DNA of 64,000 bases from Fistulifera solaris. Taxonomy: Eukaryota. The notes beneath the pieces were generated by a model, which did not search any database, was not told the DNA's origin, and worked only from the letters and a program-made list of their open reading frames with translations. A program made the position numbers and the translations under genes. The DNA is taken from contig AP026135.1 in assembly GCA_030295235.1 (NCBI GenBank), positions 1,178,001 through 1,242,000 on the forward strand. The letters are read 5' to 3'. Shown here one piece after another: positions 1-64,000 of this stretch (positions are counted from its first letter, which is position 1; each line of letters opens with the position of its first letter).

Positions 1-761
1 GCAAAGCTGCAGCTCATGCACTACATCACGATGAAGCTCCACGCTCCACCTCTTTAATCCCTGCTTCGTCTTCCATGTTGGAACTTCCAAGTGCAATAAG
101 AGTAATCTTGATTTTTAATCTTTTTAGACTCTCTCGCTCTTGTACAGTAGAGCTTTTGAGAGACCCGCTTTGTCGTTGCTTTTGGTACCGGTACCGTACC
201 CATTAGTTCAAAGTTCAATGCTCAATGCTCGATGCGCAGCAACAGTCCCGGTGTAGAAGTAGTTTCAAGTTGGACGCTGTGATTTTGATCGCTGCTTGAT
301 GATTTCTGATTATTTCTGATCACTGATCACCGACTGCCGACTCTAGTGAGAACCAAGATGTCCATGATCCAGGATCGCGCCAGACTTAAGTACTTTATTC
401 GTGAGTGACTTTGTATTTCTTCGTTTTTGATTCTCATTTCTCCCATTTACTGTAATGTCAATTGTACTCATCGAATAAGAAATGTCTTTCCCCGAAGTTT
501 GCTATAGCCGTTATGAAGTAAAGACGAAGTCGCAGCCTACAGCAATAATTGAAGCGTTCGAGTTCTCTACTGTTCCTTAAGTTCATCAATCTTGCATCTT
601 GCATTCGTGATCATGACCATCATACTTTTCGCTGGTCGAAAAGCGCAAACTACTTTTTCTGTCCTTGATGTAATTAACCAGTGTCAGAAGTCAGAAATGA
701 TTTTGACTACCTTTTCACAAATCGTTTGATCCGCTTACACGAAGTAATATCAAACGGCAAC

Positions 762-1313
762 ATGAAGCTCTTGCTAATCAGTTTGCTATCCGTTCTCTCT
801 TTCGCCCACGGCCAACTGGATGGAGAATTGTTTGCACCGGCGGAGCCGCCCGAGATGGTCGTCTACTATGTAAATTGGCAAGCTCCATCCACTGTCTGCA
901 ATGAAACCGAACTTGCGTACATTGACAACAAGATGCTCCCCGACCTGGACATGACTTTAGTGCAAAACAACTTTGAGACGCCGGCGTGGGAAGTTCCCTC
1001 CACCTTGACGCGACGTGAACTTCAAAATGGCAATGCGAATCCCAACAACAATGGCAAAGCAAACAACTGCGACTTTTGCCGACGTTATTACCCTCGCAGT
1101 CTTTGCAATGTAATGTACAACTGCAGAAATCGTCGTGAGCTTCGTGGGGCTGCAGAAGAAAAGCGTGAACTGCAAACTCATGAAGAACTTCAAGCCGAAC
1201 TTCTTAGTGCTTGCAGGAACAGCATCATGGAGCTCTTATACAGCCGACAAATCAGCCGTAATTGCAAGCGAGCCATTCGATGGGCGCGATGCTATGTCCA
1301 AATTATGGAGTAA
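762..1313 (+). CDS. Secreted RxL-containing Cys-rich prepropeptide, family member P1 (183 aa)
   Basis: First ATG at 762 gives a hydrophobic signal peptide (MKLLLISLLSVLSFAHG-Q). Shares PEMVVYYVN, KMxPDLD, NCDFCRRYY..CN.M.NC and RRxL motifs with three paralogs in the window. Confidence 0.85.
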   Translation: MKLLLISLLSVLSFAHGQLDGELFAPAEPPEMVVYYVNWQAPSTVCNETELAYIDNKMLPDLDMTLVQNNFETPAWEVPSTLTRRELQNGNANPNNNGKANNCDFCRRYYPRSLCNVMYNCRNRRELRGAAEEKRELQTHEELQAELLSACRNSIMELLYSRQISRNCKRAIRWARCYVQIME

Positions 1314-1898
1314 TGATTGGGTCCAACAAATCGAATGGACCGAAACGTCTCTCTCTTTCCTCTTGCAAAACGCCTCATTACTGACGAGGGGCACCGTTAA
1401 TAACTATGTATATGAATGACTTAGATCTCCATATTAATCATTGTCGGCTTAAGGGATTCTACGCGATGAGTTGTTGACCTTTCTGTTCAATCATGAAAAT
1501 ATATTTCGTCGGCGACTTTTGCCTCTGTAATGTCTCGTGCGCGCTTATTGACATAGTGCTCGCTCCTCATTGCATTGATCACGCTTTTCCCGTCTCTTCT
1601 ACAGTGGCGCATCCCAAGGCATTGTTGTCTCCCTATTGTCGATCATCTCGCATCGCATGTCCACCACCTTAGGATGCAATAAAGAATTAGTAGGGATCAG
1701 GGATTCCAGTGTCGTTTTTAGTCACGATAAGACATGATCTTACAGTAGTGCAGCAAGTACTTTCGAAAACTCCATTCAACCGCACGAAAAGCGAAAAGCC
1801 ACTTCTTCGTGTTCGGGCTTTTGCACTTCACAACCTAAACACGACAATACCTGGTATGCTTTTTATTATTCATTCATGACAATTAGATTAGAAGTCGA

Positions 1899-4098
1899 AT
1901 GCCGAAACGATTGAATCGAAGACGCAACATCGGCAATCCACAAGCAACAGGCTATCGTCTTCAAAGAGCCTGTCACACATGTTCGGGATGCCGACGACCG
2001 CCTTGTCATTTGTGTGTCTACTGTCGCGGCTTATTTCAAACAACAAGCCATCAACGAAAATGCCTCTTTCGATTGTGTCTCCATTTTTCATATACCGAAA
2101 AGACGAAAAGGAAACTCGCACTTGCCGCCCAGCGATCCTTTCAATCCTTATCGATGGGCGAACGTTTCTCGGATGATACTAGTAATCATCACTATAGTTC
2201 ACCGGAAGCACAACAATTCTTAAAACAATGTCAAGCAATTCTACTCAGAACACACAAAATCCCCGTAGAGTGCAAGAAATGGCAATTTGATTCATCCTGG
2301 CGTGTTTGGGTTCACAAGAGACAGCTGTGGGGGATCGCCCGTCGTATCTCATCGGATCCGCCGCGCTATAATATTCAATTGTTGGATCCATCGCCGAGAC
2401 CTTCCAACGGCAGCATCATTATTAATAGCAATTACTCGATCCCCCCTCCTCCACAGATTTCGAAGAAGAACACGAGGGAGAATGCTACTCCGAGTAGTAC
2501 AAAGAACGCCTTAATGCTCACAAATGTACCTCCTTACGTGAGTAAATCTACAATGGCATCTTATTTTCATTTATGATACGAAGATCATTTGGCGTATCAT
2601 TGCTTTCTGACAACATCTGACTTTGCACGATTCTTTTTCTTGACAGCTCTTTGAACTCGATTGTCAAGTCCGCTACCTCGAACGAAAGACAAAACCTTCG
2701 TCCGTTGTGAGAGCCATTCCCCAAATCAGTCAACCCTTTCTTCACGCTTGGCGAAGGTCTTCGGGAAATATCATTCAAATCCAAGGTACATGGACGGGAG
2801 AACATTGCGAGGATACGCAACAATACAAGATCAAAGTAAAGCATGCGGCAATTCAACCGACTCGGCTGAACCAAGACGAACAAATAGATGGAGAGAAGAC
2901 GATCGAATCGTTTCCACTAAATTCGTTTTGGGTGACATTGGATGATTTACAAGCGGGATATTTTTGTGCCATGGCGTCAGAGTCGACGGTACCCATTACT
3001 GATACAAACGACAGCCCACCGTTCTTCATTCAATACAAAGTTCCCCGCATGAAGTTCACAATGCAACAGGAACCGCTGTTACCACGAGTGTCGTTTGTAT
3101 ACGAGGATCGGTTCCACATCGAACTGCAAGTACTTCCTTCAAAACAAGCACCCCATGCGGGGTATGGCTTGTTCGCATACGTGAATACAATTGACGACAA
3201 TGATGACAGTAACCTCCCGAAATTGTCGACTGTAGAAATACCGCCGGGAGTATTGATTGATTTGGGTGTCTATGGCCCGCTACGCCCCGAAGATCGAAAG
3301 CCATGGCCGGCAAGGCTACTCAAAAGTTTCATCTATAGCTATCACTGTGGCTCATGGTTCTTCGAGACTTCCAAGGAGGACGATGCTGTTTTTGATATGA
3401 CGGATGACGCTACAGGACAATTGCACGAATTAGCCCGAAGAAATGTTCTGATGTACGCCAATGAAACGTCAGGATTGGAGCAAGATATCCAGTCGTTGTG
3501 GCCAATTTATGACCCTGAAGGTGCCGTTCACTTTTATCTGGGCCACCCGGATCCAGACCAAGGGCCGTTGTTACTACCCATCGGATCCCCTGTGGAGCTG
3601 CTGGTGGATTATGGAGCGCAATATGAACAAGAACGCGTGCGTAAAAATTACCCCCGTGTTACGGGAAACCACCTTCAGCACATTCAAGAGTGCTTGGCGG
3701 AAGAAGATCAAGCCATTCTACAAGATTTACAGGAATTGTCGTTGGAGGAAATGGAAGGTGACGCTATTCCCTTCTTGAAACATCTAGTTCAAGAGTGGGG
3801 AGTCATAGCCAGCGCCAGCGGACAATGCCACAAGTCGCTGCTGCTGGAACGAGCACTGATCGTGACTCTGATTCTTATACATAACCATCGCGGGAAAAAT
3901 GTTTTGTCGGAAAGCAATCTTAATTCCTTACGTACAATTCTGTCGAATCTGTGTTCATGGTTTCCTTCTGATCAGCACATAAAAAGTTACATGACATCGA
4001 ATGTTGCTTATCAAGAATTGCTTCGACGTATTTTGGGCGATTACGATTGGAATAGCATTCCGGCTCTGTTGTTTCGACGGGCCATTGTGGCGCTATAA
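1899..4098 (+). CDS. CXXC-type zinc finger + SET-like domain protein, join(1899..2537,2647..4098), about 696 aa
   Basis: GTGAGT donor at 2538 and pyrimidine-rich ...TGACAG acceptor ending 2646 join two ORFs in frame (phase 0). N-terminal C-x2-C-x2-C-x4-C-x2-C-x2-C-x12-C-x4-C. SET-like motifs HAGYGLFA, YANE, ELLVDYG. Confidence 0.7.
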
Positions 4099-4131
4099 AT
4101 CGAAATATCAATAATAGCGCCTTGACTTTAA

Positions 4132-5787
4132 TTACAACGCTTTGTCCTTGATTGATACTGGACTACTGCTGTAGCGTTCAAACGGAAGTATTGATACTAA
4201 TCGAAACACCGCCCAAAGATAGGCAACTCCTATCAAGGCACAACCAAACACACTCCACAAGACGGGAAACAAATCCGGCCAGTGTGCTGGTGGCACAACC
4301 CAACATTCGATTACGTGCAATAAAAACATGAGCATGTACGCCATTGGGCAGAACCAAAGTGCTATTCGTGATGCCTTTCTTGTCGGAGTTGAATCGAGTT
4401 CAGCCCAGAGTTGTAGAACGCTTACAAAGATGATGCCAACGGCCACGTAGGCCGTTTGCAACCGATCAATGACGAGCAACGGCCACATAGTCCACATGGA
4501 AACAAACGAAAAGAATTCCACCAGTGTCGGCGCTTCATTCCACAAGAGTGAAAGGGGTGCAGTAGCCATCAACAAGCTCTTCTCGTGAACCTGGAAACTG
4601 GCCAGAAAGAACGCCAAGGCGCAAGCACTGGTGGCCCATAATAAAACTCGCTCTTGTTCTCGCTGTGATTGCGTTGTTGCTACGGTGCTCCTTCCAATCG
4701 GATGCCGTTGTCCTACACGAAAGACTTGTACGCAAACGGGTAACATGAGCAACGCAGTGAGCCCCAGAGAGGCACGGAATTGATTCGCCGCTGATAATCG
4801 TTGCCGTATGCGAAAGGGTCGAATCGACAAAGCACACCACACATTGGCAACTTTGCCTTCAAACAATCCACGTTGCAGCGGGAATATCCGAATCAGTATT
4901 TGCTTCAGCTCTCTCCATGGATCAGATGGAGTGGCAGAGAATACAATAGGTCCCCAGAGTAGCAAAAACGTCAAGAGTACTGTGCCTCCGAGTAAAAGTA
5001 ACGAACGAAGAAAGGTCTTACGATGAGCGTAACACCGTCCCAACAAATAGCAACCCACCACTGGTGCATAATACAGTGTCATTTGTTTGAAGGAAAGGGC
5101 CATACAAAAAGCGATAGCTCCAAGTAAAACACCTCGTGTTGTTAGTTGTGTGATCCAGTAAAAAGACCACAACGACAATCCCAAGGCTGTTGTATTGTAT
5201 TGAAAGTGCCCATGATCGATCAACACCAGTGCTGGTTGCAGGAGTGCAAAGACATACGAAAAGAGGTTAAGTTCTTGCGGGTGCTGTTCATGTCGTCGTC
5301 GACGACACCATACATAGATTGATGTAAAGTAAAGCAAGACATCCAAGCCTAAGACTGTCGCTCGCATGAACGGTTTGTGTCGAATCTCCTCTTCATATCC
5401 ACGTGATGTAAACAAAGCCACCGTTTCGGGTCCTACAAGAGTATGAGATAGATATCCACATATATACGACACATATGCCGTCAAAGGCGGATAATCCAGT
5501 CCCCAGTACTCCAAATCGTAGTGATACCATTCGTGCAACGGCAAATGATACGTCAATTCCATCCAATGTCGTTGCGCTTCATAGTCTCCTCCGTATGCTT
5601 GTTTCGCACCGTGATGATTGTTTTGTCCCGAATGCGGTTGAAATCCGATTAAAACGCGATAGAATATAAGAAGTAACGTAACAGTGATTGTTGTGAGGCT
5701 GGTGGATGAGAATACAATGCCATTTTGTTGTTGCTGTAATGACGCTGAAGAGTATTTCTGTTCTGCTGCACGCTGATTATCCTCCAT
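4132..5787 (-). CDS. ALG6: Dolichyl-P-Glc alpha-1,3-glucosyltransferase (ALG6/ALG8 family)
   Basis: GDYEAQRHWME, YWGLDYPPLTAY, DHGHFQYN, FEGKVAN, QVHEKS motifs; multi-TM; C-terminal KDKAL (KxKxx ER retrieval). Start at 5787 (MEDNQR) is a guess; the ORF is open to 5889. Confidence 0.93.
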   Translation of the reverse strand: MEDNQRAAEQKYSSASLQQQQNGIVFSSTSLTTITVTLLLIFYRVLIGFQPHSGQNNHHGAKQAYGGDYEAQRHWMELTYHLPLHEWYHYDLEYWGLDYPPLTAYVSYICGYLSHTLVGPETVALFTSRGYEEEIRHKPFMRATVLGLDVLLYFTSIYVWCRRRRHEQHPQELNLFSYVFALLQPALVLIDHGHFQYNTTALGLSLWSFYWITQLTTRGVLLGAIAFCMALSFKQMTLYYAPVVGCYLLGRCYAHRKTFLRSLLLLGGTVLLTFLLLWGPIVFSATPSDPWRELKQILIRIFPLQRGLFEGKVANVWCALSIRPFRIRQRLSAANQFRASLGLTALLMLPVCVQVFRVGQRHPIGRSTVATTQSQREQERVLLWATSACALAFFLASFQVHEKSLLMATAPLSLLWNEAPTLVEFFSFVSMWTMWPLLVIDRLQTAYVAVGIIFVSVLQLWAELDSTPTRKASRIALWFCPMAYMLMFLLHVIECWVVPPAHWPDLFPVLWSVFGCALIGVAYLWAVFRLVSILPFERYSSSPVSIKDKAL

Positions 5788-6138
5788 TCTGTTTCGATAG
5801 TTTCGTTCAAAATGTTGACACAGATAGTTTAAATCAGAATCAACAGATGCTACAACATAAAGATGCTTTTGTTCTTTTAAAAAAACCATCCATCATTGGT
5901 TGTGTCTTGTGGTTATAAGCTACGTAGTACTTTTGTACGTTGCACGTTATGGTTATCCAGATTTGATTGATGACTGATGACTGAACTGCAGTCGTGGCAA
6001 AAGTTGCTTACACTTTGGGCCTATAGTTATCCCAAAGACAACAGTCTCGATGTGCATTGCAAATAATACTGATAAAGGTGAATACTTCGTGACAACGACA
6101 ACTGCAGCTTTTCAAACAAAAAGAACGAATGGAGTTTG

Positions 6139-6404
6139 GGCAGCTGTTCGGCTCGTCGAAAAGCATGACTCCTCATGACTCATGACTGAAATGCTAAGAT
6201 AAATACGAAAGGCAGCGATTTCGCCAAGGATTTTTGGCACGAGGTACCGGGTATCGAGGTGTGTATTGCAAATTACAAATACAATGCTGATGACTGATGA
6301 TTACTGTCTTTTTTTATAACAAGTGGCAAGTGGCAACTGGCAGTTCGGCTCCGTCCGAAAAGCATGTCTCCTCATTCCTCATGACTCATGACCTGAAATA
6401 ATGC
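6139..6404. repeat. Imperfect direct repeat (6139..6194 and 6339..6404) in the divergent ALG6/HCF101 intergenic region
   Basis: Both copies read GGCAG..TTCGGCTC..GAAAAGCATG.CTCCTCAT..CTCATGAC.TGAAAT. Confidence 0.6.
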
Positions 6405-6678
6405 AGTCGTTGATAAGTTCCGTCACCAGTCAACACATTGAAGCCATAGTAAAGGACGGCGGCGCACGTTGAAGTTGTGAAAGGGAAAGCGAAAACGTCA
6501 CGCAAATTTTTGTCCCCATCCTTACAATTGCAACGCTCTTTTTTTCTTTGCAGCCGAACAATGGCCGCCGATGTACAAAAGTATACCAGGTGCTTGTAAG
6601 GTATAAAGCTTCAAACCGAAGGGCAGTTATACAGAGAGAAACACCAAGCATCACGACATATCTTCAGGCTTCTCTTCT

Positions 6679-8388
6679 ATGTTCACAATGAACCGTTTCA
6701 CTGCTTTACGATTCGTGACGACAGTCTTCCTGTTTCCGACGGCAACCTTGTCGTTTGCACCTCAACCGATCAGTCGTTCGACATCGACTACGCTTTCTCT
6801 CTCCTTCTTTTCTGCTTTACACACCACAACACGTCTCAAAGATGCTAGCAGTACAAATAGGGAAATTCCTACCGAATGGCAAGGCGTTGTTTTATCGAAA
6901 TTAAAACAAATTCAAGATCCTGATTTGATGGTCGATATTGTGACGGCTGGATTTTGTCAAAATTTGAAGTACGATCCCATCAATTCGAAATTATCCATGG
7001 ATTTAGAATTAACGACACCGGCCTGTCCGGTCAAAGATCAATTTCAACGAGATTGTGAACAGTTGTTGCTAGAATTGCCATGGATTCAACAAGTTGAAGT
7101 GACTCTCACGGCACAGCCACAGGGCACTTCCTCGACATCTTTGACTGGTTTAGCACAGGTCGGTGCCATTGTAGCCGTTTCTTCGTGTAAAGGAGGTGTC
7201 GGAAAATCAACCACGGCCGTCAATTTGGCCTTTTCCTTGCAACAGCTGGGGGCGACGGTTGGAATTTTAGATACCGACTTGTACGGACCCAGTTTACCCA
7301 CCATGGTGACACCCGATGATGATATTGTGCGCTTCGTGGGTCGACAAATTGCGCCGTTACAACGCAATGGCGTACGATTGTTGAGTTTTGGGCACATTCA
7401 CGATCAAGCGGCCGTTATGCGTGGTGCCATGGTTACGCAGTTGCTGGAACAGTTCCTCGATGTGTGTCAGTGGGGTAAACTCGATTATCTCATTGTGGAT
7501 ATGCCACCGGGGACGGGTGATATTCCCTTGACGTTGACACAGAAACTCAATTTGACGGCAGCTGTCATTGTGACCACACCGACGGAACTCAGCTTTCAAG
7601 ATGTCAAGAAAGGAATTGAAATGTTTGACACCGTCCAAGTACCGTGCATTGCTGTAGTAGAAAATATGGCGCATTACGAATTGCCGGAATCGATGAAAGA
7701 AACCGTCGCAAAAGCGGTTCAACAATCGTCTTATGTTACTGACGCGGAACAAGTCACACAAGAAGTGTGGAAAGCGTTGCAGAATACGCCTTTGCCTATT
7801 TTTGGAGCCGGCCACCGATCGACGTTGCAACAAATGTACGGCATTGAACAACATTTCAAAGTACCACTTATGGATCAAGTGGCGTATGAAGGAGATCATG
7901 GGACACCATTTGTGTTACAACAGCCCGATTCCTCCGCTACGCGTGTTTACAGATCACTAGCACAAGCCGTGGTCCAAGAAGTCGCCAAGGTCAAATACAC
8001 ACACCCAAATCAGCGTTTGTCTTTAGAATACAATCGAGATACGCATGTTGTGGCTTTGAAACAAGGTACCAGTCCACAAGAAGAAGAGATTAGTACGTTG
8101 TCTCCAGCGACCATTCGTCGTGCTTGTCGTTGTGCGGCATGTGTTGAAGAATTGACCGGTCGACAAATCTTGTTGCCGAGTATGGTGTCGGAGAATATTT
8201 CACCACTTCGCATGCAATCGGTAGGAAACTATGCCTGGAGTATTGATTGGAGTGATGGACATCGGTCCTTATATCCTGAAAAGAGTCTTCGGGCCCTGGG
8301 ATCACAAAAGCAAAAACCAACTACAAAAGACTCGTCGTCGGCGACACCAGCGTCGGTGGTGAGAGAACGCGTACAAGAGCGTGTTTAG
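6679..8388 (+). CDS. HCF101: Plastid Fe-S cluster scaffold HCF101 (DUF59 + Mrp/NBP35 P-loop ATPase + DUF971)
   Basis: Signal peptide then S-FAP; LTTPACP; SCKGGVGKST; DMPPGTGD; VVENM; C-terminal CRCAAC...W.DGH.SLY. Confidence 0.93.
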   Translation: MFTMNRFTALRFVTTVFLFPTATLSFAPQPISRSTSTTLSLSFFSALHTTTRLKDASSTNREIPTEWQGVVLSKLKQIQDPDLMVDIVTAGFCQNLKYDPINSKLSMDLELTTPACPVKDQFQRDCEQLLLELPWIQQVEVTLTAQPQGTSSTSLTGLAQVGAIVAVSSCKGGVGKSTTAVNLAFSLQQLGATVGILDTDLYGPSLPTMVTPDDDIVRFVGRQIAPLQRNGVRLLSFGHIHDQAAVMRGAMVTQLLEQFLDVCQWGKLDYLIVDMPPGTGDIPLTLTQKLNLTAAVIVTTPTELSFQDVKKGIEMFDTVQVPCIAVVENMAHYELPESMKETVAKAVQQSSYVTDAEQVTQEVWKALQNTPLPIFGAGHRSTLQQMYGIEQHFKVPLMDQVAYEGDHGTPFVLQQPDSSATRVYRSLAQAVVQEVAKVKYTHPNQRLSLEYNRDTHVVALKQGTSPQEEEISTLSPATIRRACRCAACVEELTGRQILLPSMVSENISPLRMQSVGNYAWSIDWSDGHRSLYPEKSLRALGSQKQKPTTKDSSSATPASVVRERVQERV

Positions 8389-8484
8389 AATGACAGAGCA
8401 CATCATATCAAATAAATCATTCAATCTGCACCTTTCTAATGTTTATGGTATTCTTCTCTATCAAAATGTAATTTGAGATCTTGA

Positions 8485-10033
8485 CTATTCTGTGACATTC
8501 ACACAAGCCTGCTCTAAAAAGGAAATGATCCGATGTCCTGCTTCTTCCAATACGGCTGTGGGTGCCCCAAACACGATACGGAAAAAGTTATCCGACGCTT
8601 TCATTCCGAAGCAAGATCCTGGCAACACAAGTACGTTTTCTTGCCGCAACAATTCGCGAGTCCATTCGGCATCGGTTTTCACGATACTTTGGCGACGAGG
8701 AGGCACGATTTGAACCATCAGATACATGGCGCCCTGCGGGTGATACACCTTCAAGTACGGCGACTGTCGCAGCACTCGTTCGACGGCGTGCGCCTGCTGT
8801 CGCAATTTGTGACGCCACTCCTGTTTCCAGACGACAATTGTCGTGTCATCGGGCCCCGTGGACGTGAGAGCAGCTGGAATCGCCCACTGTACGACATGAC
8901 TGGCACCCATGATCACTTGCGCCAATTGTTGAGCTCCATGTCGAATGGATTGCAATGTACCGTAAATGCTGTATATTGTTGCAAAGGACAAATGAGATTA
9001 ACTACACAACAACGCCACTTGTCAAACTTCACATGGACTTACTTGTCATGAAACACGAGCCAACCGACACGCCATCCAGGAACCAAATACTGCTTCCCCA
9101 ACCCAGAAGCTTGGATGATCGGCACATGCGGCGACGGAATCATATCGTTGCGAACATTCGCCAAGCTATGAAAGGCACACCTGTCGTGCAGTGTCATATC
9201 CCCATAGATTTCATCGGAAATGACCATGAGATGGTATTTGTCACACAACTGCAAAAATTTTTGCAAATGAGTCTTGGAAAAGACGGCTCCGGTCGGATTC
9301 GACGGATTGTTGATGAGAATCGCTTTAAAGTGATGGTTGTTGGGCTGTTGCAACAAGGTTTCCAGTTCTACTAAATCCATGTACCATTCTTCCGTCTCAT
9401 TGTTGTATTTCAAAGGATAAGATTGTGTTTGACATCCTAACGAGTGACAAATGACATTGTAAAGTGGAAATCCTGGACACGGAATCAACAATACATCGTG
9501 AGGAGGCTGTAATGTGGCACGGAATAAGAGTTCCAGAGCACCTGAACATCCGTTGGTGATAATGACATGATCCGGTGTTACGTGTAATGTCGGAACACCA
9601 TTTTCGCAATTGCTATGCGACGCGATCGCTTGACGAGCTGACAGCATCCCGACTGCCGGGATATAGCCCGTTGATTGGAGGAGATGTTGTTGAATGGCTT
9701 GTACTACCACTGGACAAGGAGGAAAATAAGAGGACGGGTCACCCAACTGAAGACCGAATTGGATACTTTAAAAGTAAGTATCGATAGAGAAAGAAACAAT
9801 ATACATCATCTCTTTCCCAGTTTACTACTTACCGCAAGTGAAATATATGATTTGTCATGCTCTTGCACTGATGCAAGGAAAGGATCGACAATAGCGCGGA
9901 TAGGATTATAGGTTCTTTGCGCTTCCTTTGATGCGGGTATCACCGGCCACTTCAGTGATAAAAGAGTGACTTTGGAGGATGCATTGCCGACTGCTTCTTC
10001 TTCTACACCAACTACCGAAGTTGGAGAAGTCAT
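8485..10033 (-). CDS. TAT: Tyrosine/nicotianamine-type class I PLP aminotransferase, complement join(8485..8968,9043..9746,9833..10033)
   Basis: Two GTAAGT...AG introns (9747..9832, 8969..9042) restore ISLA-LGDP and HDN-IYG. Motifs NPIR, INNPSNPTG, DEIYG, GLGKQYLVPGWRVGW, PQGAMY, LPGSCFG. Confidence 0.9.
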
Positions 10034-10692
10034 TTCTTCTTCTTGCTCGTGTTCGTTTAAAGTAACTGAATGAACGAATGAACGAATGAAAGGGTGAGTT
10101 GGATGACTTCCTCAAATACAAAGTAATAGACTAGTACTTGTAATGTGATGGAGCGATTTAGTGTGATGTGATCCGGTTATGCGAACACATCACCTCAAAT
10201 GAATATGTTGGGACGATCGGATCAACTGTCATTGATTTCTCCACAAAAGAACAAAATCAAAAGGGGCGTCTCCTTTCCGAATTCCTATCAAAATGCAAAA
10301 CAGAGCGAAAGAATTCTCAATTCATTCACGAATGTTGTCGACACGTACCGTGAGCGTGACTGGAGCGATTTTGATGCTTGATTGATTACCAGTACTCGCA
10401 TTTCTTGCGAAAAGAAAAAAATTCTTTTGGCGCCGTCACAATGAGAGGTAAGATACAAGTTAAATACAAGTTATATTAACAAAGAATACGCCAGCGAGCC
10501 CGTAATCATAATAGCAGCCTAACGCTGATGAAAAGGATAGAAGAGAAAAGATGAAGAGGCACATAATGATTTCATCATTTATGAAATGCTTTCTGTTGCT
10601 CACATGAGCAGATAAGCTGAGAGAATTATTCTAAACAACTGATACCAGCAAGGCCCGCCGCTTGATAGCTCGAAACCAATGACATGTATTCA

Positions 10693-11181
10693 TCAAACGA
10701 ATTCAACATGGCAGGTCGCATCTGAAATGGCGGCTTGGCAAGAAAGGCTGAGAGCTGTGTTTGTTGAAAGCGCCGCGATGCTCTCCTCACAGTCCTCAAG
10801 AAGCTCTGAACCCAAGTCGTCATCATCGCTGTCCTCATCCAGCTTACGGAGCTGCCGACGGATCCGGCAGTTGAACATTGCCTTGCAGAGAGATGCTGTG
10901 TAATAGCGCCGGCAAAAATCACAGTTTGATGATGTGAGCTTCCGGCGGTCGTCGTCGTTGTTGTCAGAGACTTCCCAATCTGGTGCCTCAAAGTTGTTGG
11001 CAAGAAGAGTCGAATCAAGGTCCGGGAGCATCGCATTAGAAATGTATGCCAATTCACTTGAGTTACAGACGGTCGCGTTGGCTTGCTCGTTGACAAAGTA
11101 GACAACCATCTCGGGGGGCTCTGTCAGTTGTCCAGTGACAGAAGCAAGAGTCGAGAGCAAAGAGACGAGAAGGAACTTCAT
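10693..11181 (-). CDS. Secreted RxL-containing Cys-rich prepropeptide, family member P2 (162 aa, acidic)
   Basis: ATG at 11181: MKFLLVSLLSTLASVTG-Q; PEMVVYFVN; RRKL; NCDFCRRYY; RRQLRKL; ends CHVEFV. Confidence 0.85.
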   Translation of the reverse strand: MKFLLVSLLSTLASVTGQLTEPPEMVVYFVNEQANATVCNSSELAYISNAMLPDLDSTLLANNFEAPDWEVSDNNDDDRRKLTSSNCDFCRRYYTASLCKAMFNCRIRRQLRKLDEDSDDDDLGSELLEDCEESIAALSTNTALSLSCQAAISDATCHVEFV

Positions 11182-12862
11182 GTTAGGCTGCGTTGCTGAA
11201 ATGTCGGTATCGAACGTTTTTTTGATGGAAATGAAATTATGAGAAGTTGATGTTGCAAACGGTTGGAAAAATTGCCAGGTCGTCCAGCATGCGGAGGCAG
11301 ATTTTTTGTTATGTGGGTTCGTCCAAGAATGACGACTCACACTAAACATTAGTTAATGTTGTGACCAGCAAGACTTAACAGCTTATGGATGAGTGCCGGA
11401 CCAGTAGAATTCACGGTCGACGTTGTTCGAAGAACAAATAGCATCCGTTTTCTTTCTTTTGGTTGCTGCTTAGACAATAATTGACAAAGCCTTTTTCCCT
11501 TTTCGACAGATTGCAGATTGCTGATTGCTACAAACTTTTCCAACCAAAAAGGGAAGAAAGGGTCACGTGCACCATTAAGTGGAGTCGGGGATAAAGGCAT
11601 AAATACTTACATAGTAACACCCGCTTTCAACTAAAGGTACAAGCTACTTGGTATTAATAAATACAAGAACAGAAAACGCAAGACTCCTCTCTCTGAGAAA
11701 TCGATCATTAATCCAGAATCCAGAGTCCAGACTTATTATACATACGAAACAGAAAAGGTGAAACAGGTTTAAATTTTTTAAAGGAAGAATAATACTCGAT
11801 ATTCCAAAACGGAGTTCGGAGTATATAAATGGGAGAGTGGCTTAAATGTAAGCGAATAATGATGCTATACAAAGTTCAATTTAAACACGCACAGCGCACA
11901 GCCCGCCTTCACACGACCCACAACCACGACATCTCCTATCTCTGACGTCTGACTCTGACGTCTCTGACATCTGAAATGACTCTGACACCTGACACTGGTA
12001 AACGTCATGAAGCGACACAAGACGCAATTCCATGTTCTCTGATCCCTACCAGTATCTACGACGAGGCAGAATTTTAACGTCCTTCCCAGGTACGGTACGG
12101 TACGGTACCGGTAGTACAAATGCCTCGAATCTTCAGTACGAGGCGTTCAAATCTGCTGCCGCAGCAGGACATTGCATAGAGTTTGACAAGGATCTCAAAG
12201 GAGTATAGGATCTTGCGACTTGCGACCCCGCCAGATTTTCACGTCCTTTACCATTCGCATGCCGCTCAACCTTTTTGGGCCTCGAGCCTCGAGCCTCGAG
12301 CCTTTTTTATTTTTACCTGGTAAGAGGCCGACAGAAAACCTCGGGTGACACGTCATCTGGTCTGTCACGGATGTGACGTTAGATCTCCGGGGAGCGAGCC
12401 CCTCGGTTGCGGAAAGGGCGAGAACGAAAAAAGCTCCCCGGAGTCAGACGCCAAAGTCGGCTAGTAAAAATCTAAGTCGACGTGATTGCGGTTTACAAAG
12501 AATAGTAGAGTCTTCGTAGAGAGAGCTAGATCATTGCCACCACTGATGTAGCCTCTCTATTGCCTCGTCACTCATCGCTCATCGAATTCAACTGTAATCT
12601 GCCAGATGACTAAAGCTAGCGTTTTCTTCCTACGTCGTAAGAGTGAACAGTGGAACGGAGTAGAGATACCGAAACCAAAACAGTACGATGATATCTTTGC
12701 TTGCTGCCATGCTAAAGCTCAAGTTATAACATGCGTTATTCTTTAACAACTAAAATGTCCAATATCCTTATGTGAATCTTTTGGCGTGGACACGATCTTT
12801 CCGCTACGATATGTAACTATGAATAAGACTCCTTGCAATTGCCTTGAATCTGTTCTCGGTCT

Positions 12863-13435
12863 CTAGATGAACTCCACATGGCAGACAGACGATCGTAGAG
12901 CGGCTTTGCAAGAACGGCTGAGGAATTTGCTAGAAGATAGACTGTTAACATTTTGCTTGCATTCAAGCAAAACGTCAGCAGATAGATCAGTCAGTTTTCT
13001 GCCATCATCTTGACGTTTGCGAAGCTGACGACGGAACCCACAGTTGAACATTGCATTGCAGTAGCTACGCGGGTAAAGCCGTCTGCAAAAGTCGCAGTTG
13101 TTGGAAGAGACGGCTGCGCTGAATGAGCCGAAAGTTCCGGAGTCAAGGACCGCTTCGGCATCAATGAGCTTGCGTTTTGCGGCGTCGGCAGTTACCTTCC
13201 ACTTGGGAACTTCGTAGTTGTTTGCAAGCAGTGCCATGTCAATGTCGGGGATCATCTTGCTGTCAAGGAATAAAAGCTCTTGCTCGGTACACGAAGTCGG
13301 CCCGGCTTGCTCGTTTACGTAGTATACGACCATTTCAGGTGCCTCCATCGGCGCTCGAGCTGCATCATCAAGCGTCATGAGTTGTCCATTGACAACAGCG
13401 AGAGCTGAAAGCAAGGTGGGAAGAAGAAACCTCAT
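12863..13435 (-). CDS. Secreted RxL-containing Cys-rich prepropeptide, family member P3 (190 aa)
   Basis: ATG at 13435: MRFLLPTLLSALAVVNG-Q; PEMVVYYVN; KRKL; NCDFCRRLY; RRQLR; RKL; ends CHVEFI. Confidence 0.85.
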   Translation of the reverse strand: MRFLLPTLLSALAVVNGQLMTLDDAARAPMEAPEMVVYYVNEQAGPTSCTEQELLFLDSKMIPDIDMALLANNYEVPKWKVTADAAKRKLIDAEAVLDSGTFGSFSAAVSSNNCDFCRRLYPRSYCNAMFNCGFRRQLRKRQDDGRKLTDLSADVLLECKQNVNSLSSSKFLSRSCKAALRSSVCHVEFI

Positions 13436-14449
13436 TGTGATCTTTTCAAGTATCGGTGTTGTTTTTGACCTGGAGGGAATTTGTGTGAAATTGTGCAGGT
13501 TTAAGCCGAAACAAAAAGCTCCATGGGCGAACCTTAATAAACGGATTTTGGAGAACGAATTTACGACCAACTACAAAAGTGGTGTACCAGCGAAATGATA
13601 TTGAGTATTGAGTATTGGGGATTGAGAACAAAGTCAAGATTAGCAAAGATGCCAAATAGTACAGAAGCCGAAAGAAGTAATAAGTATTGTCATCCGGTTT
13701 TTGCCTTTCAGGCCCTAATAAGCAAAAAGACATAAAAGACGAGTACTTGTACATTTTTTCTGCGTTTGGGAAAGTGTTATGCCGAGCAAGACGCCGTTTG
13801 CCGATAGCAAACAAGCTACAATAGTGAGGCTGTATTTTGTGTAAGGAAGGCCGACAATTGACACAAGCAAAAGTCAGATTCCGCTTAGCACAGTAAATTG
13901 ATGCAAATTTTCCAAGTACCGTACTTGTAACGGTACGGTTTACGGTGTACGGTACCGGTACCTAAACCTAATTTCGTAGAGCGCAATAGGACACAGCGTT
14001 AAAGTTTTGCCTCGTCGTGGACGCTAAGTAAAGTCTTGTACTGGAGGCAGAATTTTGCCGTTCTTTGGTACAAGTACGGTACCCGGTATTAATCGGAATA
14101 ATTCCTGTTCCGATAAAGACTGAAAACACGGATTCCAGTCCAGACCTCAGACTTTACACCTCACACTTCACACAAGGGAAGGATCGTTCGTAATTACGTT
14201 TACTACAAAGCACTCGTACCGGTACCTGGTATTGCCCTTCTAAAGCCCAAAAAAAACACTGTGGAAACAGTCGGACGTGGCTTGGTTCTTTACGAGGCTT
14301 CACCCAACAACAGGAAGTCAACAAACTAATCCAAAGGAGAATACTTTCACCCAACAACTATCATCATCATTCATTATAATATTATGTTATGAAAAAAAAA
14401 AGCTCCCGATGACACAACAACATGAAATTCCTACTGGTACACGGAATTT

Positions 14450-14542
14450 AAATTGACTCATGACCATCCTAGCTCGTTTCTCACTCATGCGCATCGGTAC
14501 CCAGTCTTTAAGTAAAATTAATCGTTACATAGTCACACCCGT
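14450..14542 (-). mobile_element. Partial copy of the MITE-like element at 17268..17389 (reverse complement, one terminal repeat missing)
   Basis: About 93 bp nearly identical to the reverse complement of 17268..17363, ending in ATCGTTACATAGTCACACCCGT. Confidence 0.65.
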
Positions 14543-16046
14543 TACCGCGTCCTTCAACGGAGAATTCGAGGGTGGATGACATCAACACGCGATTTGTTGT
14601 GGACGAAAGGAGAATGATCTCAGTCTCGATCTTTTATAGGCGTCCCTATCCCTATCTACGACATCCACTATGAACTACTCCTATAGAAAGTTTGTGCTTA
14701 GAAATGTAACAAGAGTGGACGTGAGACTTCGCTCTTCGATTCCACTTTTCACTGATGCCTGGTAAGCTCCGAGGTCATTATTGACACACTGTCAAGAGAG
14801 GAGTCTATGCTACGCCGTTAACGGTATTTGACGACTTTCAATGACATTGAGCAGCGGTAAGCTTTGCATTCGAATTTGATTATTGTTCAAAACTTTCGGG
14901 TCTCGGGTCCACTGGCCACTGGACGATGATGATCATGATCATGATGACGATGAATTTCCATTTGCAAACGGATAAACATCGTCGAAATTGCTTTGTAAAA
15001 CGTGCTTCGTTGAATCCGAGTTATATTGATTCGCAAGTTGCTTTTTGCGCCTATCGTTCATAACCTCCTTTTATCTATGATTTTTGTCAGTAAATGAAGA
15101 GATGTTATGTTGCAGCATTTGACGCGATACTATTAAATCTTAAAAAAGAATTTTGCAGGCTCCACTCGATGCAATAAAGGTTGTCTGAAACCCTATTGCT
15201 TGAGATACATTATGGTAGCAATTGTGGTTTTGAAATTCCGGAACAATGTTTCCTGGATAATTTTTCCTAGATTTGTCGACAGGGTGGCCCCGACAGAGGA
15301 GCAGTGGCTTGCGACGCCAATGAAATGGCGATGTCAACTCTATCAAGGCCAGAGAATTTTATTTTGTCCATGCACAGTGTTCTCATAAACGGTGCAAGCC
15401 GCCAACATCGCAGTAATAAGCCATTCGAGGCGGATTGTAGAATCGAGCCTTTCAAGTTTCATGTCGAAAGGTGTTCATGAAAATGTCTCCACAACTGTTA
15501 CATAAAGAATGCTGCTGTTGAGATAAATCAACAAAGTGCTCGAACAATCGAATTATGCAGCTGTAATTCTAGAAGAAAACGACCCGCTCATTATTTGAGC
15601 GATTGAGAGAGTTTTTGACCAGAAAGAATTAGGAAGAGAACTTTCAGAAAAACAGATTATTGCCCATCAAAGTTGATGCTTGAAACCAATCCAGTTCTTT
15701 TTTTCTTTTGTTTGTTGCTTTTGAATCAAGTCTAACGAATCCTTCTTAACCAGCGTACACATTGAAACGAAGACACGCCCACGGATTGACGTAGCCAGAT
15801 CTACCCACAGAATGACATTTAAGCTCTCAAAAGTGATCCTCGCTTTGGTACGTAGTAATGAACTAAGAGTCTCGAGCACAATGGATTATTTTTTCCTGCA
15901 AAGGATATTTCAACACAACACAAGCCAAAGATTTAAAAAAGAAATATCAATGAAATATCTCTATGATATCGTAGTATAATTTCGTATCGGGATTTATTAA
16001 CAAATGCATGCAGCTTAACGACAGCAACCTTCTTCTTTAAAGCCAC

Positions 16047-16535
16047 TTAGACGAACTCAACATGGCAAGTAGAGCCTGCAAGAGCAGTTTGGCACGTTTT
16101 GCTGAGAAATCGGTTTCTTGACGAGATCAAAGCAACATTGTCTTGGCACATTTGTAACATCTCAGCGCCAAGCTCTTTAGTGTCCAACTTGCGCGAAGCG
16201 TCATTCTGACGAAGCTGCCGACGGAAGCCGCAGTTGAACATTGTGTTGCAGTAGGATCGGCTGTATCTATCTTTGCACCAGTCGCAGTTAGCATTTAACT
16301 TGCGTCGGGTGGGGTCCGTAGTAGTGAACTCCCATTTAGCCGGGTCGAAGTTGTTGGAGATGAGAGCCATGTCGAGGTCAGGAATCATTTTGCTGTCAAT
16401 GTAAAAGAATTCCTCTGGAGTGCAAGCATTTTCCCCTGCGTTAACGTTAACATAATAGACGGCGACTTCGGGAGCCGCAAGCTGTGCAGTGACAGAAGCG
16501 GCAGTTGCGAATAAAGAAATGATAATAGATTTCAT
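16047..16535 (-). CDS. Secreted RxL-containing Cys-rich prepropeptide, family member P4 (162 aa)
   Basis: MKSIIISLFATAASVTA-Q; PEVAVYYVN; RRKL; NCDWCKDRY; RRQLR; RKL; ends CHVEFV. Confidence 0.85.
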   Translation of the reverse strand: MKSIIISLFATAASVTAQLAAPEVAVYYVNVNAGENACTPEEFFYIDSKMIPDLDMALISNNFDPAKWEFTTTDPTRRKLNANCDWCKDRYSRSYCNTMFNCGFRRQLRQNDASRKLDTKELGAEMLQMCQDNVALISSRNRFLSKTCQTALAGSTCHVEFV

Positions 16536-17267
16536 GGTGTTTGTTTGCGTGTGATGGTCGTTTGATGTTCCTCGGTGCTGATTTGATAGTTATGTGCAAT
16601 CGTGAATGATGACGGAGAAAATCGAAATCGAAATCGAAATTGCGTGAGGGGTCGGAGTCAAAGTTCACGTGACCGGCGGAGGGGGAAAAATGAACAATGA
16701 CTGGCACTCCGTACTAAACGGAGCATTTTACGATTAAAGATTTCTTATAAGGGATGACGTTCTTTTAGGTAAGCTGAGGACATCAACCATGAGGATGCTC
16801 TGTTCTGTACTAAATCCGATGCCGAAGGAACTCAAAGCCGTATCTTGTGGATCTTGTTGGTTAACGTACTATCATTATTACAGTACAGATGCGTGGAATA
16901 ATGAATAATATTCAATTACTCTTTCGATTTTCGATTTTCTTGTTTTCCAAGCATGCGTGTGGCGAAACGTCAATACAGCAGAATCAGGCAAGAATGCACT
17001 TAACGACGAATAAAGAAACGCCGCAAGAAAGTTTGCTCGCATTCGTCCTCACTAAAATGACGAAAGTGCGCAGGGCGCACCAATTGCATTGCGCGATTCC
17101 GCAAGGAGAATTCCAGATTTTACCAGTGAATCTTTTCCCGTTTATGACTTATTACTTATTACACTGCAAGCATAAGCATCGAGGTCGAACACTCGTGGCT
17201 CGTGGCACCTCGCTCCACGCGTTTTCATAATGAAACATGACCGCGACACAACAATTAATCGTGGGGG

Positions 17268-17389
17268 ACGGGTGTGACTATGATGTAACGATAAATTTTA
17301 CTTAAAGACTGGGTACCGATGTGCATGAGTGAGAAACGAGCTAGGATGGTCATGAGTCAATTTGTAAATCGTTACATAGTCACACCCGT
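17268..17389. mobile_element. MITE-like element, about 122 bp, with about 22-bp terminal inverted repeats
   Basis: Left ACGGGTGTGACTATG(ATG)TAACGAT and right ATCGTTACATAGTCACACCCGT; non-coding interior; second copy at 14450..14542. No target-site duplication seen. Confidence 0.65.
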
Positions 17390-17934
17390 TTCACAACACA
17401 CAGCACACAGCACACAACGACGTTTTTGTAACTTGTTTCGAACATAGCACGCTGTACCAGTAGCTCGCTAGAGAAGAGAGGAGGCTCTCTATAGACTCAA
17501 GAGAGTCGTCTTTAGAGAAAAGTACCTGGTACCTGGTACGGAACCGTAGGTCAAACGACTAAAGACTAACCAGGATCAGTTGTCAGAATTTCGTGGCAAG
17601 TGGCAGGGAATATTACTATGGAGTAGCTTGCACTATTTTGCGATACAGCAATGAATAACATCGAAATCAAGACTCATGACTCATGACTAAAAGTCCTTAA
17701 CCTTAATCTTACTAATCTGGAGTTCATAACCTTTGAGGCAAAGTGAAGGTGACATCACATCTCATGTCACGCGTAGTTCCTGTTCGCGTCCAAGAATTCT
17801 TGCATACTGGTAGTGTCGCGAATCCTTTTTGTTCTTTTGACAGCAATCCACATTCTTGCAATCAGGGTCTTTGGTAGAGATTCCTTCTATTTCTATCTTC
17901 AAAATCTATTTTACATTTAAATGAGTGAAAAGTC

Positions 17935-20121
17935 ATGCTCCGTAGTAGCTTGAGCACTTTATATTCCGCAGCACGCCGTGACTATTCCACGACGCTCCTA
18001 CGCAACAAGGAACGCCCGAACATTTCTTCTGTGTTGATCGCCAACCGTGGAGAGATCGCTCATCGCATCGTTCGAACGCTCAACAAATGGGACATTGAGT
18101 CTCATACGGTTCATTCTTGCGTCGATCCTCGCGTAAAGGGGTCTAACTACACGCATCCTATAGGAACGGGCCCGCAGTCTAACGAATCTTATTTGCTCGG
18201 TGAAAAATACATAGATTTGTGTTTGCAACACAATATACAAGCTATTCATCCAGGTTATGGCTTTTTGAGCGAGTCGACTGCTTTTGCACAAGCCGTCATC
18301 GATGCAGGATTGACTTGGATCGGACCATCGCCTCACAGCATGAATCTCATGGCCTCGAAAAGCGTCGCAAAACAGATTATGCAAGATCGGGGTGTTCCTG
18401 TTACGCCTTCTTATCACAATGATGAAAATCAGTCGTATGAACATTTATTGCAACAGGCAAGAGAGATTGGCTTTCCGGTTTTGATCAAAGCTGTCATGGG
18501 CGGTGGAGGAAAGGGGATGCGGATCGTTCGACAAGAGAAAGAATTCCTGTCGTCATTGCAAGCCTGTCAGCGTGAAGCCGCCGCATCCTTCAAAAATGAT
18601 ATCGTGTTACTCGAAAAATACTTAGATCAACCGAAGCATGTGGAAGTTCAGATTCTAGCAGACTCGCACGGCACAACTTTGGCTTTGGCAGAACGCGACT
18701 GTTCACTTCAGCGGCGACATCAAAAGATTATTGAGGAAGCGCCGGCGAGTTACTTGTCGGACGAAATCCGTCAAGATTTGTGGTACGCCGCGGTTCAGGC
18801 TGCCGAAGCGGTAAACTATGTCAACGCTGGAACGATCGAATTCTTGTTGGACTCTAATTTGAAGTCGTTTTACTTCTGCGAAATGAACACTCGGTTGCAG
18901 GTAGAACACCCCATTACGGAAATGATTACCGGATTGGATTTGGTCGAGCAGCAGCTGCGTGTTGCAGCGGGAGAGCGGCTTGCGTTTTCACAAGAAGACG
19001 TGGTGTGTCGTGGACACGCCTTTGAGGCGCGCGTTTACGCCGAGAATCCAGCTCAGCAGTTTCTTCCCGCAGCGGGAGATATGTGGTATTGTCAAACTCC
19101 TCAAGATGGTTGTCGCGTCGATCACATTCCTGATCATTCTCATGTTAGTGTTTTCTACGATCCCATGATCTCGAAAGTCATTGTGCACGGAGGAGATCGT
19201 GACCAGGCACTGAAAAAGCTTGTACGGAGCTTGCAGCAATATCATGTTGCCGGGGTTCCGACTAACTTGGAGTTTTTGCTGAAATGTGCGAAGCATCCGG
19301 TGTTCTCCGCTAGTGCTGCGCAAGTCCATACAGGATTTCTAGCGGATCATCCCCTTCAAGAAGAGCTTGCTGTAAAGCATGCCGGTCCCTCGCCATTGTC
19401 GCAAGCTTTAGGAGCTTGTGTGGTCCAGCTTTGGTTAGAGCAGCGATTAGAATGCTTTGATGATACTTCGACGAGTCAACCGTGGTCCAATCGATGGGGC
19501 ACCTGGAGATTGGGAGGCCATTTGCAGGTGAGAAAACTGCCCTGGATAAAGGATTCCTCTATGTCCTGTACCTATCAACCAGACGGATCCTATCAAATGA
19601 CATTAGAGGATGGAACATCGTACCATGTCCGAGTGTCGAAATCACATACCGTATCGAGAAATGAACTTCATTTTGTTGTCGATGATTCGATTCATTGGAC
19701 AGTAACTGCAGTCCTGTCCATGCCAACACACGACAGTCTTCACGTTTGTTTATGGCCGAAGAATCACCCAACGGATTTTCTGTGGGAATTTAAAGTTCCA
19801 CATCCTTACATGCACCACAGCAATGATGGCGAAGCCAAGGCACTGCATTCTGGACAAATTAAAAGCCCTATGCCAGGTACTTTGCGAACGGTAGAGTGCC
19901 AAGTCGGGCAAACTGTCGTCAAAGGGCAAACGCTGGTTGTTATGGAGGCAATGAAAATGGAACATGCGCTAGTTGCGCCATTTGATGGTACAGTGACGCA
20001 AGTTTGGTCTTTTGCAGCAAAAACGGTTCCGGATGGAGCCGTTCTTGTCACGTTGGAACCCACCGAGTCGACTGGCTTAGACGGTGGTGTCAGCCCTGAA
20101 ACAAACTTTGCTGTTCAGTAG
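17935..20121 (+). CDS. MCCA: Biotin carboxylase/BCCP subunit, most likely methylcrotonyl-CoA carboxylase alpha (mitochondrial)
   Basis: LIANRGEIA, HPGYGFLSE, GGGGKGMR, ERDCSLQRRHQKIIEEAP, EMNTRLQVEHP, C-terminal AMKM biotinylation site; Arg/Ser-rich presequence. Confidence 0.88.
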   Translation: MLRSSLSTLYSAARRDYSTTLLRNKERPNISSVLIANRGEIAHRIVRTLNKWDIESHTVHSCVDPRVKGSNYTHPIGTGPQSNESYLLGEKYIDLCLQHNIQAIHPGYGFLSESTAFAQAVIDAGLTWIGPSPHSMNLMASKSVAKQIMQDRGVPVTPSYHNDENQSYEHLLQQAREIGFPVLIKAVMGGGGKGMRIVRQEKEFLSSLQACQREAAASFKNDIVLLEKYLDQPKHVEVQILADSHGTTLALAERDCSLQRRHQKIIEEAPASYLSDEIRQDLWYAAVQAAEAVNYVNAGTIEFLLDSNLKSFYFCEMNTRLQVEHPITEMITGLDLVEQQLRVAAGERLAFSQEDVVCRGHAFEARVYAENPAQQFLPAAGDMWYCQTPQDGCRVDHIPDHSHVSVFYDPMISKVIVHGGDRDQALKKLVRSLQQYHVAGVPTNLEFLLKCAKHPVFSASAAQVHTGFLADHPLQEELAVKHAGPSPLSQALGACVVQLWLEQRLECFDDTSTSQPWSNRWGTWRLGGHLQVRKLPWIKDSSMSCTYQPDGSYQMTLEDGTSYHVRVSKSHTVSRNELHFVVDDSIHWTVTAVLSMPTHDSLHVCLWPKNHPTDFLWEFKVPHPYMHHSNDGEAKALHSGQIKSPMPGTLRTVECQVGQTVVKGQTLVVMEAMKMEHALVAPFDGTVTQVWSFAAKTVPDGAVLVTLEPTESTGLDGGVSPETNFAVQ

Positions 20122-20932
20122 AAAGATAAAAATATCGACCGATTCGGTCTATTACTGCAGTAGCGTATAGAATTTACAAAGTCTACCTTTGCAAAACAAA
20201 CACAAATTGCAGTTATTGCGGTTATTCTGATGAGGCTGTAAATAATTAGTGTTCCGCGTTGCGCATGTAGCGTAATTTATTGGGTTAACGACAAAAGTTT
20301 AGAGTTATTATAGAGTGTGTTAGACACTCGACCATTTTAGCACCTAGCACATAGCAGTAACTACTTTGTACTTACTCTTTTCCGTAAGCTACAATGAGCC
20401 ATTTACTCCTTTGGATCACAGATCGCACTTTTTAGTATTGTATTTAGTAACGGACGAAGCAGCGTAGTAAGGTATAAGCCCCATGCGCGTCTGGACATTT
20501 AGTGCACAACTAACAACTAAATAATGCGAACATGAGATTTCCACCAAATTTGAAATCGGCTTTGATATTTGCTGCTCAACATTGTACACTATACTCCATA
20601 CGATGGTAATAAGTAGTAAATCCCTTATCCCTTGTGTCTCTTTTTCGTAGCAGCTGCAAACGTGGTTTCCTTGTACTACGTAGCCTGTATTTTGCGATTG
20701 GGACTCTCTAAGATATACAGAACAAGGAGGGAACAAGAAACTGAAAAGGACAAAAGATCTGATACACGACACAGAGAGAGCTCGTTGGCCGAATAGAAAG
20801 AAGAAGTGGGTCTGCGATTTTGAATTGTATACGCTTACAAAACTGCGACCGTCGACCATTGGATCATCATCCCAAACTGTTTACCTTCATAAATAATAAC
20901 AATTCACTAAGTATATTGGATGTGAATAAAGC

Positions 20933-22060
20933 ATGAAGCAGCATGAAGAAAGACTCGGAAGCCAGCAAGACAATGTAAATACGCAAGCAGTGAAAGAAGA
21001 GCGTTTAGCTGCCGGTCAATGTCCAACGTGTGGGCAACAACTCTATACATTTCGAAACTCAGGAATATGCTGCTGTCTCGTAAAGAGAAATCTGCGAAAG
21101 GTTCCTCTGACGATACCAAATCTTGTTGAAAGAGGACAATGCTGTCGTTGCGAACAAAACGATACTTCGAAAACGTTTCAGACGGTAGATGTCTCCAGTT
21201 GTTGGAGCGAGAACGGTATTGCAGGGCCAGCCTTCGGAAGCCTACTTGATCCAATCGCGTATCATGGTACCAGCAGAGAAACAGGGCGAGGCTCTTTATT
21301 CAAAGTAAGAGAGACACAGAATAGTGACCATCGTACCGGATCACCTGCTTCGGTGCTACCCGAGCCTGGTGCGATGAAGACAGCCATGTACGAAGGTGGT
21401 TACAACAGTAAGGGAGAAAAACATGGAGAAGGGGTAATGACATGGAGCAATGGAGATGTCTTCAAAGGGAGCTTTGAAAATGATAAACGCTGCGGACAAG
21501 GTACTATAGAATTCAACGGAGTAAATCAAGATGGCGGAGAGTACGTCGGGGAGTGGCGCGTTGACAAGATGCACGGCAAGGGAACACGTCGATACCCTAA
21601 CGGAGACATGTACGTTGGCAATTTCGATGAAGGGAAGCGAGAAGGAGAAGGACGTTTATATTTCAGCAACGGAGACATGTATTTCGGTCCATGGAAAAAC
21701 AATCAAATGCACGGTCCAGGTCATTATTACTTTTCCTCGGGCACTCGATTTGAAGGAATGTTTTTGTTCAACAAAAGAAATGGAAAAGGAAAGACACAGG
21801 GCAGTTCTGGCTGTCTAGACATATTTCAATATATCAATGATGAACGTGTTGGTCAAGGAGTGCGGTTTGACGCTAAACGCACCCGGGCTTGGAGACTTAT
21901 TCATCAAGCCGATGATGCTATTCGGCAAATCGGTTCCGCTCCTCTAAAACGACACCGCATAACAGTGCCAGAGGCTGTCAGTCTCGTTTATGAAATTGAA
22001 AACGCATCCAATTCGTACGTCGAGGACCTTCTTGCTAGCCGAGGGTTGAAAACATCGTAA
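20933..22060 (+). CDS. MORN-repeat protein with N-terminal Cys-rich (Zn-ribbon-like) module, paralog 1
   Basis: Repeated YxGxxxxxKxHGxG units; N-terminal GQCPTCGQQLY...CCC...PLTIPNLVERGQCCRC. Confidence 0.85.
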   Translation: MKQHEERLGSQQDNVNTQAVKEERLAAGQCPTCGQQLYTFRNSGICCCLVKRNLRKVPLTIPNLVERGQCCRCEQNDTSKTFQTVDVSSCWSENGIAGPAFGSLLDPIAYHGTSRETGRGSLFKVRETQNSDHRTGSPASVLPEPGAMKTAMYEGGYNSKGEKHGEGVMTWSNGDVFKGSFENDKRCGQGTIEFNGVNQDGGEYVGEWRVDKMHGKGTRRYPNGDMYVGNFDEGKREGEGRLYFSNGDMYFGPWKNNQMHGPGHYYFSSGTRFEGMFLFNKRNGKGKTQGSSGCLDIFQYINDERVGQGVRFDAKRTRAWRLIHQADDAIRQIGSAPLKRHRITVPEAVSLVYEIENASNSYVEDLLASRGLKTS

Positions 22061-22635
22061 ACATATCCATAATCGATGTCTCTGTTGCTCCCCGGAGCTT
22101 GGGCTGCGATCTGCGATAGCTTTTCTTTTCTAGCAAATAATCTAAAACCCGAAAGAGGCTATTATTTCATGAGCCCACTAACCACTAACTCTTATTCTTT
22201 TGGACTTACTCGGTTTGACGTAAGAAAGACGTCACGGTCACTTGTTCGATACTACTATATGCTTTAGAGCCGCAACGGAAACTGTTGCTTCTAGAGTGTT
22301 TTTCAAGCACGATCCAATTTTTAAAGCGCGAATGAGCTTAAGACGACACAGCTTGGGCAGTTATGTTGAAGAAACGGTAAGTGGTATGTGGCTTGATGCC
22401 GTTTTGGAAGTGTTCTCTACTGGTTGACTCTAAGTTGGTTCTTGCATGATGGTTTCTGGTCATGAAAGGGACCATCGAGATACAAGAGAAGCTGAGACGC
22501 TACTTAGTATTATTTGTGGAGTGCCCCTTTCGCTCCCCGACGCACTTGGGCCGACATCGTCTTCTCGAGCCTCTCTCAGTCTCTTCGTTTGACGAGCTCC
22601 TGCCTTGACCATATTTGAAATACAACAATAACAGA

Positions 22636-23775
22636 ATGACAATGGCGCAACCAGCTGTTCGACCAGACTTGTTAAACACAGCAATCCCGCCGGATGATGA
22701 TTTGGTGGAGCATCGATTGCAACACGGACAATGTGGTTCCTGTGGGCAACAACTGTACGGATTCGAAATGGAAAGCACTTGCTGTTTTGCGGCTTTGTTT
22801 TCAAAGAAAAGAAACGAATTGACGATGAATCCGCTCACGATTCCCAATCTTGTCGATCATGGAAAGTGTTTAAAGTGCAATATCTCACCTCGGGGATCTA
22901 ATCACTCGGAAGAACCTAGCGAAGCAAGCAATCCAGCAGCTAACACAACAACAATCAGAGCCAACCAAGCTATAACAACAGAACCACCCAAAGTCAAGAA
23001 ATCATTATCCTTCAAAAAGACGCCTTTGTTTCAACGTGCGACGGTTGCTGGGGCTGCTTATGTGCCTCACGAAGAATCCGGTGTCATGATTCCCATTTCT
23101 CCGTCTCATTCAAACTCCTCATCGTCATCTTCCTCCTCAAATTTAGCCATTTATCAAGGTGATTATAACGCCAAAGGAGAGCGACACGGACACGGTACTA
23201 TCACATGGGCCAATGGAGACGTATATAAGGGTTCCTTTGTTCGAAATCAACGTCATGGACATGGTATACTCATTTTTGCATCCCCTGATTCTGAAAAGCC
23301 GGATAATGGAGAATATGTGGGAGACTGGAAAGACAATCTCATGCACGGGGAGGGTACTCGCCGGTATCCCAACGGAGATGTCTATGTAGGTTATTATGAA
23401 CAAGGGAAACGACACGGTCACGGGGAGTTTTATTATGCCAATGGCGATACTTACTCGGGACCATGGGAGAAGAACCATATGCAAGGCATCGGAAGGTATT
23501 ATTACATGTCAGGGCAGCTCTTTGAAGGAATGTTTTTGATGAGTAAACGAAATGGGAAAGGCATGATCGAACGAACAGACGGTTCCATCGACTTTTTTCA
23601 GTACGTCGACGATGTTCGAGTCGGATACGGTGTACGATGGAACGAAGATCGAACACTCGCATGGAAGTTATCATTGCTGCAACCTTCCGGTGCTATTCAA
23701 GCCGAACCTATTTCTCTACCGGAAGCAACTTTATTACTCGAAGAGTTGGAAAAGATGTGCGATCAACATGTATAG
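22636..23775 (+). CDS. MORN-repeat protein with N-terminal Cys-rich module, paralog 2 (tandem duplicate)
   Basis: Same architecture as paralog 1: GQCGSCGQQLY...CC...PLTIPNLVDHGKCLKC followed by MORN repeats. First ATG is at 22636. Confidence 0.85.
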   Translation: MTMAQPAVRPDLLNTAIPPDDDLVEHRLQHGQCGSCGQQLYGFEMESTCCFAALFSKKRNELTMNPLTIPNLVDHGKCLKCNISPRGSNHSEEPSEASNPAANTTTIRANQAITTEPPKVKKSLSFKKTPLFQRATVAGAAYVPHEESGVMIPISPSHSNSSSSSSSSNLAIYQGDYNAKGERHGHGTITWANGDVYKGSFVRNQRHGHGILIFASPDSEKPDNGEYVGDWKDNLMHGEGTRRYPNGDVYVGYYEQGKRHGHGEFYYANGDTYSGPWEKNHMQGIGRYYYMSGQLFEGMFLMSKRNGKGMIERTDGSIDFFQYVDDVRVGYGVRWNEDRTLAWKLSLLQPSGAIQAEPISLPEATLLLEELEKMCDQHV

Positions 23776-23896
23776 ACAATGATGTTGACACTAATACACG
23801 AGTGAATCCGTAAACTCAACCACATGCACAGTAAATTTTTTATAGCGTTGTATTTTTGCAGGATATGTTTTCGTACGCGTTCTAAGCAGCATTCTT

Positions 23897-25111
23897 CTAT
23901 GTACTTGACGACGACGACGACGTTTCTTGCACCAAGGCCTCTAAATTCAAGACTGGCGGGACACCGGGTCGATACAATAAACAAGTGTGACCTACCGTCT
24001 GGGTAACATGGGCTTGTAATTGTGCTGCAATGACCTGACCTACCAACTTGGCATCCTTCTTCTTGTTTACGGCATTGTTTAACCGTACTTGTACCAACTC
24101 ATGATCCCACAACAGTTGATCTAAATGTTCCATCCATTCTGGTTTGATCTTGATGGTCTTATACATGGCAATGCACTTGTCCGTATCATCCTCAACTCGC
24201 TGTTCTTGCAATATCCAAAGCTCTGAATCGACCAACATATCCTTGGCCCAGCTCACTTCGGGCAGAGTCCCCGCCGCTTTTTGTCGACCGGCCACCGATC
24301 GAAGTGCCGATCGCATCGCCCCCGTCACCTGATCATTGTACGTGTCACTCGGCCATTCGGCAGGACGAGGAGTAATGCGTTGACAAAAAGCTGCGACTAA
24401 CGAGGCACACGCAGGATCATTCATCAAATCTACTGTAACGCCCTTTTGTTGCAAGAATTGCACGCCCCCACCATCGACGCGGGGGTTCGGATCGCGAAAT
24501 CCAACAACGACTCTTTGTACACCCGCCAATTGGAGTGCCAAGGCACAAGGAGGCGTTTGCCCGTAATGACAGCATGGTTCGAGTGTCACATAAGCTGTCA
24601 CCGATGCGTGATCGACCAAGGGTTGAAAGAGAGACGAAGGATCGCTGCGATATTGATTCGTCAATTCTTGTATCCGAGTGAATTCCGTACTTCGGGCGCT
24701 ATCAGAAGAACTGTTAAACTGTTCTATAACACATTTGGCTGCCCGAACACCATCCGAAACATGTCCAGAGGCCTGTAATAAGGCAAATACTTCAGCGTGT
24801 GGAAATCCGGCACGGGGATGAAATCCTTGTCCGATGATTTGATTCTGTTCATTCACTAACACACAGCCGACAGCAGGATTCGGAAACGTATGTCCTAATC
24901 CGAGCTTCGCAGAAGCAACTGCTTGATTTAGGAAAGCTTGATCGGTGGATGTGGCTGAAGTAGCATGTGCAGTAGTGATGGATGTGTGTCGAGTCACGAC
25001 ATTCCGATGTAAAGATCTTTGCGTTTGAAAGGAATGGGCCGGGAAAGCCTGGCAGAGGAAAAGCCACAGAAAGGCGGAAATGACATGATTTAATAGAGAA
25101 GAAGGAATCAT
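23897..25111 (-). CDS. Plastid-targeted RibD/PyrD-type pyrimidine deaminase fused to a CRM (CRS1/YhbY) domain
   Basis: Signal peptide then F; G.T.PNP.VGCV, HAE, VTLEPCCHYGQTPPC, DPNPRVDGGG. C-terminal LWDHELVQVR...VTQTVGHTCLLYRP matches the YhbY-type pattern. Confidence 0.85.
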   Translation of the reverse strand: MIPSSLLNHVISAFLWLFLCQAFPAHSFQTQRSLHRNVVTRHTSITTAHATSATSTDQAFLNQAVASAKLGLGHTFPNPAVGCVLVNEQNQIIGQGFHPRAGFPHAEVFALLQASGHVSDGVRAAKCVIEQFNSSSDSARSTEFTRIQELTNQYRSDPSSLFQPLVDHASVTAYVTLEPCCHYGQTPPCALALQLAGVQRVVVGFRDPNPRVDGGGVQFLQQKGVTVDLMNDPACASLVAAFCQRITPRPAEWPSDTYNDQVTGAMRSALRSVAGRQKAAGTLPEVSWAKDMLVDSELWILQEQRVEDDTDKCIAMYKTIKIKPEWMEHLDQLLWDHELVQVRLNNAVNKKKDAKLVGQVIAAQLQAHVTQTVGHTCLLYRPGVPPVLNLEALVQETSSSSSST

Positions 25112-25531
25112 GATTGTTTGCCTTGCCTTCTACTTGGTATTGTTTGATAGCGCAGCTTTTTGTCATGGGTCGAGTTTATGCCTTTTTTTGATGGCGGCGG
25201 TGTGGCTTTGATGGATGATGACGGCTCTCTCATGACTGAAGTCCATTCGGATACATCACGGCTAGAATTGAAAACTATACCAATGCATTCTCAAGAAAAG
25301 ATTAGTCGTCACATAAAAATCGAATACCCGATACGCTATTGACGAAAGAAGTTTTCTTAGTGCGACAATTATGTTGCGGCGCTTATTATCTCATGAAGAC
25401 TTCATTGCTAGTAAGTCGTGGATTAATTTTCAAGCGCTGTACCTACAGAGTGCTCACTACGAATACTTCATTGATTTTCTATACGAGCGTTCTGAGATTA
25501 TGAACCATCTTTATTTGTTTTCGATTCCTTT

Positions 25532-26684
25532 TCAAATTCGCGGTGACGATTGGGCACCAAAACTCACCCCCAGTATTCGAAAAACACTTTTGTCGTCTCC
25601 ATCCAATGGCGAAGAAAGAACATTCCATTGCACGCGTATTGATTGACGAGGAGCTACCTTTCCGACGGGGCTCATTTCCCAGCTTATTACATCACTGTCA
25701 TCACTCTCGCGATATGGCTCAATGACTAACGCGGGTATCCCATCCAGTCGAATCCGAGTTAATGCTTCCTGCGGTCCTACCTTATAGGTCAAGTACAACA
25801 TGCGCTCGGTATCAAACGGATTGTGAACTGTAAGGGTATGTCTCGTATCGTCGTAATAATAGTATTCGTCATCCGCCAATAGTTCGTTAGAAATATCGAG
25901 CCGTCGCTTTCGCAAGAATGATGGCAAGTAAGATGAAAATTGTAGTGATGATATCAGAGATTGCACCGCACGTGGATTGAATTCCATCCATAAAGGTGGA
26001 TTTGTTGTTGGATGAAACCAATAACACGCGTCCCCAATCCCCCATGATTTTCCAGAATCCACAGCAGCTTGTGAATCTTCATACGACGAAGTTGTTGTTG
26101 TCGTTGTCTTGGTAGTTCTTAATGTTTCGAATACTTTATGACCTTCTCTCTTACTTTCTGACGAGTTATGAATGGATCCTTGATGCACGGATATTTCTGC
26201 TGCAGGGTATCGTTGTCGCAAGCGCTGCAACAAGAGTGATAGGCTGGATTCGTCGTCAGCTGCGATTGTTGTGTCGGGAAGTAGAATCTCGATCGTGTCG
26301 TAATCCCATTCTTTATCTCCTCCGTTGTTTGTTGTTAACAGCGATTGCAAGCAGGATGCTGCAAAAGAGAGGGAATGCATGTTAACGTTATGCGAGGAAG
26401 ATGAGAAATGATTTGCGGACCTCAACAAAGTTTCAGAAGTTCCCAAAATCAAACGATGCCGCCTGTTTTCTTTTTGCATATAAAGACTGCGATTGATGCT
26501 TGTTTCTTGATGCAGAAACAAAAGAAGCTACCGTTGTTGTTACGGGTGTTTCTTCAGTGATTTGTCGTGTCAACAACAATTGCGTCCGCAATTGCAATCC
26601 CGTCAAGATCATGACACTCGCAAGCGACAGGAACCAGCCGTATAAACGAAGATGCGCATAATAAGAATAGCCACGCTTGTACAT
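25532..26684 (-). CDS. Hypothetical protein, possibly type II membrane anchored
   Basis: 329-aa ORF (25532..26521). Removing one base from the A4 run at 26520-26523 joins it to the ATG at 26684, whose frame encodes a hydrophobic anchor (WFLSLASVMILTGL). Start is uncertain and no family was recognised. Confidence 0.5.
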
Positions 26685-27200
26685 TTGTTGTTTGTGATGA
26701 TAATGATGATGATGATTCTTCTTATCACAAGTGTTGACACGAAAGGAAAGAAGAATGACCCACCCATTATTATTACTGAGTATTATTTTTTTGTGTTTTC
26801 GTTCTCGTCGGCTTCTCGCTGTTCTCGGTGCGCCGAAGATTCCGAATTTTTGGCAAAGAAAAAAAAAGTCCCGAGCAGAAAGACTCCAAAACGGCGATAG
26901 TAAACTGTACTGGTAGAAGGCAGCCTACTCACTCGGCATCGTTGAGAGTCTAAAGAAAATTTCACACCGAAAGCTGTTCTAATCCGTGACTCCAAACGAA
27001 ACAGTCGTGGACAATTATGGTAACCTTTATAAAACAAAAAATAAAAAACAAATTTTGGGTCGCTTTCTGCCGCGAGAATGTGCGACCGAATTCTTGCAAA
27101 ATAATACGGAGTAACTAATTAATTGATACATGATGAATAATTTCGGGTGATACCAGTAATCGATAAGGGAATGAGCATTACTTTATAAACTTACAGAGAA

Positions 27201-28586
27201 ATGGATACGAAAGAAGAGAAACGCGTGAACGAATTTCCTCCATCGGATTCGAATGATTTTGTTTCCTGTAACGACGACGGCGCCTTCGATGATGATGATG
27301 ATGATGTTCCTCCGACTCTGATCGATCTTTCTCGTAACGACGACAAAGTTCCGTCTTTGTCAACAACAACTACAACACAATTGTCAGTCCGCCAAGAACC
27401 GTGTCCTTTGACTATTCTGTCGGGATTTTTGGGGTCGGGAAAGACAACATTAATACAATACATTTTGCAATCTCCCGATCACGGAAAACGAATTGCCGTG
27501 ATTGAAAATGAATACGGAGGCAACGGCAGCACAGATAATGCTACGAATGAAAATGATACTACCAACAGCAGAAACCTTCGGGTAGAGTCCCTCATTGCGC
27601 AAGACGGATTAGCTTTACAAGATGAGGACGTGAAGGGGAACTTACTCGATATGATTGAATTGCCAAACGGCTGTGTCTGCTGTACTGTCAAGGACAAGCT
27701 AGTGCAAACGCTCGAAGCTCTTTTACAGGCTCGACCAGATCTCGATTACATACTTTTGGAATGTTCTGGAATGGCGAATCCGGGGCCAGTGGCGACGACC
27801 TTTTGGTTGGACGAAGCCTTGGAGTCGCAGTTGCGCTTGGATGGCATCGTCACGTTAGTTGACGCCAAGTACATCGAGCAGCAACTCGAAACGACCATTG
27901 AAGCGTCACAACAAATTGCGTATGCTGATCGTATTTTGATCAACAAGGCAGATCTCTTGGTTCATAATGAGAATGACATGAGACAAGGAACCGATCCATT
28001 GGGTCGGGTTCAGGAACGCATCCGACGATTGAATCCCTTAGCCGAAATGAAAGCATGTACATACAGTCGAATACCCGATTTGAGTTGGATTTTGGATGTA
28101 CAGTTGTTTGATCCGAATCGGTTTGATGCAACTATTACTCTGGAGAACGAACACAATCATTGGCATGATCACAGCCATGGTCACGATTACTATTCTCCGA
28201 ACGATTGTGACAAGTGTGCTCACAACCACGCGCATACTGACGCCATTTCGACGATCACACTGCATCACGATGGGTGTTTGCACTCACTTGATGTGTTGAA
28301 TCGTTGGTTGGCTGAATTGCTGTGGCCCGATCAAGATGGTCATTCGAGTTTGCAAGCAACAACAGCGACAAATACCATGTCAATTCTACGTCTCAAAGGC
28401 ATTGTGGCTATACCAAATCATGGAGAACATTATATTGTACAAGCAGTATACGATTCGTGGCAAGTAACACCGGCAAAAACGGCGAAGTTTGAAACGGACG
28501 CAGACAAGGCTTGTCAATTGATCGTCATCGGGCAGCATCTAAACGAAAGCATGTTGCGAGCTGGTTTTCAAAGCTGTCTCGCATGA
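27201..28586 (+). CDS. COG0523/CobW-family G3E GTPase (Zn metallochaperone, ZNG1/CBWD-like)
   Basis: GFLGSGKT, IENEYG, ELPNGCVCC, ECSG, NKAD, His-rich stretch, CobW_C-like LRLKG...VIG. Confidence 0.92.
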   Translation: MDTKEEKRVNEFPPSDSNDFVSCNDDGAFDDDDDDVPPTLIDLSRNDDKVPSLSTTTTTQLSVRQEPCPLTILSGFLGSGKTTLIQYILQSPDHGKRIAVIENEYGGNGSTDNATNENDTTNSRNLRVESLIAQDGLALQDEDVKGNLLDMIELPNGCVCCTVKDKLVQTLEALLQARPDLDYILLECSGMANPGPVATTFWLDEALESQLRLDGIVTLVDAKYIEQQLETTIEASQQIAYADRILINKADLLVHNENDMRQGTDPLGRVQERIRRLNPLAEMKACTYSRIPDLSWILDVQLFDPNRFDATITLENEHNHWHDHSHGHDYYSPNDCDKCAHNHAHTDAISTITLHHDGCLHSLDVLNRWLAELLWPDQDGHSSLQATTATNTMSILRLKGIVAIPNHGEHYIVQAVYDSWQVTPAKTAKFETDADKACQLIVIGQHLNESMLRAGFQSCLA

Positions 28587-28637
28587 TAGAAAGACTAATT
28601 GGATGATGAAAATAGTTTTTTTCTTTATTTTTCTTCA

Positions 28638-29801
28638 TTACGATTCCTGTCTAAAAGGAGTATTGACACTCAACGAAACATCTTCTTTGGTGACAGGGTG
28701 TCGGAACTTGAGTGATTTGGCGTGTACGCACGTTTTCTTTGAAGCAAGGGCAGATTGGACAGAATCGCTGGCTCGGCTCTTGTTTGGTAGCAATTGATCT
28801 TGTTCTGCAGCCGTCAAACCGCCATTGGGGGCAGCACTGCCTCCTTTTCCGTATGTGGCGTCTCCCACAATCGGGTGTCCCATAGCAGCCAAATGAACAT
28901 TCAACTGATGAGTTCTTCCGGAAATACTGTGCAACAAAACACGCGTGACGGGTTGTCCGTCAACTTCTTCCTTGCCCAAGACTTCATACTTTGTCAAACT
29001 ATCCTTGGGCAATTGTAGCAATTTCTTGCTGACATCACTTCCTTCCAAACTGAGGAGTGCTTGTTGGTGCGCCTCGGTAGAGACTCGCATAAAGGGAGGG
29101 AACTCGTAATCACGCATAAGAGGAAGGTGAATTATACCGCTGGCTTGTTCCATGTGTCCACAGACCAAGGCTTCGTATGTTCGTTCGATCTTGCGTGTGC
29201 GAAAGACCGTGTTCATGCCCCGCACGGCTTCGGCCGTCTTTCCCAGGATAACCAATCCAGAAGTATCAAATCCAAGTCGGTGCACTACCATCTTGTCGGC
29301 GCGATCGAGGGAAGAACCAAAGTGATCATAGACAGCTTGCGCCAAACTGGGATGATCTGCAGACATTGATAAAACACCAGCCGGCTTGTTGACAACAATC
29401 ACATGATCGTCTTCGAATACAACTTTGATGTCCTGTTTTGTTTAAAAAAGTAGATCAAATATTTGAAGAGGATTAACAGTGAGTAAAACTATTCAAATCA
29501 GCTTACAACACACGTCTTTTATCTCTCTCGCATCATGACTCACCTCTTTACTCAATTTCGCAGAAGTCGCATCCTTCTCACGTAGCTTCGCGAGCTGTGC
29601 TTGCAAGCGCGAGTTAACATCGGCAGCGGAAAGAGAAGAGGCTCCATTGACGGCATTTCCGGAGGCAACATTGACCGACGCATCCGTGTCCGCTTCTACC
29701 GTGCTGTAGAACACCGGGTGCTGCTGTCTCGAAACGGAAGGTACAAAAGCGGTCGCTCCGTTTACCGTCAACAACAAACAAACAAGAGAATGAAAGCGCA
29801 T
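28638..29801 (-). CDS. Plastid-targeted RluA-family pseudouridine-synthase-like protein 1 (HRLG), complement join(28638..29432,29544..29801)
   Basis: Signal + ATA-FVP presequence; GTGAGT..CAG intron 29433..29543 in phase 0; VVNKPAG, HRLGFDTSG, RTYEALV, SGRTHQLNVH, GHPIVGDATY, HAKSL.F.HP. Confidence 0.9.
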
Positions 29802-31154
29802 GATTCAATTATGTGCACTGCGATAGAAATAATTATTGAATAAAAATCGCAGGAAAGAGAGAGATACACAAACGTTTGTTGCCGAATTGATGATGGCTTG
29901 AGCGATGATGTGGACGGCAGCGTTGAAATTGCTGCAAAACATCGAAACGCCCTTTCGCGAGTGATGGATGGCCAGGTTCTTTCCCAGCCTCACTTTACTA
30001 CTGTATAGGATCCTGAGTGAATGTCCCTGCGCTGGTAGCCATCCAAACCTTTGCCATCACACAAACGATAGGTTATGAGTTCAGCCAAGCCGGGTCACTG
30101 ACGCAAGCGACAAACCAATCTCATGTTCCGCGCGGAAGCACGAAGGACGGTTTGCAACGAGTCACGCACGAGGCACGCGTGATGAAACCAGAACCAAGAT
30201 GACGTATGATCAGAACCAGAAACACACCCATTTCTTTTTTGATTTTTCAGAAAAGTCACAAAACGTGAAGACGTAAGATAGCAATGTCTAGTGTCTAGTA
30301 ATGACTGACTACTGTACTAGGTGGAAAGGTGACTCTTTATTATTATTATTATTTCTTGTGTCTTTTGCCGTTTGTCTGACATGACTGCAAATCCCGATTA
30401 ACAACAAGACGAAAGGCGCAAGACTTTCGACGTTGCAAAATTCGACAAAGACGTTGCACCTTGCCAACGTTAACTTGATGGCCGAAATTCGACAAACGTT
30501 CATTCTGCACATAGACCAAAACACAGAAAGGCAAGCGAAACTGCAAGACGGGCTCGGGAAGGTATGTCATCCTAAGTATAGATGATGTGGCGTAAATACA
30601 AAAATACTTACCAGTGATCTTGCCTAATTAGAAAGAGAGTGTACATTTACCCCCCGATAATGTTTAAAGCCGCCGGCAGAGTCACAAATACTTATGCCGA
30701 GAATTGGTGATACATCGGCGCGCCATGGCGCACCTCAGAGAAGAACCCAATCACCGAATGCATTCTCTGAATCACAGTCGACGGTGAAAGAGTACTCCGA
30801 TTGGATCTGTTTCGTACAGAATGGCTTTCGTTTTTGTGTCGACTTCACACTCCCGGCCGGCGCAGAATTCTGAAATTACGCTGCTTTCGCTTCGGACGAA
30901 CTCTCAACGTACGTAAAAGGTGTACCACGTCCAACGCTCGGCGATCTGAAGCTCTCCACGTCCAGTGCTGCTGTGGGGCTGAGATTTTATGCAAGACAAT
31001 CGGATGAATTGTGGGCCGGTTTCTCTGCTGCGGTGTGTGTACGTCGGTGACAGCACAAAATTTTCAAAAATAGCATTGGGAAACATTCGATGCATTGTGA
31101 GGTGTTCTATCATCCTCCAAACTAATACAATCAACAAAACATTACTCCATTGCA

Positions 31155-32561
31155 ATGGATGCAATAGATGGAGCAATGTCGGGCGAAAAGATGGCGTTAC
31201 AAGAGTTTGCGCAGAGTTTAGGGGCCTGGAATTCGATCTCCGCAACAGGCATTGGTGCTGAAGAAGACGACGGACGCACTCGTCAAGAAGCTACGTTGCT
31301 TATGAGTCTTTCTTCTGCAGCTCCAGATGCTACAGAGACAGACAGTTTGTCAGAGTCTTCAGCATACTCGCGAAAAGACGAATTTCGATTTACGTGTCCC
31401 TCCTTGTCACTGGAGCGCTCAATGAGCTTCTCTTCGAGATCACTCATTCGCCGTGTTAGTAAACAGAATCCTATGCCTGCTACTTTGCTCCGACGACCTC
31501 TTACAGTAGAAGACAGAGATGCACTCTTGTTAAATGCAGATGCGATGGCTCGCAACATGTTGCAGTCATATCAAAAGGCGATGGAGTGGAGAATTCACGT
31601 GTGGATCGCTTCTCTTTCGCGCGCACTCGCAACGGAAGAAAAGAAGTTACTGGCTCAAGGAGCTAGCGTAGAAGAGATCAAGCAACTCTGCGACTCTCCA
31701 GAGGCTCGTCTTCTTTTGGCGCTCCGTGAAGTTGAGAAACGTATTCATGTCACTGGAGCAGGGACACTTTTCCGCGTTCAAGATGAGTGCTCGCAAGATG
31801 CGAGCGATATAAAACGTTCCAAGAAGCAGCGTGTAGATCATGAGAACTGTGAAACGTACACTGTGAAGCATGATATCATTCTTGATTGTTTCATTACCCT
31901 TCAAACACCCGCCGGGTACTCCGAAATTAAACTTGAAGTTCCAGGTACTATGGAAGGATCGTTCGTTCCTGGTGAGAATCATCTTACAGATGAAATCACA
32001 TCTGTTGTTGTCGATTTAAACACCGACATGCTGGCAGCTATGATGGAGAGAAGTTGTCGCAAGATTGCTCGCTTATCAGCGGAAAGTCTCTTGGAAAACT
32101 TCGCTCGTTTAGGTGTTGAGGAGCAGGCTTGCTCGACGCCCGTCAAGACACAGCTTTCGTCACTTAGCGAAGAACCTGAAGAAGAATTACCCTTATCCTC
32201 CTCTCTTACGTCTAGCATGACACCGTCAAGACTTTCGTTCCGCGAGTCACAAACACAGGAGGATTTTTCGGCTGTCATGGTGACGCCCCCTGCAAGAGTC
32301 TCCACACTGCGTAAGCGTTCAAACGATAGTGTAATGATGCCCATTCCGGATGACTTAGATGACAAGCCCAGTCGTATTTCTCCTTCTAACTCTCTTTGGT
32401 CGACGCCATTACCAAGCACTAGTAATCGTCTTGGTCGACAAGGACTCGCTCTGGTGTCTCCACCACCTGGAGACTGCCGCGAGTATCACGAAGGGAATGA
32501 AAATGGCCCTTCGCTTCCTATGCTCGTGGAAGCGGCCTGTCGTGCTATGCAGGCAAACTAA
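31155..32561 (+). CDS. Hypothetical protein (468 aa; helical/beta core with Ser/Pro-rich tail)
   Basis: Long ATG-initiated ORF with protein-like composition; no family recognised. Confidence 0.75.
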   Translation: MDAIDGAMSGEKMALQEFAQSLGAWNSISATGIGAEEDDGRTRQEATLLMSLSSAAPDATETDSLSESSAYSRKDEFRFTCPSLSLERSMSFSSRSLIRRVSKQNPMPATLLRRPLTVEDRDALLLNADAMARNMLQSYQKAMEWRIHVWIASLSRALATEEKKLLAQGASVEEIKQLCDSPEARLLLALREVEKRIHVTGAGTLFRVQDECSQDASDIKRSKKQRVDHENCETYTVKHDIILDCFITLQTPAGYSEIKLEVPGTMEGSFVPGENHLTDEITSVVVDLNTDMLAAMMERSCRKIARLSAESLLENFARLGVEEQACSTPVKTQLSSLSEEPEEELPLSSSLTSSMTPSRLSFRESQTQEDFSAVMVTPPARVSTLRKRSNDSVMMPIPDDLDDKPSRISPSNSLWSTPLPSTSNRLGRQGLALVSPPPGDCREYHEGNENGPSLPMLVEAACRAMQAN

Positions 32562-32823
32562 ATCTGCTTTATCGCGTCTTCAACTATCGATAACGTCTCG
32601 CACGTTCTTCGGCGAGGCTGTTGCGTTGATATTGTTCTGTTAATTTGTGGAAAATTTATATGTATGAAGCAGCTTCATGAAGCTGGTTGCATTAACGGCC
32701 CTTTTGAAACGAGGGAAGTCGCTGTGAAATAAACTGTTAATTACATAGTTCATCTCAATTGCGCTAAATCAAAGAAGTAGAACGTGTGTCGATAAAGTCG
32801 CTTTACAAGAAAACCTGAGTCAG

Positions 32824-33979
32824 CTACCTGATTACTTTGCGCTTTATGTTTTTTGAATATTCAAAAGGAGGCTTGCTGATGCATTCGACAGGTTCTTTGG
32901 TAACAGGATGTTTGAATCGAATCAACGAGGCATGAACGCACATTCTTTGAGGCTGTTGTTTTTGTACTTGCACCTGGACTTCCTCAGTAGCAGCGCCTGC
33001 TGGTAATTCGCTCAATTTCAATCCACCATTCGGTGCGGCAGTACCTTGGTACCCGTACACAAAGTCCCCAACAATTGGATGACCACGTGCGGCACAGTGC
33101 ACATTCAGTTGATGGGTTCGTCCTGAAATACTTGTTAATTGCAATCGTGTCACTGGAGCGACTTGCTGTTCGGGTTGCAGATAGTCTCTTGTTTTGACCA
33201 CGAAGTGAGTCATAGCTGCTTTGGGCGCCTCCATTAGTTTCCGAGGCACTATGTCTGGATTGAGATCGAGCAATCGCCGTTGCTGTTCTTCTGTCGATAC
33301 GCGCATGAACGGTGGATGATCGATATCACGCATAAGTGGTAATCGAATAAGTCCTTCCGACTCATTCAGATGTCCGACTACAAGCGCTTCATATTGCCTA
33401 GTAATTTTTCGTGTTCGAAAGAGTGTTTGCAGTCCTCGCACACCTTCCATGGTCAAGGCACAGACCATGAGTCCGCTGGTTTCTCGTCCCAATCGATGAA
33501 CAATCATTTGATCTATAGTAATACCAGAGGGCTGACATGCTTCAAAGACAACCTGCGCCAGTGACGGATATTCCTTGGATGTACATAGCACGCCGTACGG
33601 CTTGTTGACAACCACGAGATGGTCATCTTGGTAGACGATTTCAAGATCCTACATTTTATTAGAGTGAAAACGTGAGTCAAAGCGTCGGGTCGAGTTTAAA
33701 CGGAACAATGACTACTGCGAGACTTACGCTTGGCTGTATGGTTGAACTTAACTCATCTTGTTTTCTTAAAATCTCCATTTGTGCTTGTAATTTCTGTCGC
33801 ACCTGTTCGGAAGGTGAGGAAGAAGAGTGCTCGGATATCTCTTGCGATTGATAGCGGCGTAGCAGTTCGGAATTCCGCGGAAGTAAAGATGGATTCAAAA
33901 GAGGAATGAAAGCTTGGCTATAAGCAAGAATCATCAATAACTGCAATGAGAAGCCGATGCTGAAGTAGGATGTTGCCAT
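32824..33979 (-). CDS. Plastid-targeted RluA-family pseudouridine-synthase-like protein 2 (HRLG), complement join(32824..33648,33728..33979)
   Basis: Signal + SQA-FIP presequence; GTAAGT..TAG intron 33649..33727 at the same position as in paralog 1; VVNKPYG, HRLGRETSG, SGRTHQLNVH, GHPIVGD. Confidence 0.9.
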
Positions 33980-34533
33980 GATCCTTCTGTCGTTTTTTTT
34001 GTGCAAAAGAGAGACAGAAATACAGCGAAACAGAGCGAATAGCAGTCAGCCGATTTCACTATCAAATCGACCAGCAATGAAAGGATAAGAGCTGTTTCCG
34101 GAGCACCGAAGAATCGGAAAAGATACAGAGCCAGGTGAATGCTATAGAAGAGTTGCTATAGATGGATCGAAGAGGAAGAGAAGTGTTTTGTTGACAGTTG
34201 ACATCTGCTCGGCCGATCTCGATAATCAGTGATTCTCTGGCGCCGGCTGATAGATAGCGCGTTACTAGTCTTATCGGTTTTAAAACTCAACATCCTGCTA
34301 AAGGTGACACGTGTATCTTTTGAGTATTGCGCTGCGTGTAAGCGCCTTTTTTACGACTGCATTTTCAGTCACGTAACCCTATCCTCACGCTATATCCGAC
34401 ACACAGCACACACCGTGTGAATTGCAACCATTACTACAAAGTATAGTCGTCCATAAGCCTTACCGTCATATTTTTCTATATTCATTACTTCATTGTTATC
34501 CTTCTCGCTGTCATTCAATAATATTACAAAAGA

Positions 34534-35661
34534 ATGTCGAATCCGCTTAAGAGCAAGCGCACGAAAAACAGTACAATTCAGAAAGCGAACCGCAATTCAC
34601 TGGCTGTGATAGTATTAGACGCGAGTCCTCTTGCATGGGGAGAACACGATGTAAAGAGGAAAGCTCTCGATCGAGCTCGTCAGGCGGCGGGTAAATCCAG
34701 TATGGGACCGGCAATCTTAGAGGAAGTTTTGCAATCAGTCGTAGCATTATGCAATTGCGTTGTGTCTCTCGAACGCTCTTCTGCTTTGATTATTCTCGCT
34801 GTCGCCAACAACGAATGCGCAACTGTATTTCCCCGCAAAGATCAACTTGCACAATGGATGGTAGGTTCCTATACCCCAAATACGCAACACATTTCGGAAT
34901 TATTGATTACGGGTGTCGCGGAGCTGTTGACAAGAGTCGTGACGAACGACAAACCCCTAGATCCAGATTCCCGACAAGCGGCAATGGCTGCGGCCTTTTC
35001 GTCAGCTCTCTGTCTTTTAAACCGGATGATGGTTGTCGCTCGTGCCGGAGGAATTAGTGCTTTGCAGCAGCCGCACTATTTGGAGCGAGCCGAAGATGAA
35101 GGAGTAGTGGCCATGATGGAGACCTCCGGTAATAGAAATAACAATTCGAGTCTGAATGCAAACTCCAAGTCGGCGTGGTCGCCACGAATTTTATTGATCC
35201 AAGCGTCGGAAGATCGCGCTCGTGATTACAATGCTTTTATGAATTGCGCATTTGCGGCCAAGAAGGAAAATATTACCGTTGATGGATGTTTTCTCACTGC
35301 TTCGACCAATCCCAAGGATGCTACGACATCGTCAAGCAGTCGATTCTTGGAACAAGTCTGTGATTTGACGGGAGGTGTTTATTCGGCGCCATCCGGTATG
35401 GCACAAGTTGGCGGTGCACTGACACAAGTATTGCTCAGTGTCTTTTTGGCGCCCGTGCCCTGTCGAGCGATATTGAACTTGCCGGCTTTGAATAAGGTGG
35501 ACTTTCGGGCTCGCTGTTTTGAAACGGGCGCGACTGTGGATCAAGCCTATGTTTGCAATTTGTGTTTGAGTATATTTCGAAATCGTCCGAGCGGCTCATA
35601 TTGTCCCACGTGCCAAGCAAAAATTGCTGCTGCCGATCCTTCGAGACGGAAATCGATTTAG
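34534..35661 (+). CDS. TFB4: TFIIH subunit p34/Tfb4
   Basis: vWA-like fold (LAVIVLDASP..W; YNAFMNCAFAA; LEQVCDLTGGVY) and C-terminal VDFRARCF...YVCNLCLSIF...CPTC zinc finger. Confidence 0.9.
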   Translation: MSNPLKSKRTKNSTIQKANRNSLAVIVLDASPLAWGEHDVKRKALDRARQAAGKSSMGPAILEEVLQSVVALCNCVVSLERSSALIILAVANNECATVFPRKDQLAQWMVGSYTPNTQHISELLITGVAELLTRVVTNDKPLDPDSRQAAMAAAFSSALCLLNRMMVVARAGGISALQQPHYLERAEDEGVVAMMETSGNRNNNSSLNANSKSAWSPRILLIQASEDRARDYNAFMNCAFAAKKENITVDGCFLTASTNPKDATTSSSSRFLEQVCDLTGGVYSAPSGMAQVGGALTQVLLSVFLAPVPCRAILNLPALNKVDFRARCFETGATVDQAYVCNLCLSIFRNRPSGSYCPTCQAKIAAADPSRRKSI

Positions 35662-36022
35662 CTATGGTGACACACATTAGCTTGCCCAATTCAACTGACT
35701 CAAATTGCGTCTTGAGACTCGTGTGAAATAAAACTACGGCGCGTACTTGCTCGTTCGTCAAGCAAAGGCTACTATCCTTACAATTTGAATGCAGCGATTG
35801 TTCAGGACTCAGGTTATGAATGATTACGACCGTTCAAGCAAGAAGATGAAGACTTGAGATCCAAGCTGATGATTCTGATGCTTGAGACGCGGTTCTAAGA
35901 GAGAATTGTAACGAAATGTTAAGACCGTGATCATTCCTACGTAGACAAAACATTACTCCGTACAAAATATACGGTTGTGGACGTTCGAACAAGAAGCGTC
36001 TGAAGATTGTGGAAGAAATTTT

Positions 36023-36832
36023 TCAAGAGTAAGGGAGGGGTAAGGAGCGATGAACCGCATGATGGTTTATATCTCCAACAAAAATGAAGACGCTTCCGAA
36101 ATGGGGCCCTTTGTTTTGAGTGGAGCTTGCGGCTTGCTTTTTAGGTCTTGTGAACGATCTTACAGTCGGCGAACGCACCTCTACCAAACTGGCAATACGC
36201 TTTGGGGGAAGCACTGCTTTGTCCCTTTTCTTGGTCGACACGTTTGCCGAGGCTTGTCCTACGGTTGGCAAGTTTACTCCTTCGCTTCCGATGCTGTTCA
36301 TAGATGCTGTCTGCTGAGTTGCGAAGGAATCCTCCAGAAAAGGCAGACGTTTGGGTACGGTGGGAGGATGACACGATAGGTTTCTAGGTTCCTCAAGGGC
36401 TTTCGAGATCCGATCTCGATGTACTCGCCAGCAATTTCGGTATGATGCTTGCATTGGATTCCAATTTGCTTTGGAGCCAATTGTTGGTAGTGGATTTGAT
36501 GGAGTGACTTTTGGAGGTTCCTGGTTTCGGCTTGCGTTTGATCGGTTTCGAATTGTCTGCATTCGCTGGTATTCCACATATGTTTCCTCGTGTTCGTCCT
36601 CCGACTCGGACGATAATTCATATTGATCGCTTGACGAATCATCAAACGTTATGTCTGATGCTGCACATGAGTCGTAAAACAACCAGCAGTCGATTCCTTC
36701 GATCGGAATAACATCGGGAGAAAAATCATGCATCACGATGCTTTCATCATCTTCTCTCATGGTGACGATGCTTTCTTTCAAATTTGTGGTGAGTATATTT
36801 GAAGAGTCACGGTGGCCGTGTGCACTTTCCAT
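36023..36832 (-). CDS. Hypothetical, largely disordered protein with PxxPxR-like motifs
   Basis: 269-aa ATG ORF with an acidic/Ser-rich N-terminal half and PPTVPKR, LPPKRIAS motifs. Confidence 0.55.
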   Translation of the reverse strand: MESAHGHRDSSNILTTNLKESIVTMREDDESIVMHDFSPDVIPIEGIDCWLFYDSCAASDITFDDSSSDQYELSSESEDEHEETYVEYQRMQTIRNRSNASRNQEPPKVTPSNPLPTIGSKANWNPMQASYRNCWRVHRDRISKALEEPRNLSCHPPTVPKRLPFLEDSFATQQTASMNSIGSEGVNLPTVGQASANVSTKKRDKAVLPPKRIASLVEVRSPTVRSFTRPKKQAASSTQNKGPHFGSVFIFVGDINHHAVHRSLPLPYS

Positions 36833-37568
36833 TAAGAAGTATTTGGGTTCGTTTAGGAAAACAAAAGATCAATCAGACTCTTGCGTACCCTTTACGGGCT
36901 CGTTAAAGACGAGAGAAATCCTTGTCAGGGGACCTGCAAACAGAAAAAAGGTTTTTCGTTCGGATGGAATACAGAAGACGCCAGACTAAAAGACAGACGA
37001 TTTCGACGCGGCTCTTGTTAGTCTGGTAGATTGAGACTTATCCGAATCTGGTTGGCGGGCTGGAGCTTCACTTGATTGCGTTGTGCTAATTGCCGATTAC
37101 ATGGTTTCTTTGACTTTTTGATCCGGAAGAATTCTTGTTGACGGGAGAGAAAGGACTTGGATGACAGTACTATCTACTAGGGCTTAATGATTAATAATCA
37201 CAGGCTTTTCTCACCGTTACCGAGTACTTAAATTTCGGAAGCGGTGAAAGTGAAAGGTACCAAGTATAAATAATTATTGAGTATTTTTTATGCTCGCATC
37301 TCCCGCTTTCGATCTTCGCTCGGATTTAAGCATTACTACGGAGTGTGAATCGTTATCACCTAAAGTGATCCAAATGCAAAGTTTCAATAATAAGCTATAC
37401 TGTTCCCTCCTCGAGTCTCAATTTAGAATAATTCAAACATGGACCAACGAAGTTCTTCTGCCGGGGCTATCATCTACAAGCTGTAGTGCAGAACGAGCTA
37501 CAAACTACGAGAGATCGATAACCTGTTGACTGAATACATAGGATATTTAACAGAAAACGATGTTTGCT

Positions 37569-38190
37569 TTATCGAGTAATGGACTTTCGACCACCCCTTC
37601 GGAAAAATCGGCTGATCCGTTCGTTCTTTTTTGTATTCTTCTGAGAAGCAACAGTATCGTCAGCTCGTGTACTCTCGCGCTTGATCCTCTGCCCTCTACT
37701 ACCAGTAGCAAGCCATTGGAATTCATCGACACTGAGACTTGCAACAGATGTGGTTTGTTGTGTTGCAATCGTTTCATCGCACCTACGAAGATTTTTTTTT
37801 GCTTGCGTTTTGAGTTTTGCTTCGTAGACTCTCTTGTGCTTCAATTGATGAAGACGTGGCTGTACACTGATTACACTGATCTTTCATTCGCTTTGAATTC
37901 GTTGACTTGCTCGTCTCCTTTGTGTTCTTTCTCGTTTTCTTTTTGTTTGACCGATTTCCTGCTGTCAGCATTTGACGATAGTCATCAAATTTCTTACTTT
38001 CTTCTTCCTCTTGGGAACTCCACGAGTCATCCCATGAGGACAATGATGATTCATCGCCTTCGTTGAAATAATAATCAAACGTAATCTCTGATGCTGTCGA
38101 AGCGTTGAAGGTCTTAGAATCCTGTCGATGTTCCATTGCTGGAACGTTTGGCCACACGATAGCTGATCGGTGACTACTTGGTTGATTCAT
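37569..38190 (-). CDS. Hypothetical low-complexity protein (one frameshift in a homopolymer)
   Basis: ORFs 37783..38190 and 37569..37844 join if one base is removed from the T9 run at 37792-37800. Shares an AS[DE]ITFD motif with the neighbour at 36023..36832. Confidence 0.45.
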
Positions 38191-39725
38191 GCTCTTTGTT
38201 TTTGTAATCCCCTAATTTATAACTTTGAACGGCAAGAAATCAATGAGTAAAGATCAATGCGCTGTTGCTTTTCGTTGAATGGCAACGCGAAAGTCATAAA
38301 AACGTATCGAGTGTGTCTGGGCTGCCGAGTCAGTCGTCATTATCCAAATTCCGGTTTCCGTTTCTGGTTTCTGGTTTCTGATTCGTGCCTGTATTCGCTA
38401 TTGATCTTTCGCAGTACACGATACAAAGCAAGCGATCACTGTGACCTGTAAGTAGATGATGCACATGGTATTCCATAATTGTTTTTCAAGATCTACCTAA
38501 ACCTAGTTCTGTCTTGGAAAATGTAATCTCTTTTGAGTTCTTCAGAGTTCTTGTGGATGGCAAATGGCGAATGGCGACCATAAGACCATAAGACCAATCT
38601 TCTTTCAATCATGCATGATGGGTCACGGGTTGCTGTCCCATTTCCAATCGTGTCGGCCGTTGGCCACATGCCGCATACAAGTACATGCCGCATAAACTTT
38701 GAACGGAATCTTTTTCCTTTGAGAGATGAAAGCTGGATAGCTAATAGCAATTATCGGTGCTTTTAGAAGCTATTCTGTGCTCTTTGAAATGTACCCCGTA
38801 TTTATTACTAACTCAAGACTCAACGGAGAACGAAATTGAGCACTGAGGACTCACTTATCAGCATTTGGCAGTCAGCAGCTCATTATTTGTTGTCATTCGT
38901 TGTTCTTGCTGTTTCTGATGCTTGGTCTCTGGGACGTTTGCTCCACGCTAAAGAAATGCCAAACAAAAACAAAATACGTTTTACATTGTCTGGGTCGTTT
39001 TTTCTGGTTTAGATTATGTTTTTCGCTTTGCATTTTTGTGCCAACTGTCACCTGATCGATTGATTAAATCTAGCCTCAACTCACATTCATTATCCCTGGT
39101 TTAATCATCCTTGCTTTAGATAGATTTATTACTTTATCACCTTTCTGCACTCTGAAACTCTGGAAGACCAACCACAAAATACCAAGGACAACTTTCGTTT
39201 TCATGAGCAATAAATATCATCCATCATCATTCATCATCGACTCGCAGTCAAAGCAAGTTGCGATGCCTCCGAGTTAGAACGTCTACTGGTATATTCGAAC
39301 CAACAAACAATAATAAGCGACATGGTATGAACTTGAAGACGTAAAAAGCACGAAAGATGTAACGCTTTGAATGTCTACGTAGATTTCACGTGGCTCTTGT
39401 TAGGGGATTTATCGACAGAGGCCAACCCGGATCTACTAACGTCTGTAAGTCTTCAGCAGACGTCAGGCATCAATTAAGCGGCGCGTCCCACAAAATTCGT
39501 GACGAAATTTTCTTCTTTTCTCATTTTTCGAAGCCCTGCAACAGACACACACACATTGCAACGTATTATTGCAGAGGAAAGAACCCCATAAAGGTCAAGA
39601 CGTTTTCTTAACGTGGTTGTCAACGCTAAGTTCCTATTACATATCGTTCTGATCATCTTGTTAAATTAAATGGTGGTTTTGCTCGCAATTTGAACGACAC
39701 CGATAGCAAAGTTGTGTCGCCTCTG

Positions 39726-41504
39726 ATGATCGATTATTGCATGAGTTCTCTCTTGCGTCGATCTTACCACTCTGAACTATCATTCCACAACGGGATACAT
39801 GTCTTTCTTTATGCTTTGTTGATTTATATTCTCATCCGTGTACACCGCTGGAAAAGCGCTGAAAGAGAACGGTATGACTGGCCGTATGTGAAGCTCGATC
39901 AAATGAGATGCAGTCATTACAGGCAGATCATTGAGGAAGTCCGACTCAATAAAGTTCCTGCAAGCATAGAAATCATCTTTGAGATTCTAGAGTCGAAATT
40001 GTCAAGAATAATATGGCTCAATGAAGACACATTCATATCAATGAACGGATGGAGTATCAAACGCTTCATCGAAGCGCCCGAATTACTTAGAATGTTAGCA
40101 CTAGATTTTACTTGCTCGAGGAGAAATGGGCCTTGGAAACGGATTCATGTTTATAGCAGATCTTCCCAATCCGCAGTCGAGGCTGTTTTGACTCTTATGT
40201 CTTTCGAACATCAGTTCAATACGGTGGACATTTGCTATCACCGGGACATTAGTGATCCCGAAACTCCCCTTGATATTTCCGCATTGACCCCCGAATTCAT
40301 TCGAATGCTGTTGGAAGTGAGGCCAAATCGCCACATCGAAATTGGATTCGAAGGGCTCTGTTTCAGTTCTGAACAAAGTGAGGCTTTGGCACTCTACTCA
40401 TTTTCTTTGAACTTGGGCCACAACACAACTGTCGATGGCCTAGCCTTTATCAACGCATTACGAAAGCGAGATCAGCCCCTACATTCGCTCAGCTTGCGAG
40501 AACGACCATTTGACGACGTAAACTGGGACCGCCTTCTTATGCATCTAGCGGAAGGCAGAACAATGCTCGTTCGTTCTTTCACACTCTTTCATGGTTGTTT
40601 TGTTGGGCCAAACGACTGTCCTTTCCTCGTGAAAGCTCGAGTCGAACGGCTAACGGTGCATAGTGCATGCTTCCACGACGACGGAGAAGCTCTTGTTGAA
40701 GCAGTCGCTCTAGGAAAGTGCCCGCCCCATCTTCATCTTATTGGTTATCAACCGGAAATGTTCGTGCGGACGGTACAATCTCTTTCGGAAGAAACATGTA
40801 TGTTGAAGAGTTTCTGGATCAGTCTATCAGGTCCGCAGCATGCATATCATCTTCGCCACGCTTTGCGGATCGCACTAGCAACTAACCGCTCCCTAGAAGT
40901 TCTTACCATCGACAATGTGGTAGACGTGAGTGACTGGGTGGCGATTTTTGCTCCTTTGATCTCGAATCAAACATTATGTAAGCTGTCCTTGAACCATATT
41001 GAACAAACTAGTCCCGATGCTGCACGGGCAATCGTACATCTACTGGAATCGAATCGCAATCTTGAAATTTCGTTCAGCTTCTCGGGATCTCCTCGAAAAC
41101 AATGTCGCGATGCATGGGAGAAAACGATCGAGAATACTCAAAAACTGAATCGGTTTCTTCGGAACGCCACACCATTTGTCTCGAACAATGGACATCAATA
41201 CCGAGAAGCTCTTTTCAATGAGGCTCTCGCTCGGAATCGCCATGACGTACGTCGTATGGCAATACTATTATCCCAGAATACCGATTTGTTGGCCAATGTC
41301 AAACCTGCTATTGATTCAGCACCAAATAAGCACATTTGGTATGGTTCAAAAATGGAGTTGGCTCGGTTTTATCAAACGCAACGGCAAACTATATCACGAT
41401 GGATGGATGCTGTCCAAGAAAATGTACATATACGAGCGGATGATTTCGGACATCTTCTCACTGATGTTTTGATTTGCCACCGCGAGCAAGAGAGTGCCTT
41501 GTGA
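39726..41504 (+). CDS. Hypothetical protein with C-terminal RNI/LRR-like repeats (diatom-expanded family type)
   Basis: About 590-aa ORF; repeats ALATNRSLEVL, NQTLCKLSL, LLESNRNL. First in-frame ATG is at 39726. Confidence 0.7.
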   Translation: MIDYCMSSLLRRSYHSELSFHNGIHVFLYALLIYILIRVHRWKSAERERYDWPYVKLDQMRCSHYRQIIEEVRLNKVPASIEIIFEILESKLSRIIWLNEDTFISMNGWSIKRFIEAPELLRMLALDFTCSRRNGPWKRIHVYSRSSQSAVEAVLTLMSFEHQFNTVDICYHRDISDPETPLDISALTPEFIRMLLEVRPNRHIEIGFEGLCFSSEQSEALALYSFSLNLGHNTTVDGLAFINALRKRDQPLHSLSLRERPFDDVNWDRLLMHLAEGRTMLVRSFTLFHGCFVGPNDCPFLVKARVERLTVHSACFHDDGEALVEAVALGKCPPHLHLIGYQPEMFVRTVQSLSEETCMLKSFWISLSGPQHAYHLRHALRIALATNRSLEVLTIDNVVDVSDWVAIFAPLISNQTLCKLSLNHIEQTSPDAARAIVHLLESNRNLEISFSFSGSPRKQCRDAWEKTIENTQKLNRFLRNATPFVSNNGHQYREALFNEALARNRHDVRRMAILLSQNTDLLANVKPAIDSAPNKHIWYGSKMELARFYQTQRQTISRWMDAVQENVHIRADDFGHLLTDVLICHREQESAL

Positions 41505-41724
41505 CCTCCCTCCTCTGATGACTTGAGTTTCGAGCTTGTACATGGCTACTGACTCGTTTGTATTCTTCATTAATTGTTATTGGATTTCAATTAAGGCATC
41601 TGATAAAATTATCAATTATCACGTTTCATATTACTTGCCACTATCTGTGTGGCTATCGAACGACCGATCATAAAATGTTATAGCGCGAACAACAAGCAAC
41701 TTTAACGATGTACTGTAACTGTTT

Positions 41725-42603
41725 TCAGGGAGTGGGAACAACTTTTCGCTGCCCATCCTTGACCTTGAAATCAATGTTCGTCAGTCGCACTCCTCCTAAA
41801 ATATGTTCGGGCAATGTTTCTGCTGAATCTCCTTCAAGTAGGAACATCATATCTACGGTCAAGCTCTTGGCGCACCCTATCGCACAACGAACAATTCGTT
41901 GAGCCACCTTATTCGAGCCGATATCGACAACCATTTCCAAGAAACGTTCGGTGCGCGTGTAATAGTGCTTTAGTTTTTGCCCTAGAACGGCGGGTTTGCT
42001 CCCCACTGCCTTTCTTACCATGACATTCCCCTCAACGATCCTCGGTATAAGTTTGAATGCCTTGTTGCGCACCTCATCATCATCACCAAAGAAGAATGGC
42101 TCCGTCAATTTTCCGAGCGGCGTCGAAGTATCCTTCAAAACACTAACATCTTCAATACCAAAGTACGCAACCCAATGATACGTAGCAGTGCCCGCCGGAA
42201 CACACAGATTCACCGCATAAATGAACGCCGGTAGGATTTGCTCACCCGTTTCCTGTTCTTCTCGCAAAGCTGTTTGAATCCGTTCGCTGGGATGCGAACA
42301 CAACCCCGTCAACAGAGGTTCATCTACTTGCACGAGATCACACGTCAGTAATTGAAAAACGCTCGGAAGAGACGGAGTCTTCACTTTATCTTCCAGATAG
42401 GTAACACTGCGGACATCAAATTCACGCGCATCTCCTTCCTCCCAGGCATTGCGACGCAGCGGCATAGGAACAAGTACAAACTGTGCTGTCTCGTAGGGAT
42501 TATGACGGACGCGCTGTTTCTCGAGTTCTTCATCCGAGGACGGAGCTGTCGGAGACGACGGGCGCGAATGTTTGTTGCGTCGAGCTTGAATGCGTGCTAA
42601 CAT
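41725..42603 (-). CDS. EDR2 C-terminal domain (DUF1336) protein
   Basis: VRSVTYLEDKVK, FKLIPRIVEG..VRKAVG.KP, EMVVDIGS, LPEHILGGVRL. Confidence 0.85.
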   Translation of the reverse strand: MLARIQARRNKHSRPSSPTAPSSDEELEKQRVRHNPYETAQFVLVPMPLRRNAWEEGDAREFDVRSVTYLEDKVKTPSLPSVFQLLTCDLVQVDEPLLTGLCSHPSERIQTALREEQETGEQILPAFIYAVNLCVPAGTATYHWVAYFGIEDVSVLKDTSTPLGKLTEPFFFGDDDEVRNKAFKLIPRIVEGNVMVRKAVGSKPAVLGQKLKHYYTRTERFLEMVVDIGSNKVAQRIVRCAIGCAKSLTVDMMFLLEGDSAETLPEHILGGVRLTNIDFKVKDGQRKVVPTP

Positions 42604-43362
42604 TATAACAAGTTTGTAAGGTGCGGTCTTTTTTCGAGTTGAAAATTATAGCCTCTTTTACAAATGCTGTGAAAAGTTAAAGTTACTTTCAACCGATATC
42701 CAGCAACGTTACTAGGTATATTGCTTTAAATGGTGAGGAATCTCCTCGTCGAGAAAATGCCTTTTTGTTTTACTACGTAGTATGTGCCCTTGTTATTTCG
42801 AGGTCGAACGTCGAACGAGAGTGTTTTTCCACCTCCACCAAAATCAAACGGATTTATTTCTTCGACAGTCGGAAGTTAAATGCGTGAAACTACATTTTGT
42901 TGATACAAAGACTTTTTCTATTGAGGTATTTAGCAGGCAAGACCCAGAACTTAGTTTTGGATTAATGACTGGAGTACCGGAGCATTAGCAATTGCACACG
43001 GAGGACGAAAATTTTCATGAAAACGGACCACGTGCCTTTCACACGACAAGATAAACGCGAACCTTTATCTACACCAAAGCAAAACGGTCTTCTCATTTCT
43101 ATTCACCCTTGTCGAGTCAGAAAACTTAAACGAGATCGAAGACATGCAACTAGAATGCTGTACAATTGATCGGTAATCATTTCAGTTATAAAATACCAGA
43201 TGCCAGCTGAAAACAATGGTTAGACAGCAATCTGGACAGGGTGATTCGTCATTCATGACCTTCAGTCTTGGACACGTTTAACCTACAAATCTGAAAGCCT
43301 ATAAGGCTCAACTGCCGGCAAACAAAGACATGAGCTGTTCAACAGTATGACTAGTAATTAAA

Positions 43363-44533
43363 TTACTCATCACCTAAGGTAGCACCTCCCATACGAGCCA
43401 TGGGATCCGTAGGAGTCGCTGTTACACTACCACTACTTCTGGCTTCATCCCTACTCGACGGAGCCATCGGCACGAGAACAACATGACGGAAATCGATTTC
43501 GGATTCTTTTTGCATCAACTCTACCAGGTCATGCAAGGACATCAAGTTGATGGCGGGTTCGGTCCCTTGCACTTCCGCCGGAGCTTGACTCATAAATTGT
43601 TGCCACGTGGAGACCATGTTTTGCAAGGAAAAGTACATGGGCAAGAGTGTAAGAGGTTCTCCCGTGGTCGCGTCTTTTTCGTCGGTCTTTTGCATGCGCA
43701 TCTGGGCAATAGTAAAGACGGGAATTTCATTGTAACTCTCTTTGAATTTAGGAGACTCAGTCATGGCTTTTTTGCACAGCAGCTTGTGCCATTTCGGGTG
43801 TCATGCTGCCACTTTCTTTAAGTTTTTCACCATCTTCTGGGGACATCGTCAACAACATGCGTGCACCCAAAAGATCACGTGAATCCGGAACGAGGCGGTA
43901 TTGGACGGTGTTCGAAGAACCGTCACCGGCGTTCTCCTTATTGTCTTGCTTTTGCAACAAATCAAAGTAGATTTTTCCCAACGAGAAAGCGGATACCTTC
44001 AGATCCATTTCAGCATTCGATGCTTGTAGCTGTCCCAAGGTAGCATTGGCTTGTAAAGGATTGAGAAAGAAATAAAAGACGCTCGAATCGTTTTCGGGTT
44101 TGAGGACAACACCCGCTCCGCTCTGATCTGTGACGGCAAAAACGGGAATATGTTCCATCCACTCTTCAATTTCCTGTTGTGACATAGGTGGATAAGTTGA
44201 CTGGCCTCCTGCATTGCTGCTGTTGTAAGTGTTGGTAAGTTAAATGTGAGAAAACAAAGGAACAATAAAAACGAAAGGCGAGACACTTTTAGGTGTCAAC
44301 ATCTTAAAGTCAACGAAGCAAAGATATAAAACTCACCTAACATCTTTAGATGCTTCCTCCTCTTTCTTGTTATTGTTGTTGTTGTTAAATAAACCGCCTC
44401 CACGGGGCACCGAACGAGCCACAAGAGCAGGACGATGATTCCATCCGTTATTGTGACGACTCGTCGCAAACGACAACGAGCTTACGAGGAATAAAAGAAC
44501 GGCAATACAGCGATTCATCATCGAGTTAAACAT
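43363..44533 (-). CDS. Tic22-like plastid envelope import chaperone; exons 44337..44533 and 43363..44219, one frameshift
   Basis: Signal peptide; GTGAGT donor at 44336 and NAGNAG acceptor; duplicated IPVF motifs, SLGKIY, PMYFS. Removing one base from the T6 run at 43768-43773 restores QKAMTESPKF. Confidence 0.7.
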
Positions 44534-44898
44534 TTTTGTATCTTTTCACCGGTTTCAAGAAAATGATAATAATCGAACAAAAAATAATGATTAGATTGAA
44601 AGGTAACGACAACAACGATCCATTTTGTGATACGTTTCGAGAAAAAAAAAGAGGTGTTCGGTGGGAAAGACACTTTTGGAGAATGCCGAATACGGACAGA
44701 CTGAAAATGGTACATAATTTACAGCGGAAAGATTCCAACACGTGGAACAAACGTCACATAGATCTCATTCGTGAATGAGGCCAGCGTGAATAGAATGAAT
44801 GGCGTTCTCAATGTTTTCGTCAGAATTATCTGTCTAGCCTGGACCTAGAGTAAAATAGATAAGCGACAATCGCCAGATAATCTGCTCCTACAACTAGT

Positions 44899-46233
44899 TT
44901 ACTTTTTACGGGCCAAGAAGAAGTAAGAAGGCGTAAAGATTTCTTGTTTGCCTCCATCGACCAAGTCAATGGCCGTAGCATTCAACAAGGCACTGACACG
45001 GACCGTTCCTTTCGGGGCAATCCACAAGAGCTCCAACGTCGACACAACGGCATGTGTGATCATGCGTCCAAGACGAGTCATGCGGAATCCACTCAACGAG
45101 TACTTTCCATTCAAAGTATCGTACCAGGGAATTTGATGAGGGCTGTGCACATTCGCGTTAGCATCAAAGGCTTCCAAGACTTCAAACCCAGAGTCCTTGA
45201 GAGCTTGCTGAACTTGTTCGGCGGTAGCGAGAGTAGGTAATCCGTTTCCAACTTCAATGCCTTCTTTGATACGAAGATGATCTTTGTTGTTGGGGTCGTA
45301 TCCCTTTTCAGGGAGAACGACCCACTCGTATCCGACAAAGAGACCTCCCTTTTTCAAGAGCTGATTGACTCCAGAAAAGCACTGCACACGATCCGGACTG
45401 TGGCAAGTAGCTTCAATGGCAAAGGCCACGTCAAACTGTCCGGCCGGCAACAACTCTGGCAACTTCTGAAAGTCTCCTTGAATGAGACGGCATTTATCGG
45501 CAATGCCCTGTTCTTGGCAGTACTTGTTTCCTACTTTGACTTGGTACTCGTTGATGGTGACCCCGGTAATATCACTGTTGGTGAAATGCTGAATGTTGCG
45601 CATGGGTCCACCGACACCACATCCAACATCGACGGCCTTGGTGTTGGGTCCCATACCAGCTCGCAACGCCAAATAGTGTTCCGCACGCTTGATAGACTCC
45701 ATGAAGGTTTCTCCCTTGACACGAGGAGCAAAGTGGAAGGACTGTGTTTCAAAAAGAAGCGTTTTATGGGGATAAATTAAGTAGAATGTGAGACACGAGA
45801 AGAAAAGACACGACACGTATGTTGCTACAACAATCCCTCCTTTCTCTCAAACACCTAGACAGTCTCGATAATGACGCACCTGTCCCCATCCCCATTCATA
45901 AAAGTCCGTAACAAGATCATAAAAGTTGTTAATCATCGTCTTGTATTCCTTTTCACGTTTCTGAATGCTCGCTTGATCGTGAAGACTTCCTACATTTTTG
46001 CGCGCTCCCGTAAACAAGTCATCATAATCATCCATACTATTCTTGACTTGATTGCGTTTCAAAACACTGTCCTTATTTTGCAACAAAGTGGCCGATCCGG
46101 AAAAGCATGTCTTGTAAAGGAGAGTGACCGCGACAGTCGCTCCTCCGGCGAGTAGCAACGGCGTGCTGTGTTCGCCGGCAGCTGCCGTGATCTTGTCGAT
46201 CAATTGAGTTAGTTTCTCGTTGCTGCGCGTCAT
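44899..46233 (-). CDS. SMT1: Sterol 24-C-methyltransferase, complement join(44899..45741,45880..46233)
   Basis: Spliced YEWGWGQ-SFHFAPR; DVGCGVGGP; AIEATCH; YEW; IEVGNGL; FTPSYFFLARK. Confidence 0.93.
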
Positions 46234-46836
46234 TCTTTCGAAAAGGAATGTGTTTGCTACACACAAGTTCTCGTTTTGGCTCACGAAGCAAACGAATGTG
46301 CAAGATGCACGGCTGAAGGCTCTGAGCAAAAAAAACTCTTTTTCTTTGTTGCATCATCGTCGTCGTCGATTTTGACTGTTGGTTATAGTGTAGATTGGTG
46401 TGCGGTGGAAACCTGGATCCAAAACCAATGCCGTTCCTGGAGGTTCGTAAGATGACTAGTGAAAAACAGTACAACGTCATTTTTTGTTATCCAACCGTTG
46501 ATTACCGTATTGTCCAAGTGATTGTTTCCGTTGCTCAGATGGAAAGAATGAATGGATTGGGTGAGAATCTCGTGGCACTATCGGTGAAAATGAAGAATAC
46601 ATCATTACTATACAAACAGTCAGTGCCCTTATCTCCCTCCACATTTACATCGACATTCAATTCTCTTCATCATGCTGGTAATGGAGAGGTGCGAGCGCCT
46701 CAACATTCTCTTTATTCTTCTAACCTACCTGTACCAGGTAACCTTCTCATTCAAACCATAACCTTTTCATACAGCGTAAGCATTCCTTCAAAAATGTGCC
46801 CTCCGGAACTGGAAGCAACGGCATATTGCCAAGACT

Positions 46837-48198
46837 ATGCAATCGCAGAACCATGAGAATGCGAATCCTTTTCCTTCATCATCCACGACAACCACAACTC
46901 CTCTCACAACAACTGCCTCACGTCCGCGAAAGACACTGCAAGATCGCAAACGAATCCCATTTAGTATCTATTTGACAGTCGTTGTATGTCTCTTGTTGCA
47001 ATTTGCGGCGGGTGTGTGGAATGCATCGACGTTAATTCTCTGGAAAGACAGCATGTGCACTGCGTGGGAAACGTTTCTACAGCATGTTTACTATTTAGGA
47101 ACACCGCCGTCGTCGACAACAACTACTTCGACACAACGAGAATACGCACAAACGGTTGCATTGGCATTCTTGACTTTATCAGTAGTCTACGTCTTTTTCT
47201 TGGCCCCTTTGAAAGCAGGATTGTGGACAGGTCAACGAGCGAAACGACATCTCGTGCATCGTTACGGAGGATTGACTTATATGCTGCAATATGCGGCAGC
47301 GTGGCTGGAATTTGGGTCGCAATACAACCCGTCTTCGAACATTACCCATTTCATTAGTATCAACGGTATGCGTAAATGAGTCCTCGTTTCTTGTCAGCAC
47401 ATCGAGCTCTTCGTCTTCTCAAATTTATGCTTCCCATCAAACAGGACTCGTGCAAGGTATCAGTGCTTTCGTTTCTTTCAAAGTATTGCCAGAATTGGAA
47501 GACGCTGGATATATATCCGATAAAGCGGTGTTGAGTCGCAATTTTGTGCACGAGAACATTTTCTTTACTCTCATGGTGTACTTTGGTTCGATCTACTATC
47601 AACCGTCGTATCGTGCGCAATTGCAGTCTACCACATTGGGACGTGTCTTGGAAGCACTCTTCGTATTTTGGCCCTATGTGCTCATTCGGATATGGTTTCC
47701 CATAACACGCTTTCGTAATGCAGGAACGACACACAATGGCCGTACGAAACTCAATCAAACCTTTTATGAGATATCCACAGTTCTCATTAAAATATTCTTT
47801 CTCTGGGCCAAATACTTTCTCGGATTCTACATCAATTTCTTGGTGTATCTGGATCTTTGTCGCCCCAACAATGGCAGTTTGTACACGGACTCTATTTGTT
47901 AAATGCGGGGACCGTCAGTTTGGCGGTTTTTTTGCACACCATGCGCTTCAAAAAAGTTTTGCCCCCCAAAGTTACCATGTCGATTTACTTGTTGCAGATT
48001 TATTTGACGTTCGTGGCCATCCCCATGGCGTATCCCATCTTTGTGGAGCACTTACCCTTGTGCGGACTGACTTTGGCAGGATTGCTTTGTAACATGACGC
48101 GCAGTCGAGCTGTTCATGCTGTGTGGTGTGGGGTTACTATGCTATTGCTTTGTCGAAGAGATTACTCACAATACTTGGGACAACAATTTGCGTGGTAA
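46837..48198 (+). CDS. Multi-pass membrane protein of unknown function; exons 46837..47365 and 47445..48198, one frameshift
   Basis: GTATGC..CAG intron in phase 1; many hydrophobic segments. Adding one T at about 47856-47858 joins the last two ORFs (LDLLSPQQW). Confidence 0.7.
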
Positions 48199-48282
48199 AA
48201 TGGACATATTAACGACCCAAATACGAAACGAAGAAGGAAAATCCAGCCAGAATATTATAATGTAACGCGCACATATTCATCT

Positions 48283-49353
48283 TTACAATATCACGCACAC
48301 GCATTTGTATTCCGTCACTTCAAAAGTAGGATCCGTTTTAGTGACGGTGCGTATTTTCTGCGCCGGAGGAGCTGGAACCGCTTCTTTCACAACACGTTGG
48401 ACTGGCATCGGTGATGCCGCTTCGGTGACGACGACCGGAGATTCGGAAGGAGGTCCCTCGTCCAATTTGTCTTCGGTCAACAATATACCGGTCGGTTTCA
48501 GTTTCGCTTTCGTAAAGGTTGGTGGAGAAGCCGGTGATGTCGGTGACATGGGCGTCTCCTCGGCTTTACGCAATTGCGCTTGCTGAAAGGCTGGTGGACG
48601 CGAGGGCACGTCCTTTTGTCAGAGTAATCTCTCGCTTTGGCTATCGGTTCTTCGGGCTTTTTGGAAAACCATGCCTTCTTTTTCGGTTCGGTTGGCGCAT
48701 TATCGCTGGTTGTGGCAGTTGCTGCAGCACTTGGTTTCGGTTTCGGTGGGGGAGGTGCTAAAGGTTCCGTTGCAATGGGTCGCATCTTCATTTCCGGAGG
48801 CGATGCAGTTTCTTTTTCTTGGGACGCACCACCATGTAGTCGATTGTGCCGACGCGCAGCCATAAGAGCGACTTGTTCCGCCAAGGTCGACGTCGGGGCA
48901 TTCAAAGGCTTTGATTGCGAAGGCAAGACATCTTCAATGTGTTTTCGAACGGGCTCTTCTGCGGGTACTTCGCCATTTACACGAGCATTCCGCTTGGCTG
49001 CCATGGCAAGAATCTCATTGTTGAGTGATGAGCTGCCACTGCTACCCATCAAAGGATGCGGAGGACGAGATGCTCGTGCACTATTTTCGTTACTACCACC
49101 GTCAATGACTGCAAGTTGTTTCGAAGGACGAGGGTCATCCGTCGGATTTTCTATTCTTTTTTGCTCCATCTTCTTAGCTGCTTCTGCTAGCATGTTTTTA
49201 GCCCCAGCACCGCCGAAAAGAGGGTGGGGAGGTCGCCCTAAAGAAGTGGAGACAAAGTATTCGATTGAATGAGTGAGTCATAGTGAGAAAAGGCAACGAA
49301 AAGACAATTGCACGGAACGGTAATTTACAAGATTTGGTTTTACCTTCTGCCAT
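48283..49353 (-). CDS. Pro-rich protein with WH2-like motifs and a C-terminal CaaX box; exons 49344..49353 and 48283..49237, one frameshift
   Basis: 10-nt first exon gives MAEG-RPPHPL (RPPHPL recurs internally). Adding one base to the T4 run at 48614-48617 joins the ORFs. Ends KCVCVIL. Confidence 0.65.
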
Positions 49354-50082
49354 GATGAAGAAGTTTCTATCGTACTATTATAGAGTAATGAAGGACAACA
49401 ACGGTAAGCAAAGTTGAATGACCGCATTCGCAAACAAAAGAAACGATGAAAGATACTTGTACAAAGGACTAGATTCAAAAAAAAAACCTGTACTTGCAAG
49501 TTCGAAGTATGGCAAGACTTGAAAAGTCATTTTGGAATTTGATTGAACTGTGTTAAGCATTAAGGATGAAGGTAACAGAGCAGTGACCATTGGGTATCCA
49601 TACGGTACTCAAGGCTTTAAGAAAGAATAGTCACACCCGTTTTACCATCTTTAACGGCTTATCAAACCGTAGATCTAGTTTGTTTGTTAAAGCCCGGTTG
49701 CCTATTTACTATTATTTACCGGAATAAAATGCCTTTTCTCCGCCTCAAGGACACAAAAAGCGTTATTCCACACAACACAGATTTCATCGTTGGCTTTTCT
49801 TTAACGCTAACCGCCAAAATAACTCCTTCATCGCGTCCTTTCTTAGCGAAACAAGAACGATAACGCCTCGATGATACAAAACTGGTCGCCGGTCAATCTT
49901 GGTTTCAAACGGTCTCCAAAAATTCAGCGACAGCCAATTCACAAGGCAATCAGCGACGAAATGTATCATCATCATGCGGTGCCTTTTCCCTTCCTCTGTT
50001 CTCACAAATTTTCGCAACATCAATCCGAACAAAGCGGAAACAGAATATCTCATTCGCATCGATCTTCAAACGCAAAACCAAA

Positions 50083-51637
50083 ATGGGAGAAAACGTCTGG
50101 CACAAGATTCAGTATGTCTACTCGACATGCCTGTTGATTTTCTCTTCCGTCATCGTCATGGCGCTCATCTTCAGTGAGAACACGAAAGTTGCTGCTGATG
50201 TTCACCCTGCCTTTGCTTTCGTCTTGATTTGGGTTGCCTTGATCTGGCTCTCGATGGTCGAGGGAGGACAGGCTTCTCTTGTCGGTCTTCCTCCGATTGA
50301 TCGTGATCTCTACAAGGAGTCTCATCCTATCACTCACCAGATTTGTGAAATCGCACACAAGGGAGACAACTTGAACCGTTATCTCATGGGCCGTCAGTTC
50401 ATGGTATTGGCGTTAGTCTTCACTACAAACATGTGCGGTGCTCCTCTTGAAAATGCTGACGTGCTAGGTCTTCCCACGATCGTCAACAAGATCTTCCTCG
50501 ACTCCGGTATGGCTATGTTCTTCATGGCGGCCATGATCGGTCAGCTCGCGGCTCAAGTAAACGCCTCGCGCTGCATGCTTGATTACATCAACACCCACTT
50601 CATGACCTTCACTCTCTACGTGGCCAACGCCATCGAGGCCTCTGGTTTGTTGCATGCTTCCTACTTGATTCAGAGTATCTTTGGTTTGCTTGGCAGTCCT
50701 ACCGAGTCGTTTGAACCTCCCCGCACTGGAATGACTCTTGTGTTGCACTGGGCCCGTGTAGCCATGTCTGTTGCGATTCTTGCCTTCGCCTTTGCCGTGA
50801 CTCTGTCGGCTTTGTTCCAGGGAAAGACAACCATGTGGGAGAGTGTCCCTGGTTTTGCTGCTGTCATCCTTTTCTTTGTATTCATGAGCATTGTCGGTAT
50901 GCTCGAGGGTATGCAGATTGCGTTCTTTGCGGTTGCCAAGATGACTCCAGAGGAACGCGCTACTCGTCCCTGGGCCAAGCGTACATGTGACTTGTTGTTT
51001 GGCGGATCGGGTCGCAACTTGCCCGGGTTCATGGTGGGACGTCAGATGTGTGTGACCCTTTGCTTCTTCATCATTGCCCGTGTCACCACTGTCAAGTTAG
51101 AGGACGGAGAAACGAACATCTTTGGTGTCTCGAACCAGTTGCAAGAGTTCTTCAACACAGGCTTGCTCGGGGCAATCATCACGACCATCGTCGGCTCCAT
51201 CACGTGGCAGTTGGCCGCGTCTGCATTCCCTCTTGCGTTCTTGTCGACTCCCATCACTTACGTTTTGCTTCGCGTCTGTCTCTTTCTTGAGGCGACTGGA
51301 TTGTGTTCCGGATCGTGGGTCATTGCGAAGATCCACAAAGCTTTCGCTCACTTCAAGTTCGATGAGGTCTATGTGGGAACAGCTGAGGAACGTGCTGCCA
51401 AGAAACACAAAGACGGTGACTACAATGTCAAGCCCGGTCACATGTACCCCGGAGTCCCCGTCATGCCCCCCTACTACGGAGTACAAATTCACCTTGAACG
51501 AAATTGACACGCTTCAGGCCGAGCTCAAAGAGCATAAACAGGAAATTGAGGAACGCATTCGTCAATTGGAGAATCAGCGTTTGCGCTTGACAAGCGGCGC
51601 TCCTCCTGAGCAGAAGGATAAGACTGATAATGTCTAA
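50083..51637 (+). CDS. SIT: Silicon transporter (diatom SIT), with an extra C near the 3' end
   Basis: EGGQ, GRQ, EGMQ, GRQ (GxQ motifs), CMLD, about 10 TM segments. Removing one C from the run at 51466-51471 restores the coiled-coil tail seen in the second copy. Confidence 0.95.
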
Positions 51638-51846
51638 GGGTAGAAGCTCTCAATTTTGAGCTCTTCCCTAGCAGATGGGAAAGCGCTCGAATAGTCATCG
51701 TAACCATTTATGTAACTTTGTGAGTTTTCTTGCAGCAACCCTGAATTCAAAATTTTGAAACACGTTGTCGACGACAAAGATGCAATTATAAAGGAGTTTC
51801 GTTCAGTGTTAAGCGGATTACGGAATACTTTTATTTTACTGACTTC

Positions 51847-54800
51847 TCAAGCCTGGCACTTTGATCGGTTTAAAGCTACCCGCAAGGCTTCACAAGTATC
51901 TTTGGCATCACCGAGAAGAACATCTGTATTGTCTTTAAACAAGATTGGATTCTGCATACCAGCGTATCCAGTATTTCCGATAGAACGCTTCATTACAATT
52001 ACTTGACCACTTTTCCACACACGGAGAACGGGCATGCCATAAATGCTGCAAGAGGGATCGTCTTCTGCAGCCGACGAGACAGTATCGGACGCTATTGTAA
52101 AGTTCGTTAATGTGAAATGTCAGATAACTGCAATCACAAATTTATTTGAGCCGCAAAGTCCTTACCTCCAATAACAAGGGTCACATCTATATCAGGAAAG
52201 TCGTCATTTATTTCTTCCATTTCGAAAACCATGTCATATGGAACCCCGGCCTCGGCCAACAAGACGTTCAATTGCCCCGGCATTCGTCCAGCAACGGGGT
52301 GAATACCGAACCGAACCTCCTTGCCCATACTTTTTAATGTTTTAGCTGTTTCCGCAATGGCAAACTGTGCTTGGGCAACGGCGAGACCGTATCCGGGTGT
52401 AATCATGATTGATTTTGCTTCCATAAGAGTATTAATTGTCTCATCAATCGTGGTTAAAGTAACTTCTCCTTCCATAGCGGACGAGCTCTCAATCGCTTTT
52501 AAAGCCACGGATCCTGCTCCACCAAGAACGACACTAACGACATTACGACCCATAGCTTCGCACATAATCCAGGTGAGAATTGCACCGCTGAAACCAATCA
52601 GCGCACCTACTTCAGCAAGCAACGGATTTCCAAGTAAAAAACCTTCGGCACATAGTGCCCAACCTGAGTAGGAGTTCAAGATAGTAATCACTACAGGCAT
52701 ATCAGCTCCACCGATGCTTGCTGTTAAATGCCATCCCAGAAGAGAAGACACAGTTGCCACCAGTCCTAACGATCCCAGCTGTATTTTTTCAGTATCGAAG
52801 CCGGTCCCTAGCAGCGCTGGATTCAGAAATGTAGCCATACCCATGGTGCAAATTGCTACCATAGCGAGATTGAGCTGATCGCGTCCGGGGAGTTGCAAAG
52901 GCTTACTGCTCATCATCTCGGCGAGTTTCGCGAAGGCTACTACAGATCCAGCAAAAGTCACCCCGCCGATGAATGTTGCTAAATATATGGCTGCCATGGT
53001 TCCTGTCCCTAACGTCGAAGGATCTGACAAGAATTCTCCAGCAGCCCCCGCCATTGCTGCTAGACCGACTAAGCTATGAAACGCAGCCACCGTCTGCGGC
53101 AGTTCCGTAGGTCCGACCTTGGACGCAACGCGACTTCCAATCACTCCCCCAGTTGCCGCTAGCAGGCCCGCTTGCTGAAATGCGGCTACACTTGCCTCTG
53201 CAGTAACCATATCGGCAGCAGTCGCTGCCAAGCCAAATGTTACACCAGCCATCCCAAGAACGTTACCCGTGCGAGCAGTTTGCTGATCGGCTAGTCCAGC
53301 AATGCCTGCGATACAACACAAAGCCGCTGCAATCGCCGTGGTTCCGGCCATAACGGGCAGACCAGCACCATTCACAAATAACGCTCCTGCCAAGCCACTT
53401 AACAACAATATAGCGGGGATCGTATACAATTCGAAATAGTCCTTCGGATCTGTTGGACGACGAAACAAATCCAGCATTTTGCCACTGACAGAAAAGCCAC
53501 CGACGATGTTGACGAAACTGAGCGCGACTGCAGCTGCCCCCATCCAATGTGCAGGCGAGTCAGGAATCAGACCTGCAGTTTCCTCTGCGTTATGACCCAG
53601 CAATAACATTCCACCGACTGCAGTCATCCCACTGATGGCATTGGTGACAGCCATCAGAGGAGAATGCAAAGCGGGCGCAACACCCCATACAACCTGATAT
53701 CCAGCAAGGCCCGCTAGAGCGAAAGTCGCCAATAGGCTGACACTGCTCATATCATTCGTATTCAAGCCGAAAGCTACCAACGCGGCGGCCGCTAGGCTAG
53801 CTATTCCTGTATTTCGGATAACAGCAGAGCGTTGCTCGCGTGCGGCTTTTTCTGTTTGCTGCTCGGGAGTCAAAATGACCTCTACTGCTGTCGTAGCCGA
53901 TGGCGGAGGCGGTGGGGGTGCAAATGGTTTGATTTGATCAGGCCAGCGAGCTTGACCATCCACGGCAATGAGCATATTTTGAACCGCGTCGTCATTCAAA
54001 TCAATTTGCAAATGGCCTTTAATCTTCGTTGTCTGCGGCCCCATACTAAGAACAAACTTCGCAATGTTATTGGCAAACATATTGCTGGCAGTCGAAGCCA
54101 AACGACTAGGCATGTCGGTATAACCGATGATCTTGACACCCTTGTCGGTTGTTATGACCTTGTTTGGTTGTGTCGCAACCACATTGCCGCCATTCGCCGC
54201 CGCAAGATCCACACATACAGATCCTGGTTTCATGACGCTCAACATCTCTTCGTCTACCAGAATAGGTGCTTTCTTACCAGGAATCAAAGCTGTTGTAATG
54301 ATGATATCGACATCCTTGGCCTGTTCCAGCATGAGTGCCGCTTGTGCTTTTTTATACCCATCGCTCATTTCTTTGGCGTACCCTCCGGTGCCACTGCCAT
54401 CTTCCTCATAATCGACTTCCAGAAATGTGGCACCCATACTTTCGACTTGTTCTTTCGTGACAGGACGCACATCAAACGCCCTAACGATGGCTCCCATATT
54501 CTTGGCGGTCTGAATGGCGGAAAGGCCCGCTACCCCCGCACCCAAGACGAGAACTTTGGCTGGAGGCACCTTGCCTGCTGCAGTCATCTGACCGGCAAAG
54601 AAACGAGGAAACTCTTCGGCCGCTTCAATCACAGCACGATATCCGGCAATGTTAGCCTGCGAGGAAAGAGTATCAAATGCCTGTCCACGCGATAGAAGAC
54701 GAGGTACACAATCCAAGGCAAAGACGGTTGTCTTTTGTTCGACAAGACTTCGGTATAGATCCGTATGAATCGCTGGTTGAATAGTGGCAATCAGAGCTTT

Positions 54801-55337
54801 TCCTGCTAGCTTCGGAATCTCATCTTCATTTGGCGGGCGAATCTTGGTGAAGAGATCGGCTACTTCGAAAACCTGTTCACCTTTGAGTACGACGGCACCT
54901 GCTTCTAAATACGCGGCATCACTGAAGGAAGCATTTTCCCCCGCTGAATAGAAAGGTCAGTGTTAGATCAGTATAACGACTGCTGTAAGTCGCGAGGGGA
55001 AGTCTTTCTCATCAAATAGCGTACCTCCGGATTGCACGACGACTTGAAAACCCGCTTTGACCAAATTCTTGACACTATCGGGAGTTTGAGAGACACGATT
55101 CTCTCCCTCGAATGTTTCTTTGAGAACACCAATCGTTATATCTGGATAGGGGATCGATTTTCCTACCACAACTTTGGGCTCAGGAATACCCATCAAATCA
55201 AACTGGACTTTCTTTTTGTTGTCAATCGTCGACAGCAACGACGTCGTAGGACGCGCAACCGGAGTGTACGGTGTCACCCATGCTTGCGTGCTCGACGAGG
55301 CGAGAAAGAAGAACGATAATAGTAATGATGCTTTCAT
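51847..55337 (-). CDS. NNT: Proton-translocating NAD(P) transhydrogenase (dI-dII-dIII single chain), complement join(51847..52091,52166..54943,55025..55337)
   Basis: [62 protein letters not shown]; two GT-AG introns in phase 1; N-terminal signal peptide + QA-W. Confidence 0.95.
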
Positions 55338-55945
55338 GATAGAAAACCCTTTTCAACCTTCCTCGGCAGAAGTGGAATGGTGCAAAAGATGGAACTAAAA
55401 AGAGATCTTTTGACGTGTTTTTTCTTCCTCTCATGTGACAAGAGTTGCACCGCAAAGAAAGGGTTCGCTTCATGTTGCGTGTCATCATCAACGCGATGTT
55501 TTGACGCGAAGAAATCCTCACAACGAATGGCAGAGCGACACGGTATCTTTTCTATCAAAAAGCAGATGGCAAACGACAGTTTAGTACCGGTAGGATCCTC
55601 AAGTGGGCAAAACAATCAGTCTTCATACTACAAAATCCGAAACCAGTGACGTCGCAGAACAATAAGGAACGTTTTCTCTGCTTCGGCTACGGTACCAGTA
55701 CCGGTACGGTACCAAAACCTAGCCTCACAGCGCCCCGAGCTAGAGTTAAGAGTTAAAGAATAGTTCACGTTATTTTTATGTTTAGCGCTCTAGTAAATCA
55801 GGTGCAAACGTTTTCAAAACTTTGTTTTGTAAAGCGTGAATCCATGAGCCATGTGTCCTGAACTGAAGCCACGTGTATGAATAGTCCAACTTCCCAATCG
55901 CAGCAATTACGATAGCCTTTGTGACGAGATCAGCACGTCACCTTA

Positions 55946-57611
55946 TTAATGTAGAAAACGCTTGCAGTGCGGAAGACAAATTTCACCCTTTGAATTACAC
56001 AAGTCACAAATATTTGGATTAGGCTGTCCGGTCAGCGACAAGACTCTTTCCCACAATAAACCGTTTGGATCCAATTTCTGAGGACTTGTTGCGACAAGTA
56101 GAGGTATGGGGATGTAAACACCATGACTGTTCACCTGACCCACGGAAAAGCTGTGTAGCCGCACATGGCTCCATGGACCGCGTTTTGCGCCAGTTCGGTA
56201 CAGTATACCGTATCCAAAGCATTGGCCGGTACCGAACGAACCATGTACGAAGGATCAATGTAACGGACAGTGCATTCCAGTCCCTTCTCGTGAAAATGCT
56301 CCTGAATCTTCTTTTTGATGTATTCGCCGATGGGGGTAGCTTCTTATTACCCCGGTTGTCTTTCCCCGAAGACGGTCCAAGAATTTCTTCTCCTGCACCT
56401 TCCGCAACAACAAGAACGGCATATTTTTTCTCCTCCACTCGCTTTTCTAAAAAGTGAAGAATACCATCCTGTCCCTCGAATATGATGGGGACTTCAGGAA
56501 TCAATACACAATCGACATCACCACTCCCCAGCGCAGCGTATGCGGTCAAGTATCCTGCGGACCGGCCCATCAGCTTCACCACGGTGATGCCCCTCGGACT
56601 TACGCACATGCTCTCGGTTTTGGCGGTTCGAATACTGGCTTGAGCCGCGTCGACGCTGCTCAAGAAGCCGAATGATCGATCAATGTAGTCGACGTCATTA
56701 TCAATAGTTTTCGGAATACCAACTAAAGACACGTTTAAGTTTTGCTTCATACACTCCTCATGAATATGTAAGATTGCTCTATGTGTACCATCGCCTCCAA
56801 TCACGTAGAGCTGCGATATATCTTTCTCCTGGAGAAAGCCAACTATCTTTTCAATGTCGAAACCACCGCGACCACTTCGAAGGACTGTACCTCCTTCATG
56901 ATGAATATCCTCCACGAACTCATTGGTCAACACGATCGGCTCGAAGTCCTTCAAACCAAGAAAACCTCGAAATCCTCCACGGATCCCCCAAACTTGGTTG
57001 GCACCATAGGCGCTATAAAGACTGTGAGTCAACTCGCGAATTACATTGTTGATACCAGGACTCAGTCCACCACAGGTCACAATCGCAGCATTGACGTGTG
57101 AGGGACCGAAATGCAATAATTCACGGGGACCAGCGCGAACAAACGCACGCGATAGAGAAACCAATTCAGCTGTTCGGACGACATCCAGATAAACCACATC
57201 GTCATCGCTGAAATATTCATTGTACTCAAATGAAATACACTGCGAGGACGTTGGTTTCGATATACCCAAGCGGCTCGTATCCCGATCCTTTCGATCTTGA
57301 AAATATTTCGGAGGGTGCACAAAAATGGGCTTAAAAAGTTCCACACGACTGTTGCAAGTGTTGGCCGAAGGAAAGCATTCGCGCAGTGATTCTAGTTTTG
57401 CTATGAAAACCTTTTTCACAACAAGATGTTCCTCCGAATGGGCTTCGAAACCGGCCCGAGAAAGATAGCCCTCTAGTTCTGCCTGATCTTCCTCTTGATT
57501 CAGGATACCGTGCGAAGAGCCTCGGAGAAAATGATTGATAGTCTCCTCCTCTTGCACCATTGCTCTTACGTTTTCGAGAAGTGGATCGTATTCCAATTTT
57601 ATTGTTGTCAT
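55946..57611 (-). CDS. PFK: ATP-dependent 6-phosphofructokinase (plant/protist type), two frameshifts
   Basis: RAGPR, TCGGLSPG, GGDG, PKTIDND, KLMGR, AEGAG. One extra base in each of the runs at about 56332-56336 and 56146-56149 restores YIDPSYMVRSVPAN and the TGQP C-terminus. Start is uncertain. Confidence 0.88.
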
Positions 57612-58559
57612 GGTGTGAGCGAACCGAGCCAATAAACGACAATGCAGATGATGATTTTCTTATGTTCTTCGATTTTGAGAACACTAGCGTGAGAGCCGCG
57701 CGGAGCCGGTAAATGAGAACAGTCACGGTCTCCGAGGTTGCGACATCATTCTTGTATTTTTCGCGTCAGAAATGAAAAATGAAGCCAATCACCAGTTGGA
57801 GCAGGAAAGGCACAAACAATATACGCCCGCTGAAAGTTTGAAAGTAACCAACAAGGCCGTACATTGCCTTTTTGAACAATTCGCGACGGTAAATCGGCTT
57901 GAAGGCGCGACTCTTACGGGAGTATCACACGTCGTTACCTCCGTTCAATCGCCTAAACAACAGAGCAGCCAGCAAACGCGCTGTATTTTAGAATTTTTAA
58001 GAAGCTCATTCTTCACCATACATTTCTTTCGCTTCGGCCGGAACAAAAGAGAGCGGCGAATTACAGCAAATTTCAACGAGAGCACTTGAAGAATTTCTGC
58101 ACCGTTTCTCGACCGTCAACTCGTTCTAGAGAGCCGTCATCTCTCTCTTAAAATGCAGCACTAAAGAGAACGGCTTTAGGTCACACAATGTCAAAGAGGG
58201 AATCGTCTGATTGTTTCGCTTGCTGCGTCGGCTCGTTTTGTTGTTAATGATTGCTCATCTCGACGACCTCACTGACTCACTGAACTACGGAGTACTTATT
58301 TTTAAAACAAAGTGTACACAAATGCTTCACAGCCTTCGGCAACATTTCGGCTCGCACTCTCAGGTCTCAGGACTCAGGACTGATTTTTTTCCAGTCATTA
58401 GCGCGAGCTCGACTATAGCAATAAGTGTTGTCTGAACTTATCCAAGACTACATTTCTGTTCTCGACGCCCGCTTTTGTTCAATAGGAAAAGTCTTGTTTA
58501 TTATCATCTAAATTGCTCCTTATTCTCCATGCAGTAAATAATCGACGTGCTTGTAACGA

Positions 58560-59870
58560 AGAAATGAAAATGGAGGATGATTATGGCCGACTTTCGTCAG
58601 AAAGAAAGGATCGTCGCTTTTGAGAATTGATAATGGATTACCTGTGCTGCGTCAAACGCCACCGCTCATTGCCCCAAGTTTCGTTCTCTTTTGTTTTCCT
58701 TTGCAATTCATCCCAATATGAAGTGCTTGAACATGCCAGATCTTTAATTCTTCACTCTGTTTTTTCCTCATATGTTACCGTTCATCATCGACACTTAAAA
58801 CCTCGTCTTATCTAAGAGGGAAGAACAAAATCACTTCAAATTGCATTAGATATTCTTTGATGAACATGATATTTTTGCCAAAGAGCATTCTGAAACTGTT
58901 GCCCGGAGCTATTTTCCAGACGCTTCGGAAAGCGATAATTGGGCGATTGGGGCTGAATTTGGTTGATTGTCTCTTCTACAAAAGAAAGCGAGGAGAGTTA
59001 GTATCTGATGGATATAGAATCTCATGCCGCGGGCCGTCGCCTCGATGGGTATTGGGAAAAATGTGTTCCGAGCAACCACTACTAACTGCCTTGTAAGATT
59101 CTCGCAACTCTACCACTCAAGTCGCGTATAGCACTCCGTCGTGCAGTCGTTTTTACCACAGTGGATCATCTATCGCCAGATTGAGCGAACAACACAACGG
59201 CGCGATGTATGGACGGATCACGATGAATCAATATCGTTAGACTACGAGTTTCTGATGGGCAAGATCGAGACATGCATTAGTACTTGGAAGTTAGGAATGT
59301 GTGGGATGACTGTTGGAGTCGGTACTATGACGGATTGCCACCCACATTTGCGGATTTCTTCTCGCTACCAGGTATGGTCCTCAAAAGGGCGAAAGGCAAA
59401 GAGTGTACTACATGATAGCAATGGCAGCTGATTCTATTTTTTCTGGGTTGAATGTTCAACGGCGACGATACATTAAGAAGAAGCGGAATGATGGTCTTTG
59501 CCTCCATCAACAACAATTCTGCTATTGAATGGGAAATTTTCATCAAATTTGAGACATTCGAAGGTTCGAAACTTTTAGGGAGATGCTTTCCGTCTGAAAC
59601 GTTTTCGAGTTGTTAAGAGCTGTGTTAAGAGCCGTGCTAGAGGGGACGCAAGGTTACAAAATCGCCAAGCAAATGATTCTGAGGAAATAATCATAGGAAA
59701 TTGAACATATACTCCAGCCACATCCAATGAGACCACTCCGACCAAAGATGCGTTAGGGTAACAGATGGACAAAGCCAGCAGCTCATGCATGCTTTGATGT
59801 GATTTCGATTCTGCCCAACCGGCTAATGTTTGGATCTTTCGTTTCAATATTTCTATTTTTATGGTCTATG
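58560..59870 (+). pseudogene. Possible decayed member of the LRR-like family seen at 39726..41504
   Basis: Short broken plus-strand ORFs; RLGLNLVDCLF...GE..RGP loosely resembles ERLTVHSACF..GE..GKCP. Judged by eye only. Confidence 0.3.
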
Positions 59871-59907
59871 TTTAATGTTTTAAGTAAACTCGAGTGTTCA
59901 AAGATGG

Positions 59908-64000: not shown

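Follow-up and report, generated by a model that had tools for sequence, protein, structure and literature searches.

Several diatom cell-wall precursors can be compared with the four proteins described here (P1 to P4). According to the parts of the literature cited below, Sil1p of Cylindrotheca fusiformis and the silacidins, cingulins, frustulins and SAPs share with the P1-P4 family (i) a diatom origin; and (ii) an ER signal peptide. In the sections of PMC4557024 on Sil1p, the RRIL and RRNL motifs that end the precursor repeats are absent from the mature silaffins, and the paper suggests RXL as a general endopeptidase motif. Passages of PMC5647440 and PMC9650480 name RXL as a site of cleavage in biosilica-associated proteins, the only ones in which, as stated in the former, such sites have so far been reported, although its role in precursor processing "remains to be proven" (PMC5647440). 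A previous reading of this locus, made from the sequence only, had taken RxL as an established processing signal; in view of these passages, this premise is slightly overstated.

In the P1-P4 family, as in Sil1p, RRxL motifs lie between units of a secreted precursor (RRKL, RREL, RRQL and RRNL in the former). But silaffin-type proteins, rich in Lys/Ser or in acidic residues, are of low complexity and for the most part unfolded, whereas the P1-P4 family is predicted to adopt a compact, disulfide-bonded fold free of such tracts. Read directly, the P1-P4 sequences do not have the low-complexity, Lys/Ser-rich composition of silaffins and cingulins, which speaks against processing. A silica role for P1-P4 is hypothetical.

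In insulin/relaxin-type prohormones and plant 2S albumins, two chains are cut from one precursor. The order of signal, chain, middle piece flanked by basic sites, and chain is the same in P1-P4, and the outer chains fold together and are disulfide-linked, as predicted for P1-P4. Nevertheless, P1-P4 differ in that (i) their middle piece is conserved better than any other part and has its own 4-6 Cys; (ii) the motif is RRxL instead of a plain dibasic one; and (iii) the predicted fold (strand-helix ... helix-helix-strand) and the Cys pattern are unrelated. On this comparison, the likeness is to be read as analogy, not homology.

SEA-type extracellular domains are cleaved in a loop and their halves remain associated. 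They are alpha+beta sandwiches with the cut in a central loop, an arrangement similar to that of P1-P4, where the cut is predicted; but the P1-P4 family has no autoproteolysis motif and carries a Cys-rich insert in the loop. No SEA Pfam model was matched by the 45 aligned members at E<=10, and the weak SEA-type rows of the fold comparison (6v55_A, Z 6.2, rmsd 3.4 over 88 residues; 8vm1_A, Foldseek E 2.2) are at noise level.

Finally, the pennate diatom Seminavis robusta has a sex-inducing pheromone, SIP+. In the parts of PMC12843257 and PMC12352721 that deal with it, SIP+ is a heptapeptide in which a ring of Cys, Ala, Leu and Cys is followed by Hyp-Hyp-sulfo-hydroxyAsp, and its biosynthesis is stated to be unknown. 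This small extracellular disulfide peptide of a raphid pennate diatom contains a C-x-x-C ring, like the start of the P1-P4 core. Neither C[AL][AL]CPPD nor C..CPP was found in 57 collected proteins or in any of the six reading frames of the window (the whole 64 kb stretch of DNA analysed here), and hence the P1-P4 family is ruled out as SIP+ precursor.

Four neighbouring genes and transcripts of three of them

P1 to P4 are neighbouring intronless ORFs of a Fistulifera-like diatom (Table 1), all found where the sequence-only reading had located them, and exactly four family copies emerged from a six-frame motif scan of the window. These paralogues are 43-56% identical (to P1: 56, 47 and 43%) and have a common layout: (i) a signal peptide, judged by eye, from which secretion of the products would follow; (ii) an acidic N-part with one Cys; (iii) RRxL (site 1); (iv) a four-Cys core; (v) RRxLR (site 2); (vi) a further RxL (site 3); and (vii) a C-part with three Cys. 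The P2 frame stays open upstream to an ATG at 11349; its homologues begin at the MKFLL signal.

Table 1. Positions in the window of the four genes and their parts.
Feature	Position	Strand	Basis
P1 gene, 183 aa	762-1313	+	ORF list, translation
P1 signal peptide	762-812	+	
P1 acidic N-part, 1 Cys	813-1010	+	
P1 site 1, RREL	1011-1022	+	
P1 four-Cys core, C-x2-C-x8-C-x5-C	1068-1124	+	
P1 site 2 (RREL, 1131-1142), spacer, site 3 (REL, 1164-1172)	1131-1172	+	
P1 C-part, 3 Cys	1173-1310	+	
P1 stop	1311-1313	+	
P2 gene, 162 aa	10693-11181	-	ORF list, translation
P2 signal peptide	11131-11181	-	
P2 N-part	10948-11130	-	
P2 site 1, RRKL	10936-10947	-	
P2 four-Cys core	10867-10923	-	
P2 site 2 (RRQL, 10849-10860), directly followed by second RxL (RKL, 10840-10848)	10840-10860	-	
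P2 C-part	10696-10839	-	
P3 gene, 190 aa	12863-13435	-	ORF list, translation
P3 signal peptide	13385-13435	-	
P3 N-part	13178-13384	-	
P3 site 1, KRKL	13166-13177	-	
P3 four-Cys core	13040-13096	-	
P3 site 2 (RRQL, 13022-13033), spacer, site 3 (RKL, 12992-13000)	12992-13033	-	
P3 C-part	12866-12991	-	
P4 gene, 162 aa	16047-16535	-	ORF list, translation
P4 signal peptide	16485-16535	-	
P4 N-part	16308-16484	-	
P4 site 1, RRKL	16296-16307	-	
P4 four-Cys core	16230-16286	-	
P4 site 2 (RRQL, 16212-16223), spacer, site 3 (RKL, 16185-16193)	16185-16223	-	
P4 C-part	16050-16184	-	
P4 3' UTR, 70 nt	15977-16046	-	poly(T) contig ends + UTR sequence

The alignment of the four proteins has 45 invariant columns, which include all eight Cys and the following stretches: (i) in the N-part, Q18-L19 after the signal, PE..VY.VN, P-D-x-D, NN and W; (ii) around the core, R-x-L before it, N-C-D-x-C...Y..S.C..M.N-C within it and R-R-x-L-R after it; and (iii) near the C-terminal end, C..V. 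The shared residue pattern put forward in the sequence-only reading holds overall, with minor departures: P2 has VYFVN, and NAM instead of KM; NNFDPAKW of P4 deviates from NN[FY]..P.W; the third RxL adjoins site 2 in P2 (RRQLRKL); and P1 terminates in CYVQIME. Likewise, the predicted excised piece, put at about 22-40 aa, comes to 24, 25, 36 and 44 aa; if the RRxL behind it is counted, the range is 28-48 aa.

Genes of the family are expressed, since three of the four (P1, P2 and P4) are covered by RNA contigs. In runs X2, X3 and X5, whose contigs sit over genes only, the coverage is colinear over 842-1301 (P1), 10804-11239 (P2) and 16116-16574 (P4). In X4, a freshwater metatranscriptome, pieces with 0-3 differences correspond to 822-1079 and 1263-1448 (P1), 10648-10897 and 10912-11073 (P2) and parts of the P4 interval. 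The colinear contigs reveal no intron in the RNA-covered parts of the three genes; in a neighbouring gene, contigs of X2, X3 and X5 show a spliced joint (8968->9043, CT..AC). Poly(T) loose ends of 21-24 letters in the same three runs mark the poly(A) end of P4 at 15977, about 17 nt after an AATAAA.

Relatives, cysteines and the unlikely options of metal or lipid binding

Searches with the family profile recovered 28 close relatives from the database (E 5e-48 to 2e-78) and, at E<=0.001, 26 representatives; there are about 50 relatives in all, and the named ones are only from Fistulifera solaris. Judged by sequence comparison, the likeness among members is far above chance. None of the 45 aligned members has a convincing Pfam family match, and no relative of solved structure was found for the P1-P4 family. 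Profile, Pfam, PDB and fold searches thus bear out the previous claim of a real family that matches no characterised domain, apparently an undescribed and diatom-restricted one of small secretory-pathway proteins.

Three Fistulifera solaris relatives (P0009, P0011 and P0015) bear the automatic UniRef name "Saposin B-type domain-containing", which would suggest a saposin-like, lipid-binding protein. Saposin is an all-helical bundle with a six-Cys pattern. Such an identity is scarcely credible for this family: the AlphaFold models contain two long strands, the 1+4+3 Cys spacing is different, and no saposin Pfam model was matched by any of the 45 members, even at E<=10.

The Cys pattern (N-part/core/C-part) is 1/4/3 in 35/45 members and 1/6/3 in 5/45, and the core count is even (4 or 6) in all 45. 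These counts agree with the earlier proposal of an N/C pair with 1+3 Cys plus a self-closed core; the link between N- and C-parts would be C38-C148 in P4 numbering. In P0046, C130 and C157 are lost together. That the four core cysteines bind metal instead, in a zinc-knuckle-like C-x2-C...C-x5-C, is suggested by the only PDB sequence match of the profile, the zinc-ribbon protein eL43 (profile positions 99-135), but its E-values (0.07-0.1) are not significant. Metal binding is very improbable, given that (i) the protein has a signal peptide and each segment pair holds an even number of Cys, as expected of oxidised secretory proteins; and (ii) the core grows to 6 Cys in relatives, so that a four-ligand site is not kept.

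Linker motifs, predicted structure and probable processing

The sequence-only reading had named beforehand, as an observation on which it would fall, a lack of RxL conservation in orthologues. The sites are in fact kept in orthologues and also in more distant members, so that the reading withstands this test. Before the core, the linker contains RxL in 42/45 members (within-linker shuffles: mean 8.0, maximum 18; 2000 shuffles) and after the core in 43/45 (shuffled mean 18.3, maximum 28), although these controls overstate independence because the 45 sequences share kinship. The density per position is 0.0575 and 0.116 in the two linkers vs 0.0049 in the folded N- and C-parts, i.e., 12-24 times higher. 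Residues R78, L80, R105, R106 and L108 are at least 90% conserved, on a par with the cysteines, and no other four consecutive residues are as well conserved as the RRxL of site 2 (0.60 bits entropy). The core was correctly proposed as the most conserved part, albeit only somewhat so (1.73 bits vs 2.03 in the N-part and 2.14 in the C-part). One of the two main sites is missing in 5/45 members (site 1 in P0020, P0022 and P0030; site 2 in P0036 and P0041), an observation that counts against processing.

Since the RRxL motifs that flank the core are those that mark cuts in diatom cell-wall precursors, P1-P4 are probably cut into several chains. In the favoured reading, with a probability of about one half, cleavage at RRxL would yield an N/C heterodimer plus a core peptide as extracellular product. 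The N-part (strand-helix) and the C-part (helix-helix-strand) would form one alpha+beta domain, with first and last strands paired; the core, probably a helical hairpin with its own disulfides, would be held between them on two flexible linkers bearing the conserved RRxL/RxL linear motifs. Most likely, a putative diatom "RXL" endoprotease would cut these linkers in the secretory pathway, as in silaffin precursors, and the C38-C148 disulfide would then hold the heterodimer together, while the two-disulfide core peptide of 24-44 aa would be either released or docked. The product would act outside the cell (cell surface, wall or medium); a free bioactive core peptide, taken for the active product in the sequence-only reading, is speculation, and the pyroglutamate suggested there at the conserved Gln is hypothetical.

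Two AlphaFold models of members that share about 23% identity present the N- and C-parts as one confident domain (pLDDT 80-97). Both contain only two strands of at least 3 residues, one per end, which must consequently pair with each other, as had been suggested for VYYVN and CHVEF. Values of pLDDT <50 are found over site 1 (residues 73-84 and 75-82 in the two models) and site 2 (101-110 and 103-122; in P4, 101-105 and 107-110), and they may stem from the shallow alignments behind the models (41-45 related sequences) rather than from flexibility. In the P4 model, the core forms, with low confidence, a pair of short helices (residues 82-90 and 93-99), and single bridge residues appear at 63 and 110.

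Alternatively, P1-P4 could be uncleaved single-chain, disulfide-rich secreted or cell-surface proteins, in which RRxL(R) is structural, for instance as the inner strands of a ferredoxin-like sandwich, or a basic binding patch, and the four-Cys block a stapled subdomain. This is possible, if rather unlikely. In fold searches, residues about 19-162 or 19-176 match a single four-stranded, ferredoxin-like sandwich (Z 6.8, rmsd 3.5 over 106 residues; Z 6.6, rmsd 3.9 over 98 residues), but both matches fall below the noise line of the tool (Z 7-8). Site 2 might be a strand of such a fold (bridge residue 110, four-stranded matches), in which case its conservation would be structural; the bridge residue at 63 also favours an intact chain. 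Against it, both sites coincide with the least confident regions of the two independent models; linker 1 varies in its number of RxL copies (0 to 3) and in their distance to the first core Cys (0 to 31 residues), with the motif kept while the remaining linker sequence is unconserved; and tandem forms occur (RRQLRKL, RRNLRNL).

Ice-binding fusions

Two relatives from another lineage, P0055 and P0056 (53% identical over their full length), consist of a signal, the family module and, directly after it, a domain of the DUF3494/PF11999 ice-binding proteins of polar algae (E 5e-32 and 2e-32). The PF11999 match covers residues 190-371, with the module outside the Pfam model; P1-P4, unlike these ice-binding proteins, have no PF11999 domain in the Pfam search. 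To judge from these two sequences, a larger secreted protein can likewise have the module as its N-terminal domain.

The N/C domain might accordingly be a pro domain-like carrier, sorting or anchoring module, with any RRxL cuts serving maturation and not hormone release. Its cargo would be the ice-binding domain in the fusions; otherwise the stand-alone module, or its core, would be delivered to the wall or surface. Apart from the fusions, this doubtful option is favoured by the strongly acidic N-part (median charge -9, negative in 43/45 members) and by the association of RXL with wall-associated proteins in the relevant parts of PMC5647440, PMC4557024 and PMC9650480. Against a carrier, the fusion partners are of a single kind, a search at lengths of 668-2000 aa gave no fused forms, and the P1-P4 sequences show neither lysine clusters nor other features of silica targeting. 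The intact module at the N-terminus of both fusions also favours an uncleaved chain; against processing, they are at least as compatible with an intact domain as with a cleaved one.

Genes, neighbourhood and transcripts

The four paralogous genes P1-P4 were all recovered as open reading frames (ORFs) where a sequence-only reading had placed them (see table), and a six-frame motif scan of the window finds copies of the family motif at these four places only. P2-P4 lie in the same orientation within 6 kb, and P1 is located 9 kb off on the opposite strand. Housekeeping genes are found between them, i.e., the glycosyltransferase, the P-loop NTPase and the aminotransferase of the table.

Coordinates of P1-P4 and of the neighbouring genes in the window
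Feature	Coordinates	Strand	Remarks
P1	762-1313	+	ORF, 183 aa
ALG6/ALG8 glycosyltransferase	4132-5889	-	E 3e-114
NUBPL/ParA-type Fe-S P-loop NTPase	6679-8388	+	FeS_assembly_P and GBBH-like_N domains
Class I/II aminotransferase	within 8485-9647	-	split by a 74-nt intron
P2	10693-11181	-	ORF, 162 aa
P3	12863-13435	-	ORF, 190 aa
P4	16047-16535	-	ORF, 162 aa
Biotin carboxylase with biotinyl domain	17935-20121	+	beyond P4

The proteins share one layout, as had been proposed, with small deviations from the pattern described then: the four-way alignment has 45 invariant columns, and identity to P1 is 43-56%. Each protein begins with M-[KR], 11-13 hydrophobic residues and a small-x-small end followed by Q-L, which is, as judged by eye, the make-up of an ER signal peptide. 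After this signal the following parts can be distinguished: (i) an N-part with one Cys; (ii) site 1, [RK]RxL; (iii) the core, C-D-[FW]-C-x8-C-x5-C; (iv) site 2, RRxLR; (v) site 3, a further RxL; and (vi) a C-part with three Cys and the terminus C-[HY]-V-[EQ]-[FI]. In plastid-type bipartite signals, F, W, Y or L stands directly after the cut; since Q takes this position in P1-P4, a signal of that type seems unlikely.

P1, P2 and P4 are real, expressed genes. Three RNA runs of one study (X2, X3 and X5) act as cDNA: (i) their contigs lie over genes only; (ii) contigs of X2 and X3 skip 74 nt in the aminotransferase gene (8968->9043; CT..AC, which is GT..AG on the minus strand); and (iii) in each of the three runs, contigs terminate with 21-24 T 'before' 15977, i.e., in a minus-strand poly(A) tail. 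The latter point is located 70 nt behind the stop codon of P4, with AATAAA about 17 nt upstream. RNA contigs are colinear with the genome over 842-1301 (P1), 10804-11239 (P2) and 16116-16574 (P4) and, hence, the covered parts of these genes have no introns. Pieces from a freshwater metatranscriptome (X4) lie within 822-1448 (P1), 10648-11073 (P2) and 16260-16510 (P4) with 0-3 differences; therefore, an identical or very close strain was transcriptionally active in that sample. P3 has no RNA contig among the four runs, and contigs cannot show absence. The word depth of the P4 contigs (259, 120 and 187 in X2, X3 and X5, versus 4-31 for neighbouring contigs) is only a hint of high P4 expression, as contig depth cannot rank genes.

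Some minor observations concern the same region. In X2, X3 and X5, the P4 contigs continue into dissimilar sequence at three separate positions (16574, 16540 and 16409); these contigs may be joined to transcripts of paralogues or homoeologues, or a 5' leader may be spliced. The X2 aminotransferase contig shows 16 differences at 9096-9216, just upstream of the 74-nt intron, as would be expected of a second allele or homoeologue. The open frame of P2 extends 56 codons upstream of 11181, to an ATG at 11349, and an RNA contig reaches 11239; because homologues begin at the MKFLL signal (11181), the frame between 11349 and 11181 is probably 5' UTR. Two ORFs at 2971-4098 (+, 375 aa) and 1899-2576 (+, 225 aa) lack Pfam matches at E<=0.001, and RNA contigs of X2 touch their region (2337-4088). 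The 400-nt regions upstream of P1-P4 have no 8-mer common to all four, and no 9- or 10-mer common to three of the four.

The family, its cysteines and its RxL motifs

A profile of P1-P4, the kind of search proposed beforehand, matched 28 proteins in a set of 5.8 billion (E 5e-48 to 2e-78). In a set of 1.84 billion it matched 26 cluster representatives at E<=0.001, P0044 and P0049 being left out of these as repetitive chance matches. When 45 aligned members were used as the query of a second search, six more divergent proteins were gained. The named relatives among the profile matches are five Fistulifera solaris proteins only. P1 shares 86% identity with one F. solaris relative, and P4 81-82% with three relatives, two of them being F. 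solaris by name. Hence, the window derives from a close relative or represents a homoeologous copy. JGI metagenome contigs gave no relative with the database relative P0055 or alignment A1 as queries, and the ESM Atlas gave no usable match for the family. In the literature searched, there is no description of the family, of five FisN locus tags or of five motifs.

The columns conserved in at least 90% of 45 members are eight Cys, L58, W68 and A151, together with R78 and L80 of site 1 and R105, R106 and L108 of site 2 (P4 numbering). The Cys are distributed over N-part, core and C-part as 1/4/3 in 35 of the 45 members and as 1/6/3 in five; the remaining five comprise one fragment and four proteins that have gained or lost Cys. 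Every one of the 45 members has an even number of core Cys, as do all 54 proteins parsed. These counts fit a self-closed core together with N- and C-parts that are paired through one disulfide. In one relative, P0046, C130 and C157 are lost together while C38 and C148 are kept, and this single sequence suggests a C130-C157 pair within the C-part and a C38-C148 pair between N- and C-parts. The N-part is acidic (median charge -9; negative in 43/45 members) and the Cys block mildly basic (positive in 37/45). Defensin-like logic, which involves a strongly cationic core, was rejected on the median charge of this block, only +1 (range -2 to +3).

Regarding the RxL motifs, entropy is lowest at site 2 (0.60 bits), followed by site 1 (1.50), the core (1.73), the N-part (2.03), the C-part (2.14) and linker 2 (2.35). 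The proposal of RxL processing had been staked on the motifs being kept in relatives, and they are: the linker before the core contains RxL in 42/45 members, the exceptions being P0020, P0022 and P0030, and the post-core linker in 43/45, the exceptions being P0036 and P0041. When each linker was shuffled internally (2000 trials), RxL occurred on average in 8.0 members (at most 18) for the former and in 18.3 (at most 28) for the latter, controls which overstate independence because the 45 sequences are related. RxL density per position is 0.0575 and 0.116 in the two linkers versus 0.0049 in the folded parts, i.e., 12 and 24 times higher. The residue preceding the R of the motif is itself R in 25 of 52 motifs of linker 1 (the stretch before the core) and in 42 of 80 post-core motifs. 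Linker 1 holds 0-3 copies at 0-31 residues from the first core Cys; in 36/45 members a second RxL follows the core, and tandem forms include RRQLRKL and RRNLRNL. The motif is kept even where the neighbouring linker cannot be aligned and, judging from these sequences, RxL sites behave as conserved linear motifs.

Predicted architecture and known folds

AlphaFold2 models were obtained for P4 (45 sequences; pLDDT 71.4, pTM 0.61) and for a relative about 23% identical to it, P0053 (41 sequences; pLDDT 73.1, pTM 0.63). The two models agree in their predicted architecture, which consists of the following elements (P4/P0053 positions): an N-terminal strand (24-29/25-31), a first long helix (40-60/37-57), a poorly defined middle, a second long helix (119-140/129-152), a third helix (146-153/159-167) and a C-terminal strand (156-161/169-175). 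The terminal strands are predicted to pair because they are the only strands of at least three residues in each model; a pairing of VYYVN with CHVEF had been guessed from sequence, and both models reproduce it. The N- and C-parts reach pLDDT 80-97, and values below 50 fall exactly at site 1 (73-84/75-82) and at the core end plus site 2 (101-110/103-122). The P4 core is modelled as two short helices (82-90 and 93-99). A complex prediction of N-part 18-80 with C-part 109-162, in which alignments went unused, scored 0.21 versus a mark of 0.34, a value that speaks neither for nor against such a pair.

P1-P4 have zero Pfam matches at E<=10, and the 45 members touch only 19 Pfam families, one member each, at E 0.0097 or worse. 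The only match of the family profile among PDB sequences is eL43 (E 0.07), and Foldseek found none at E<=0.001 for the P4 or P0053 model. A clear match to a characterised domain family, named beforehand as a refuting result, is absent from the Pfam, PDB-profile and Foldseek searches. An exhaustive VIA-align search returned generic ferredoxin-like sandwiches only, the best rows being 7n7s_A (Z 6.8, rmsd 3.5, 106 aligned) and 2ec2_A (Z 6.6, rmsd 3.9, 98 aligned), both of them below the typical background of Z 7-8.

Several identities were rejected. UniRef names three F. solaris relatives 'Saposin B-type domain-containing', but 0/45 members match any saposin Pfam family at E<=10, and saposin identity is rejected at sequence level. 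Both models contain two long paired strands and three long helices, where a saposin would be an all-helical bundle with three disulfides; saposin chains are absent among the fold matches listed, and unlisted families could still match. No SEA family is found among the 19 Pfam families touched at E<=10, an autoproteolysis motif of SEA type is absent, and the fold-level likeness to SEA reaches Z 6.2 only, which is noise level. A role as precursor of the Seminavis SIP+ heptapeptide was also rejected. The likeness to two-chain prohormones and 2S albumins is one of logic only.

Proposed processing and ice-binding fusions

As diatom precursors of the secretory pathway that carry RRxL sites, P1-P4 belong to an already known kind. 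Novelty lies in the substrate, a lineage-restricted domain that is compact and cysteine-bonded, contains a stapled insert and has no relative in Pfam or the PDB. Conserved RRxL bounding precursor units is common to the family and to diatom RXL wall-protein precursors, and so is an N-terminal ER signal peptide, as judged by eye. In contrast, the low-complexity Lys/Ser-rich, acidic-Ser-rich or repeat-built sequence of silaffin type is absent from P1-P4, which are non-repetitive, modelled as a compact fold and free of lysine clusters on reading. In one passage of the literature, RXL is a proteolytic site in biosilica-associated proteins, with a role that 'remains to be proven' (PMC5647440); in another, on fusion design, it is treated as a potential cleavage site (PMC9650480).

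In the models, the RRxL stretches at both sides of the stapled core are probably exposed. The most likely reading, with a probability of about one half, is that P1-P4 are processed at RRxL into a multi-chain product; it is so rated because RRxL is the same motif, is conserved like the Cys, and flanks a stapled unit in the least-confident stretches. Assuming cuts after the L of each motif, the N-chains of P1-P4 would measure 63-73 aa (pI 4.1-4.4) and the C-chains 42-48 aa; the core peptides would have 24-44 aa, or 28-48 aa if the trailing RRxL is counted, and the spacers 3-10 aa. The main rival, possible but given less credence, holds that the protein stays a single uncut chain and that RRxLR has a structural role; even so, it would still be an undescribed extracellular domain, recruited ahead of ice-binding proteins by a polar lineage.

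Processing at RXL/RRxL has long been an unsolved problem in the biology of diatom cell walls, with no protease known to carry it out. Known substrates are disordered, heavily modified and hard to work with. A small, expressed, folded family whose exposed linkers carry two or three strongly conserved RRxL would offer a clean substrate for assays that could demonstrate cleavage, establish the rules it follows and help to find the enzyme.

A bolder and rather improbable reading is that the core, excised by an RXL protease as a two-disulfide, helical-hairpin peptide of 24-44 aa, acts once free as an extracellular signal or defence peptide. The carrier domain would then fold around the peptide, the signal could be a mating, density or settlement cue, and paralogue diversification (four clustered copies, with more in F. 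solaris) could lead to signal diversity. Release of the core peptide, should it occur, would make this the first gene-encoded (ribosomal) peptide-precursor family of diatoms. Such a peptide would be worth much more because a 2025 review calls diatom pheromone biosynthesis an open topic (PMC12352721).

That the domain is a carrier or anchoring module, likewise an unlikely reading, is suggested by fusions to ice-binding domains. In two relatives, P0055 (381 aa) and P0056 (378 aa), the entire module (signal, N-part, RxL, 6-Cys core, RRQL, RVL and C-part) precedes an ice-binding domain of PF11999 (E 5e-32 and 2e-32, respectively). The two proteins share 53% identity and are colinear over their full length; hence, the fusion represents a conserved architecture rather than a chimera of assembly. 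The PF11999 domain is absent from P1-P4 and present only in these fused relatives; among proteins of 668-2000 aa no fused form was found, which is weak evidence. As a separate observation, the MRVFLSLLAP signal of P0055 and P0056 is common to six shorter paralogues.
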